Part shown: positions 1 to 64,000 of the stretch, piece after piece
Position numbering within the stretch: the first letter of the stretch is position 1
Layout of the letters: each line of letters begins with the position of its first letter
NCBI RefSeq assembly: GCF_963676685.1
Contig: NC_092350.1
Coordinates: 59,768,001 to 59,832,000 of the forward strand
Reading direction: 5' to 3'
From: Mytilus edulis
Taxonomy: Eukaryota
DNA length: 64,000 nucleotides
Position numbers and translations under genes: made by a program
The notes under the pieces: generated by a model
The model's input: the letters and a program-made list of their open reading frames with translations, nothing else
What the model was told of the DNA's origin: nothing
Database searches by the model: none

Positions 1-47
1 GACATGGACAATATCTAATATTCTAATATTTTCTCTTCTTTTCTAAC

Positions 48-143
48 ATGTTTGACACATTCAGCCACGATATGGTCCAATGCAACTTCGTCTACTCCGC
101 ATCGCCTAGTAATTCCATTTTCAGAACAAAAACGACTTACAGA
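48..143 (-). pseudogene. Exon-sized fragment of a DDE transposase N-terminal HTH region (IS3EU/integrase-core-type)
   Basis: Minus-strand translation SVSRFCSENGITRRCGVDEVALDHIVAECVKH then a GT donor (CAT|GTTAGA). Resembles the recalled motif 'SVRRFC...GI...D..LD..V...V..VG' that precedes the integrase core in such transposases. Upstream it is replaced by AGAT/AGAC low-complexity sequence. Confidence 0.4.
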
Positions 144-240
144 AAGAAAAGACAAAGAAAAACACAAGTCAGATAGATAGACAGATAGCAAGATATATAC
201 AATGAATGACAGATTGATAGATCGAAAGATAGATATAAAC
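144..240. repeat. Degenerate (AGAT/AGAC)n low-complexity tract
   Basis: agatagatagacagatag...agattgatagatcgaaagatagat. Confidence 0.6.
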
Positions 241-368
241 ACGTAGCTACAAAGACAGCTATATACATTGTATATAGATAAAAAGAAAGAATGATTTTTT
301 GTGGTCATTATCGTACTTGTCAGTGTACCATTCTTGTTCGGAATTTGTTGATACCACACATAGTTCAC

Positions 369-573
369 ACACACACACCTTAAAAAGATCTTCAAGACAT
401 ATTTCGCTTAAAACAAGACAAAAAAAAACGGAAATAGTAAAACATTTAATAAAAAGGGACAACAATTTAAACATTTAAAACGCCTACATTGAAACAAATT
501 ACATTTCGTTCCCATTATTAGACATTTTTTTTGTCTTGTTTTAAAGCGAAATATGTCTTGAAGATCTTTTTAA
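369..573. mobile_element. Small palindromic MITE-like element (~60-bp inverted arms); right arm split by the 574-4268 insertion and completed at 4275-4285
   Basis: 369-429 acacacacaccttaaaaagatcttcaagacatatttcgcttaaaacaagacaaaaaaaaa is the reverse complement of ~525-573 joined to ggtgtgtgtgt (4275-4285). Confidence 0.75.
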
Positions 574-610
574 TACGGAAGCCGATAAGGGCCATTCAAA
601 AAAAAAAATT

Positions 611-822
611 ATGTCGTTATAACGACATCGCTATGTCGTAATTTCGACATAATATGTCGTTATAACGACATCGCTATGTCGTAATTTCGACATAACATGT
701 CGTTATAACGACATCGCTATGTCATAATTTCGACATAATATGTCGTTATAACGACATCGCTTTGTCGTAATTTCGACATAACTTGTCGTAATAACGACAT
801 AGCTATGTCGTAATAACGACAT
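611..822. repeat. Subterminal tandem array of 18-bp palindromes (43-bp dimer unit x5), left TIR
   Basis: ATGTCGTTATAACGACAT-cgct-ATGTCGTAATTTCGACAT-aay starting at 611, 654, 697, 740, 783. Confidence 0.95.
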
Positions 823-3800
823 CAATATATATTAAAGAATATGTATTATGATTGCCAAGACACTAAATGACACAGAAATTAACAACTATAGGTCATATCA
901 TAATGCCCCCAATAACTAGAAAAGCCCCCGCATAATCAGCTATAAAAGAGGGACGAAAGATACCAGAGGGAGAGCCCCCGAAATGCTGTGTGGCAGACAG
1001 TGTTATTAATTAATTATTAGCTCCCTTGGTAAAACTCCAAATTTCATATTTAATGTATTTCATTGTTAAATAATTTACATGAAGCTGAATAAGTATATAT
1101 CTGTTAATTGCATAGCTTTTGCTATTTGAATTCATTGATTAAAGATATTTATTTATATTGTAAAGTTTAATATTTGTATCGTCGCAAAATCTTTGGTCAC
1201 CTTCTTTAGTTACCTTCTGTGAGAAACTTATATATTTTATAGATCCTAATCGAAAGTAATAAGAAACCGACCGGGGACTAAGCCGACTGACTTAAAGTCC
1301 TATCAAGGCAAGCAAAGCCTAACACCTTTCTTTAAAGAAGTGCACAACTCCGTGGTTTGTGGTAATGAGGGTGAATGAACGTATCGATTGCTGTGTATTT
1401 ACTGTCAAACGAAGGGCACGATGTTCCTAAAACACGACGTTACACATAAAAAGCGGCGTCGAAGAGGGTTTTTGACTAATTTTTGCGAGTTTTATTCGTT
1501 TTTTTATATGTTGGTTGATTTATTAATTATATTACAAAATTTTTAAAATTTCTGATTCTGGTTCTGTTCGTTTTGTGATGTCATTTTATCATAAATTACC
1601 TCAAGTTGTGGAAATCTATTTAATAATGTTTACCCTTTAAGTTATTTCAACTAAAAATGCATTACTGTCGCAAGTAATGTGGGAAAGAAAGATGGGACAG
1701 AAGTAGATATAGGCAGATGTGGTACAGTTTTCCGTAAAAAAGATATTTTTTCTTAGATGTACGAAACTTTTATCATATGATGTTTAACTTTTAAGGTGCA
1801 TATCATCTGTCATTGTAAAATTTCTAAATCTTAACTCAACCCCAATACAAATATATCTGACACTCTGCAAGTAAATCGAACATTTTTACCCTTGGTTAAA
1901 TTTGAATAGAATTGTATTTTCCCGTGTACATAAGTTGTCGAAATACACCCCTTCAATTACTTGAACCTTGGCTTGAGAATTATTTCCGCAAGTCATCTAT
2001 AGTGTTTAATTTCTGATATACATTTTGAAATATAGTAATCTACTCCTGGATCGTCCGCGAAAACGGCTTAAATAATCCCGGGTTTTTAAAATTCGATGAA
2101 ACGGTTTTCGTCGCTGTTTGGGATATGTCTTTCAATTACTAGTACCTCCATTTCATGCACAAGTTTATATTGACGAAAAGTTCCGGCTTCGCTAGTACAG
2201 GAATTAATTTCATCACGACAGTTATAACATGAATAGCAGGACAAATCGCGAAGTAAAACACTCCGTGAACTGGTATAAGTCTTTTAATATTGGTGATTGC
2301 ACCTTACTGAAATGACGACTTTAAATGATCTATGGAGTACTTCCACAATATAAATTTCAATTCGAATTTTACATTTAGAGGATTGTCTTGGTGTCTAAAA
2401 ATTGTCTTTGCAAAAGTTGGACGAAGTTCATGTAATGAGATGTTTTTCCCCATTTCACCATTCTTCTTTAAAATAAATCGTTAAAAGCTATAAACGATTA
2501 ATAAAAATTGCAAAATTTAACCTGTGTCGAACCTATGTCCCCGGGTGGAGTCTATAGCAACATGCGCTATTCTTTTTTTTCGGCAGCAATCATCAACCTG
2601 TTTTTCCAAATTTCACAACACGATTTGTTTTAATTATCATGAACATTTAATTGAAACTTAAGCACATGTAACGACGGAAATTAGCGTCTTTCGAACTTTC
2701 GACGTTTGGACAAATTGGCTACTGTTTTGTAATGTGTGGAAGCATTTTATTCCTTTAAGACCCAGACATGTAGTTAATAAGAAAAGAATCTTGTCATTTT
2801 TTACTCTTCGTGTATCTAACTTTTGTTTTGATTAATTATAAAAAATACGCGTTAACTGCTTTGAAAAATGAAATATCAACTTGGACAAAATGGCTACCGT
2901 TTGAAAAACGACTGTGTAGAGAAGATTTTATTGAATCAGCAATATTTGAACTCACGAACAATGAGGCAAATATTTGTACTTTTGTTAGATATTATTATTG
3001 TCTTACTATTTTTATTCATTTTCTGCTACTTACAAAATTCACTTTCAGTCGTTGAGATAACGAAAAACGTCGTTGGACATTTTTCTTATTCCCGCTTAAT
3101 ATAAAGCCACCGAGTCAAATAAAATTTGGCAAAAATAACGTCTTTAACGCCACAAAGAACCGACATCTGTCGTTGTTCCTGCCAAGTATCAAGAAGATCA
3201 GAGAATAAGAAATAGGATCACTATACATAAGATTTAAAACAGTTTTTCATAAATGTAACGTTGGACATCCGGTTTTTTTCACATAGCTTTGCTAATATAA
3301 TCATCAAATATACTAGATATTACTTAGTATATGATCAAGAGCTGTAAAAACATAATTTGAAACATATATTGAATTTGCTTTAATATTGGTTCGTGTTTTC
3401 TAACATTTTTATTTTGTTTTGCGGATGAAATTTCGAAGATTCTGTTTTAAATACTAGAGGTTGTAGAAACATCGTGTCCAACGTTTGTAAGTAGAAAGAG
3501 AGCAATCAATATATTTCAATTCACCCTTATTACACGAAGGCATATAGTTGGGCGCTGGTTTATAGGTCGGATGTATGTCAGTCCTCATATAATTCCTCAC
3601 ATATTAGTTCAAACAAGTAGAGAGTTTATCACACTAAGTCAGTATCTCCTTAATTAGGATCTATAAATTATATAAGTTTCTCACAGAAGGTAACCAAAGA
3701 AGGTGACCAAAGATTTTGCAACAATACAAATATTAAACTTTACAATATGAATAAATATCTTTAATCAATGAATTCAAATAGCAAAAGATATGCAAATAAC

Positions 3801-4083
3801 AAATATATACTTATTAAGCATCATGTAAATTAATCAACAATGAAATACTTTAAATATGAAATTTGGAGTTTTACCAAGGGAGCTAATAATTAATTAATGT
3901 TAACACTGTCTGCCACACAGCATTTCGGGGCCTCTCCCTCTGGTATCTTTCGTCCCTCTTTTATAGCTGACTATGCGGGGGCTTTTCTAATTATTGGGGG
4001 CATTATGATAACATATAGTTGTTAATTTCTGTGTCATTTAGTCTCTTGGCAATGATAATACATATTCTTTAATATATATAGTG

Positions 4084-4230
4084 ATGTCGTTATTACGACA
4101 TAGCTATGTCGTTAAAACGACATAGTGATGTCGTAATAACGACATGTTATGTCGAAATTACGACATAGCGATGTCGTTATAACGACATGTTATGTCGAAA
4201 TTACGACATGCTATGTCGTAATTACGACAT
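4084..4230. repeat. Subterminal array of seven 18-bp palindromes, right TIR
   Basis: ATGTCG-N6-CGACAT at 4084, 4106, 4128, 4149, 4171, 4192, 4213. Confidence 0.95.
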
Positions 4231-4626
4231 AATTTATTTTTTTTTAATGGCCCTTATCGGCTTCCGTATTTTAAGGTGTGTGTGTAAGAATATATAATAA
4301 TTATGTGAATAGTATTTCAACAAACATGAAACAGTTCCCCCGAGGTTCTGTATTATGTACATTCTATTATCATGTCTTTATAGGACAAATATGTCGACAC
4401 AAAAAAGGGGTCTCAGTCAGTGACAATCTTCTTTTGAAATACAAAAAGGAAAAAATAACAGATCGACACAGATCGACACAAATGATCGAATTTCAAATAT
4501 GCATCATGTACATGGAACAAATACTAGTAGTTACATTTATCAAGCAAAGCAATCAACGTGTGTGAAGCTAGAGTTGGTAAAGCATTAGCGATAGTTAACC
4601 CTCGCTTCCATCATTTACGACAGCAG

Positions 4627-4750
4627 CAGTGGTTGATCCAGAACTTTTCATAAGGGGTGGCACTGACTGACCTTAAGGGGGTCCAGTCATGCTTTGGCGA
4701 TTTCCTATATAATCAACCAAATTTTCCCCACAAAAGGGTGGGGGAACCAA
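4627..4750 (+). mobile_element. Decayed MITE of the CAGTGGCGGATCC-terminus (hAT-like) type
   Basis: cagtggttgatccagaac...; related termini at 13042 and 29675. Confidence 0.55.
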
Positions 4751-5059
4751 CGGAAATACATAGTGTTTCAACTTCTGCAATGATGACAGCGTATAATGCA
4801 CATGGTCGACGCTTCCACAAAGCCAAAGTAAGGGACAACATCAAAAGTTCAATGTAGGATAATAAAAAAATACTTAATTTACATAGTTTTTTCACTGATT
4901 CCTTATTCTTAACTTAATTTGTGAAATATTGATTGTAAAAAACGGACATATGTAAAATCGATTTTGGATAAACAAAACTCGCAGCAATTTCACACCCCTC
5001 CCCCTCTATCAGAAACATCGAGCACGCTTGTATCTGTACTATATGTTTATATAGTATAT

Positions 5060-5695
5060 CGTTGTCCGTCCGTCGTCCACACTTCGGACAATTAATAAAA
5101 AACGCTTCCACCAACTTTTATGGAACTTTATCGAATTGTTTATATCTATTGACGTAAGCTCCCTTTCGATTTTTATAAAATTCAAATTTTTCGTTTCCAT
5201 GTTATGATTTTTTTTTCCTTAAAAAGGGGGGGGAGTTTTCCAGTTTTCGGAGACTAATTCTAAAATGCTTCCATCAACTTAATGAGACTTTGGTGAATTG
5301 TTTAAATCTATTGACGTATGCTCTGATTTTTACAAATTTCAGATTTTACGTTTACGTGTCATGAATTTTTATGCTTAAAAAGGATTTTCCAGTTTTCGGA
5401 CAATCACTCATAAACACTTAAACAAAATTTTATGACAGTTTAGTGAACTGTTTAAATCTGTTGACTTAAGCTACCTTTCAATTTTTTTTTAAATTTCAGA
5501 TTTTACTTTTTTTTAGTTATGAATTTTTATATTGAAAAAAGGGGATTTTTTCCAGTTTTTTGGACAATAACTCAAATACGCTTTTACCAACTTTTATGAA
5601 ACATTTACATTTTTGGAGTTATGGAGTTTTTATTCATAAAAAAAATGAGGTTATTTTCCAGTTTTTCGGATAATAAATCACAAATGCTTTCAGCA
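5060..5695 (+). mobile_element. Helentron/DINE-like non-autonomous element remnant with internal tandem repeats (mostly ~150-165 bp)
   Basis: gtccgtccgtcgtcc microsatellite followed by units anchored on tt(c/t)gga(c/g/t)a at ~5083, 5246, 5395, 5560, 5665, most with shared 'gaattgtttaaatctattgacgta...ttcagatttt' blocks. Confidence 0.65.
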
Positions 5696-5817
5696 TTAAA
5701 TGATTAGACTATGGTGACTAGTTAATATATCTAATAATTAAACTAAGTACCCTTTTGATTTTTATATAATTTCTGATTTGATGTTGTACAGTTTTGGGGA
5801 TTTTTTCTTCTGACAAA

Positions 5818-6085
5818 ATGTCGGAAACGGTCAAGGAAATTTTGCATGACGAAATTGAAGAAATGGTGATAGACACAAAAGAGAGTACTGACAGTATAAC
5901 ATGGAAAGACGGAACAAGAATTGTGGAGCTTTTAAGTCTGGCACTGAATAACTGCAAAACGCTGCACGGCCCAGCGGAATCTGCTCAGCGTAGAGAAAGA
6001 AATATTTCAAGGAATTGGGATCTATCTTACTATTCGTTGCTTAAACTGTAACATGCTGAAAAACAAAATTCGGAACAAAACGACC
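5818..6085 (+). pseudogene. Frameshifted N-terminal Cys4 region of a Kolobok/Mutator-like transposase
   Basis: Removing one A at 5956-5959 gives ...TWKDGTRIVELLSLALNNCKRCTAQRNLLSVEKEIFQGIGIYLTIRCLNCNMLKN, matching the recalled W.xGRRIVEL..LA..L..CxxC...E...G....L.I.CxxC...N pattern. Confidence 0.65.
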
Positions 6086-8291
6086 TGCAATAGCTAATTA
6101 TGAGTATTGGTAGCTGCTTAACGTACAGCGGCAAATATTTTTTGCACATTTATGACATCCAAATGTTATTTTAATGAAACTTAAAGAAATGAGAAAACGT
6201 ATGAACCCGTAATTAATGAGAAAAATTTAACAAAATCTATGGCGCGTAGGGTAGCCGAATCTGGTCTGGTGTTGAAATCCATACACAAAAGTCATTACTA
6301 CGGCGTGTTGTACAGCTGTGCAATATTTTTCATGACGAGAACAGTTATTTTCATTTATTGATAATGAATTCGAAGTAAATAATACTATCTTGAATTCTTT
6401 TCTTGTTCAGCATTTGGCAGTCTCCAAATTTTACGGAGAATTGTCGTTGTAAGGCCAAATTTAACATACTATCAATGAAATAACAAAACCGACTGCATGT
6501 GCGAGACCCTCATTGGTGCACAAGGTCGTATAACACCTCTATTCGTAAATAGAATAATAAGTAAAGAGAGTGTCTCATCCTATTCTGGACTTAAAATTGG
6601 TACATAAAAAAGCCGATTTTAATTGATATTTTAAAAACATATAATATTGTATGTGTATGAAGAAAAACTGTCAATAAAAATCCGTTAAAAAGATTTCTTA
6701 AAAATATATCGGTGTCGTTTTTGGTTTGAATTTAAGCAAATTATTACCAATAGATGCAGCATTGTCACACGTTAGTTTGTTTAATTGGTTGTACATGTAT
6801 TCTTTTTGTATATGAAACTGGATGTAATAGACCAAAACAAGAAAACGCCTTGTACATGTATTCTTATTTGTGTAAGCATGTCCCTATTGTACATTTTTTA
6901 CTTCAATGTATTGAGAGATAAAAATTGAAGTATCGGCAAATGTACACTAACTGCAGACAGACAGATCAGAAAGTGTACACACGTTAAAACTCGTCGTATA
7001 GTTAGACGATCAGACAGACGAACAAAGTGTTTTCAATATAGCTCTTCTTCTAGACAAACAAGTATGCAAATATTCATACGTATACGCCGTAAAAAAAATG
7101 TTATGTAACTTATCTATTGATAAAGACATCGTTCACTATCATTCTCTTATACCGGCTGCAGTACTTCCTATGAAATATTATATTACACCTTCATTTTCAG
7201 TCGATTGATGCAATAATGGCATGAGTTAAATTGCACAAAACAGCTCTTATTATAAAACAAGAAGTACTGCTCATAATTTAAATTTGAAAGATAATTATCT
7301 TTTAAGTGTAAAAAAAAATAAAATCAAAGTACGTCGGGACCTTTTAAAGTTGACGATACGGTATCGGTTTTGTCATTGTTGACGGTTATATGGTATGATC
7401 GTCTCACTTAATTTATAGTTGGTTCACATTTTGTCATGTCAATAATGTTGTCTATCATCCTACAGTACATCAAGCAATTTAGAACTAATGTCGGACGGAG
7501 ATGCACCTTTATACTTCTAGCAGATCTACATCTGTAAAAGCAATCTGCTAGAATCCTTCATTTATATTAAGTATCAACGCTTTGAAAAGCACCTGCATAA
7601 ACTTGACAGCGAACTCGTGTACGGCGGGAATGATTACACGACGTTGTTGCGATTAAAACTTAATTTAACGTAATTTAGCGCCATACTGACAGACGTCGTA
7701 AAAAATAAAGATGTATGGCTTTTATTGAAAAAACAAGCACATGGACCCCAATTGTTTTCTTTTGCAATCAATCAAGTACTGTTTCAAGAACACTCCACCA
7801 AAATTTCAGGAAAAAAACAACGATCAAATTATTTCTGCACTTCCGAAAAGACGCAAAAGTATGGTCAATTTTTTATTTCGGATATAGCAATCTAAATCTG
7901 GAACATGATGATTTGGTTTAACCTTAAACTTGTTTCAGTATGTTGATGTCATGCATCAAGGGAATATTTTACAAAAACCCGGTTAAGTTATGACTTTTCG
8001 TTCAAAAGTATTGTTACTTTCTTTAAAAGTCATAATGTATTAAATTTCAGGGATTTTCTTCCAAATATGCAAATTTCGAACCAAGTTATCTCTAAAAGTA
8101 GGTCATGAAGGTACTTTTTTTCTTTGCATATTTAAAAAGTACACATTGAAATTGACCTTCTATCAAAATTTTAAGAAAAAATCATCGAGGGATCTCTACT
8201 GTATCGTATGCCCTTAAAGCATAAAGACAAGAGGAGTACCATGCGCTTACAGCGGAGCTCTTTATTTATTTATTTTGAAAAGTCTTTTCAA

Positions 8292-8630
8292 AAGAGGGAC
8301 GAAAGATACCAAAGGGACAGTAAAACTCATAAATCTAAAATAAACTGACAACGCCATGGCTAAAAATGAAGAAAACAAACAAACAAACAATAGTACACAT
8401 GGCACAACATAGAAAACTAAAGAATAAACCCCACGAACCCCACCAAAAACTAGGGTTGATCTCAGTTTCTTCGAAAGGGAAAGCAGATCCTACTTCACAT
8501 GTGGCTACCGTCGTGTTGCCAATGTGATAACAAATCCGGTAAATAGTCTAATTCGGTAGGTCACATTCATGAAAGAGAAGGGGATTGTAGTTACGACGTA
8601 AGGAACATATCTGATATCATTTGTGAAACG
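8292..8630 (-). mobile_element. 3' end of Penelope-like retroelement family (same family as 31230-31921)
   Basis: Reverse complement matches the non-coding tail at 31600-31921, 40540-40858 and 62095-62326 (…ggtatctttcgtccctctt end). Confidence 0.75.
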
Positions 8631-9375
8631 ATTCAACTGTTTTTATAATATGCTTTTTATCACTGTTCAATGTTAAGGGGATGGTTGTGCACATAAAACG
8701 AGTTTAATCACTAAGAGTCCTATATATGCGCCGTAAAACTAATTTTTCTCGAATGAATTGAATTGTTTTTAAATTTGTCTTTTTTGATTCTCTTATAGAT
8801 TGTTGTGCGGTAATGGTTTTCATCAATGTTGAAGACTGTACTATGAATTATACTTGTTCACTTCATCTTCATTTAATGTCTGGTGGAAAAAATTGTTTCT
8901 TTCGCAATCATACCACATCTTTTTTTTTGTGAAATTATGAATAAAACAAAGTTTATCACTAGTATTCGTCAGTTCAGTTACAGAGCATTCCATTCACGAA
9001 TTGAGTAAATGAATACATGGAGAGCGCAGCGTTATTTATCTTCATGTGCCATACATGCTATACATGTATGAAGTTTTATAAATGTACATGTATCAATTGG
9101 TGATGTTTTTTGCACTTGCTACCTGGGAAACTAAGAAAAAAAAAGATAGCACAGTTTCTTCGGTATTGATTATGTTTATTCATTACGTTACGACCAATAA
9201 CAATAATAACAACAGTTGAAATTACTGAACAATAGTGATATATATTTCACGATTATTAAAAAATGTATTCTGACACGATGAAAACAGGAAACGTACGGTA
9301 TCAACAATTCAAGACAAGAACCAGTTGCTCATTTTGATCAGTAGGAAAGGTAGAGAAACAAGGAGCATGTTTTAT

Positions 9376-10020
9376 GCCCAAGTCACACTAGAACACTATT
9401 GCACCACGCTCACCGCGATCTAAAAGGTGAGGTCCCGGTACGAGCAGGATGAAAGTTTGGATTTTCATTGTTTTCACGATGCTACTACGATCCCGCTACG
9501 GGTCACGTTCTCATCACGCCTATTCTGAGTCTTCAATACGATAATCACGATTTATTACGCTAATCACGTTTTCATAACGACAATACATGCACGATTTATT
9601 CGATTGCAACACGATCTTAACACACCTTTTCTGCGATTATAGACCGCTCTTACATCGACCGGTCTAAGTCCTTTCCACTTTCAAAACGTAATCTGACTAC
9701 GCTCTCGTCATTATCATCAACATCATATTGCATATACATACTGTTTATAAATACTGTTCCCTTTAATTCTTCTAATTGTCATTTAAAATACGTAGAATTC
9801 TCGCAAACAACACAGATATACCACCAAAATATACCAGAACTAGTGGGCGTGATGGTAGAGATAGAGGTAGAATCAGAGGAGCCTCTGATACGAATTCTGA
9901 TCCAGTAGACATATACACATGTCAGATTAACCAATCCAACCTGAGTCACAACGCGATGCTGATCCATCGAGATCAAATGACGATATTTTATTGAACAATA
10001 GAGGAAATGATATAGATGTG
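9376..10020 (+). mobile_element. Truncated PIF/Harbinger-like deletion derivative (same family as 27988-29340)
   Basis: gcccaagtcacactagaacactattgcaccacgctcaccgcgatctaaaa matches the reverse complement of 29290-29340; many cacgat/tacgat subterminal motifs; retains a PPKYTRTSGRDGRDRGR ORF-start remnant homologous to ~28820-28990. Confidence 0.7.
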
Positions 10021-10250
10021 TCAAGCATGGTTGTGCTTATCAAACCTTGACCAACGTTAAGTTTTTGATATTTGGTCTTTTTTCTAACACTATATGCAAT
10101 ATGTAATCTTTGTTTGGTGTATGGAAATATTTAATGATGTGCATGTCAGTCTGGCAGGTTTTATTTGGCCTTGACCTCATTTTCACTGTTCATTGCACAG
10201 TATTCAGTTTTTTAGTTTTGTTCTGATTTTCTTAAACTATAAGAAATAGG
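10021..10250 (+). mobile_element. 5' part of Helentron/DINE-like host element interrupted by the 11.6 kb insertion
   Basis: Units with ccttgacc...tttggtgtatggaa...tggcagg; the unit breaks at aagaaatagg and resumes as taggttaac at 21887. Confidence 0.7.
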
Positions 10251-10667
10251 AACTGAGAGCAGAATAAAAAAGGAAAAAACCAATTTTCCTCTTTTTTCAC
10301 TCTTAATTCTGACAAGTGCAATTAGAGGCCAAGTTCGGACCAGAACGTAATAAATTTATTCTATAACCCATGTATTAGAGAAAAAATCATGAAAAACAAA
10401 GACAATTCTGTTATATTAGTATTTATTTGTTACATTTCAAAATAAATTTATACTGAAATCTACACTTAGCTGTCCATTTTCAGTCAACTCTCTGTAAAGG
10501 ATTCAACATAGAATAAATTTATTCTAAATGCATGGTGCTTTCGGTATATGATCATTTATAAAATAAATTTATTTTATAGAGCCATAATATCTATTATTAG
10601 TTCGAGAAAATCATAGAATAAATTTATTATACATTCAATGTCATTTATGATTATAACAATATTTAAA

Positions 10668-11335
10668 ATAAATTTATTTTGAAAGTCCAATAATCTGTAT
10701 GGTGAGGCTGTGACACAGAATAAATTAATTCTATTTGAATGCGATTTCGGATTATAATAAAATATAAAATAAATTTATTTTGACGTAAAGTTATCTGTAT
10801 GGTGAGGCTATGACACAGAATAAATTTATTCTATTTGAATGCGATTTCGGATTATAATAAAATATAAAATAAATTTATTTTGAAGTAAAGTAATCTGTAT
10901 GGTGAGGCTGTGACACAGAATAAATTAATTCTAGTTTCAATGCGATTTCGGATTATAATAAAATGTAAAATAAATTTATTTTGAGTTAAGTTATCTGTAT
11001 GGTGAGGCTGTGACACAGAATAAATTAATTCTATTTGAATGCGATTTCGGATTATAATAAAATATAGAATAAATTTATTTTGACGTAAAGTTATCTGTAT
11101 GGTGAGGCTATGACACAGAATAAATTTATTCTATTTGAATGCGATTTCGGATTATAATAAAATATTAAATAAATTTATTTTGAAGTAAAGTAATCTGTAT
11201 GGTGAGGCTGTGACACAGAATAAATTAATTCTAGTTTCAATGCGATTTCGGATTATAATAAAATATAAAATAAATTTATTTTGAGTTAAGTTATCTGTAT
11301 GGTGAGGCTGAGACACAGAATAAATTTATTCTACA
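10668..11335. repeat. 100-bp minisatellite (7 units, 300-bp higher-order repeat) in the left TIR
   Basis: ggtgaggct at 10701, 10801 ... 11301; variants tgacgtaaag / tgaagtaaag / ttgagttaag recur every 300 bp; two AATAAATTTATT palindromes per unit. Confidence 0.95.
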
Positions 11336-13041
11336 TTCAATATGAATTTTGTTCTATATAAAAATAATCTTAAAAGTATTACATGATACAAAATTAAAAT
11401 AATTTAAAAGAAAATTCCAACGGTCTTATTTATTACAGACAAACTGAGAGACAACTTGAAGCTTCGTTATAATGCATCTGGTACTAATCGTTTAGTAATC
11501 TGATCTTTTAGTGACATGCAGATCTGTAGCTGGAATTATTCATCTTCAAACTCTTCTGACCTTTTCAAACAATCATCTTTGTAAATGTAATATTCCCAAA
11601 TACATGTTTCCATTATTCCGTTCAACCAAAGCTATCTGAAAGATCAAATAAAAAAATGCAGTTCATACAAAAAAAAAAGAAAAATGTGTCTATGGGCTAC
11701 AAATGATCCTGCTCGTAAATGTGCACGTGTCAACTTCCACATTCAGATACATGTACAGGATTCAAGTAGTGAAGACAGTTTTGTGATTTTAACATTCGGT
11801 TGAGGCAAACTTAAGTTAGAGAACAGAAACATCCAGCATTGTTTATGGTTATAAATGGGCATAACCCAAGATGGTAAAAGTCTTGCAACATCTTACATTA
11901 ACCTTGTCAAAAACGAATTGTAACTTGTAAAGTAAGCAAATGTTTCAGAGAGATGTACAAGGACTGAAGGAGCAGCCGGATCTGATCGCCGTATAGATAA
12001 GATGTGCAAATGATTGTACAACTGAACATCACATATCAGGCCCTCGCTCTAAAATTCATAATATATTCCTTTTCATAGAGTAACCGATACATTGCACGCA
12101 TTCTTAAAATAATGAATTTTAAATCACTAATAACAATTCCGACCGAACTACAATACATAATTTCATGTTTGCATCACAGCTGAAGATTGACCAATCAGAT
12201 AATTAGATTGTGTTTATCTATTTGAATATTGGAGTTGAAGCAGTGACAAATCCTCGGGTTTTACCATGTATAGGTACACAAACTTAAAACTCAATTTATT
12301 TTTTGTTGAATCATTAAAATTAAATTTGAGATTGTTTTTTTCAAATCTCCTTATCATATTAGACATGTGTTTTAAAAATCTCTGTGATATCTTTTACCGT
12401 TTAGTTTTAAATTGGAATGAAAAATTGTATTTTCCCATAGAGTTTGAGGTAAAATCCTGAGAATTTCACCTCCTAGAAATTTAAAGTGCCAGGATGTTCG
12501 AAAATATGTATTGTCAAAATACATGTATGAATTATATTTAAATTAACACTTTCAAAATCTTTAGCAATGAGATAAGAAAGAACACTTTTTATAAAACAAC
12601 AATTATGAATCTTAATTTCAGCATTCTAAGATACTTCTTTTTTTTTTTTTTTTTACCTCTAAAGATTTTCCTCAAAATGTATCCTTCACTAATGTTCTCT
12701 GTGGTTGTAGTAATTTCTGCCATTTTGTCTGCCTTCTAAACTTTTGTGTTTCTTTAAAAAAAAATCCTTTTGATAGAAGTGTCTGGTGACCTATAAAGAA
12801 CAGCGTATTATATTTTGACTGAAATGGTCATGTTATCCATGAAGATGCAGACTTTTTGTCAATTATTCTGTGTGCCAAACAGATTGCATAAGAGTGTGAG
12901 TACAGTTCTTTAGGTACTTATGAAAATGTTCAAAACTATATTTTTTTTTACATAAAATAATCTCTTGCTCGTTTATTCGTTTTTCGCAATGGTGTGTTAT
13001 TTTTTCATAGACTTATGAGTATAAATATGATCCTTTGGATT

Positions 13042-13159
13042 CAGTGGCGGATCCAGTTAGGGTTCTGTGCTTTGAACACCCTTTTTTTTTACGATCATTG
13101 GTTTTAAATTGGAACAAATGTTTAGAACCCTCTTTTAAAAATGACAGGTCCCGCCCCTG
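13042..13159 (+). mobile_element. CAGTGGCGGATCC..CCGCCCCTG MITE inserted in a Penelope-like tail fragment
   Basis: Imperfect TIRs; flanks cctttgga / ggtatctttc rejoin the tail motif. Confidence 0.55.
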
Positions 13160-16100
13160 GGTATCTTTCACTTTTTGCTAAAATAATAGGTACATTTTCC
13201 ATCCTTCTATGAAACAATTTCATAGCTAGTGTGTCCTAACAGCTGTTCTAAGACTAAGCGTAAAGAAAGTTAACTTTTTAATTTTTTAAATGTTTAAAAA
13301 TTACTTCAACTTTCACCAGTAGGAAATAATAATGAGATTACCAATTAGAAACATTATTAATATCATAATAATTAAACTTAAGATAATAAATAATATTTAT
13401 CTAATAATTTTACGTTCAAACTTATGTTCGCATGTTTTCAGATACCATCTCCAATATAAAAAAAATCACATCATGAAAAAATTAACTTGTTATGTGTTCC
13501 TCTTCTACTAGCTTCAAAATGTATCCAAAATCAAGAATGTGGAACATACTCTATCTGACATAATCATTTAGTAACTGATGCAATTAGTGTCTCGAGCTCT
13601 TTTATGCCCGTCTTGAACATAAAAAACTAAATATAAAATAAACAACTCTGCTAATGCTCAGGTTGGTTGTCATATTATGAAACATAGTTAATAATATAGA
13701 AACCAATGGGGATAACAAAGAACTTCTTTAGTCATACAAAACACAGTCAAAAACCTAAACATACTATCCACACTGATCTGTGTCCACACTTGTAGTATAT
13801 AAATTTATCTTTGTGATATAACAAATTGTCAGAGTAGTAAAGTCAAATTTAGTTATAGCATTAAGCTTTGCTTCATGATACACCTCTTTCTTTAATGATA
13901 TGATTATCGTTATCATAATCAGTTTTGGAGTTCCATAAATGTTTTATTCCAAATTGTACTTGTTTATTATGGAGTGATCGATATTATTCTTATGCAGTGC
14001 TATCGTAAAAAAAATATGCAAATTGATTCGCAGATGCGGATCGATCGAGGATTTGAAAAGGGACATAAGCAGAGACTTATTAAACGTTTAGTATGCATTA
14101 ATCATGTATGTCGGGTATCCACGAGGGGACCCCAGTATCCTTTACCCCCACCCCTCACCCCACCTCTAGTAAACTGAGCAAAACTAACCTCCAATTTCTT
14201 GAACTGTGATGAATGTTTCATAATCGAAACTGGAAAACTATCCCGTCTATGTTTAACTTGTCTTTCCTCCTTTTGATGTCCACTGTCTGTCATCTTCGTT
14301 GCACGTACATAGAGAGAAATACCAAGTGATCATATTATACAAAATTACAGATCAGTGTCATATAAACTGGTCCGCCGTTCCATCTATACAATGTAGCTTC
14401 GCACCGTCAGTGTAGCGATAAGTGAACACAACAGGGGTCCAGTTTAAGTGTCCTGCGTCTTGTCATTAATTATCTTGTGTTTCCATTTGAAGACTTCTCG
14501 GCATGTGGTAACACTATGGGCCTACAATCAACGTACGCGTGCATTACATAAAATTGATAAGGCTTTTAAGCCGCGTTTGTTGTAATTAGTAATAATTATT
14601 TTACAACTTCTGATAGATATGCGGCACTTGTTTGCTAACATACATTAAACAAATCGAAGGTTGTAAATTATTTGAATCTGTGTCATTTCATAGAGGTTTT
14701 TAATGTATGGTCATTTTATATCTTTCAAATAAAATAATATGCTAAACAAAAATGGACAACTACAAAATTATAATGGTCTGGATGGATGGTCCATCGATTT
14801 TGTATTCTTTTGATTTTTAAAACATTTTTTCTATTCTTTATAATTTTGCTCATTATTCTCTATTTGATCATCCTTTTATTTTCTATTCTTTATATCTTTT
14901 TTGTATATGCTATATGTTTTGTCCTTTATTCTGCGTTTCCCAGTCGCGTGATTTGATATTCTGTCAACTCCAACAAGACCCTCAAGTATTATTACCGATA
15001 AAATAGGCGTTTGAGAATGTGTATCATTTTGTCCTATTCTTTCTTTTATTTGTTTTAAAAGATTGGAAAGTAGGTATATATATATGTATGGGTGTTGCTG
15101 AATTTATGGACACTTAAGGGTGACTTGGGAATAGAATTGTCTTCATCCGCCAAAATAGAAAAAAATGTAAAACCCGTATAAAAAGTTTACCGAACTTCAT
15201 CCTGGTCTACCCTTAATTTATTACAGGTATTCCCCATGCATGGTAATACGTATGTATTGTTTTAAAATAGCTTTTCGTTCCGTGCATGCATGCATGAACT
15301 ATTTGACACTGCACGTTCTCAGTCTGCAACCACCAATCTGTCAATCAATCGATTTTATAGAAAAGATGTATCATATCTTACATCAAAACAATGTATAACG
15401 CCACCCGTTCATCTTTTTCTACAAAATGATATATGTGCGGATCACACTGCTGACATTACTAGACCACATATATGACACTTCGTCTATACCTGAGGATGTA
15501 GATGGGGGTTTACAGAATAGAGAATAATGAACAAAAAATAGAAATAATAGTATCGGAAGTATTGGAACAGAATATAAACAAACAGGAACATAAATTGTAC
15601 GGCTTCTAATTATAAATGATTACAGTTCAAACACAGCTGCATCATACATTAAAGTTAACGGTCAGTCAGACAGTCTGCTAAAGTTCACGAAAACAATAAA
15701 TTTACAAATACTTAACACTCTAGGCCAAGGCAAATTAAATACCGATCTTAGATAAGAAATAAATGTGCAAGTTTCACCCTATGACAGTTTTTAGATAAAA
15801 AAAAAAAAAAAAGACGATTTTTAAGTTTGCTGAACACATGTTTAGGCTAAAATTACGTGCATATTCAGGACTTGAACAAAATAACAATAAATCCAGTAGA
15901 TATAGGTTCGTAATGGAATGTCTTCATTGACTTTGTCTTGTGTAAAAAGCTCTTTTGAAATCCCCGCGGGTTTAAGCAACTTTGAAGTAAGTGCTTTGGT
16001 ACTTTCATAGTTTATATATTTTTTAAGTTAATTCGCCATTTATTATTTTATTATTTACATGTGAAACAATAACCCGGATAAATCATTCCAAAAACATGAT

Positions 16101-17581
16101 AGTGCTTACATTTTATAAGAGGATAACGAAATTAGAGAATTATATTTATTTAGATTGATATCCATGATGGAGCAAAGTTTCAACCACTTTTTTATGTCCC
16201 TTTTTACCATAAGATACTCGCGTCATTATTTATATAAAGAATGATGAGGATGACGATAATAACGATGTATGATGTCCAGTGGTAACTATTACATACATAC
16301 ACCCAGAATGACAACATGCTTTATGTTATTAACACGTTTTGTACTAGACAAACTGAGTCAGATGTTTTGACGCATTTTTCAGCAGATACAAATAACTTTG
16401 TAAGAAGACGTGCCAAGACGCATTATTCTAACTTCAATCGTACCAGTATTCAAATGCTTTCATTACTTATAAATGAATGTTTTCTTAACCTTCATTATTT
16501 GTTTGATAAGAGCAATGTTACAGTAATATCATGGAAAAACCATTTTTACGGAAAGCTGGAACACTGAGAAGCTAAGTCAACAGTGTAGTATTCCGGACGT
16601 CAACACCAAAAAACATCATGCAAATATATATATGGGGGATAAGTATACCATTATTTACACATCAGACTGTACTAATTATATTATAACTTTGAATACACCA
16701 AACTAAGTACTTCATATCTGAGTAACAGGCAATGTACGTCCTCAATTTTATAGAACTAATTCATAACTTTTTGTTTCATTTGTATTCATCTTTCAAATGT
16801 GTGTGTTCTGCAAGGTTCAGCAGTCCTTACCCTTTCATTTGATATATGTATCTATATTACTTACCAAAAATGATTCTGCACAGCATATAATATAGTTTGA
16901 TTTAATCACGTAAGAACTACTAAAATTTTTAAATACGTACTTCTTTCCTTTTTGATCGCACCCGAAATGGTTGGTGTAACATCTTACGAAGTCTATTCAT
17001 TGTTTTTGGCAAACTATTTCGCTCTGGCTGTTGCTAGTGGTCGTCTTACACGTGCAGTGCTGTGAGATACTTTTCGTTCCACGTTGAAGGTTTAATGTGA
17101 CTTACAGCGCTGTTCCTTTGCTTAATTTTTTAATGTGTTTTTTTTAATGTGGTTATATTCATTTTCTGTCACGGATTGATACCCAATATTCTTTTTTGTT
17201 TTTCTATGAAAAAAATGTTCCTTTACAAAACATATTGGTATATTCCAAACTTCGATTTTTTTTTAATAACGTAAATGATTTTTAATTTTAGCAAGGAGGT
17301 TATTGTGAGATATTCTAACCTAACTAAACGAAAAAGAGAATTGTAATATAAAATCTTACGATTCTAAAGTTTCTTCGAACAAGATTTGTTATCATATGAT
17401 ATGCTAATTACCCATATCATATTTTAATGACCACATACTGTGCCCATCGTGATCATATAAACCCTAATAAATTATAAACATTCGAATGTAAAATTTCGCA
17501 CGATAGATAATGACAAACAAACGACGGAAATTACATAATAAATCCACAGCGTGTATCTTAATATATTTGTCAGTACATGGA

Positions 17582-17790
17582 TAACCTAACCCGAATAATT
17601 CAGTCGTTATATTCCGCTGATCTACGAAGGCTACATTGTGTGGGAGAAAATCGGACACGGAAAGGGCTTGAATTATTCGAGTTATGGATAACCCGAATAA
17701 TCCAGTCGTTATTACTACGATCACTTCGATCACTCCATTAACCATTTCCTCGAGAAAGTAGTGGATAGGGGCGCTGAATTATTCGAGTTA
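17582..17790. mobile_element. Two nested ~100-bp MITEs with 17-bp TIRs and 9-bp TSDs (AcademH-like)
   Basis: TIR TAACYCGAATAATYCAR. Element A 17587-17684 is flanked by TGGATAACC (17578-17586, 17685-17693). Element B ends at 17790 and is flanked by GTACATGGA (17573-17581, 17791-17799). Confidence 0.85.
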
Positions 17791-19130
17791 GTACATGGAG
17801 GAAAGAATATTCAAAGATTAGGAGCGACGATTCAATATCCATTTGTGTATTGTATTTGTCGTGGTTGAAACGGCACCAGGAACATATCAGGATAGACAAC
17901 AAAAGTCTGTAAGTATCTATTTTATGTATTTATAAATATTAACATAGATCCTATAAGCCTGTCATGCCTTCTGTTGACAAATTTTCTTAACTATGCACTT
18001 TTTTAGTAGACCACCGATGTCCTTTTCGAACTAAACGAAACTCTTTGAAAAGACACACCTCAGTCGAATCTTTCTTCTCAAATGAATGCCTGAATGGTCA
18101 TCAAATTTATACTTGTTATGGGCAAAAAATGTATTAATTCTGACTGCAAGGAATTTTAAATGGTAAATAATATACATTTTATCTCGAGGGAAATGAATAC
18201 ACACTTAGACAACAGTGAATTTTTCATAAATAATATAAAATGGTAAAAGTGTAGCATACACATGATATATATCATGTGTATATCATGTGTATTAACTATT
18301 AAACTCTGGAAGAAATATAGTCAAGCATGAATACAAACTAATGGGTCCTATTTGGAAAACAATAATTTTTCTCAGAAAGGTATCTCTTTCTTCAGAGGTT
18401 TATATGAAACTTTGATGTCTGTTGTGCAGTGATGGTTTTTTTCTTTCTCCGACGCCTGTATGCGAGACATAGTAGGTATTGCAACCCGTCTGACAGTTCT
18501 CAATTGACTGCGACCTCATTTTTATGGTTCATTGGACAATTTTTAGTTGTGTGGTTGGGTCAATTTTTCGGGCATTATAAGCAATAGGTCAATAATATGT
18601 AGTGTATGGAACAACCATGACAACTGTGGTGTCATGTCTATCTGTCGGGGTTAACATGACCTTAACCTAATTGTTTGATGATAAGATGTTGTATTAAGAT
18701 CTGATTCTCAGGTACTATTAGCAACACCAGAACACACCCACAAAATCGCGGTCATATACAGCTTGTGAACTGGGATGATTTTTTGTATTAAAAAGATATT
18801 ATGTATGGAGAATTTCATAAAAAGGTATCAAAAGCCCTCTCCCTTTTTTCAAAGTCTGATATTTGTTTCCTTTCTGTTAAATTCAATAGTTTTTGTGTCT
18901 CTGGTCTCAGACCACAATTATTCTTCTCCTTTGCTACAATGCATCTTTTGGTAAACTTTGCACCGCTCCAAACATGAAATAAATGTAACTGCTTATATTT
19001 AGACCATATTAGTCTAATAAAATATGCTTCTATGACAATCCATCAGTGCTTTTTCTTTTGAGGGCATTATTAACATGCCAATGGTAGGATATGAATCTTG
19101 TATATATGACTGAACGACTAAGGCTAATTT

Positions 19131-19311
19131 GAGGGGTGGTCGGAGGGGTCCTGATCCCGAAATCCCGGGCTTAAAAACATGAAATCCCGAGATGCAGAAT
19201 TTAAAGAAATTCATATCCCGAAATCGAAAAATATATTCCCGGATCCCGCAAGGGTCAATCCCCAAATCCCGAGGTCCCGAAAAAGTCCTGATTCCCTCTT
19301 ATCCCTACCCT
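19131..19311 (+). mobile_element. Short non-autonomous element with repeated ATCCCG(A) motifs
   Basis: gaggggtgg...atcccgaaatcccg...ccctaccct; inverted relative at 22166-22307. Confidence 0.6.
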
Positions 19312-19354
19312 ACTTTCTTTTTTGCCAACTCACTACTTTCAATTTCAACAATAA

Positions 19355-19490
19355 ATTTTATGCCCCATTTTTTGGCATTGTGTTTTCCAGTCTGCGAATC
19401 TGTGCGTTCGTTCGTTTGTTCGTCCTTCCGTCTGTCCCGCTGCAGGTTAAGGTTTTTGATAAGTAAGAAAAAGGCGAGACATTTGCACTC
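19355..19490 (+). mobile_element. Internally deleted Helentron/DINE-like mini-element
   Basis: tttttatgcccc start, cgttcgttcg..ccgtctgtcc microsatellite, end aaggcgagacatttgcactc shared with 22335-22362. Confidence 0.6.
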
Positions 19491-21886
19491 ATATTTTGGT
19501 AATAAAATGTGTAAAGTGTTGACAAAAGTACATGTACCTAAATTTCAATATATTTTTGTATCAGAGTGCCGAAGGCGCATCTTTAACATTTTGAGAGGAA
19601 AATGGATATTTTGTTGAAGGGGGGAATGTGTTGGGTACATTACTTATACTTTTACCTGAGGAAGCTGCTGTTCTTTTTGAAACATGTCTTACTTGTTTTC
19701 TGGTATGTTGAATGCGGTAGGTAAAAGTATTGTCAACACCAGTCCTGTGTTTTGTTTAAAACTTAATGAAACCTGTTTTTAATTGTAATTTGTGTCTTCA
19801 GTTCGCTGTCTCCTAGGCATGAAACATTCATCTGTTTTAAGACTCTATGATTGATTGATTGATTGATCATGACTGGCTGAATGTGCAATGGCAAATATTA
19901 CATGCATATTCAGGAAGTTGGGAACGATTCATGCCAATCCTGATAAAAAATAAAGAAATATGCCTGAAGAAAAACAATAACAGAGTAAGTGTTCCTGCAT
20001 TTTAACTTCAAATATTTCTTGTAGAGTGAGAAAAATGTTATGAAACACCAGCAAAAAAGATTAGATTGTTATTCAGTCCTGACTTATACAGTTTTTCTGA
20101 AGATGGAGATTAGGTATGCAATAATGAGTTTTTAATTTGATAGAGTGTTGACTTTTAAATTGTAAAAGTTTAATGAGTTACTGTACGTTAATCCCTTTAT
20201 TGTATAAAAATTCAACAATTGCTGTTCAAGTGCATAGCATAGCCATCGTTATCTTGCTGTATCCAGAGGCAATATATATATATAAGAAGATGTGGTATGG
20301 GTGCCAATGAGACAACTCTCCATCCAAGTCACAATTTATAAAAGTAAATCATCATAGGTCAAAGTACGGACTTCAACACGGAGCAAGACTGTTATTAATG
20401 ACAATTAAGAGAGTGAATAATATTATATAAACAAAATAGACATCATAATTAAAAGAAAGACAGACAGTTTCTTCATCAAATATAATAAATTTTGGTATGA
20501 TAACTAAAAATGTTTGAAATTGTTTTGAATTTGTCGTTACTTCTTTCAGATCAGGCCTATCCAGAAGCAAGAAAAAGAACAATTCATAGCACGTACATCT
20601 ACAGAGAGAGACATGTTTTAAAAAACAAATTTATTTTCAATTTTAGAAAAATCTGTTGAACTTTTACTATTTCTTATCTGTTTATTTACATTTATATGTT
20701 GATATTTTGTTTTTTTAAATTGCTGCACAGTAATTCTATTCAGTCCCATATAACAAAATCAGCTAAAGAAATTGATATTTTCATATTTCAAGGGAGTGTA
20801 CTTTTGCATTGTTGATAGCAGATATAAGTATTGTCTTAAGTTGGGTTTAAAAACAGTCAGATCGCAACTTCAAATAATATACATTTTTATGAATGTTATA
20901 TGTCATTAAATAGACATGAAAGATGGAAAATTTTATAGGAACACATTTTTTATGACCTAAATGTATTGTCAAGGTAAATTTATTATTTGAACATATTATC
21001 AAAAACACTGCTGGTTTAAAATAAAATTATTCTATGTAGCCTAATGTAATCATACAGATCAGTATATTTTTTCCTAAACAAATTTTACATATTTTTATAA
21101 CCAGAATAAATTTATTCTGTGTCTCAACCTTAACATAATTACTGTACTATCAAAATACATTTATTTTATATATCATAATACTTTTAATCCACATTGAATG
21201 TAGAATAAATTTATTCTGTGTCGCCTCCTTAATATGATAACTGTACTTTCAGAATAAATTTATTTTATATATTATTATACAAGACAAAAATCACATTGAA
21301 CATAGAATAAATTTATTCTGTGTCTCAACCTCACCATACAGATTACATTACTTTCAAAATAAATTCATTTTATATATTATTATAATCATAAATGACATTA
21401 AATGTGAAATAAATTTATTCTGTATCACAGCCTCGCCATACAGATTACTGGACTTTCAAAATAAATTTATTTTAAATATTGTTATAATCATAAATTACAT
21501 TAAATGTAGAATAAATTTATTCTATGATTTTCTCTAACTGATAATAATATCAAGGCTCTTTATAATAAATTTATTTTATAAATGATTAAATACAGAAAGC
21601 ACCATGCATTTAGAATAAATTTATTCTAAGTTGCATCATTTACGGAGAGTTAAATGAAAATGGACAGTAAAGTGTAGAATTCAGTATAAATTTATTTTGA
21701 AATGTATCAAATAAATACTAATATAACAGAATTGTCTTTGTTTTTCATGATTTTTACTCAAATACATTGGTTATAGAATAAATTTATTACGTTCTGGTCC
21801 TATTTTTGCCTCTAATTGCACTTGTCAGAAATTAGAGTGAAAAAAGAGGAAAATTGGTTTTTTCCTTTTTTATTCTGCTCTCTGTT

Positions 21887-22362
21887 TAGGTTAACTTTAC
21901 TTGCTGTATGGAATTGTAAGTTGTACACTTCTGCCTGCCATGGTTCAGATCCTTGACCTTAGTTTCGTGGTTCATGTGTTTAGTTTTCTCGGTTAAGTCT
22001 GTTTCTTAGAAACTATTAGCATGGGTCATTTATACTTAGTGATTTATTGTAAGGTGTACATGTATTTTTTGTTTTTATTTATATGACCTTGTCCTAATTT
22101 TCTTTGACCATGTTAAGTTTATGTGATAGTTGTAGTAAAGCTTTATATTTAGGACTATCAACATAGAGGGTGGGCAGGACCTTTTTCAGGACGTCAGGAT
22201 CGGTTGGTTTTAAGCTTGTGATTTCGGGATTAACCCTTTCGGGACCCGGGATTTTTTTTTTCATTCAGGACCTCGGGATTTCATGTTTTTAAGTCCAGGA
22301 TTTTGGTTCAACATAATATCAATGATTAGTAAAGAAGGCGAGACATTTCAGCGTGTGCACTT
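21887..22362 (+). mobile_element. 3' part of Helentron/DINE-like host element
   Basis: Continues the units of 10021-10250 and ends agtaaagaaggcgagacatttcagcgtgtgcac. Confidence 0.7.
22166..22307 (-). mobile_element. CGGGAT-motif element with 8-bp TSD, nested in the Helentron-like host
   Basis: TCAACATA at 22158-22165 and 22308-22315. Confidence 0.7.
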
Positions 22363-22979
22363 TTTTCGTAATTTGAGAAATTTTAAATAATTTGAACATT
22401 TATCGAAATTTGTTGATACTATTATATTTTTTGTAGCTCGTCCGCTCCCCTTTTATATTCGTTATGTAAACAGAAAGTCACAACTGTTTTTATTTTTTAC
22501 AGGGATCACGAAACTTTTATCCTGATCCATATTGAGGCTGATAATTCTGAGCATACAATCCATCTTGATCAAAATGAATTTTGCAAGTAGCCCCAGAAGT
22601 TGGATATAGAGGGGGGTGCTATTGAGGTTACAAAAAGGGATGGTCGGATATAGGATTATTAAAATGTGGGTAATGAAATCAAGGGGACACCAAAGGTGGG
22701 ATCTGGAGAACAAACAAAAAAGATGAATTTAGGAAAAGGCGCACACCGAGTCACTCCAACCTCATTCACGTGAATGAAATGAAATCCCATCTGTAATGTC
22801 AGAATAAGATTTTAGTGTTGTTTCCTTTTTTTAGGGGGAGGACGGGCGGGCATCATAGGAAGATCTCCCATCTCTGACTCAAAATATGGAGAATTTTATG
22901 TCAAGGGTTTTATGATTCTCCCTGACAGCTTCAGACATAATAATTTTGTATCTTCTATTTTTTTAAATAGACAATCCAA

Positions 22980-23470
22980 TTGAGAAATAATGAATGGAAA
23001 TGGGGAATGTGTCAAAGAGATAATAACCCGACCATATATATAGAACAGACAACAGCAGAAGGTCACCAATAGGTCTTTAATGTAACGAGAAACTGCCGCA
23101 CTCAGAGGCGTCCTTCAGCTTGCCCCTAAACAAATATATATATACATGTACTAGTTCAGTGATAATGGACGCCATACTAAACAAATTAAAAACTAAAAAC
23201 CTAATTTAAAAATAATACAAGACTTACAGAGGCCAGAGGCTCCTGACTTGGAACAGGCGCAAAATAAGTGGGGTTAAACATGTTTATGAGATTTCAACCC
23301 TCCCCTGATACCTCTGACCAATGTAGAAAAGTAAACGCATAACTATACACCCAGTAAAATTCTGTTCAAAAGAAGTCCGAGTCCGATGTCAGAAGAGGTA
23401 ACAAAAGAAAATAAACAAAATGATAATAACACATAAATAACAACAGACTACTATAAGTTACTGACATGTC
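22980..23470 (-). mobile_element. High-copy SINE-like repeat
   Basis: Core cctgacttggaacagg (reverse complement of the CCTGT.CCAAGTCAGG core also seen at ~33160, 34755, 41580) and tail aatggaaatggggaatgtgtcaaagag. Confidence 0.6.
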
Positions 23471-23479
23471 TGTCTAACA

Positions 23480-23752
23480 GGTTTTTTTTTATCTTCTATA
23501 ATGTTCCTTGTTGGCGTTAGTTGATGTGATTCATAAGTGTTTCTCGTTCTGTATATAGATTATATCGTTGTTTTTCCCGCTTGAATCGTTTTACACTAGT
23601 CTTTTTGGGAACAATTTATAGCTTATTGTTTTATGTGAACCATGACTCTGTGTTGAAGACCGTACTTTGACCTATAATGGTTTTTATTTTAAAAATTGTG
23701 ACTTAGAAGGCAAACTGTCCCATTGGCACTCATACCACATCTTCTTATATCT
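23480..23752 (+). mobile_element. High-copy SINE-like repeat with 3' end GTCTCATTGGCACTCATACCACATCTTCT
   Basis: Further copies at ~8800-8925(+), 20282-20385(-), 28561-28765(+), 39825-39915(-), 50190-50545(+), 60540-60695(+). Confidence 0.7.
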
Positions 23753-24262
23753 AGAGAAATGTAAACTAGCTTCACATTTGAAGTTAATTTTTAGCTAAAA
23801 TGCCACCGCACATTCATTCCAAATAAACTAAAATCTGTCTCAAAATGAACAAACTTTAAGTAATCAGCAATATCAGTCTTGACAACATTAAACATATTTT
23901 GACTATACATTGACACAAAATGTACCAAATAAACCATACTATAAAAATAAAAGACCACAGGAACAATTATACACCTACATTTTAAAAACTTGTCTCCTAA
24001 AGACAGTCGTATCTAATTCCACCGAGCACTGACTCAAATGTCTGCTTCATTCCTGATTAGTTTTCCCAAAATTATGTATTTCAGTTAAAAACAGAAAAAT
24101 CGCTGCAAAATTCAACATCAACCTCGCGGGACCAACATTTAGCATTAGTAATTCTGATTGAGATTCGGAGATGTAAACCACAGCTTGTTATAGTTGTAAA
24201 CAGAGACGACGGATGCCAAATGTTAAAGCACTATTGGTATTAAAATAACTAAGTAATACTAA

Positions 24263-24293
24263 CCCCCCCCCCCCCCCCCCCCCCCGCCCCCCC
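24263..24293. repeat. Poly-C tract (poly-G, G-quadruplex-prone, on minus strand)
   Basis: C23-G-C7 followed by an A-run; a similar tract at ~58418-58441. Confidence 0.9.
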
Positions 24294-25104
24294 AAAAAAA
24301 ACAACAGTGAACAAATTATTTAATTCATTTTATCTAGTTAAGAAAGGGAGCATTAAATGACTTCCAAAATGAGCTGTATTTAGAAGGAAAATGGCATATT
24401 AATCAACCTTATACAGAGAGACTGGGAACAAAACCGCTTTCCTAGGTGTTGTTTTTATCTTTACATATTTTATAGGTTGTCAACGAGGGTATCACCAAAT
24501 CCGTAGCAATTGCATGAAAGTACGAAATCTTATTTTACTATATTTTTCATTTACTATTTATTGATGAATAGCTCTCAGCTTTGGTGAAGCTATTCTGTCG
24601 TTGAGGGTTTAATAGGGCATATTGTAATTGCTTTCCGCTATGCTAAATCTTTTAATGGCAATAACCGAACCGTGTTGGTACGAGCAGGGTTATATATGCT
24701 TTGATCTATGCGTGTCAGTATTGCTCAGATGTTATCTTAAATGTATTAACTTTTTAAAGAAGTTTACAAATGTTTTGCAACGGTGCAAATACTAAACTTT
24801 GGAGTAAAAATAAATATCTCTATCAATGAATTAAACAAACCAATATCCATTTGATTTAACAGATATAACGAGAATATGTAGTTAACCTGAATGTGAATAA
24901 CAAAATAGGGAAATATAAAGTTAAGGGTTTTAAGCAAGGGAAATAACAATAATTTTTTGCATAATAATCCTGCGCCACATCACAAAATTTTGCTGGTGCG
25001 TTGTTGTTCTCCTATCTTTTCGGGGTAAGGTAAAAAATGTATACACGGGTTCACACATACACATATGTGTATTATATTTAAAGCATAAAAGCAAAACTTT
25101 GATT

Positions 25105-25452
25105 AAACAAATTGAAAAATCCTCAACACAAAAAAAAACATTTTCATTTTTGAGAAAAAAAATTAAAGATGAAAATTCAACATTTTTCATTTTTCAATAT
25201 TTCAAAGCAAATTGAAAAATGCTCCACATTGGAACATTTTTCAATTTTTAAAGGCAAATTGAAAAATGCTCCACGTTGGAGCATTTTTCATTTTTTTGAT
25301 TTTTGAAGGCAAATTGAAAAATGCTCCACGTTGGAGCATTTTTCATTTTTCAATTTTTAAAGGCAAATTGAAAAATGCTCCACGTTTTAGCATTTTCCAT
25401 TTTTCAATATTTTATGGCAAATTGAAAAATGCTTAAGGTTAGCAATTTCAAT
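25105..25452. repeat. Tandem array (~50-59 bp units) of a 31-bp hairpin palindrome
   Basis: aaggcaaatTGAAAAATGCTCCA-cgt-TGGAGCATTTTTCA, five good copies at ~25205-25450 plus degenerate copies upstream. Confidence 0.9.
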
Positions 25453-26101
25453 ATTTTGTCCTTTAGAAGGAGATAGAAATTTGTTTCTTTTCTAAAACAA
25501 TCAAATTCAAATGTTTTAATTAATTCAAACTGTTGATAAGATGAAATCTTTTTAAGACAAACTTATCATTACTTTTAATATGATCCTCGTGAAATTAAAT
25601 AATGTAATGTCATGAAAATTACAAATTTCAATTCTCATAACGAAAATGATTTTTCAGAAGTGACTTCAACAGATGTTTGTTACATTTATCAAACCAATTA
25701 ATTTTAAAATTTGTAGGGTATTTTCAAAATCTATTTGTTCAGCTTAAAATGAAAAATGTTTGGCGTAAATATACACGGTCTTAGCTTGATATACTCTGTT
25801 TAGCTTATTAAAAAAAAATCAACAAATAATACTGTAAAAACCAAATTGCAAATACATTAAAAAAATGACAACTAAAATAAAAGACACAAACATAAAACCT
25901 CAAAACGATGTCACTGACGACGCAGGCAGATATATATGATAATTTTATGTTAACATGTTAACATGTAATTTGCAATTTTAATATTTGTTTATTTTTGATG
26001 TAATATTCAAAATTTGCAAAGAAGAGACCCGGGATTAATTGATACAATATAGTCACTGTAAAATGTATTAAAAAAGCTGATACTTATACATTTTTTCCCA
26101 G

Positions 26102-26325
26102 TAAATGGAGACTGGATTGGAGGTTATAATTTCCTTTATGATAACGACATGGAATGGGTACGTCAACACAACAAATTAATGCCATTTAATGCTATGGAAA
26201 CTGGAGAACCTAATGCTCTAATGACTAAGCTATGCATAGTGATGTGGAAAGACTTTGCCTTTCGATGGGGTGATTATCGTTGTCATTTTCCGCTTTCATA
26301 TATATGTGAACTCATGCATCGTTAA
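26102..26325 (+). CDS. C-type lectin domain, terminal exon (copy A; upstream exons not found in window)
   Basis: Acceptor ttttttcccag; NGDWIGGYNFLYDNDMEWVRQHNKLMPFNAMETGEPNALMTKLCIVMWKDFAFRWGDYRCHFPLSYICELMHR*; WIGG, EPN, WxD..C, ICE motifs; same phase as paralogous last exons. Confidence 0.9.
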
Positions 26326-26540
26326 ACTGGACCATATTCCCAATCAGTTATTGAACGTAAGTTATGATGATGATCTCTATATGTCTCGAAAACATTCAGG
26401 CTGAAAAATATTATACAGTACGTCATTGTCATGTAGACAAATGTTGTTTTTCAATATATACGATTTCGTAATTTGTGAATTCCTGGTTGAATCGACTTAA
26501 GAATTATAGAATAACTAATTGAAGAATTAAAATAGAGAAA

Positions 26541-26634
26541 AATATTCAACGAGTGACCGAACAACACATTAATTCACAAATGCGCGTAGCGCATAAGTTA
26601 ATTATCAGTATTGTTCGGTTACGAGTTGAACATT
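26541..26634. mobile_element. Hairpin end of a non-autonomous element (possibly Crypton-like)
   Basis: aatattcaacgagtgaccgaacaacac ... gtattgttcggttacgagttgaacatt (22/27 complementary) around atgcgcgtagcgcat. Confidence 0.4.
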
Positions 26635-27405
26635 TTTCGATATTTGAATGCAAATGTCTTTTTTTTTAAAAGAAATGAATGTAAAAAATGTAAGGAACTG
26701 TTTTCTACGCCTTCACACATTTGTTTTGATCCACCGTTATCGACGTCTTGCCAACGCCTATTATTGTATGTCGCCAGAGAGTTAAATAACCACGTTTATC
26801 TCACATGTGAAATTACCGGTTTTTAACTTGGAAATCAATGTAATTCATTGTGACTAATGTTATTCATTGCAACCAAAAATTGATATGATAAAAACTTGAA
26901 TCAAATGAAATATAACCTTTAACAATGATCAACATTTGAACAGATCAACGAATAAAAGTGTTTTTTTTTTTCTTTACAATATCATTTACATCATTACGTT
27001 TAAATTGATAACATAAGGAACATCAACATTGAACAGGTGGTAACTGAGATTCCAGCACTGTAATCAGATACATATCGATATACACTTTGAGTTTTGTTCA
27101 TAAAATTTAGGCAATATCTCCTTTATTTATCGGTCACAATGTATCGAAATATGAATGTTCAAGGTATTGCTGATCTTGATTAAGACTAATTACAATATCT
27201 AAAACATGATTTCGATACATATCACACTCAAGTCAATGATTTGTGTTTAAAGTCTGTTTAACAGAGAACGTTATAATTATGCTTTGGATATATAGAATCG
27301 AGGTAAAAGTAACCGATAAACCAAGTTGAAACTTTCATTGTTATTTTGGTTTTTTTTTTTATTAATGGTCAATTTAGTATCAAAGGTACCAGGATTATAA
27401 TGTAG

Positions 27406-27451
27406 TACGCCAGACACGCGTTTCGTCTACATAAGACTCACCAGTGACGCT
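27406..27451 (-). ncRNA. Type I minimal hammerhead ribozyme motif with an A6G core variant, inside a retrozyme/Penelope-type repeat fragment (~27378-27508)
   Basis: Minus strand AGCGUCA CUGGUGA GUC-UUAUGUA-GAC GAAA C-GCGU-GUC^UGGCGUA: stem I GCGUCA/UGGCGU, 3-bp stem II, minimal stem III, GUC cleavage triplet. Confidence 0.8.
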
Positions 27452-27987
27452 AATATCAAAATATTTATAAAGCCAAACAAGTACCAAGTTGAAGAGCATT
27501 GAGGATCGATATCAATACAACCGTAATATCATAATACAAATTTGAAAAGTAATTTGCTTAAGTTCGACTTTTTCCCTTAAGATAGTTCTTGATATTTACT
27601 AGATGCTTGTTTGAACTATCTAGATACGATTGCCAATAAAACATATACTTTTGCAATTCATTTGTTACTGGTGCGATGTTTGTAGCTACTTGTTCCAAAC
27701 ATCAAGATACCAGGAAGGAATTTGATATATTTTTTTAAGCATATAGATAAAAATGCAAACCAATTATTTACCAATTTAAAGTATCTATACGCTGTGAACA
27801 AAAACACAACATCTCTAATGTTATCAATTTCCAACATTGTAACAACGCGCAGATATAATAATGCTCTTGCACGAGAAAATACACAACCATCAACCGTACA
27901 CTCGATTTAATTCATGCATGTCGTGTGTAGCAATGAAATTATGGTTTTATTTCATTAACTTTTATTGTGATTTATTACCTTCTTTAA

Positions 27988-29340
27988 TATCACAGTTCCA
28001 CTAGGCCACGATCTTACTACGTTCTTTGAAGAAAATGCAAATTTTGATGATCGTAGTACGATCGTGTAGATCGCAGTAAGGTCGTATCACGGTCGTTGAG
28101 AGGTCTTCAGGATCGTGATGACCGTGGCCAACTTTGAACATGTTCAAAACAATCGTGGTGCAGTCGTGGCGAAATCAGGTCGTTGTAGAAGCGTAGTAAG
28201 CGCGCAAAGGTCAATGTACCATCGTAGAGAGAGCGTAGCGAAAGTGTGATTCTATTCGGAGAGACTGTGTTACGATCTCACAGCGACGTTATTACTACCC
28301 CACTACGACCATCACGTTCTCATCGCGACCCAACTACGCTTCAGCTACGACTATGCAGCGATGTTCACGACTATTGTACGATTCTAGCACAACCTTGCCG
28401 TCCTCATCACGCTCTTCTCACGACCTGACTACGTTCATACGACGACCATCATTCTCATTTTCATATAAAACATATTAATTCTCTACAGGTTTTGTTTGTC
28501 TGTATGTTATAAGAACTTCATGTCAATTTTTTCTGACGGCTCAACCATGCTTCTCGTTCTTATAAAGATTAGACCGTTGTTTTTTTCTCCGTTTGGATGG
28601 TTTTACACTAGTTTTTGTTGGGCCCTTTATAGATTGCTGTTCGGTGTTAGCCAAGGCTCCGTGTTGAAGAACGTACCTTGGCCAATAATGGTTTACTTTT
28701 ATAAATTGTAACTTGGATGGGGAGTTGTCTCATTGGCACTCATATCACATCTTCCTATATATATTGACACACCTGTGTCATCTCTGCTATCGTTTACTCA
28801 AATATCTTCATTTCAGCTTTATGGACCAGCAATAGGTTGTAATTTTGGTTGGATTGCTCGGACCGACATCTCTGTTTGATCAGGATTTGTTACTATCAGA
28901 GCTCCATATCACTCACTACCACCACGCCCACGTGTTCTAATAGATTTTGGTGGCATCACTGTATTGTTTCCGAGAAATCTACGTATTAATCAAATATAGA
29001 AGAAATGCAACTGTATTGATATGGAACACGATGTTGACGTTATTGCTGAGAACGTAGTAAGATCGCAGTATGAACGGATTACTCGTGGAATGATCGTAGT
29101 GAGAACGTGATGAGCGTTAAAAGCTCTGGATAAGCGTAGTGAGGTCGCAGAATAAACGCGGTGAGAACGTGGTATAATCGTAGCGGGATCGTTGTAGAAG
29201 CGTAATGAGGACGTAGTAGCAACGTGAAAGCAACGAGAATTGCAATTTTCATGCCGCTCATACCGCGACCTCACCACGATCTGAATTTATTTTAGACTGC
29301 GGGGAGCGTGGTGCGATTGTAGTCTAGTTGGACTGGGGCT
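27988..29340 (-). mobile_element. PIF/Harbinger-like non-autonomous element with nested SINE-like insertion (28561-28765)
   Basis: TIRs tatcacagttccactaggccacgatc / gattgtagtctagttggactggggct; TAA/TTA flanks; arrays of cgtagt/atcgtg subterminal motifs; minus-strand MPPKSIRTRGRGG ORF start at ~28957. Confidence 0.75.
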
Positions 29341-29674
29341 TTATCTTTTTCTATTTGTTAAAACCTTTGTATAATACATGTAATTATTTACAATGACTGA
29401 AGTGATTCTTAATACATTTGTAATATGATATTTGTCTTACGATTATCGTACAGTGTATATCTTTTTGTTGATCTCTTTGTGAAAAAAGTATTTTCGTTTT
29501 CCATATTGTTAAATTACTTAATAAAACTGACAATAATGGATACATCGTATGGATAAATCATACAATTATTATGTAGATCTGTATTATTAATTGATAATAC
29601 ACATATTCGAAGAACGAAATATTGAATTGAGGCATTCAGTCTACTGGATTCTTTCAAACGAGCAAGATAATGAT

Positions 29675-29810
29675 CAGTGGCGGATCTGGAGAAGGTTGGC
29701 GGAAGGCGAGGGGTCTAGTGTTTGGACTCCCTTTTTAAAACGATCAATGCATTTGAATTGGCACATATGAACGAACCCCCCTCTTTTTTTTAAATGGCGG
29801 GATTTGGATT
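29675..29810 (+). mobile_element. Decayed CAGTGGCGGATC MITE
   Basis: Shares terminus and acgatca.tg..tttgaattgg block with 13042-13159. Confidence 0.55.
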
Positions 29811-31229
29811 CGACGATATAGAAGTTCTGTAATATTTAAACATTATGCAAAAGTGATACAGAAAATTTGACGAAGCTTATATTTGTTCGACGGGAAAGTT
29901 ACCCTTATCAAAGGAAGAGGCATACCGGGTAGTGCAGACTGTGGAGTTCCTACGATTTCTTCTGTTTTATTAATTCATTTGGATGATTATCAATTTACTA
30001 TTCTAAAGATTGATCCTGTTTGCTTACAGCATTTTGTAATCCTTAAACATCACTTGTCCTATATTATTGTTACCTTATAACAAATACAAAAATAAGAAAA
30101 CAAGTTATGATTGAAAATGAAAACAGAAATCATAGGATGTTGGAAGAGGAGGATCATACCAACTATTAAAGTAAAATCTAGGCAAATATCATTGATCAAA
30201 AAGAATACAGTATAGTAAGTTATACGATGCCCTTTCACGAAATAATTGATGGGTTCACTTGATATCAAAGTATATTTGAAAATGAACTATGCTTTTTCTA
30301 CCATTGTATCAGCTTTGTCGTTGTGGAAATCTTTACACGTATATGAAGCGTCAAAGATATTACAACAAAACACAATGTTGTAAAATGTTCAAAGACAATG
30401 TGTGTATGCTTCAAAAGTTTTATCGAATAAGTACCAGTGTTATTGTTTTGTTTAAAGATAAAAAGAGTTTGCAATAAAACACATAGGTGTAAACACATTT
30501 TTTTGATATAGTTGCCTAATATGTAGAATAATTATTAGTGTATCCATTATACTTGTACGAGGCTTATGAACAGATACAAAGCGAATTTTGCAAACATTTC
30601 TATTAGTGTAATGCCGAATTCAAAAACAAATTATTTTTCGAGACATGTTTTTTTTTTATATGCTACAATTTCTACAATTGTTAAAAATGAAAATACAATT
30701 ATAATGGTAATACCACAATTCACCCTTATCTAAATAAACCGACGTAAACAATACGAAATATGTACTTGTCATAACGTCATAAATAAAACTCTACGAGAAC
30801 GTATCGGCAACTTCATAAACAAAGCGTTAAACGGCTAATACAATTTGAGTACTCAAATACACAGTTGGTACATGTATAGTGTATGATAAAGATCATTGGT
30901 GAATTGGTCATCTCTTTTCTAGTGTAGATCGTTTCTTAAACATTAATTGATTAAACATGCAGTCTGGTCATTGACAAATAAAACTATTTTAAAACTATAA
31001 TAGTTTTATTCATGAAATTTTGGGAAAATGATTAAAATAAAAAAAAGATTGCCTACAAAAAGAGAGAGGAAACAAATACATACACCAATATTCCCCAAAT
31101 AGTCATATTCTAAATGTTTCACAAATAAAATGAAATTAAATAAGAAAGTTGAAGTTGTTTTGTTTTACATTTTTCTTGTAGTATTCTTTTCCCGGGAATT
31201 AGAAATTAGAAATACATTTAGTGGCAGTA

Positions 31230-31921
31230 AGCTAGTCAAAAAGACCACTATAGATAGATTTAAGTCTGTCTCATATCTTGACTTACATCTAGGAAAGCAC
31301 AAATAGGGTCGGTTGAAAACAAAACTGTATACTAGAAGAGATGATTTCACTGCCCATTGGTGATCTTTCAATTTCTATGAAGCGACATTCCAGCAGCGGT
31401 TGCATACTGATTATGCATCTCACAATGGATACGATATTATTCCCAGTCCTGCATTTTCTATCATATAAGGGATTTCCTTGATATTAGGTTGCTGCTTACA
31501 AGGAAGTTATTAAACTAAGAGTTCCAAACGATGAAGTTGAAATCCTCCCTTCGTAATTTGTATTGACACCATCACGAATAGGTTGACCGTTACAGAATAT
31601 TCATTTCACAGATGATATCGCATATGTTCCTTATGTCGAAACATCCTGTTCACTTTTTAAGAAATAGACTACTTACAAGGTTTGAAATAACACTAGCATC
31701 ATGACGGGTGCAAAACATAGTGCAGGATCTGCATACTTTTCAAGAGCATATGAAATCACCCCAGTTTTGTAGGGGGTCTTAATGCTTAGTCTACAGGTTG
31801 TGTTATGTTATGTCTTGTTTACTATTATTTGTCTATTGTTTTTTCTTCTTTTAGAGTGGGGTTGTCAGTTAAGTTTAGATATATGATCTTGAGTGTCTCT
31901 CTGGTATATTTCACTCGTCTT
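31230..31921 (+). mobile_element. Decayed Penelope-like retroelement 3' part (RT C-terminus/thumb plus tail)
   Basis: KSVSYLDLHLGKHK*GRLKTKLYTRRDDF ... SDIPAAVAY*LCISQWIRY ... DFLDIRLLLTRKLLN*EFQTMKLKSSLRNLY*HHHE*VDRY; multiple stops and frameshifts; no C-terminal GIY-YIG follows. Confidence 0.8.
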
Positions 31922-34900
31922 GTAGAGGTGTACAGAATTTTACACCGGTGTTGAATTTTGGCTACGCCTCATTATGTGTGTATTTTTAATAGGTCTGCAC
32001 ATTTTATACACTATTTCTCTAGATTACACCAAAAACCAAATATTTCTATCAACACACATAGAAAACGCACATGAAGCGAAACACCCATTTACCCGATTTA
32101 CACACTATGTGTACGTACACGGTACGTCTTCGTCTGAGCTCACAATGCATACCGATGGTTTATCTCTCTGAAAACTCACTGTATGAAACATATCGGTACA
32201 CTTAATATTCGATTTATTTCACTTTGACTGGTTCGCTCATAATAAACTAGTCCATCTATAGATAGGTGTTTTAGGATAAACTCATCAAAGTAGTGTCCAA
32301 TCATTGTTTTGTAAACTCCTTTGATGACACTGATAGGTGATTAGAAATTAGTAATAATTATAATGGCAATTATCCTTATCACATACATCTTCAATAGACT
32401 GTCCTTATGTAAATTAAAACGTAAGCTCCGCCCGATCAGTTGAAATAACATTGATTATACCTAAAATTGTTTTTGAATGAAAATGAAAAATGAGTTTTTA
32501 TGAAATATTCGTAATAATACAGCACTGTAAATTGAAAAATAGTTTGATTGAATATATTCATTGTTTTTTTTCTTTTTCTCTCAATAACATGCACTGAAAT
32601 ATTAAAAATGATAAGACAAACATGCCAAAGGAGTTTTGTTTTGTTTTTTCACAAACAAAAAACCCAACAAGGACACACTAAAAAAAATAAAGGCTGCTAT
32701 CGAAAAAATCAAGGAGATATACATGATATATAATTGAGTACACTCTTCAAAATTTTCTTTCCCATGCGAAAACCAACAATTGTGTAAGGTGTCTGTATAT
32801 CCAAGTAAGCACAAATTTCATTTACAAATATGCGTTGTACATTAAAGTTTTTAATGTGCCAGCTATCGACAGATACACATATATGTTCAATCTTAATTAC
32901 AACGAACAGTACATAATTGTTATAAGTAATGCTTTATTAGTGATCGACGGTATATGGTCCCTGAATTCTTGTGGTGTGCACTGCAAATTTCGGAATACAA
33001 TACAACTATTGTATGAGTACTATTGCTGGTTGAATTTCTCATTGCATGTTGTATATATGAAGTTTTTGAGATTTTGGTTTTACTATTTGATCAGAACTTA
33101 GGTTTGGCACTATAAAACAAGGTTCAATCCACCATTTTCTACATAAGAAAACTGCAGTACCAAGTCAGCAATATGACAGTGTTGATCCGTTTGCTTGAGA
33201 TGTTTGAGCTTTTGATTTTGCTACTCGATTCGGGACTTTATATTTTGAATATTCCTTGAAGTTCAGTATGTTTGTGATTTTACTTTTTGCAATTGTAAGT
33301 TTATAAACATGGTTTTAATCTCTAGCTTGGAATCAAGCATTGTAAGGGTATATTTAACATGTTTAGACCAAAATATTTTAGTATTTGTAATATCTCTTTA
33401 CTCAAATAACTTATTTACCTTGTCATAATTGTATGTTGCAAGCATCATGACTAAGGACAAACTACTCTGGATATCAGATGGTCGAAATAAAGGTAGTCTG
33501 AAAGTCTTGTCAGTTCAATTTTTTGAATTGAAATATCTAAGTGGCTTTTACATATTGTATTAACATTGCATCTTTTAGTCATCTTGAACACTTACATCAG
33601 ATTAGATAGAATTATAAAATTTATCTCGGGTTGTGGATTTTTTTTCTTTCGTATTGTATTGCTCTTCATAAATTCAGGACGCGACTTTCGTAGACTACTT
33701 GTTAATGTATGGACTTCATTTATCGTTCGTACTGTGGTCCCTGGTGCTTATGTATAGTTTTCGTAGTAACACTAAATATATTTGTTTTAATCAACTTAAT
33801 AACTTGAATGTTGATTAGTACATCGTAATAATAAAATGAATGATACAATGATTTAACAAACAAACATTAACTGACATGTTCAGCATCGGCAAACACAATA
33901 TACGGTTAAATTACAAGAGAATGTTTTAAATGTTTACAATTTGTTTGTAATAAAAAGGCTTTCAAACGTTTTAAACAGAAAGACAATACAACCTAAAACT
34001 ACATGACGTTTTAGCAGTCGCCCTATTTATTCGTTTTATATAAAATGGTAAACGGTAAAAATATATATAATGCATTAATTACTATTTCAACAATTGAAGT
34101 TTTATATTTTAAGTTAATCGATAACAAAAGTTTTAAATCTTGTTATATATTTCGGTTCTTAAATTCACATATGGCATTTTATAAGTATGACAACATCTGC
34201 CGCAATACAGTAACTAATTCCTCACCAACACACCATCGACAATTTTGCTCTGATGTATGTAAAGATGTTGGTGTTTGTTTATAATATACTTCAAAACATA
34301 CTGCATGCACAGTTTTGTATATAGTAGATTAAGAAACCGCAAACAAGAAGACGCATATGTTTTCCTAAAGGAGCTAAGGCTGTGAGTAATGTGTGATGAC
34401 GTTTATACAGATGTGATTGACACAAACTGTATAGGTATTTAAATGTCCATGCTTCATAAATCTTTCAAAACTCAAATAATGAAAGAAACATGTTCTACGT
34501 CCATGACAAACGTGTCGCTGTACCAGCAGATCAACCTCAAACAACATAGAGTTTTTTGTTTGAATCAGATGACATTATCTTTTAAATACATGAATTAGCT
34601 ATTGTAAATATATATGAAAACTAAATAACTAAAAAAACTAAAATAGTAATACAATAATTGAAGCATCTTCCTTCGCTGTATACAAGAAAAAATCACAAAA
34701 ACAAGGCAAAATCATACGCTGAAACGCACCAAATGAATAACAACCGCCATATTCCTGACTTGGTACAGTCATATTACTATGTATAAAATGGTAGACTGAA
34801 ACTGGTTTTATAGCTATCTAGTCCTCTCATTTGTATGACAGTAGCATCAAATTCCATAATATTGATAGCGATGATTGATATCATCCCTAAAATATAGTGT

Positions 34901-37900
34901 TTTTAGAAACAACGCTATATCGCAAATACTAGAAAAATCCTCGCTATATAACATCATTTTTACCCATTTGAAGTATCTTTGGAGAGAATGGTTGTTTTTA
35001 ATGACAGATATAAAAAAACGATTCTGATTATTTATTCAGACTTTTGATTATAGGGCAATGTCTTGATATATATTCAATTCAAAACAACTTAACAACAAGT
35101 CTATACTCTATTTGATTTTCATCTACTCTGTAAATAATCATACGTGTTGATGTTGAAGAGTTTCTTTTTGTATCTGTTCATTTCGACCAATTACATTAAT
35201 TACAAACTAAATACTATTCCAAGTGATTAGCACACACAAAACTGTACTTCCTATTGTCTATTTAACAGCATTTGTGGGATAGATATCTTTAAACATATCA
35301 GTTTTTCATTAAATTGTTTATAATCATTTGGAGCTACATTTCGATCTTATCTTCATGGAAACTTAAACTTAGGTGGGTGTAATATGTTTCATGCGTAATG
35401 CATAACTTCTTGCGCGTAGATTTGCTTTCATCAATTTGTCAAGGAGTAATAGATGCAACATTTGAAATAGAACTCAATCGCAAAATTTAAGAAAATGTAA
35501 ATACAAGAGATGTTTATTAACACACTTTGGTTGGATGTGCATGGCTCTGTTTTTACGACAAGAAATGCCGCGTAGCAAGTTTTCACATGGATACATCAAC
35601 ATGTCGACTTGATTTTACCGATCAATGTTGTGTTGCTATCCTTATAACATTTATAACAGTTATTATCGGGATAGTACTCCTTTGACTATTACACACAAAA
35701 AGAATACAAAGACAGTCTTAAGGAGGTATTGTAAGAGGAGAATGAATTTTGTCGTGTGTCTTGGAAGCCAACTTGTGGAGAAAATAAATTTAAAACGGTC
35801 AAATTCGATAAAATTTTGTGATTTTAAAGATCATTAACCCATTTCTCTGACGTCAGTGTATTGTTCTAACCCCCTTAAATACAATTAGACGTCGTTTCAG
35901 TTTATTTTTCAGATCAAATAACTTGCGTAAGCTGTTTTAGCTATGAAGAATCGCTTTATAAAGTTATCGATGACCCTAAAAACTGGACAAATGCAGTGGT
36001 ATGTGTAAACTTACATTTAATTTAATACTAATCGTTGAGCTAATTCCACTACAAAACAAATCAAAATGCTGTCTGACAAACAGTTGGACCAGTGAGTACG
36101 GGATTCTGAAAGTCGTTTGAAACGAGTTAGTTGTGACAATAATGTTAATACAATTCCGGAACCCATAGATGCATATATTACAAACTTAGTCTTTGTGCAC
36201 AATTTTGTAATTGTAACGTATCTTTTTTGTTTAATCGTCAACAAAAGTGTTTCACTCGGTCTGTGTTGTTATGAAATATGATCGTGTTTTGAAACCGAAA
36301 TTAAGCGATTGTCACCTTTCAATCAACTAAAAAAGCCTGGATAATTAGGTAATCACGTGAACAATTAGATATAGTTTATCTTGATGCAGTGCGATGTTTA
36401 CGTTTGGTTTTCCACTTCGCACTTGCGTATCGCAAATATTGGGCTTGTTCACGAGAAATATGTCGTGCTTGGGTAACGGCAAACAGACAACATGGAAACA
36501 AAAGTACATGTACATATGTGTTATAACAGAAACTAGCCATTTAGTTGAAAAAATCATATGCTTATTTTGTTTTTAATATGAAGTCATATATGACTGTTAT
36601 CTTGTTTATTGAATATGCATGATATATCAATAGTACATGAAGTTAAGTCTTTAAAGTATCCTTCATGTTAATATCATATGAATTGTCAGAATTGTCTTCA
36701 ATACAGGTTAAGTAATTTCTGTAATATACATTTAGTACTGTTCAGATAGTACAGTCAGTATAAAGTAGAAGTTCCGATTTTTAAGATTACAACGTATGAT
36801 CTTCACAGGAAGAATATAAATGTCTTGGTGGATTTCTAACAGAAGTAGAGAGCATTGAGTTTATTAAGAACATAGCTAAAGGCAGATTTTTATTACCTGG
36901 CGGCGGTGAGCGTTTTATATTTTAGATATTTTTATCAGTTCATATTGCACAGTGACAATATAGGAATTTCTTAGTTGATTAGCTATGCGACCGTGTTGCA
37001 CTCTAAGAAAGATACATATGCAGACAGAAAATGATTTAAATCATTCAATTATACAACGTTCATCTGCAAGCCATGAGATAAGTTCAACCCACCATTTGTC
37101 ATTTACCGAGTCAGAAATAGGGCAGTTGTTATCAAATTATTTTGTTTTATAAATGTTGCCATTTGCTTATGCTGAACTTCAGTGTTTCTGTTTTATCCGT
37201 ATATTTTTCCCTGTTATAGTTGATGTTTTTCCTCAGATAAAGTTTGTAGTGATATATTACTGTTACCTTTCCTTATACATTGTCTTTTTAATATAGTGTT
37301 TGAAATGTTAATATACACTTGCTATGTAATTATGAAGAAACATTACACATTGAAGATAGACAGTGATATTTAAGAAATACATCGGCTTTCGTTAACACAA
37401 TCATATCAATTGACTTTAAATACATTGCTCAAATTAAGTCTCGAATTTTGTTTAGCATTATATCAACATGCTGATTATTTATGGATCGATTACCAATGCA
37501 AAAACGCCATATCTTTTATTTGCGAATTCTACAATAATTGAAGCGTGTGAAGCAGTATTGGCATTATGTCATAACGCCTGTCTGCAGATGTTCTCGTGCA
37601 TTAATTTTGATGAATAAAAAAAAGTAGTGCTATGTTAATACTGCTGATTTAAACTGTTGGTGCATCAAAGTACATCCGATGTTTAAAACTATTTCTGCAT
37701 TTGTAACTATTGGCAAATGACATTTAAAACCACAATTTTGCTACAGCTGTTATCCTAAAGCTAACAGGATAACAGTTTGATTTTCTTCCTTGCCATGTAT
37801 GTTCTTTTTAAATTTTCATAAGTATTGTAAAACGGATTGACGCCTGGAACCAATAGGAGTATTCGCGGTTAAAACCTGTATTTAGGTAAAGTTAAGTATT

Positions 37901-39485
37901 TGATAATGTCAAGCAAATGTAAATATAATTAATATAAAGTTTTACTCAAACTTTTCATATTGTTTATCAAAATGGTAATTTCAAGTACAATGTTTGAACA
38001 CACCTTAAAATACAAACAAAGTAAGCAAGGTAGCTAATCAAAACCAAAAACAACAGAATGTATCTCCCTCATGCAAAACTCTGACTGTTTACCGCTGTGG
38101 CTATATTTGTTTGTCCTTCTTTGTTTATAGATCTTTATCTTTTTAAACAGTTTTTGATTTTCAAATATTTTGGCCTAGAGCCTTACTAAAAAAAAAGACA
38201 AATATTGCCAAAATGCGCATCTGGTGCAAGGACTTCGTACCGTTCATCTTTTTTCTTAATTATATATTTAGCTATCGAAGTAGTATGAAACGTTTGTCTT
38301 TGATGAAGGAAAAGTTTAAGCTATTTTTGTTATACCATTACATCAGTGATATAAAATCAAGGTGACCTTGTTTAATTTCATCCGGGGCAATCGACTTTGG
38401 CAAAGATCAATGTTTTAATTAGTTTGTGTTTTTGCTGTCATTGTAATGTCTGGAATAATTTCTCTCAATTTTAGTTCAAGATTCAAGGCTTTAAAATTAT
38501 AAGTTTGATATGGGAATGTACCTTATCTATTTGTATTTGTGTTTCTATTGTTGTTATTATTTCGAAATTTATAACTATAATGTTAGTATCTTAAGCTAGC
38601 GAAATCCATCATGACAGTCGCATACAATTCCATTATATTAAAAGCGATATATGTGACCGAAACAAACCGACAAGATAAAGATTAAAATGTCAAATACAGG
38701 GGTACATCAGTCAGCATTGTGTTATTGTCTTAATCACTAGACACTAAAAAAAATATTGCAACAAAGAAAAACAAAAGGCGTATTGACAAAATTGAAAGAA
38801 AAGTGTATAAAAGTTTGTCAAACACCTACTTGTAACATGTGAAATTGTCCATTGTGTCATATTTTTTTAAGAGTACATCCGTTTTTCCGCTCAACGAGAG
38901 TCAAGAGAGTATCAATCTATTTGTTTTTATGATTGTTTGAGAAAAAAAAAGTGAAAGAAAAATTAAAAGAGCCATGACACGAAACTGAACGAAAAGACAG
39001 ATATAAATCTTATCCAACACATTGTTTCACCATATGCACGAGACACACCTCAGTCGTTTACACAATTGGTTTACCATATTGAGTTTAATTTGAATAATGA
39101 TGAATTTACCAATTAGTATATCACTATTGAATTGATAATTATTAAATGTAATTGATTTACCTAAAAGCAGAAAGAACCAACTCGGACCTTTAAAGGATTC
39201 CTATATAAGTGTGAGTACTGATTTTTAAGGCTAACAATAATCCTTTATTGTAAAAATGTGAAATTAAAGAGACAATTTCGAATACTAAAAGCTTTTTTTT
39301 CCACATATAATGTTTCATTCCAATTTCCGAACATAAATATAAAATAATTGTTATCCACTCTACACAAATTGTGGTCGAGTTATTGTTTCCCCTGTACATC
39401 AACGATGGTCAATAAATTCACATATCAGCCCAAATAAGCATTGAAACAGTCAGCCTTAATTCCCCAAAACTATGGGTACGTGAAA
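31572..39485 (+). repeat. Tandem segmental duplication, copy 1
   Basis: Colinear with 40505-48080 from tcacga.taggttgacc to aaactatgggtacgtgaa, with several large indels. Confidence 0.95.
35398..37541 (+). pseudogene. PAN/Apple-like + C-type lectin pseudogene, copy B
   Basis: Exon 1 remnant 35398-35640 (..CAWLCFYDKKCRVASFHMDTSTCRLD..; stops at 35488 and 35518; donor deleted); exon 2 35913-35998 (DQITCVSCFSYEESLYKVIDDPKNWTNAV); exon 3 36809-36905 (C>Y and 9-bp deletion vs copy C); exon 4 only the 3' half, 37443-37541 (EFCLALYQHADYLWIDYQCKNAISFICEFYNN*). Confidence 0.9.
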
Positions 39486-40373
39486 GCCTTATCAATAGAA
39501 CCCTACACATAGATATAAGATCTGGTATGAGTGTCAATTTGACAACCTTTCATCCAAGTCATAAATACGCTTTTAGAATTGAAGTTTTTACTTTAGCATT
39601 ATAAGGCTTGTCTGTGAGGGTTCCTGGCGAAGTTTGACTTTTAATAATCAAATACACCGTATCAACTATTGCGTTTGTACCAACTTCAGATTAAAAAATA
39701 AAAAAAAATAATCTTAATCTCGTAGAATTAAATATGTCATATGACTGAAACCGATTATTCTTTCCTTTTCTCTTGTTGTCTCCAAAAAATATAGGGTGTA
39801 TTTCAACTTGAAATGATTAATTATAAAAAAGATGATGAGCTATGATGGCCAATGAGACAATTCTTCACAAGAGACCAAAATGACACAGAAATTAACAACT
39901 ATAGGTCACTGTACATGCCATACGACCTGTTTCTTCACTGTGTTTGCTTTTTTCTTTAAGCATGTTACTCGTACTATCACGAATACATTGAGTACATTCC
40001 CATTGGTTTGCATTTCACGATTTTTGAATTTAAAGTAAGACTAACCCTTGCACTACGGAGGTTGCACATTTAAATGTAGGTTTTCACAATATTAGATCGA
40101 AAACGAAATAATGAAATAATTAGAAAATTAAATCTCATTACTGATTTAAAGTTACTGTTAAAAAAACCTGTACACTTATTATGTTTCTTTAAGATCCTGC
40201 CCCGAACTCTAATTAATTTTATGTTTTTAGGATTAACAATAGCAATCAATATACTGGACAATTGATCTGTCAAACTAATTACCACGACGACAATTTTTAA
40301 ATAAAACATAACTATTTAATGATTTGATTTTCAACACAAATTTATATCAAATCTATCGAAATTGAAAAAAAGT

Positions 40374-40459
40374 CCGGTTAACCGGTTAGCGTTTTTGGTA
40401 TTCGGTATTCGGTCGTTCGACCGATTAACCGGTTAACCGGTTAACCGTTGACAACACTA
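40374..40459 (-). mobile_element. One end of an hAT-like MITE with AACCGGTT palindromic subterminal repeats
   Basis: ccggttaaccggtta...ttaaccggttaaccggttaaccgttgacaacacta (TAGTGTTG terminus). Confidence 0.55.
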
Positions 40460-43400
40460 AAAAAACCTGTAATTCCTGACTTAAAACAAATGAAGTTGTT
40501 GACCCTCACGAGTAGGTTGACCTTTACGGAATATCCTTTCACAGATGATATCGTATATTTTCCTTATGTCGAAACATCCTGTTCACTTTTCACAAATTAG
40601 AATACTTACAGGGTTTGTAATAACATTAACAACATGACGGATGCAAAATGTAGTGCAGGATCTGCATACTGTTCCAGAGCATATGAAATCGCCACCGGTT
40701 TTTGTGGGGGTTTTGTTGCTTAGTCTGTAGTTTGTTTATGTTGTGTCTTGTGTACTATTGTTTGTCTATTGTCTTTTTCTTCTTTTAGCCATGGGGTTTT
40801 CAGTTATCTTTTTAGATCTATGAGGTTCAATGTCTCTCTGGTATCTCACACTCGTTTTGTAGGGGTGTATAGAATTTCACACCGGTGTTGAAATTGCATT
40901 CTTATTTTGGCTACGCCTCATAATGTATATATTTAAAACAGGTGTGCACATTTTATACACTATTTCTTTTGATTACACCAAAACCCTAATGTTTCTATAA
41001 AGACAAATAGAAAACGAAAATCGAGCGAAACACCAATTTACCCGATTTACACACTATGTGCACGTACAAGATACGTCTTCCTCCAACATGTCTGAGCGCA
41101 CATACCGATTGTTTATCTCTTTGTATATCTAACTGTATGAAACCTATCGGTACACTTTCCTAAAAATGATTTTGAATGAAAATGAAAAATTACTTTTTAT
41201 GAAATATTCGTGTCAATACAGCAATGTTAATTGAAAAAAAGTGTAATTGAATATATTCACTGGTATTTTTTCTCAAAGTAAATGCATTGACATATTTACT
41301 GTTAAGCCAATCATGTCAAAGGAGTTTTTTTTTTTTTTTTTCACCAAAAATTAAAATGATATATATAAGGTTCACTCTTCAAAATGTTCTTTCCCATGCA
41401 AAAACCAAGTAGTGTGTAAGGTGTCTGTACATCCAAGTAAACATAGATTTCATTTGCAAATATGCGTTGTATATATGATTTGTTTGAGGTTTTAATTTTA
41501 CCATTTGAATAGAACTTAGGTTTAGCACTATAAACAAAACAAAGTTCAATCCATCATTTTCTACATAAGAACATTGAGTACCAAGTCTGAAATATGACAG
41601 TGTTTATCCATTTGCAAGATGTGTTTGAGCTTTTGATTTAGCCACTTGGATTCGGGACTTTTATTTTGAATTTTCCTTGAAACTCAGTATGTTTGTGATT
41701 TTACTTTTTGCAATTGTATTTGTATAAACATGGTTTTAGTCTATTTTTGGAATCAAGCATTGTAAGGTTATATTTAACATGTTTAGAACAAAAGATTTTA
41801 GTGTTTGTAATATCTTTTTACTAAAATAACTAATATACCTTGTCATGATTGTACGTTTCAAGTATCATGACTAAGGACACACTAGTCTTGATATAAGATG
41901 TTCGAAATAGAGGTATTCTGAAAGTCTTTTTAGTTCAGTTATTTTCTTTGAAACAAAGTGGCTTTTACATATTGTATTGACATTGCACCTTTTACACATT
42001 TTGAAAACTTACATCTGATTGGAGTAAATTATAAAATTTATCTCGGGTTGTGGATATTTTTTGTATTGTATTGTTCTTCATAAATTTAGGACGAGACTTT
42101 CGTAGACTACTTTTTAATGTATGGACTTTATTTATGGTTCGTACTGTGGTCCCTGGTGCTTATGTATAGGTTTCGTAGTAGCACTAAAATATATTTGTTT
42201 TAATCAACTTTGTAATATGATGATATAGCTTTGTATCACAAAACGAAATAGACTATTTGAGAGTATTTGATTACATAGTAATATTTCGAGTGTGTTTCGT
42301 TTATAAGATATAAGTACATAAGCTCATATATCAATTACATTCTTACAACCAATAAGAACATGTAAGGGATAATGTGAAGGCAGTGACATTAGAATTCTAC
42401 AATGTATGTACTGTCGGACATTTGTGCCATGAATTGCAAATTACTTGCAGTTTCTAAATACGTCGTGTTTGTTTTTTTATCAAATCATTCATTAATATAA
42501 AAACAGATCTTTTCATGAGTACTCTGTTGAAGTTCGAGCAAACATTTGTATTACTAATGTCGTAACGAGTGTTGATTAGTATATCGTAATAACAAAATGA
42601 ATGATACAATAATTTAACAAACAAACATTAACTGAAATTTTCAGCATCGGCAAACACAATATACGGTTACATTTCAAGACAATGTTTACAATGTTTACAA
42701 TTTGTATACAGACAAATACTACAGATGTTTTTTTTCAACAATCAGTAATTTTTCGAGCATAACTCTGCCGCAATACCGTAGCGAATTCCTCACCAACAAA
42801 CCAGTATGTTAAAACCATCGACAACTTTGCTCTGATGTATATAAATAAGTTGGTGTTTGTGCATACTATACATAATAATACACATATCATACGCAAAGTC
42901 AAACTCAATTAATCGGTTTATTTGTGGAACATATCTTAAGGGGGTAGACCAGGTATATGAGAGACTACTCTTACACATATATTAAAAGTCATTAGTGCGT
43001 TTTAACATAGCCGTAAATTAAACAGTGATCAAGCATTTAATTTGTTTACATTTGCCTGTGAGAATGATACAGGCAGAATCAGTAAGATGTACAGGTTGAA
43101 ACCACAAAACATTAAACTAAAGAACATCTGTTGATGGGGAAGCATAGGTAGAAATTACCATTCATACATGAAATGCTTAAAACACACCAATAAACTGAGT
43201 CTTATGATTTCTGGAGCAATTATACTGACTAAAGAACCTTGTTGCGTCATTTAGAAAAATAATTGGAAGTATTTGGAAATTTGATTAGAACAAATGACTC
43301 AAATAATGAAGTAATATGGTTTTATGCTAAGTATTTGATACAGAGTTTGTACTTACTGTTTGTGTTTGTTTTTCCCACATAAAAGGCACTATTCTAGAAG

Positions 43401-43912
43401 ATATGATATGAACATCAATCTTTGAACAAGCTTATGCTAACAAATAATCTACATTACCACACAGATCGTACTTAGATAGTGACAGTCTGTCAAAACAATG
43501 AATTCTGATAGCGTCTGATATTGACGACAGGGGCATTGTGAAGTCTGGGGAGAGAAGATAATCAATAGTTGTGATAAAAAATGATGTCAACACGCCCAAG
43601 GATACTCGTCCAATACTGAATAATTGTTTTTTCCTTATAACATTAATTTTTAATAACAGTTATTATCGGGATATTACTCCTTTGATTATTACACACAAAA
43701 AGAATACAAAGACAGTCTTAAGGAGGTTTTGTAAGAGGAGAATAAATGTTGTCGTGTGTCTTGGAAGCCAACTTGTAGAGAAAATCAATTTAAAACGATC
43801 AAATACGATAAAATGTTGTGATTTTAAACATCATTAACCCATTTCTCTGACGTCAGTGTATTGTTCTAACCCCCTTAAATACAATTGGACGTCGTTTCAG
43901 TTTATTTTTCAG

Positions 43913-46210
43913 ATCAAATAACTTGTGACGGCTGTTTAAGCTATGGAGAATCGCTTTATAAAGTTATTGATGACCCTAAAAACTGGACAAATTCAGTGGT
44001 AGGTGTAAACATACATTTAATTTGATACTAATCGTCGAGCTAATTCCGCTACAAAAAAAACAGAATGCTGTCTGACAAACAGTTGAACCAGTGCGTATAG
44101 GATCCTGAAAGTCGTTTGAAACTAATTTAGTGGTGAAAATAATGTTAATCAAATTCCGGAACCCATAGATGCATACATCACAAACTTAGTCTTTGTGCAC
44201 AATTTTGTAATTTTAACGTATCTGTTTTGTTTAATCGTCAACACAAATGTTTCACTCGGTTTGTGTTGTTGTGAAATATGATCGTGATTTGAAGCCGAAA
44301 TTAAGCGATTGTCACCTTTCAATCAACTAAAAAAGCCTGGATAATTATGTAATAACGTGAACAATTAGATATAGTTTATTTTGATGCAGTGCGATATTTA
44401 CGTTTGGTTTTCCACTTCGCACTTGCAATTATCGGGCTTGTTCACGAGAAATATGTCGTGCTTGGGTAACGGTAAACAGACAACATGTAAACAAAAGTAC
44501 ATGTACATATGTGTTATAACAGAAACTAGCCATTTAGTTGAAAACATCATATGCATAGTTTGTTTTTAATATGAAGTCATATATGACTGTTATCTTGTTT
44601 ATTGAATATACATGACATATCAATAGTACATGAAGTTTAGTCTTTAAAGTATCCTTTATGTTAATAGCATATGAATTGTCAGCATTGTCTTCAATACAGG
44701 TTAAGTTATTTCTGTAATATACATTTAGTACTGTTCAGATAGTACAGTCAGTAGTAAGTAGAAGTTCCGATTTTTAAGATTACAACGTATGATCTTCACA
44801 GGAAGAATGTAAATGGCTTGGTGGATTTCTAACAGAAGTAGAGAGCATTGAGGAGAATGAGTTTATTAAGAACATAGCTAAAGGCAGATTTTTATTAACT
44901 GGCGGCGGTGAGCGTTTTAAATTTAAGATATTTGTATCAGTTCATATTGCACAGTGACAATATAGGAGTTTCGTAGTTGATTTAGCCATGCAACCGTGTT
45001 GCACTCTAATAAAGATACATATGCAGAAAGAAAATGATTTAAATCATTCAATTATACAACGTACATCTGCAAGCCATGATATAAGTTCAACCTACCATTT
45101 GTCATTTACCGAGTCGGAAATAGGGCAGTTTTTATCAAATTATTTTTTATAAATGTTGCCGTTTGCTTATGTTGAACTTCAGTGTTTCTGTTTTATCCGT
45201 ATTTTTGTCTCTGTTAAAGTTGATGTTTTTCCTCAGATAAAGTTTGAAGTGATATATTACTGTTACCTTTCCTTATACATTGTCTTTTTAATATAGTGTT
45301 TGAAATGTTAATATACACTTGCTATGTAAATAATATAATTATGAAGAAACATTACACATTGAAGACAGACAGTGATATTTAAGAAATACATCGGCTTTCG
45401 TTAACACAATCATATCAATTGACTTTAAATACATTGCTCAAATTAAGTTTCGACACTTGTTTTAAGATTTATTATTGTCTTATCATATAAGCTAAACTAT
45501 GTTTATGTTCTAACTTGTACACGTGAAGATGTTGAACATTTGTCCTACATTGTTTCATCTAACCAATAACTACTTATACTTATACTTTTCTGTACTGTTC
45601 AGTTATTGTAGAAATTTCCATCAGGTGATACATGTACCAACTGTTTAAAATATGTAGAAAACAATCATTGATTTCGCTTTCATCACACTGATGATTCATA
45701 ATAAAATGAGACGCGCGTTTTTTGGCGTATGTAACTAGAAGTGTGGCATCATTAATTGACGAGTTAATAAAAATAACTTCTGAGAAATCCTTCGACAAAG
45801 ATAATAAAACACTGTTTATTTGATTTAACATTTGATTGGTGTAGAAATATATATCTGCCATTTCTAATATCAAGCTAAAAACATTTAAAATATCATATCA
45901 AACTTGAACTGTAAAGAAGGACTGTTTTAAACAAGAAAAAACAGTTGCATTAACAAGGAATACAATTATCTCTTTATTTTACAGATCATTATTATTGGCT
46001 TGGTAAATACAACTATGATCATGATACAAATATGGAATGGATACGGAACCCAAGCCGACCAATGCCGTTTTCCGACTGGTATCCCGGTGAACCAAATATG
46101 GACTGACATATGAGTTTTGTTTAGCATTATATCAACCTGCTGATTATTTATGGATCGATTACCAATGCCAAAACGCCATATTTTTCATTTGCGAATTCGA
46201 CAATAATTGA
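43913..46210 (+). pseudogene. C-type lectin pseudogene, copy C (exon 1 absent; frameshift after EPN)
   Basis: Exon 2 43913-43998; exon 3 44802-44907 (EECKWLGGFLTEVESIEENEFIKNIAKGRFLLTGG); exon 4 45985-46210 (..YWLG..MEWIRNPSRPMPFSDWYPGEPN) with an extra AT at 46098-46099 giving MD*; canonical GT/AG sites. Confidence 0.9.
45682..45730 (+). ncRNA. Decayed hammerhead ribozyme motif
   Basis: CTGATGA..GAGA-CGCGCG-T..TGGCGTA: same layout as 27406-27451, but GAAA>GAGA and stems/cleavage site eroded. Confidence 0.45.
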
Positions 46211-48999
46211 AGCGTGTGTGTTATCCTATAGTTCCAACAAGCAGTATTGGTATTATGTCATAACGCCTGTCTGCAGATGTTCTCGTGCATTAATTTTGAC
46301 GAATTAAAAAAAGTAGTGCTATGTTAATACTGCTGATTTAAACTGTCAGTGCATCAAAGTACATCCGATGTTTAAAATTATTTCTGCATTTGTAACTATT
46401 GGCAAATGACATTTAAAACCACAATTTTGTTACAGCTGTAACCCTAAAGCTAACAGGATAACAGTTTGATTTGCTTCCTTGCCATGTATGTTCTTTTTAA
46501 ATACTGTAGGCGGGGTTAAAACCTGTATTTAGGTAAAGTTAAGTATTTGATAATGTCAAGCAAATGTAAATATAATGAATATAAAGTTTTACTCAAACTT
46601 TTCATATTGTTTTATAAAAATGATAATTTCAAGTACAATGTTTGAACACACCTTAAAATACAAACAAAGTAAGCAAGGTAGCTAACCAAAACCAAAAACA
46701 ACAGAATGTATCACCCTCATGTAAAACTCTGACTGTTTACCGCTATGGCTATATTTGTTTGTCCTTCTTTGTTTATAGATCTTTATCTTTTTAATCAGTT
46801 TTGGATTTTCAAATATTTTGGCCTAGAGCCTTACTAAAATTAAAGACAAATATTGCCAAAATGCGCATTTGGTGCAAGGACTTGGTACCATTCATCTTTT
46901 TTTCTTAGATATATATTTAGCTATCGAAGTAGTATGGAACGTTTGTCTTTGATGAAGGAAAAGTGCACGCTTTTTTTGTTATACCATTACATCAGTGATA
47001 TAAAATTAAGGTGACCTTGTTTAATTACATCCGGGGCAATCGACTTTGGCAAAGAGCAATGTTTTAATTAGTTTGTGTTATTGCTGTCATTGTAATGTCT
47101 GGAATAATTTCTCTCAATTTTAGTTCAAGATTTAAGGCTTTAAAGTTACAAGTTTGATATGGGAATGTACCTTATATATTTGTATTTGTGTTTCTATTGT
47201 TGTTATTATTTCGTAATTTATAACTATAATGTTAGTATCTTAAGCTAGCGAAATCCATCATGACAGTCGCATACAATTCCATTATATTAAAAGCGATATA
47301 TGTAACCGAAACAAACCGACAAGATAAAGATTAAAATGTCAAATACAGGGGTAAATCAGTCAGCATTGTGTTATTGTCTTAATCACTAGACACTAAAAAA
47401 AATATTACAACAAAGCAAAACAAAAGGCGTATTGACAAAATTGAAAGAAAAGTGTAAAACGTTTGTCAAACACGTACTTGTTTGAGAACAAACCAAGTAA
47501 AAGAAAAATTAACAAAGACATGACACGAAACTGAACGAAAAAACAAATATAAATCTGATCCAACAGGTTGTTTCACCATATGCACGAGACACACCTCAGT
47601 CGTTTACACAATTGGTTTACCATATTGAGTTTAATTTGAATAATGATGAAATTACCAATAAGTATATCACTATTGAATTGATAGTTATTAAATGCAATTG
47701 ATTTACCTAAAAGCAGAAAGAACCAAATCGGACCTTTAAATAATTCCTATATAAGTGGGAGTACTGATTGTAAAGGCGAACAATAATCCTTTATTGTAAA
47801 AATGTGAAATTAAAGATACAATTTCGAATAATAAAAACTTTTTTTTCCACATATAAATGTTTCATTTCAATTTTTAAACGTTTTCCCAAACATAAATATA
47901 AAAATAACTGTTATCCATTCTACACTAATTGTGGTCGAGTTTACTTAATGTTTAAGTAAAGCAACACATTTGACACTGCAAACATCTTTGTCAATCTCTC
48001 TTTGCAGGATAGTGACCAGTTTTAATAATAAGCATTTAAACAGTCAGCCTTATTTTCCCAAAACTATGGGTACGTGAACCCGTGTACTTCATGTCACGTG
48101 TGGAGAAGCAGATCATGGCAATTTTCAAGTCATTTGTTTGTTCTAAAAGTTCTGAATACACGACCTCCTGCACTCAAGATCAACATACTACCGGATAATC
48201 ACCATAACCAGATATTAAAAGAAATGATTGTTATACGTTTGCTTTTGTAACATCTCCTTGAGTTATTTCTGTAACTGCGACGTCCTTCATGTTGATTATC
48301 ATATTATGTGATATTACAATTGGAAAACGCAGGAGGGGATTGTTATTACCACAGATGAAAAGTGGAAATGTACTTTATAGAATTCAATTCTTTTAACGGT
48401 ATAATTACCTGGGCCTATTATTAAATTTAATTACAATTCCGAAGTTAATCAAAGACTTGTTATCGTCATAATCTTTATCTTTCTTCAAATTATAAATAGT
48501 AAGATTCATAGCTTCATATATAGATATTTTCATTGAAGTTGGTGTTTAAGATTAATGATCTTTCTTAAACCTTTAATTGCGGATTCCAATCACTAAATGT
48601 TTGAACTTGATTAGATTTTATTCATATTACAGTTAATTAATAGCTGAAGTACCACAACGCATAATCTATTTATCAACGTGACGTAGGGCTGTCATATACA
48701 TTTTCTTAAAAAGCATACAACAACTACACCTGTTAACCATAACTGAAAATTGTTGGAATTACAGAAAATATTCGGAACATTGATTTTTCCGATTGAAAAT
48801 TTGTCAGATGTATATATACTGAAATTTTCTTTAAAGATAAACATAGTTTTTAGAATCTCAAAAGTCAGGATGCGTGTAGAGGGGTGACATGTCCGTATTT
48901 ATTCTTAATTAAAAATGAATGTGTTCCATAGCGTGTTATTAAATTAAACGAATTTTGTTAGCTAGCATTACATTAAATTGTGAATAAATTCGGTGAACA

Positions 49000-51900
49000 A
49001 TGGATATGAAAATAACAACAATAATGTTGCTAATGCAAATGTATATAGTTAACGGGACAACAATAACCGTGACTTTTAAGATACAAAACTTCCGACAGAT
49101 ATCGCCAAACAAACACACCTACGACGTTTACTTAGAAAGCATAATCAAATGTGCTTCCTTATGTTCTAAACAAGATCTGTGTTAACGTTGTGCAGCAAGT
49201 TATGCAGAAGTTTTATCAACGTGTCGGATAGATACATCGGGAAATTGTTCTCTTGCGACACATTCAGACATTGAATGGAACATCATGCGCAATCAAATAT
49301 ATGGTAAGTTTTTAAAAATCATGCTAAAAAGTATCAAATTAAGCATTGGCTTAACAGATATATACACACATTTTCAAACATAGTATTTACATCAGGAAGA
49401 TTTGGATGAAAATGTACTTACATTATGAAGTTAAACATCTAGTAAAAGAAAGAATAAAATAATGAAGACTATTTTCCTTCTGTCACCAGGAAATGCCTTT
49501 TTTCGTAAATTGTTTGGTTATAAATTAGACCGCTTAATTTCGCAATTAATGTGCTTCATATATATCATGTCATACCTTTTTTTATCCGACTATACATTAT
49601 GGCATTTATCCTTGTTGAAGACCGTACGGTTGGCTATAATTGCTTACACCCAATTTAACTTTGGTGGACAGTTGTCCATCCAGAGTCCTGTGCTATCGTT
49701 GTTTTCCATCGATACACGTTTATAATGTAGTAGTATATTATGAATGCATGCGTTTCTCTCTGCTGAGTATTCTTGTGTTTGATTTAACTGTATTATTGTC
49801 ACGTTAAGTGTTGCTACCTATTACAAATACAACTGATTTGTTATTACATTTGTCAGAAGGTACATTCGTGTCTGACCAAATTTGTACTCTAATATACACA
49901 CAACGTGAAGAATCAACTGCTATACAAATATGGCAAAGTTTAGTTAAATGTGATAATATGATAAAATGAGAACTTATAACTGCCGTGTGTCATCTTTATT
50001 TCAAAATAATATTGCATTCAGTTAAAAATGTAGTAAAAACCTGAAAAATTTGCATATAGTTTGTAAGTAACTCGAACTGGATTCCAAATGATCTAATTAT
50101 AATAAGTCCTCGTTAGAAGCTTGATAATTTATGTCAAATGAATTTTACATGCTAGGTTTCAATTGGTATAAACCTTGTGTCGTGGATTGAATTTATTCGT
50201 TCAGTGTGGGTTCGCTTGTTTGTGTTGGTGTGTCTTTTGGTTTCGTTGAGCCATTTCAGTTGATGTTTTAAAATGTGTTTGTGTGTGTTGTGATGTCGCA
50301 CTAATGTTTTGACCAGGATGAAGGTCAGGGCCTCTGGGCCAGCTGCATTTGTTTGTACTGTTTGTTTTCTTGTTTGAATAGCTTTGCAATATTATGTCAT
50401 TGTGTGAGTCCTTCATAGTTTGCTGTTCGTTGTGGGCCGGGGCTCTGTGTTATAGACCATGTGTTGATCTATAGTGGTTTGATTTTACAAATTGAGACTT
50501 AGATTGAGAGTTGTCTTATACTCTCTCGTACCACATATTCCTCATAATATATATAATATATAATCAACATGATAGATCTTACGCAAAATAACTGTTCTTG
50601 AAATAACTAGCTGTTGTTCTTAACCCACCTAAAATTTGAACGTTTTTGTGTTTAAAATATGATATGATAATTATATGTTTCTCTTCATATGCAATATTAC
50701 AAAGCCATTCTTACAATGACTTTTAATAATATGTATAACAAATATTGCATATAATGAGCTCTGCAGAAAAAAATTGCAAAATATAGTTTTTTCTCTATTT
50801 ACAACTGCTGTTAAATAATTTAACAAACATTGACCACACACTACAAAAAATTTTAAACATTCAAGTTTCATTTTTTAATCAGAATCGTACATAAAAACTA
50901 TATCAGTATTTCGGGCGATCAGAAAGAACAGTTTACTATTACTATGCAGATTCCATTCATCCTTTGTTGGTATAATTATCAGCTGATTTCTGAACCATAT
51001 AGAAAGAAATACACTAACGTCTAATTAAAGGCCAACAAAACATTTACACGACGAAAGTAACATGAAGAGCATGATTGTCTTACCAATTCGGAACACCTGA
51101 GCTGACACTCGTGTGTTTTTGGTATTATTTATTCTAAGTCTTTTTTCTAATACTGAACTTTGTTCAGTGTTATTTGTCGTTTGACCGATTTAACCTAACA
51201 AGATGTTGTGATTTTAATAACATCAACTTAATTTAAATTCCCCCTTGCATGTTGAGCATATCTTTGTTCTTAAAGCATCGTATAGAGATGAAGTGTGTTC
51301 TCTTCAATATAGTTTAACAAGTATTAATTCGACATTTTATGATTTGTCGTTGCAACACATCCTCTGCTTAAATACATACATTTTTTTAGACAACTAACAG
51401 TTCTCTATGCGCATGAACAAACTCTACGTTAAATCCGATTACAGAAACTGATTCTGACTGCGGAATAGTACGTCATTATTATAAAACTTATTTATAAAAT
51501 AATTTTAACGATTTTTCGTTGCAACAAATCTCTATCCTGCTACAGTGTTACATGTATATGCACATCAATGGACTCACATTAAATTCGTGTAAAGAAATAT
51601 TTTACTTGTATTTGGACTCGGAATATAACATCATAATTCGAAAAGTATATGAGAGATTCTTTATGCAGGCTTTGATCGATTTCAATAGCAGATGACTTTT
51701 TCGTGTATGGACAATTTATTGGGTTGATTATCGAGGGGCCTCTTTTTGTTGTCTTACTGTTATAATTCAATTATTGATTGATGTCGACAAATGTTGCTTT
51801 ACTTTAATGGCACTTCATTATTATAATTAGTATATTAGGGAATGAAAATAAGAAAATATGACATGAGCACCAATGATAACGCCCCATCAATGTCAAAATG

Positions 51901-54900
51901 AGTGACAATGATAACTCTATATTCATGTCAAAATAAGTAACAAGTTCACACATATGCATGATATCGGTCAAATTTTAAACAATATTTTGTTTTACATTAC
52001 AGTTCCTTCATCTTGTTCTGCATGCTTTCGTTACGCTTCGTCAACGTATACAGTAATCGAAGAGGCTGTGAACTGGCAAATGGCACGAATAATACATATT
52101 TACATTTGATTCTGAAATAGTTCTTGAAGAGGACTATCTGAAGTAGTAATTTAGTCAAGTCATGTATCTATACTATTTTTAATTGTGCCCATTAATCTCA
52201 TTTCATTTTTTTTATCGCTCCCTTTTACTCGTATCCGTATTGTTCAACCCCCCTTGTCTGTACATTTTCCCTATTAACATTATTATTCTCTTTTATGTAA
52301 ATTATTAAAACCCTCATAATTTAAAAAAGTATTAACCTTAACGACTTTTTTTATATACATTTGTAGTTTTTCTCTGACGTTGCTTTCAGAAATTTGTTAT
52401 TGGAGACCCCATCTGTTTTTTACAGTAGCAATGATTGTTTGTGGTTACAAAAAGCAGTGGACCTAATCTCTGACTGAATAATGATAAACCATCTGATTGT
52501 AACTGTTGTAGAATTTTATTCATTGAAAATGTGATTTCATATTGCTTTTTACCTTGAAATCTTCAATTAGAAAACAATTATCAAAGCCGGGTTCATTGAA
52601 AACCCGGTTTTTTATTGATCTCATCATTAAAAATATATTAACACTTTTATCTTTCGATCTATCAAAGGTGAATTATATATTGAGACTTCTTTTGTGATGA
52701 CTTGCCTTTCAATATTGTTTTACAGAAGTAATAAAAAAAATATATTAGACAATGACGTCAAAAAAAGGATGTCGATTCTATTCAATTGAAGTAGATCTAT
52801 TCAATTATAATAAATTTGAAACCTGTCATTGTATTGTATTTTTTTCAATAATAGGATGATTGTTATAACTTGGGAGGAAAACTAGGAGAAATGGAAACAC
52901 AAGAGGAAAAGGATTTCATCAAAACTACATTAACTGTGAGAAATGAAAACATAACTGGAAGTAGGTTGATTTATTGAAATTTTGACATTGTCAATAACCA
53001 ATTGTCAATTAGATGCTAATCGAGTGTTTTAAACGACTTACACTTGTAGAAGTGTTAAGTATATAAAAAGTAATAAAAAACAATTAAAATAAAAACAAAA
53101 CAAAAAACAACGATAACTAACCAAAATAAAAATGTGGAAAATAGAAAAGCAACCGGAAATATATAAAAACAGATAAGACAAACGAGATGATAACGAATAT
53201 AAGGCTCCCTAAAGTAAAAAAAACAACACAAAAACTCAGGATATGTAATTTGATTCGTTTTTCCACTCGTTTTTTTCATGTTTCTTGAACTATTTTGTGT
53301 GTTAGCACCGCTACTTTCAGCAAACGTGTATATTTCCTGGAGGCAAGTTGTTTGTCGATGTATGAACCCGTACTGCTCATATTTAACCATTATCCTTGTG
53401 TCTTAAAAACATCGAATCCATTTCAATTAAGAGTCCAATGCAGCTGACTCTCGAGAGATTCAAACACACAACCTCAGAGTTACTAATCTTGTGGTACAGT
53501 TGTTTATCTATTGAAACCAGTCGCCCACCGAGACCCGTTACTAAATAAAGGAAAATAGCCCGATCCAACAGTTGTAAATTATTTACTAAGTTTGTAACCT
53601 TTTTAATTGAAAAAAAAATTATGGTTTCTGTTTACGTATTTGATAAAAATAAAATTGTAAAGAGGACATTAAACAAAAAAAACTCAGGCTACACTCGATA
53701 TCAGTTTGAGAAAAAGTGATTTTGTATGTTTGATACCTCATGGCTAGTTTTAAGAAAGAGTTATTCGATATGACACTGTTTTATCATAATGCTTGCATAC
53801 TGTTTTTCTTTAGATCCCGTACAGCACAAATGTATAAAAAGGTTTACATTCTGACTGACACATCGAGTTTTTACGTTCCATATTGAAGCCTCGTACAGTT
53901 TATGTGTTTTGTTTCTTAACTTTTAAACCGCTATAAACATGAAAAAAAAGTTGATGTAAGTGTTTAGACCAGTTATAATTTGCAAACTGTTAATTTTGAA
54001 TTTCGAATCAGGACAGTGATTTTTTTTATTCTGTTGATTTTCTATAGCTTTCGTAGAGTAAATAAAGGCAATAGTAGTATACCGATGTTCAAAACTCATA
54101 AATCGATCGACAAAAACAAATTCGAGTCATAAACCAAAACCGAGAGAAACGCATTAAATACAAGAAAATGACGACACACCATTAATATGTAACACACACA
54201 GAAATGAACTAAGCATTAGACAAAATCCAATGCGAATCACAAATATAACATCAAAACTAAATACATGAATTTGGGATAGAAAAGTACCGTGACACAGGTA
54301 AACCTTTTAAAAGATTGAGACGAATAATTATTGATCTTAGGTATGATACATGCACTTATCTGTATATTAAGATTGCATTTTAACATAATGATGTACTTTC
54401 TGTCTCATGTGTTCTGATTCTCCGTTTCCACCAGCTTCAATCTGATGTAATCAAAATACAATAAAAGAAATCAGATAAAATCAGTAGCAACAAAGTTTTG
54501 CAGTGATTAGTAATAATAAGTTACTATTGACATGTATTATTTAAACGATAACATTAATTACAAAAAAAGTCTTGTTTGAAGTTTAAATTCAAATACGTTA
54601 GTATATTTTGAAATTATGATTTTATTTTACAAAATGTTAAAGCCATGTTGGATGCTGATATACTTGCAATTGTCATGAAAAATAAAAACACTACAGTAAA
54701 AAACAGGCTTAACTGACATGTCTTACTCGTGCAATGTAGCCTTGTTGTTTTTACTTAACTGTTAGAAAGTTATAAACATTATAAATGTATGTTTTCAAAC
54801 TATTTACAGGCAAAATATATTTTCTTGGAGGTTACAAGTTCAATGCTAATGAAACTATCAGATGGATCAGTACCCCAAGTCAAGACATGACATTCATGGA

Positions 54901-55030
54901 TTTTGGAATTGGGGAACCAAATAATCCTACGAGCGAACTGTGTATTGGAAACATGAATCATTATAATTTTCAATGGGTAGATCTGCCATGTGACTGGTTG
55001 AATCCATATATATGCGAATTTCTTTATTAA
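49000..55030 (+). pseudogene. Signal peptide + PAN/Apple-like + C-type lectin gene, copy D (all 4 exons; two disabling lesions)
   Basis: Exon 1 49000-49303 (MDMKITTIMLL..CASLCSKQDLC*RCAASY..TCRID..C; TAA at 49183; donor GTAAGT); exon 2 52003-52088 (VPSSCSACFRYASSTYTVIEEAVNWQMAR; donor reads AT); exon 3 52855-52960 (DDCYNLGGKLGEMETQEEKDFIK..); exon 4 54810-55030 (..FLGGY..GEPNNPTSELC..WVDLPC..YICEFLY*); AATAAA follows. Confidence 0.9.
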
Positions 55031-58000
55031 AATAAAAACAAATCAACAGAAAAACTTATGTCAGCTATTTGAGCATTGCATATGTACTTTCCCACTAATA
55101 AAGAGTGCGAAAAATGTGATACAGCGATTACGAAGAAAAATCCAATGCGCACATTTATTCTGTACTAAGGAGGTTTTTTTATTTTTTTTTAAATAGATTG
55201 TCGTCATATTTCTGATTCTTAGTAATAAAAATCATGGAACCATTGGTAAAGAAAAGAACCTATTGTAGCGCCTAGAACATTGTGCCATTTCACGTTTTAC
55301 TTTTCTAAATATGTATTCGCACTATTCTGTATCTATTTTCATGAAGAATGCTAAACAACTAATAACAAGAAAATAAAGGATGTATAAGGTATTTACAGTG
55401 TGTATGACCAAGAGGTAATATGGAGGAAAATAAAGAAAAAAAATAAATGTTGAAAGAAATTTTGCGTTTAAGAATTAGAACTTCATTTTTTCATAATGTC
55501 AACATGTACAACCTGACCTTTAATCTTACATCAAAGTTCAGTGTAGAGGCCATAGAAAACGAGCACAATAATAAGTATTAATTCAATTCCTTTTGGAGTT
55601 TTCGATTTCGAAAATTTTAATGCTTTATGTATAAATTATTAAACATTTTCATATTGTGAATTAGTTGGTTAGTTGAATAAACAATATGTCAGAACAAAGT
55701 CGACAGACAATAACAAACCACAAGGAATATTTTGCAGGCTTGTGAATAAGTAAAACACATGTTAACATTATTTCGAAGCGACCATGTTTTGTCTCATTAT
55801 CAAAATCATATAAAAGAAATATATAGAATCCCTCAATAAAATAAAGCTAATTGTCAATCAATTAAAGAGAATTCTGTTTAAAAAATGACGCAAACATATA
55901 ATAGCAGAAATCAGTTATGACATGTGCATATAATTGATATACTCGTTTATTATACCACACATTTTGTATGCCATTGCAATATCCGGTAGTGTAATATTAG
56001 TGTCGTAAAGTACTGTTCACAATGCACACATATCTATAATTCGATTAGGTATTTGTCGGTTTGATGTACATCATTGTTTTGTAGAATAACATTTAAAAGG
56101 ATATTTTCATCAAATTACTTTTATTTCCAAATCAAAGAATTTTATTCATTTTCTGTTGTATTTCAAATTTCTGATTGAACTAATATCAACTCTTATATTT
56201 CTGACTTTGTACAGACATTTGCTTGTGAAAAAAGGGGCGAATTAAACCTTGTGTTATAGCTACGTTAATCTCTCATTTGTTTGACAGTCATACAACTTCA
56301 ATTGATAGTTAAAAAATATCAACTCCATGTGTTATAATAAGTATTTACATATTCAGTTATTGATAGTTAATGATTAGATTTAAATAGGCTAAATACTTGT
56401 TATTACAAACAACATTCGTCTAGTGTGTTAACCGCACCTTATTACTAAGTTTTTCTGAAGTTAAAAAATGTTTATATTTCAAAAAAAAAAAAAAAAAAAA
56501 GTTCTAAAGTAAAGCAATGACATCGGGATTGTGATGAGAGTTATTGGGTGGAAAATTATAAAACTCAAATCATACGTCTATAGCTTCGAGCACGTTCAAT
56601 TAAAAAGTAAAATCCACATGACTAACATTAATAAGATACTTTTATTTTTATTTTTTTTTATTTTTTTTTTTTGGGTGTTGAAGGCTGTAGACATGTATAC
56701 AATAAACAGGTTCCATTCTTCTGTTCAATTTTATAACGTGGAATTTACGATAATTTTATGAATTCTAATTCTAATTAATATTTTTTATCAGATTTATTGA
56801 AAAGATGAAAGATGAAAACATTTTGTTTCATAAACAAATGATGAAAGCATCTGCGATCTTCATGCATGCCCCAAACATCAGTATATTGGTCATGTTCTTC
56901 ATAAATATATGGCGCACAAATATGTAGACATATAACAGGTTTACTCCTTTAAAAAATAATGTGTTATCATCTACTTACTAAATTATAAACGCTACAACAT
57001 GTGTATTTGACTTGCTTTACAATTGTTTTTTCTTTTCTATATTTTTGGAATTTGAGTTGTCATTAAAAAAGAATCTAAAACCGATAAGACAGTTATAAGT
57101 GTAGTAGAGGTAATAATAATTTCAGATAAACATATCATAACTGATCATAACTTTTAGTAGATCGACAATTTTGAAAAGTTTCAAACTTAATGAAATTATA
57201 TTGAACTGTTATCGCTCACCATAAAACAGTTTGATTTTATGCATATACATGAAAAATAAAAACAACATACTGTTTTTATGGTTATATCAATGAAACAGCA
57301 TCCAAAAATTAAAACATGGTCTTAAACAATACACGTGTGTTTACACACCATATGCACGTTTAGTTTTAAATTGCCGAGAGCTTTCCAATTAAGCCGGACC
57401 AAAATTAAATGTCTTTTTTTTTACTTGGAGTTTGAACAATAAAAATGAGAGATGTATGTCTGATAACCATGTTTTTGTATTCGAAAACAACATTTAAATT
57501 CTAAGTTATTATCATTTTTAAAGACCTCAACGTCGTAAAGTTGTGGTGTCTAAAGGTGGTACACTTAATTTATTATTCATATCTATATATACACAATCTT
57601 GTTTACAAATGCAACACTCCGACTTTCAGCTTCAATTTTCTTGAAAACAGGCAAGGTGTTTTATTTCATTTCTAGTGGATTTTTATAAATCGCAAACAGG
57701 TTCAGTAAGTACATGCAATACACAGAAAATGCAAATTGAGTAGTGATGTACGGACAATTAGTCCTTGATAAAGTGTTAAAATGATGACAATTAGAGTGAA
57801 CAGTATGACTACTAAAATTCATCAAAGTCGTTATTTTTTCATGGTTATTTGATCGCGAACAATATCATATATAAAAGACAAAGTTTAAAAATCTAGATCG
57901 CAAAAACAAATACACTTTAGTTGCTTTTAGTTATTTAAATCGAGCATCGATCATAAAAACTTTGTTCTATTAAGTAAGCACTTTTTGAAAAATAAAGTTA

Positions 58001-58518
58001 TAATGCGTTCAAATGTATGCTTACAAAATTAATTTGATTTTATTGTAAAATTTTTGTTTACATACACTCTCGTCCATTAGTTCAGGATTGAACGAATCTT
58101 GAATATTAAATCTGATAAGCGGAAACATCGTATTGGCAATTATCAAGCCTTTTGTGATCGTCATTAGAATGTTATATACACAAATCAAATAAATAATATT
58201 TTCCCACAAAACAATTTATAAAAAATGATTATTTCAGTTGGCTTAAACGAAAAATTCATCTAAACAACTTGTTTATAAATTATTATAACTAAGGACAGTG
58301 TCTATTTGATTACTGTACAAAATACCACTGTTTTTACATAGATAATATCAAAATGCATCATAAAAAGAAAGTAACACTGTATAGTGAAGCATTCAACGTT
58401 AACACAAACCCCTCATTCCCCACCCCCCCCCCCCCCACCCCAAAAAAAAAGCGCACTGTAAGTGAAAAAACCCTTATAGTTTATATTTCGATTTGATTGA
58501 TCAACATATTTGCCTCGA

Positions 58519-58552
58519 ACATCACTGAAGAGACATTATTTGCGCATTTGAT
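58519..58552 (+). ncRNA. Decayed hammerhead motif of a second family (CUGAAGA core)
   Basis: catcaCTGAAGAgaca-ttatt-[3' stem II and GAAA missing]-tgcgca; relatives at ~38178-38228 and ~46827-46875 keep aaatgcgcat(c/t)tggtgc but lost the core. Confidence 0.45.
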
Positions 58553-61426
58553 ACAGTAAAAGCTGTACCGTTAGTGTTATAACAACCACTAAGTCAATAC
58601 CATCTGCATTATCTAAGGTGTTGCCAGCTAAGTAGCTGAATTCTCCTAAATGTCATTGCCATACGGATATTGTTTTACCGGTATTTTCTGTAATACTATT
58701 TCTTTTTTAAATTTAAGTCAGTTACAACTGTGACTCTTCGTTCGGATTTATTAGCACTGTTTTAGCCATATGCGGTCATTGCAGCCTTGAACGGTTTCTT
58801 TATGACTTTTACGAAACATAAATCAAAAATGGCAATGTGTGCTTCCGGTATCAATAATTATTTCAACATCAGGCACTAATTGTAGATTTGGATCTGTATT
58901 TTAATATTCTCCTGCCATGACATATTCCAAATATATGTTAATATCATCACAAAGATCATAAGGAAACCAATCAGAACCAATATGTTGAGGCGTATTTTCA
59001 AGATGGCACTAATATCAAGGAAACACATAGCTTTGCACACTGACAAAAATGTGCATGTTATGTTGTGCAACTATGACCGGTTCATGTTCTTACCACATAT
59101 TCATGATATTCCAAATTATATGTTCAATTCTTGTCATTTGAATGTAATCCACCTTATACAAGTACAACATCCAATCAGAACTTATAATTATTTAGTAATA
59201 ATTGGAAATCCTAACTGACCTTTACAGACTTAATCTATGTAATGTAGTGTTCATTTGTGTTTGTCCTGAACTATTTGCCACCAAACCTTTATTAAACAGC
59301 AGTCGATAAACACATGTAACAAAAAAACTAAATAAGACAGTCGCGAAAAAACAAATCATAAGCACATCAGAGGAGGAAAACATTTTTTTAGCGTAGGCTT
59401 TAAACTGAAGTCGGAACTAACAGAAATAATTTGATATATAAAGGCAACAGTAGTATACCTCTGTTCAAACTCATAAATCCATGGACAAGAAACTAAATCG
59501 GGGTAACAAACTAAAACTGAGGGAAACGCATTAAATATATACATTGATATGTTTGTATATGTGGAGGAACATTATAACAATATTCTTGCTTTATTTGATT
59601 CGTCTGTTTTATGTAATACTTGTTTCCCCTTCATAACGTAAGCAAACCATGAAAGGCATATTGAACACACTAAACTTACATTTGTATGTTAACAATGCGT
59701 ATGTCATTAACTAACAATTACTCGATATTACACTGCTGGCCTGTTAGTTTAACAGAAAATTGTTTAGGTCGGACATTTGTTCCTAGTGTTACAGTCATGC
59801 ATTTAATTGCAAACTTACTCCTCGAAGGCATAATACAGCATCTAGCTTGCATTATAATTTAAGTTTTACAATAAATGTTTCGTGGTTAAAAGATAAGATT
59901 GAGAAAAAAAATCAGAAAATAATGATTAACATGTGTACTTAGTTGAATAGGGCAACATGACTGATCAATTACATAACAAAGACAAGTAAAATCAACAGAA
60001 AAATAATTTCAAATAAGTATGTTGAAAATGTGCCATAACTTTTTTATGTCGGGAACACCCGTTAAAGTCAACAGGGAACGATGAGGAAAACTACATAAAG
60101 CATACACAAATACAAATAATTTGTACATGTTGTACATGTTGTATAACCAGTCGAATATATTGCATTGTCAAGGACCTTATTTCACCAAGTAGGGAACACA
60201 TTTCACAAACCCGGAACCTACTCCACCTGGTTAAGTGTTGAACTTGTTTGTTGAAGAAATGGAACACATTACATATAATTCATCTGTAAAAACAGTTATT
60301 TGGAACATCTTTGCTGTGCTATTTATTCAACTGAAACTTTCAAAATAGGAACAATTTAGGTTAACTTTAGTTAATATGTTTATAATAAGTCAGTGCTTCA
60401 GTATTGAAATAGTTAACAACAGGTACTTATATATTAAATACCTGGTGCATGAATGAAGAAAGTATCAATGTTTTAACACTTTCACGATAAGTTTTCTTTT
60501 TCATAAAGATTTAACCGTTAGTGTTCCTTTCGAAATGGTTAATACTAGTCATGTTGCAGTCTTTTATGGTTTGTGGTTTGGTGTGAGCCAATGACCCACG
60601 AGGAAGACGTTTTAACCTCAAATTGTTAACTTTTACAGGATGTGAGTTAATTTAAGAGTTATCTCAATGGCACTCATACCACATCTTCTTATATTTTAAA
60701 ACATTTTGCCATTATTTTATGTTTGCGTAATTCACATAGCTTGTTAAGTTGCAGCATATTTAGGCATCTCTGGCTATAGGTAATTTATCGTATATAATTT
60801 GGCTAACTAAAACAATTATAAAGCACTTCACTTATATTGTTAAATTCATTAAACTTTTAAGATCAATATATATTGGTTGATAATTTTTATTCACCAACAT
60901 TATGCATTCTTGCCAAAACTCGTCGTCTTCTTTTACCAATAAACCGTTGCTACGTTTTTCTTAAGCAAAATTAAATAAATTGTTTTGACCAGAAGCTTCA
61001 ATTGAACAAAAAACAACTTTCTGAACAATGACGTAATTGTGATTCTAGATGAATTAATTTAACTTATTGGAAAAACATGTCAATTAAATTCCTAGAATAT
61101 AAAAACAAAACAAACGGACTGTATATTCGTATTATAACAACGACATATTTATACTTTCCTACTAACTTATAATAGGAAAACACCAAGAAGATGCCGAACC
61201 TCAACTTAACAAACGGAGTATTAGCGCTATAAAATCAGGTTTAATCCAGTTTAGTACAGTATTTTTGTGATTTTACTTTTTTAAAAGGCAACTAGATGTT
61301 TTCCTCTTATTCCAAACGTTATGGTACACTGTATTGTTAAAGGTCAAATTATAGGGCTATTCGGCATATTTTCAACTTAGATATGCCACGGATTTTTCAG
61401 AGTTTGAACTTAAACTAAAAACTATG

Positions 61427-61538
61427 TACTGCCACTCCTTTCACTTTATTCTAATTTGGCTGCAGTTCATGAATGTTGATACTGCCACTCCCTTCACTTT
61501 ATTCTAATTTGGCTGCAGTTCATGAATGTTGATACTGC
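61427..61538. repeat. 53-bp tandem duplication (2.1 copies)
   Basis: tactgccactcc(t/c)ttcactttattctaatttggctgcagttcatgaatgttga at 61427 and 61480. Confidence 0.95.
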
Positions 61539-62094
61539 TGGTAACATTCCCAAGATATCTCTTTATGAGATGAAACATTGAGATTATATCTGAAGTGAAT
61601 AGTATATATCTATCCAAAAAGAGTCATTCGCTGTGAAACAGCTCAGTTTACAAAATGCAACAATTTCTAACAATTATTTAAGGAAAAAAATCTTTAAAAA
61701 CGATTTTTCTCACAAAAAAAGTTGTTCACGTTTCTGACATGAAATGTCTTTAACCAGTTAAACTTTTCTAAAAACAAGTTAAAACGTTAACGAATACTAT
61801 GAAGGTAAAGTTTAGTAGTTGATCATTACAAAAATTCAAAATTATATAAATTATTTAATTCTGCCTCTGTCTCTTTCTTACTGTAGGTCTATATTTCTAT
61901 AAAAGTGCACCAGGTGTGCCTCAAATAGTCATTTAAAAAATATTGCCACAATCCATAATATTATCTCTTACTATACACTTAACATATATTAGCCAATTTA
62001 TGATTATAATGTCTAAAGAAAGACATGTTTGCAAAAAGAGTACGTATGCATTAACCTGTTTGATTTATGAATTCACTAACAATATAGAGCTAAT

Positions 62095-62326
62095 TATAAG
62101 GTTTGTCATAACACGAGCAACATATCGGATACGGGATCTGTTTACCCTTCAGGAGCACTGGCCATCCCCTCCGTATTTTGGTTCGGTTTGTGTTGCTTGT
62201 TTAGTTGACTACGTTGTGGTTTGTATACTATTATTGTCTGTTTTCTTTTCTTTTTTGGCATGGCGTTATCATTTTGTGTTCGATCTACGAGTTTGAATGT
62301 TCCTCTGGTATCTGTCGCCCCTCTTT
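62095..62326 (+). mobile_element. Penelope-like tail fragment
   Basis: ggatctgtttacccttc...gagtttgaatgttcctctggtatctgtcgcccctctt. Confidence 0.65.
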
Positions 62327-63457
62327 TGTAAGTTCTCCTCTCTAGGATATAGTTGTTACGAAGATGAATAGTTAAAGAGGTACAGTTTTAGCTGTTAAAA
62401 GAATGTCCTAAGGGAAATTGTATGTCTATATTTACAAAATGGCAACGTTTAATGTGTTCTATATTTTGTGAATACATATATATGTAGGTTTAAATAGTGT
62501 TCCCCATGAAATGATGTCCAATGGACATTACTTCACGGATATGACCTGTGAAATTTCGTTCAGAATAGAATTTAATCATAAAATATTGTCCATTTCTGTG
62601 TAGGAGTGTCCCTTGAAAAGATAATCTATTTTGACCTTTGTTTGATATTTTTTCATAGTGAAATAATGTCAAAATAGCATAGAAGTTTTGTTTAATACCA
62701 ACATGACCAAATAATTTAATTAACAAAAAATGATAAGACTCAATCGACATTTGTTTTTAAATTTACAGTAGGAATCAATGATTTGTTATAACATCTTTGG
62801 ATTGTCATATTTAAATTGCTTAATATTTCATTATAATTAAACTCTGGAGGGTATTGACCATCACACAAAAAGTCATTTAGCTGTGTATATTCACCACTTT
62901 CCATTGTTGTTTACATCTGTGTTGTCTTGATTTAGATTTTAATCATGATTTAACTAATTGATTAAACCATTTCAATGATTGCTAAATTATTGCCCTTCTT
63001 TAGGGACAGAAAAAATAGCTTCACTGTGAATAATTGTGCTTTGTGACATATTTTTATAAAATATCAATGACATAATGTCCAAGTACTATGGGATACACTA
63101 TTTTATTGTTGATATTATGTCCCGTAAACTAAATTTCACAGATCAACTGTGATATATAGTTCAAGAAAACACAATTTCATGGGACAATTTTTTGGCTTAC
63201 ATATACACCTAAGAAATAAATGGCTAAACGATGAGTCATACGCATAAACTTAACTGTTTCTTAATTTTTTAAAGCAGGAACAACACATTACTAGTACCTT
63301 ATTTGTGATGCCTTAGGAATATGAAAATATAAATAGTAAAAGACTGTTTCATTGTTCATTGATAATTATCTATTGTTTGTGTCCCTCACAAATTCATGTA
63401 CCCACACACATGTTTCCTTTACGTGTAAAGTATATTCGTTTAATAAATTTGACAGTT

Positions 63458-64000
63458 GGTTGGGTTCAAATGCTATTAAAAAGTGCTAAGACATGTATAA
63501 AAACAAATGGTTACGTCTCTAAATATTTTTCAATTTCTAGATCAGCCAGGCAGGGGTGTCCTATAGCCCCTTTTTTATATATATTACAAGCAGAGCCCCT
63601 GGCCTGTGCAATAAGGGCAGACAAAGACATTGCAGGTATTATGCTGCCCGGGGAAGAAAATGGGGAGCTAATAGAAACCAAATTGAATATGTTTGCTGAT
63701 GACACGCAATTATTTAATAAAAATGAAAGTTCCGTTAGAAAATCTTTCGAAATATTAGACAAATACGAAAAGGCCTCGGGTTCAAAAATTAATTACGAAA
63801 AGACTAAGGGAATAAATATTGGCGCAAATAAACGCAAACGGCCTACTTTTAAAAAGATAAGCTGGACAACAGATAACATAAAAACACTAGGTATTCACCA
63901 TGGTTATAACATTGATAACGATAAAATATGGAAATCAATATTGGAAAAAGTACAAAATTGTGTACACATCTGGAAAAGTAGAAAATTGACATACTCTGGA
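63458..64000 (+). mobile_element. 5'-truncated L1/Tx1-clade LINE, reverse transcriptase (open frame to window end)
   Basis: GWVQMLLKSAKTCIKTNGYVSKYFSISRSARQGCPIAPFLYILQAEPLACAIR...MFADDTQL...YEKASGSKINYEKT...IKTLGI...WKSRKLTYSG; RQGCP and FADD motifs; ~180 codons without a stop. Confidence 0.95.

Follow-up and report, generated by a model that had tools for sequence, protein, structure and literature searches.

A ladder-armed foldback element in Mytilus edulis, probably a non-autonomous relative of giant AAC-ended Sola1 transposons

Foldback transposons with modular arms, many of them non-autonomous, include Drosophila FB and Galileo, sea-urchin TU and the MULE Rehavkus, all members of the P or MULE superfamilies that make target-site duplications (TSDs) of 7-9 bp. 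The mussel family described here resembles them in its long inverted arms of short repeated motifs and differs from them in its 4-bp TSD and Sola1-type partner.

A giant element of comparable ends is known from a brown alga. Sola1-1_Ec32 of Ectocarpus is 21.5 kb long, ends in AACCG-CGGTT within a 282-bp imperfect terminal inverted repeat (TIR), makes a 4-bp TSD and carries, on the strand opposite the transposase, an accessory gene with ParB-like and methyltransferase domains; the same paper describes fixed nested insertions in the Ectocarpus genome and giant families that lack a transposase and are mobilized in trans (PMC12477816). Bivalve Sola1 elements of the curated library are much shorter, averaging 5.4 kb (PMC10294476), and an AWWT target has been given as a Sola1 hallmark (PMC3845634).

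The window analyzed here is a 64,000-nucleotide stretch of M. edulis DNA (NC_092350.1, positions 59,768,001 to 59,832,000, forward strand), in which an 11.6-kb element occupies positions 10251 to 21886. From sequence comparison it appears to be non-autonomous and to derive by internal deletion from a lineage of giant AAC-ended Sola1 elements; its likely mobilizer in trans is an autonomous element of the same genome, T2, or a close sister of T2. We put the probability of this reading at roughly 0.85. The outer features are as follows.

10247..10250, + strand: left TSD, TAGG, matching the right-hand TAGG
10251..10297, + strand: left terminal box, made up of AACTGAGAGCA and an A-rich/T-rich hairpin box; identical to the T2 end at 37/47 bases
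10349..11330, no strand: left-arm ladder, the AATAAATTTATT palindrome repeated 19 times at ~50-nt intervals, with a 100-nt higher-order unit
21020..21788, no strand: right-arm palindrome ladder, 13 motifs within the span
21840..21886, - strand: right terminal box, ending in GTT
21887..21890, + strand: right TSD, TAGG, matching the left-hand TAGG

The element is written AACTGAGAGC…GCTCTCTGTT; it begins with AACTGAGAGC at 10251 and, read as the reverse complement from 21886, with AACAGAGAGC. Base 4 thus differs between the two ends (T vs A), a feature of 5/48 termini in the family, all in the subfamily of the window element. A first-pass annotation of this DNA had reported inverted arms of about 1 kb, an exact TAGG duplication, palindrome ladders spaced about 50 bp apart and a host repeat that rejoins across the site, and all four observations hold. 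The left arm measures ~1.1 kb and the right ~0.8-0.9 kb, with an inverted identity of 92% over 340 nt at the extreme ends and 87% over 782 nt overall. Allowing up to one mismatch, the left arm contains 19 copies of AATAAATTTATT and the right arm 14, most of them spaced 49-55 nt apart, whereas the remaining 61.8 kb of the window has a single copy. When the element and one TAGG are removed by script from the host repeat, 16 of 62 alignments (some of the rows being redundant copies) cross the junction gap-free. The ladder palindromes are likely to be binding sites for a transposase. A look-alike of the terminus with one mismatch, oriented as a left end, is present at 11442.

Genome-wide, exact terminal 15-mers number 56 (control, 2) and resolve into 24 pairs and 8 orphans. 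The paired copies range from 7.5 to 17 kb; 22 of them are flanked by an exact 4-bp TSD and the other two by one that is off by one, which is what the terminal search and TSD tabulation proposed in the first-pass annotation yield. The sequence duplicated varies among copies. A common interior between paired ends, each pair with its own 4-bp duplication, bears out the proposal that the whole 11.6 kb moved as one unit, and AAC..GTT ends with a 4-bp TSD are established for one large non-autonomous DNA transposon family. AAC is found at all 48 paired ends; the CAC or GAG termini that might have appeared in other copies are not seen. EnSpm/Chapaev elements end in CAC and Ginger elements in TGT, and Sola3 and piggyBac target TTAA; these superfamilies are set aside by the uniform AAC termini and by TTAA in 2/24 TSDs. 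The target bias is TAY-NWWN-RTA, with TAY half-sites at 16/48 positions against a 5% background and NWWN in 16/24 TSDs; AWWT, the target of classical short Sola1 elements, accounts for only 1/24. Internal identity is 98-99% within the window element's subfamily, and likewise among T2 copies, so both have spread recently. None of the 8 orphan ends continues into a transposase gene of its own, and one, on contig C1578, is a nested element of another family, G. A search with the spaced ladder pattern gave 192 matches, and each of the 100 listed lies inside a copy of the family.

The candidate autonomous partner, T2, lies at C3:16297562-16332417. It is 34.9 kb long, has the TSD ATTT/ATTT and carries 13 ladder motifs per arm, of a sequence identical to AATAAATTTATT in the window element. 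Across the terminal 47 nt the two elements share 37 identical positions, where shuffles average 14.8 with a maximum of 28 in 100,000; four other AAC-ended families share 17-25 with the window element. When non-autonomous elements are classified, Repbase as a rule of thumb asks for the same TSD length and at most one mismatch in bases 1-11. The TSD lengths agree and 9/11 bases match, one mismatch more than this annotation convention, which is not a family definition, allows; the assignment is based instead on the match over 47 terminal nt, the ladder and a shared exon. T2 encodes a DUF7869 transposase core in 7 predicted exons with GT-AG boundaries, 584 amino acids stop-free, with the motifs IIDGMDQ, QADNCFRENKN and GHTHEDID. 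On the strand opposite the transposase it has an accessory gene with product P0011, whose atlas neighbours at 0.94 are DUF3723 and a cluster in which 35% of the members carry ParB_N; Pfam returns neither a ParB nor a methyltransferase match for this protein, and its ParB-like character is a lead only. Other families were set aside. Family G has a different ladder, matches at 25/47 terminal bases, has no catalytic exons but the last two and shows a frameshift common to 5/5 copies, and the ladders of T1, T3, T4 and T5 differ from the AATAAATTTATT type.

The interior of the window element has these features.

11588..11638, - strand: remnant of the last exon, with splice acceptor, of the T2 opposite-strand accessory gene; 17 codons, E 0.011
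12154..12510, no strand: private 357-bp insertion with TACATA..TATGTA ends, a nested small element absent from other copies
17582..17790, no strand: nested short inverted-repeat element between two GTACATGGA copies, partly duplicated here, read from the sequence
17791..17908, + strand: spliced exon A, approximate at its 5' limit and followed by a GT donor at 17909; contigs of runs X15 and X16 show the joint 17908>20025
20025..20113, + strand: spliced exon B, from contig splice joints
20550..21020, + strand: spliced exon C, 3' limit approximate, from splice joints and a 735-nt contig in X17

The accessory-exon remnant is found in 23/24 copies, with a best E of 9e-9, at T2's position and on T2's strand; in other subfamilies it extends over 26 to 43 or more aligned codons, and protein identity to T2 is 44-65%. 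Beyond common nested repeats, the DNA of the two interiors has nothing in common, and this, together with the divergence of the exon, indicates descent of the family from a relative of T2 rather than from T2 itself. The exon A donor is retained in 21/24 copies and both exon B splice sites in 23/24, and exon C weakly resembles the last exon behind the T2 transposase gene (E 0.001 without composition adjustment), a likeness that is weaker in the main subfamily. The runs behind these contigs (X15, X16, X17) are only presumed to be of RNA origin, and a search across runs listed none of RNA type with this sequence; in raw reads of two RNA runs, sampled at 6% each, there is little depth beyond nested repeats, and the two joints are not listed. 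The nested inverted-repeat element at 17582..17790 sits at the 5' end of the spliced transcript.

A transposase, for which the first-pass annotation had proposed searching the longest copies, was not found in any of the 24: the common core has no open reading frame of at least 130 amino acids, tblastn with 10 DUF7869 proteins gave no match, and scanning 9,460 six-frame fragments with a profile gave none either. Nor is there support for a transposase gene concealed in the interior as many exons, since no upstream GT-AG joint is among the 15 listed of 123 when four contig runs are mapped onto the cleanest main-subfamily copy. The long open reading frames of family copies lie within private insertions and look LINE- or Harbinger-like by eye. 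A host parent locus for the spliced-exon region was not found either, all 26 long matches being family copies. The element had been described as cargo-carrying, which applies only in a loose sense: the interior contains the accessory-exon remnant, a short spliced transcript and nested repeats, and no captured host genes were found there. Decayed element sequence and nested repeats make up most of it.

Mobilization in trans, suggested in the first-pass annotation, is supported as the most likely mode. The mobilizer might be a sister autonomous family of the same Sola1 lineage with ends closer than those of T2, missing from this assembly through its presence on the other haplotype or in other individuals or through recent loss. 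We regard this as a possible but clearly less favoured account. It would fit the 2/11 mismatches in the first bases of the T2 ends and 10/47 overall, the divergence of the accessory exon, the presence of near-identical sequence in runs under three organism labels, and the scoring of 150/328 PF25273 candidates, among the rest of which a closer partner may lie. It is opposed by the confinement of all listed ladder matches to family copies, by the orphan ends, none of which leads into a transposase gene, and by the youth of T2 and its identical ladder motif.

The first-pass annotation held that the element fits no superfamily and may be unclassified, a view that the comparison with Sola1 does not sustain. 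Its assignment to Sola1 is supported by the Sola1-type transposase of T2, which bears the same ends and ladder in the same genome, together with the 47-nt match and the accessory exon. PF25273 covers T2, its database homologues and the curated Sola1_M.edulis_37 family. The T2 core matches an intronless relative, L215, at E 3e-12, and L215 matches Sola1_37 at E 1e-72, while the direct match of T2 to Sola1_37 is weak (E 6e-4; profile E 3e-4). For a homologue, P0003, modeled at pLDDT 78, the top 16 VIA rows are all DDE integrases or transposases, at Z 6.4-7.1, under the tool's distinctive level; Foldseek gave nothing at E <= 0.001 for this model and nothing for a poor full-length transposase model (pLDDT 52). 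The taxonomic range of this transposase type rests on 10 homologues, bivalve-labelled except for one that is unlabelled.

Sola1_M.edulis_37 (PMC10294476) shares with the mussel giants a 4-bp TSD, TAY..RTA-like target flanks and a PF25273 transposase; it differs in that it is ~5-5.5 kb long, ends in GAC, targets ATAT strictly, has few introns or none and encodes a transposase only ~20% identical to that of T2. In this genome its TSD is ATAT in 8/8 copies, with TAT..ATA flanks in 5/8. Curated Sola1 ends vary: 8/8 bivalve records start unlike AAC and unlike any one consensus. Most classical bivalve records agree with the window element's ends at terminal positions 10-11 (CA) and 16-19 (AAAA). Within the first ~400 bases of records in the curated bivalve library there is only one AAC start, a TcMar. 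Sola2_M.edulis_39 offers nothing to compare, a recognizable transposase being found in 0/16 fetched loci. AAC ends and 4-bp TSDs recur in families G (12/13 TSDs), T5 and H, and most of the other AAC-ended DUF7869 families that were read bear a palindrome ladder of their own.

Sola1-1_Ec32 shares with the mussel elements AAC..GTT ends, a 4-bp TSD without strict AWWT, an autonomous form above 20 kb and an accessory gene opposite the transposase. The mussel differs in being an animal host, in its arms (~1 kb of palindrome ladder against a 282-bp imperfect TIR), in the greater length of T2, in the lack of a detected methyltransferase domain in its accessory protein and in the non-autonomous state of the window element. 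A new superfamily, or a Sola subgroup distinct enough from Sola1 to deserve its own name, is an unlikely alternative: GHTHEDID-type transposases are 19-23% identical to the classical Sola1 of the same genome, and ends, arms and size form a syndrome of their own, but PF25273 and colinear motifs are held in common with Sola1, and the AAC-ended algal giant was itself filed as Sola1, with Sola1-1_PPa as its best match (PMC12477816).

A Kolobok-type element with relaxed target choice is very improbable. Its RR..YY ends would accommodate AA..TT, the 4-bp TSD is shared, and the 3-5 bp TSDs given for KolobokP would suit the two off-by-one copies; the description of KolobokP also assigns it long terminal direct repeats (PMC9587614), whereas the arms here are inverted, TTAA is rare among the TSDs, and T2, the partner that agrees in ends and ladder and shares an exon, codes for a DUF7869 protein rather than Kolobok's. 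That two independent foldback insertions bracket host DNA by chance, for which only the decayed, intron-like look of the interior speaks, can be dismissed, since the paired ends of 24 loci enclose one and the same interior and each locus has a separate outer TSD, while the arms show no terminus facing inward where they meet the interior.

Under the preferred reading, that of a Sola1 derivative moved by T2 or a close sister, a DDD/E transposase would bind the palindrome ladders as dimers, probably through a winged-helix-like domain, and the many ladder sites would help to bring together ends separated by 11-35 kb. Cleavage would take place at the AAC tips and integration, staggered by 4 nt, at a weakly palindromic 10-bp site, and any given AAC family would be recognized by the transposase whose ladder corresponds to its own. 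A more speculative and rather doubtful extension sees the giant AAC-ended Sola1 elements as one ancient lineage that spans kingdoms and is active in mussels as parallel families of 9-40 kb, which would be told apart by palindrome ladders serving as "barcodes"; the ParB-like accessory protein of the T2 lineage would load on the palindromes as on bacterial parS and so help the transposase to pair ends tens of kb apart. Against this clamp, families T5 and G have ladders with no detectable homologue of the accessory gene. If true, it would be a eukaryotic transposon that moves giant loads with a ParB-type clamp.

No report of a giant, ladder-armed Sola1 form in animals was found in the literature searched. 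The finding adds an animal host to giant Sola1 elements of the kind described in a brown alga, and it links DUF7869 of Pfam with Sola1 transposases. The combination of AAC ends, 4-bp TSD, TAY-N4-RTA site, ladders and DUF7869 partner is diagnostic for large "unknown" bivalve repeats. The several families of one genome that differ in their ladders make the divergence of transposase-end specificity directly testable. T2, which is young, 35 kb long, open in its transposase core and accompanied by natural passengers of 11-17 kb, offers a candidate large-cargo transposase, and together with those passengers it is a testable source of the presence/absence variation reported in mussels.

The element in the window is bounded by a 4-bp duplication, TAGG, on either side.

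10251 to 21886: 11.6-kb foldback element, starting AACTGAGAGC and ending GCTCTCTGTT

Complementarity between its arms is 92% in the outermost 340 nt and 87% across 782 nt. Each arm carries a "ladder" of spaced short palindromes: with at most one mismatch, AATAAATTTATT occurs 19 times in the left arm and 14 times in the right, mostly at a spacing of 49-55 nt, and once in the remaining 61.8 kb of the window. In-silico excision of the element leaves a continuous host repeat, the junction being spanned by 16 of 62 local alignments. The ends, inverted arms, TAGG duplication and rejoining host repeat described in the first-pass annotation are all confirmed by termini, arm alignment and junction-crossing alignments, and the 11.6-kb element has moved as one unit.

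The window belongs to contig C7. A survey of the 1.37-Gb genome with the terminal 15-mer AACWGAGAGCAGAAT gave 56 occurrences, against 2 for a control, comprising 24 inward-facing pairs and 8 orphans; none of the 56 marks a small MITE with the exact family end. All 24 pairs were retrieved (7,487-16,867 bp), and their interiors are collinear. Tabulation of the flanks upheld the duplication genome-wide: it is exactly 4 bp and variable in sequence in 22 of 24 pairs, and off by one base in the other two. AAC begins 48/48 termini. The target is a weak palindrome, TAY-NWWN-RTA, with TAY in 16 of 48 half-sites versus a background of 5%. The paired copies fall into three subfamilies.

Window's subfamily: four copies 98-99% identical, and one at 94%
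Main subfamily: 17 copies, about 95%
Older subfamily: two copies, 86-91%

Many nested insertions are common to several copies, so the element was still mobile after gaining them. Three orphan copies (C10:42.08, C2:71.47 and contig C1578) end within about 20 bases of one interior position, which adjoins a perfect TAT-CTTT-GTA target site; in C1578 a member of another family, G, is inserted there. The orphan left end at C2:71.47-71.48 Mb (L072) adjoins a long poly-Ala/Gly-rich ORF, an 896-aa frame resembling a shell matrix protein. Other features of the window are as follows.

573-4269: another foldback element of 3.7 kb, with (A)TACGGAAGCCGATAAGGGCC ends and, in its arms, an array of palindromes of 21/43 bp (ATGTCGTTATAACGACAT); duplication ambiguous, TTTA or TTTTAA
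25181-25461: array of 47-55 bp units, core GGCAAATTGAAAAATGCTCCAC, possibly another element's arm
31563-39381 and 40499-47941: 8-9 kb direct duplication, blocks 83-96% identical, lacking a long ORF
63317-64000 (+): 228-aa frame, by eye like a LINE reverse transcriptase fragment

No transposase was found in the window family: its core has no long ORF, and neither ten DUF7869 proteins nor their profile matched any of the 24 copies. The search for a host locus parental to the spliced region found none. GT-AG joints 17908>20025 and 20113>20550 are present in contigs of two runs, assumed to be RNA, and in a third run a 735-nt contig leaves the first exon; two further RNA runs, read as unassembled data, do not have either joint among those listed. 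The splice sites are preserved in 21-23 of 24 copies. The spliced transcript is probably non-coding, because it holds short frames only and 13 nt that the other subfamilies have are missing from that of the window.

Among the related families recovered, one has the window family's ladder: T2, a candidate autonomous partner.

C3:16297562-16332417: complete T2 copy, 34,856 bp, duplication ATTT, AAC ends, 13 ladder motifs per arm

Further T2 material, 96-99% identical, lies on unplaced contigs, as ends with different flanks (C2264) and a partial copy (C933); at C12:64.34 Mb a T2-related end is accompanied by some of the accessory region. Over the first 47 bases, T2 and the window family are identical at 37 positions; the mean for shuffled sequence is 14.8 and the highest of 100,000 shuffles reached 28, while four further families with AAC ends score 17-25. 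Downstream of the gene's 5' exons, seven GT-AG exons encode a stop-free transposase core of 584 aa that carries the motifs IIDGMDQ, QADNCFRENKN and GHTHEDID. Its identity with each of the three longest homologues in the database is 37-45%. Database proteins closest to the elements of this genome carry Mytilus labels.

On its opposite strand T2 has a multi-exon accessory gene (database protein P0011, 605 aa). In the Atlas the core of this protein lies near DUF3723 and near a ParB_N cluster (0.94; ParB_N on 35% of members), and Pfam gave zero matches, so a ParB-like identity has the standing of a lead. The accessory gene's last exon, with its acceptor, is retained at the same position and strand in 23/24 window-family copies (E 9e-9 to 0.06; in the window at 11638-11588, minus strand, E 0.011). 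The last spliced window-family exon also weakly resembles the last exon behind the T2 transposase (E 0.001 for the window copy, 0.06 for a copy of the main subfamily). Elsewhere the two interiors have only common repeats in common. The window family is therefore probably derived from a T2 relative through loss of the coding core.

T2 is one of several such families. A genome search with PF25273 (DUF7869), which we take to be the domain covering Sola1, was scored for 150 of 328 candidates; these include many multi-exon genes, several inside AAC-ended elements or their relatives. A literature search found no paper on DUF7869.

G: C11:73874221-73896935 and about 18 other loci; mostly 20-29 kb, extremes 9 and 40 kb
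T5: C13:16.76-16.78 Mb; 15.4 kb, AAC ends, duplication TATT, own ladder
H: C1:50.48 Mb; 10.5 kb, duplication CAGG, G-like AAC ends
T3: C14:56.2 and C8:30.8 Mb; AAC right end, own ladder
T4: C1:64.98 Mb; related family
T1: C6:76.0 Mb; related family

G is a young family with AAC ends, a duplication in 12/13 cases and the ladder GGGGAAATTTCCCC; it keeps only the last two catalytic exons, a 3' transposase piece frameshifted in 5/5 copies, and one copy is nested within the window-family copy at C1578. An unshifted G transposase exon was noted at C8:82.54 Mb. Most of T1, T3, T4, T5 and H have DUF7869 genes (H gave zero transposase matches), AAC ends were seen in T5, T3 and H, and the ladders of this group differ by family (TTACCATTCTGGAATGGTAA, GAGTATCGATACTC, TCCTATAGGA, TGGTCTTTAGACCA-like). 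Among homologues elsewhere, the oyster proteins P0008 and P0009 are DUF7869 transposases that carry a fused OTU protease domain at the N terminus, and P0010 is modelled as a fusion with a DNA glycosylase.

With AAC at every paired terminus and TTAA at two of 24 sites, the family lacks the signatures of EnSpm/Chapaev (CAC ends), Ginger (TGT ends), and Sola3 and piggyBac (TTAA target), and its 4-bp duplication departs from the 7-9 bp of the classical foldbacks. The 16 retrieved Sola2_M.edulis_39 loci yielded no recognisable transposase to set beside that of T2. A Kolobok reading was rejected, since TTAA is the duplication in 2/24 copies, as was KolobokP on the direct-repeat criterion (features from PMC9587614). 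In supplementary file 24 of PMC10294476, eight curated bivalve Sola1 records, seen over about their first 400 bases, have variable first bases, and seven have CA at 10-11 and AAAA at 16-19, a likeness to the window element recognized post hoc. The curated Sola1_M.edulis_37, located in the genome through its terminus, has an ATAT duplication in 8/8 copies, TAT..ATA flanks in 5/8, and a PF25273 transposase in the single copy of eight with a coding match. It is weakly related to T2 (E 6e-4), and an intronless relative, L215, matches both (E 3e-12 with T2, 1e-72 with Sola1_M.edulis_37). The model of database protein P0003 (pLDDT 77.8) found only integrases and DDE transposases among its best 16 VIA rows (Z 6.4-7.1, rmsd 3.4-6.0, 132-166 aligned), which is below a distinctive score and suggestive of such a fold; its best Foldseek row is IstA (E 3.5e-3). 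Residues 362-453 of P0002, from a poorer full-length model, match winged-helix domains with Z up to 6.8. Classical Sola1 is described as preferring AWWT (PMC3845634), whereas the window family has AWWT in 1/24 copies. Over the 11 terminal bases of the Repbase filing convention (PMC4455052) the window family matches T2 at 9, which falls short of that convention.

Sola1-1_Ec32 of Ectocarpus (PMC12477816), a giant Sola1, spans 21,549 bp with AACCG-CGGTT ends, a 282-bp imperfect TIR and a 4-bp duplication; its best match is Sola1-1_PPa, and its opposite-strand gene is ParB-like plus methyltransferase. AAC-type ends with a 4-bp duplication, as in the window family, are thus already on record for giant Sola1, and with a T2 partner in the same genome the earlier view that the element fits no superfamily signature is not supported. 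We file it with the giant AAC-ended type, apart from classical short Sola1, and put the probability that the family belongs to the Sola1 lineage at about 0.9. Among the papers listed by the literature searches, none describes a giant Sola1 with ladder arms from an animal; such an entry may exist in sources outside them, such as Repbase, Dfam or the remainder of the bivalve library.

The window family would have moved by cut-and-paste in trans, with a dimeric protein binding the ladder palindromes and the distant ends paired cooperatively; family-specific ladders may then act as a specificity code. That T2 itself is the current mobiliser is somewhat better than an even prospect. The window element is a real, young, non-autonomous derivative of giant Sola1 with an identifiable partner.

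Follow-up and report, generated by a model that had tools for sequence, protein, structure and literature searches.

The closest described relatives of the elements studied here are DNA transposons of the AcademH lineage, with which they share a DEAD + Helicase_C helicase, a putative transposase on the opposite strand, short TIRs and TSDs of 9-10 bp (PMC10045372, PMC10799480). The parts of these two papers available to us are silent on inner inverted motifs, on bounded remnants of ~100-210 bp and on cut geometry, and the first ties the AcademH helicase only loosely to TSD length (PMC10045372). A literature search for an excision footprint or mechanism of Academ elements found none; the original AcademH description was represented in it through citing papers.

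Donor sites of P elements keep ~16 bp of each end. In the available portion of an account of this system, P elements are cut at the 3' terminus and, on the non-transferred strand, 17 nt inside, which gives long 3' extensions, and the donor is repaired by end joining or homologous recombination (PMC7776569); we liken the model developed below to this reaction. The 17-nt stagger is a fixed distance and no element helicase is needed, whereas the stagger that we infer for the AcademH-type elements examined here is 44-115 nt long, is set by a motif and goes with a 9-bp TSD and a transposase of an unrelated family.

Nested MITEs are already known. According to the accessible text of a review covering rice and maize, short TIR elements are nested in relatives there as they are in our window, with more than 10% of copies being multimers of mobile and uniform units (PMC5172404); the present genome differs in having two such events in over 1,150 ends, with private junctions. 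In molluscs, the solo LTDRs of KolobokP resemble our short elements: both are short pieces left by a longer DNA transposon, carry flanking TSDs and are common in bivalves. As far as the consulted excerpt describes them, each solo LTDR consists of a single entire direct repeat that has TIRs of its own and is excisable (PMC9587614), whereas the elements considered here are fused left and right arms with variable junctions.

A nested insertion in a host transposon

The window, that is, the whole stretch of 64,000 nucleotides of Mytilus edulis DNA analysed, contains a short element, A, inserted into the left end of a second one, B, which itself lies in a larger transposon:

10251-21886, unstranded: host transposon of B, an 11.6-kb TIR element with a 4-bp TSD (TAGG here)
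17562-17570, unstranded: host site TATATTTGT, duplicated as TSD where a C-type element inserted independently into a sister copy of the host (L031/L068)
17573-17581, unstranded: left 9-bp TSD of B, GTACATGGA, single in the B-less host copies L055 and L056
17578-17586, unstranded: left 9-bp TSD of A, TGGATAACC, single in 19 host copies that carry B only
17582-17586, + strand: first 5 bp of the left TIR of B, cut off by the insertion of A
17587-17637, + strand: left arm of A, 51 nt from the left end of an A-type parent, with its last base 3 nt before the boundary set by the inner motif
17638-17684, + strand: right arm of A, 47 nt from the right end of an A-type parent, starting 5 nt outside the boundary
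17685-17693, unstranded: right TSD of A, TGGATAACC, a duplication that restores the terminus of B at 17689
17689-17742, + strand: left arm of B, with its end precisely on the B-type parent's boundary (TTAAC)
17743-17747, + strand: junction filler of B, 5 bp, similar to an upstream CCATT
17748-17790, + strand: right arm of B, starting at the modal right boundary (CCTCG)
17791-17799, unstranded: right TSD of B, GTACATGGA

A as a whole spans 17587-17684, and its two arms are fused without filler at 17637/17638. From its likeness to the upstream motif we infer that the 5-bp filler of B may be a templated repair insertion. An Rfam search gave no matches.

The host transposon, which is unclassified, is present in 24 genome copies of 11-16 kb, including a young clade at 98-99% identity. 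Its TIRs are long (~800-1100 bp), contain ~100-bp tandem subrepeats and have AACWGAGAG termini; no recognisable transposase ORF was seen in it. We found B in 21 of the 24 copies: alone in 19, together with A in the window, and together with C, a different sister element inserted 20 bp outside the left end of B, in one. The 19 copies with B alone hold a single TGGATAACC and thus represent the empty site of A. Among the three copies that lack B, two show one GTACATGGA, which is the empty site of B, and the third has no TIR there. These natural empty sites show that both duplications are true TSDs and that B was inserted before A. Thus the nesting, the two 9-bp TSDs and the order of insertion proposed in the earlier note are borne out, the first two by the coordinates as well as by the sister copies, and the 17-bp TIR that it assigned to both elements is found exactly at four places across A and B.

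A further insertion that postdates B lies 3.3 kb away in a different host copy. Short elements also occur as passengers of other multicopy hosts (L004/L015/L028; L030/L251/L253/L264; L257/L260-L262; L189-L194; L014/L247); in the last of these groups, L014 and L247 have common flanks and junctions that differ by 8 bp.

Full-length partner elements

The same TIRs bound elements of 9.9, 11.4, 12.7 and 15.6 kb, with a perfect 9-bp TSD in three cases and a degenerate one for the 12.7-kb pair. By profile search, the helicase that they encode matches PF00270 (E 5e-18) and PF00271 (E 1e-17), with a RecQ_Zn_bind match below the cut-off, and DUF6589 (PF20231, E 1e-18 to 3e-8), which we take to be the Academ transposase, lies on the strand opposite the helicase. 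TA...TA (YR...YR) termini are a criterion for AcademH, and elements of this family and of a second one described below start with TA and end with TA. A TSD of 9 or 10 bp flanks 49 of 50 short elements at ≤2 mismatches, and 42 of 50 at ≤1. As far as sequence features can tell, the partner elements fit the AcademH type; the affinity suggested earlier is supported by full-length partners with these TIRs, 9-bp TSDs, a DEAD + Helicase_C helicase and DUF6589.

A 9-kb non-autonomous A-type copy (L058:220-9190) was excluded as autonomous partner; it holds a PF20700 ORF for a Mutator-like transposase, which is probably a nested element. Five distant helicase pairs were also considered, four of which lacked two clear matching ends.

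Short elements end at inner motifs of their parents

Comparison with full-length parents shows that A, B and C are each built from the two outer arms, left and right, of one of three parent subfamilies, A and B being fused outer arms (~50 + ~47 bp) of elements of 10-16 kb. Each parent end repeats TIR bases ~12-23 in inverted orientation 45-60 bp inside; this inner motif reads TTAAC^GCCTGAA at the left end and TTCAAG^CCCTC at the right end, where ^ marks the boundary of the arms.

A pattern search of the genome recovered 347 short elements with inward-facing TIRs. From 110 collected elements we dropped 13 of types for which no parent had been assigned and collapsed copies with shared flanks, which left 64 elements of <130 bp in four subfamilies; this sample is flank-independent, although 30 of its input loci had been picked by likeness to A. 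The left arm ends at or before TTAAC in 63 of the 64 (allowing +1, for a CG microhomology), and the right arm starts at or outside CCCTC in all 64, with the mode one base out (21/64). The boundary lies at 54, 53, 53 and 44 nt on the left and at 52, 46, 49 and 53 nt on the right in the four subfamilies; the limit on arm length is an upper bound tied to the motif and not a set distance. Arm lengths far below the boundary partly reflect measurement noise from substitutions. In several longer copies, just one of the two arms keeps to the boundary.

The pattern holds in a sample taken in genome order. Among the first 50 of the 347 matches, 48 are 76-118 bp long, and 47 of these 48 are without both inner motifs, against a share of 0.16 predicted for this size class by random deletion; 43 distinct centres occur. 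In the short elements examined the arms are conserved, but the junctions are for the most part private, with 50 types among the 64 elements of the collected sample and 13 types among 14 A-type elements with unshared flanks in genome order. They show microhomologies of 1-5 bp, short fillers and, in one case, a filler of 118 bp, which is unrelated sequence between two boundary-length arms (L127).

Groups with identical junctions mostly have common flanks. The filler junction of B has 22 matches, of which 21 are in host copies and one is a truncated piece without right arm or TSD, so that none of the 22 is a TSD-flanked copy outside the host. The truncated piece (L270) ends in a GAATAA microsatellite and was possibly copied from a resident scar. 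A is identical to a copy on C1 at unrelated flanks (L167) and has its junction in common with L175, and two A-type elements have the same 2-bp filler; such recurrence at unrelated flanks can be explained by convergence or by occasional mobility of short elements.

The description of A and B as MITEs with different interiors was not confirmed, as the interiors turn out to be subterminal arms, drawn from two parent subfamilies. Both have the form of a MITE, being short and non-coding with TIRs and TSDs, but the diversity of junctions among the short elements is not that of a uniform family derived from one or a few founders. Such a family does exist here: 22 of the first 30 among 127 intact left ends belong to one A-type family of ~407 bp (383-418 bp), which keeps both inner motifs and has been amplified uniformly. 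Both motifs are likewise kept in a 264-bp D-type MITE, found together with 407-bp copies among L291-L320 (e.g. L296).

Other rearrangements of the arms were also seen. The loci L089, L101 and L085 comprise 49-bp duplications of the left arm that restart at the TIR, which is consistent with re-priming on the TIR start by a free 3' end near TTAAC, and a four-fold 30-bp tandem of TSD + TIR. A 64-bp satellite on C12 (~58.566-58.570 Mb, L091-L099) derives from the right end of a C-type element.

A second helicase family

A second family with a DEAD helicase and DUF6589 has unrelated TIRs and is represented by two 8.2-kb copies with 9-bp TSDs. Its inner inverted motifs lie further in than those of the first family, so remnants near 207 bp are predicted. 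A genome search found 85 short elements of this family. The first 15 are 189-209 bp long and represent 13 junction types, and in all 15 the arms stop within one base of the reference point, which had been set by analogy before the junctions were viewed; the longest arms measure 94 and 115 nt. In one of the 15, the two arms are present at full length and meet at a point free of microhomology. The second family is an independent replication of what is seen in the first. Some of the 85 are longer, up to 295 bp.

TIR junctions and a local hotspot

The earlier note had proposed that the transposase may treat its own TIR as a safe place to land, inserting at a constant offset so that arrays grow at one end and keep a record of the order of insertion. 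We searched the genome (1.37 Gb in 2,368 contigs), in which the 17-mer TIR has 1,150 exact matches and a control none. Outward-facing TIR pairs separated by 0-20 bp are found at three places: the window, the host copy with C and one old tandem duplication. With gaps of 21-250 bp there are none in the genome, and the same pattern facing inward, as a positive control, gives the 347 short elements. Allowing two mismatches raises the outward count to eight places, against two for the control, the extra ones being tandem duplications or chance-level matches. The 24 matches in same-direction pairs comprise the window, two left-arm duplications, the 30-bp tandem of TSD + TIR, two satellites and one tandem of another family, with no nested insertion besides the window. 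These searches found no three-unit insertion arrays.

On these searches the reading of the locus as a growing array is rejected. The N4-TAACC offset that would define a self-regenerating tandem array is found at one of ~1,150 TIR ends, that of the window, and there are no longer insertion arrays. Nor does the comparison with polarised, CRISPR-like addition hold, since there is neither a fixed offset nor a multi-unit array and the units are parental arms instead of acquired foreign sequence. What survives of self-targeting is its kernel: one further near-terminal insertion, that of C, struck the same left end of B in a sister host copy. A uniform model predicts 0.005-0.01 such insertions genome-wide, and two are seen, both at a left end, although the window itself was ascertained; the same model expects ~0.0002 for another hit on this end among the 20 sister copies. 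Chance is therefore disfavoured as the source of the cluster. A general preference for TIRs is nevertheless very improbable, since both events fall on one host site, which accounts for 21 of the more than 1,150 ends, their offsets are unequal (5 bp inside and 20 bp outside), and B itself had landed there before any TIR was present.

Three TSDs of independent insertions (17562-17570, 17573-17581 and 17578-17586) lie within 25 bp. As both near-terminal insertions occurred at one host site where B too had landed, the clustering favours a host-site-specific hotspot over general TIR targeting. A TIR-like 14-mer is present at window position 17520. Around 58 other insertion sites, TIR-like motifs occur three times near and 20 times far, which are equal rates; they are not enriched, and do not explain the hotspot. 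Around 102 insertion sites, no 5-7-mer stands out once the number tested is allowed for, and GC and CpG are nearly flat. We found a weak palindromic target preference, with C favoured at position -3 and G at position +11 relative to the 9-bp TSD (58 sites; 54/116 strand-wise), which the sites of A and B do not follow. Elsewhere, a B-type element (L107, C3:29749199) sits in a chance TIR-like sequence in nearly the register of A in B, which is within chance expectation.

Origin of the short elements

We consider it highly likely, from the structure of their arms and junctions, that A and B, and the short elements generally, are scars left at donor sites by excision. End joining of two long 3' overhangs would leave just such a combination: an upper limit on arm length that a motif sets, arms trimmed to less than this limit, microhomologies and fillers. 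A search for loci at which one copy or allele holds a long element and another a short one gave none, ten flagged pairs being false positives and a further flank that was tried being a tandem repeat, so excision is deduced rather than observed. The best explanation for the scars is probably a staggered cut like that of the P element but much longer, with a helicase unwinding the ends.

In this model, the transposase would make two nicks, a terminal one in one strand and one within the inner motif in the opposite strand, as the ceiling on arm length suggests. Each end would be unwound and folded, and on our reading of the predicted pairing this would place the boundary opposite TIR base ~17-20 in both families; the predicted folds of the left ends are weak (-4 to -7 kcal/mol, with no shuffle control). 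A stagger of 44-115 nt could not separate unaided, which would give the helicase its job: a RecQ-like enzyme would melt the 45-55 bp between the nicks (94-115 bp in the second family). The element would depart with long single-stranded ends and the donor retain two long 3' overhangs, which end joining would trim and fuse into arm, junction and arm between intact TSDs. Scars formed in this way would lack inner motifs and probably be immobile. On balance we lean towards the more specific proposal that AcademH elements excise through a helicase-dependent, structure-guided stagger of 45-115 nt, in which the inner motif pairs with the TIR and the second nick falls ~17-20 bases from the terminus whatever the length of the loop. 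At the window, a B-type element would have entered the host and been excised, after which the host amplified carrying scar B; an A-type element, likely a 407-bp MITE or a longer copy, would then have inserted 5 bp into the left end of B and later been excised.

The main rival is aborted gap repair, in which a conventional cut at both termini is followed by synthesis from the sister chromatid that stalls at the inner motif, at a nascent-strand hairpin or bound transposase, before the ends are joined. This accounts for private junctions, intact TSDs and one-sided longer products, as well as for the truncated B copy that looks template-copied, and both ends do contain self-complementary motifs. 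Stalling, however, is not expected to produce a base-exact ceiling at both ends in two families, with the mode sitting at that ceiling, nor a join of both full arms without microhomology, and it leaves the helicase without a role; we therefore regard gap repair as unlikely. Less probable still is that A and B are ordinary mobile MITEs derived from many independent internal deletions, with the nest as a rare insertion of one MITE into another. Their TIRs and 9-bp TSDs, and the identical copy of A at another site, agree with mobility, and MITE multimers are known (PMC5172404, in the part consulted). A sequence requirement in cis, though, would set a lower bound on arm length where the data show an upper one, no junction dominates by amplification as in the 407-bp family, and no copy of B with a TSD occurs outside the host. 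The value of the nest lies in the scar pattern that it exposes, and the idea of an array should be dropped.

Implications

If the short elements are scars, many short entries listed as non-autonomous AcademH would be dead excision products, each of them dating a past jump, and hundreds of apparent MITEs in this genome would be traces of jumps and would be more numerous than intact copies, with 347 short elements for 127 intact left ends. Under a helicase-dependent staggered cut, the RecQ-like helicase of AcademH would gain a defined job. The scars point to the exact bases at which the second nick is predicted in two families, and the M. edulis genome holds full-length parents with long open helicase and transposase exons together with a natural 407-bp substrate, which would make the proposed excision directly testable.
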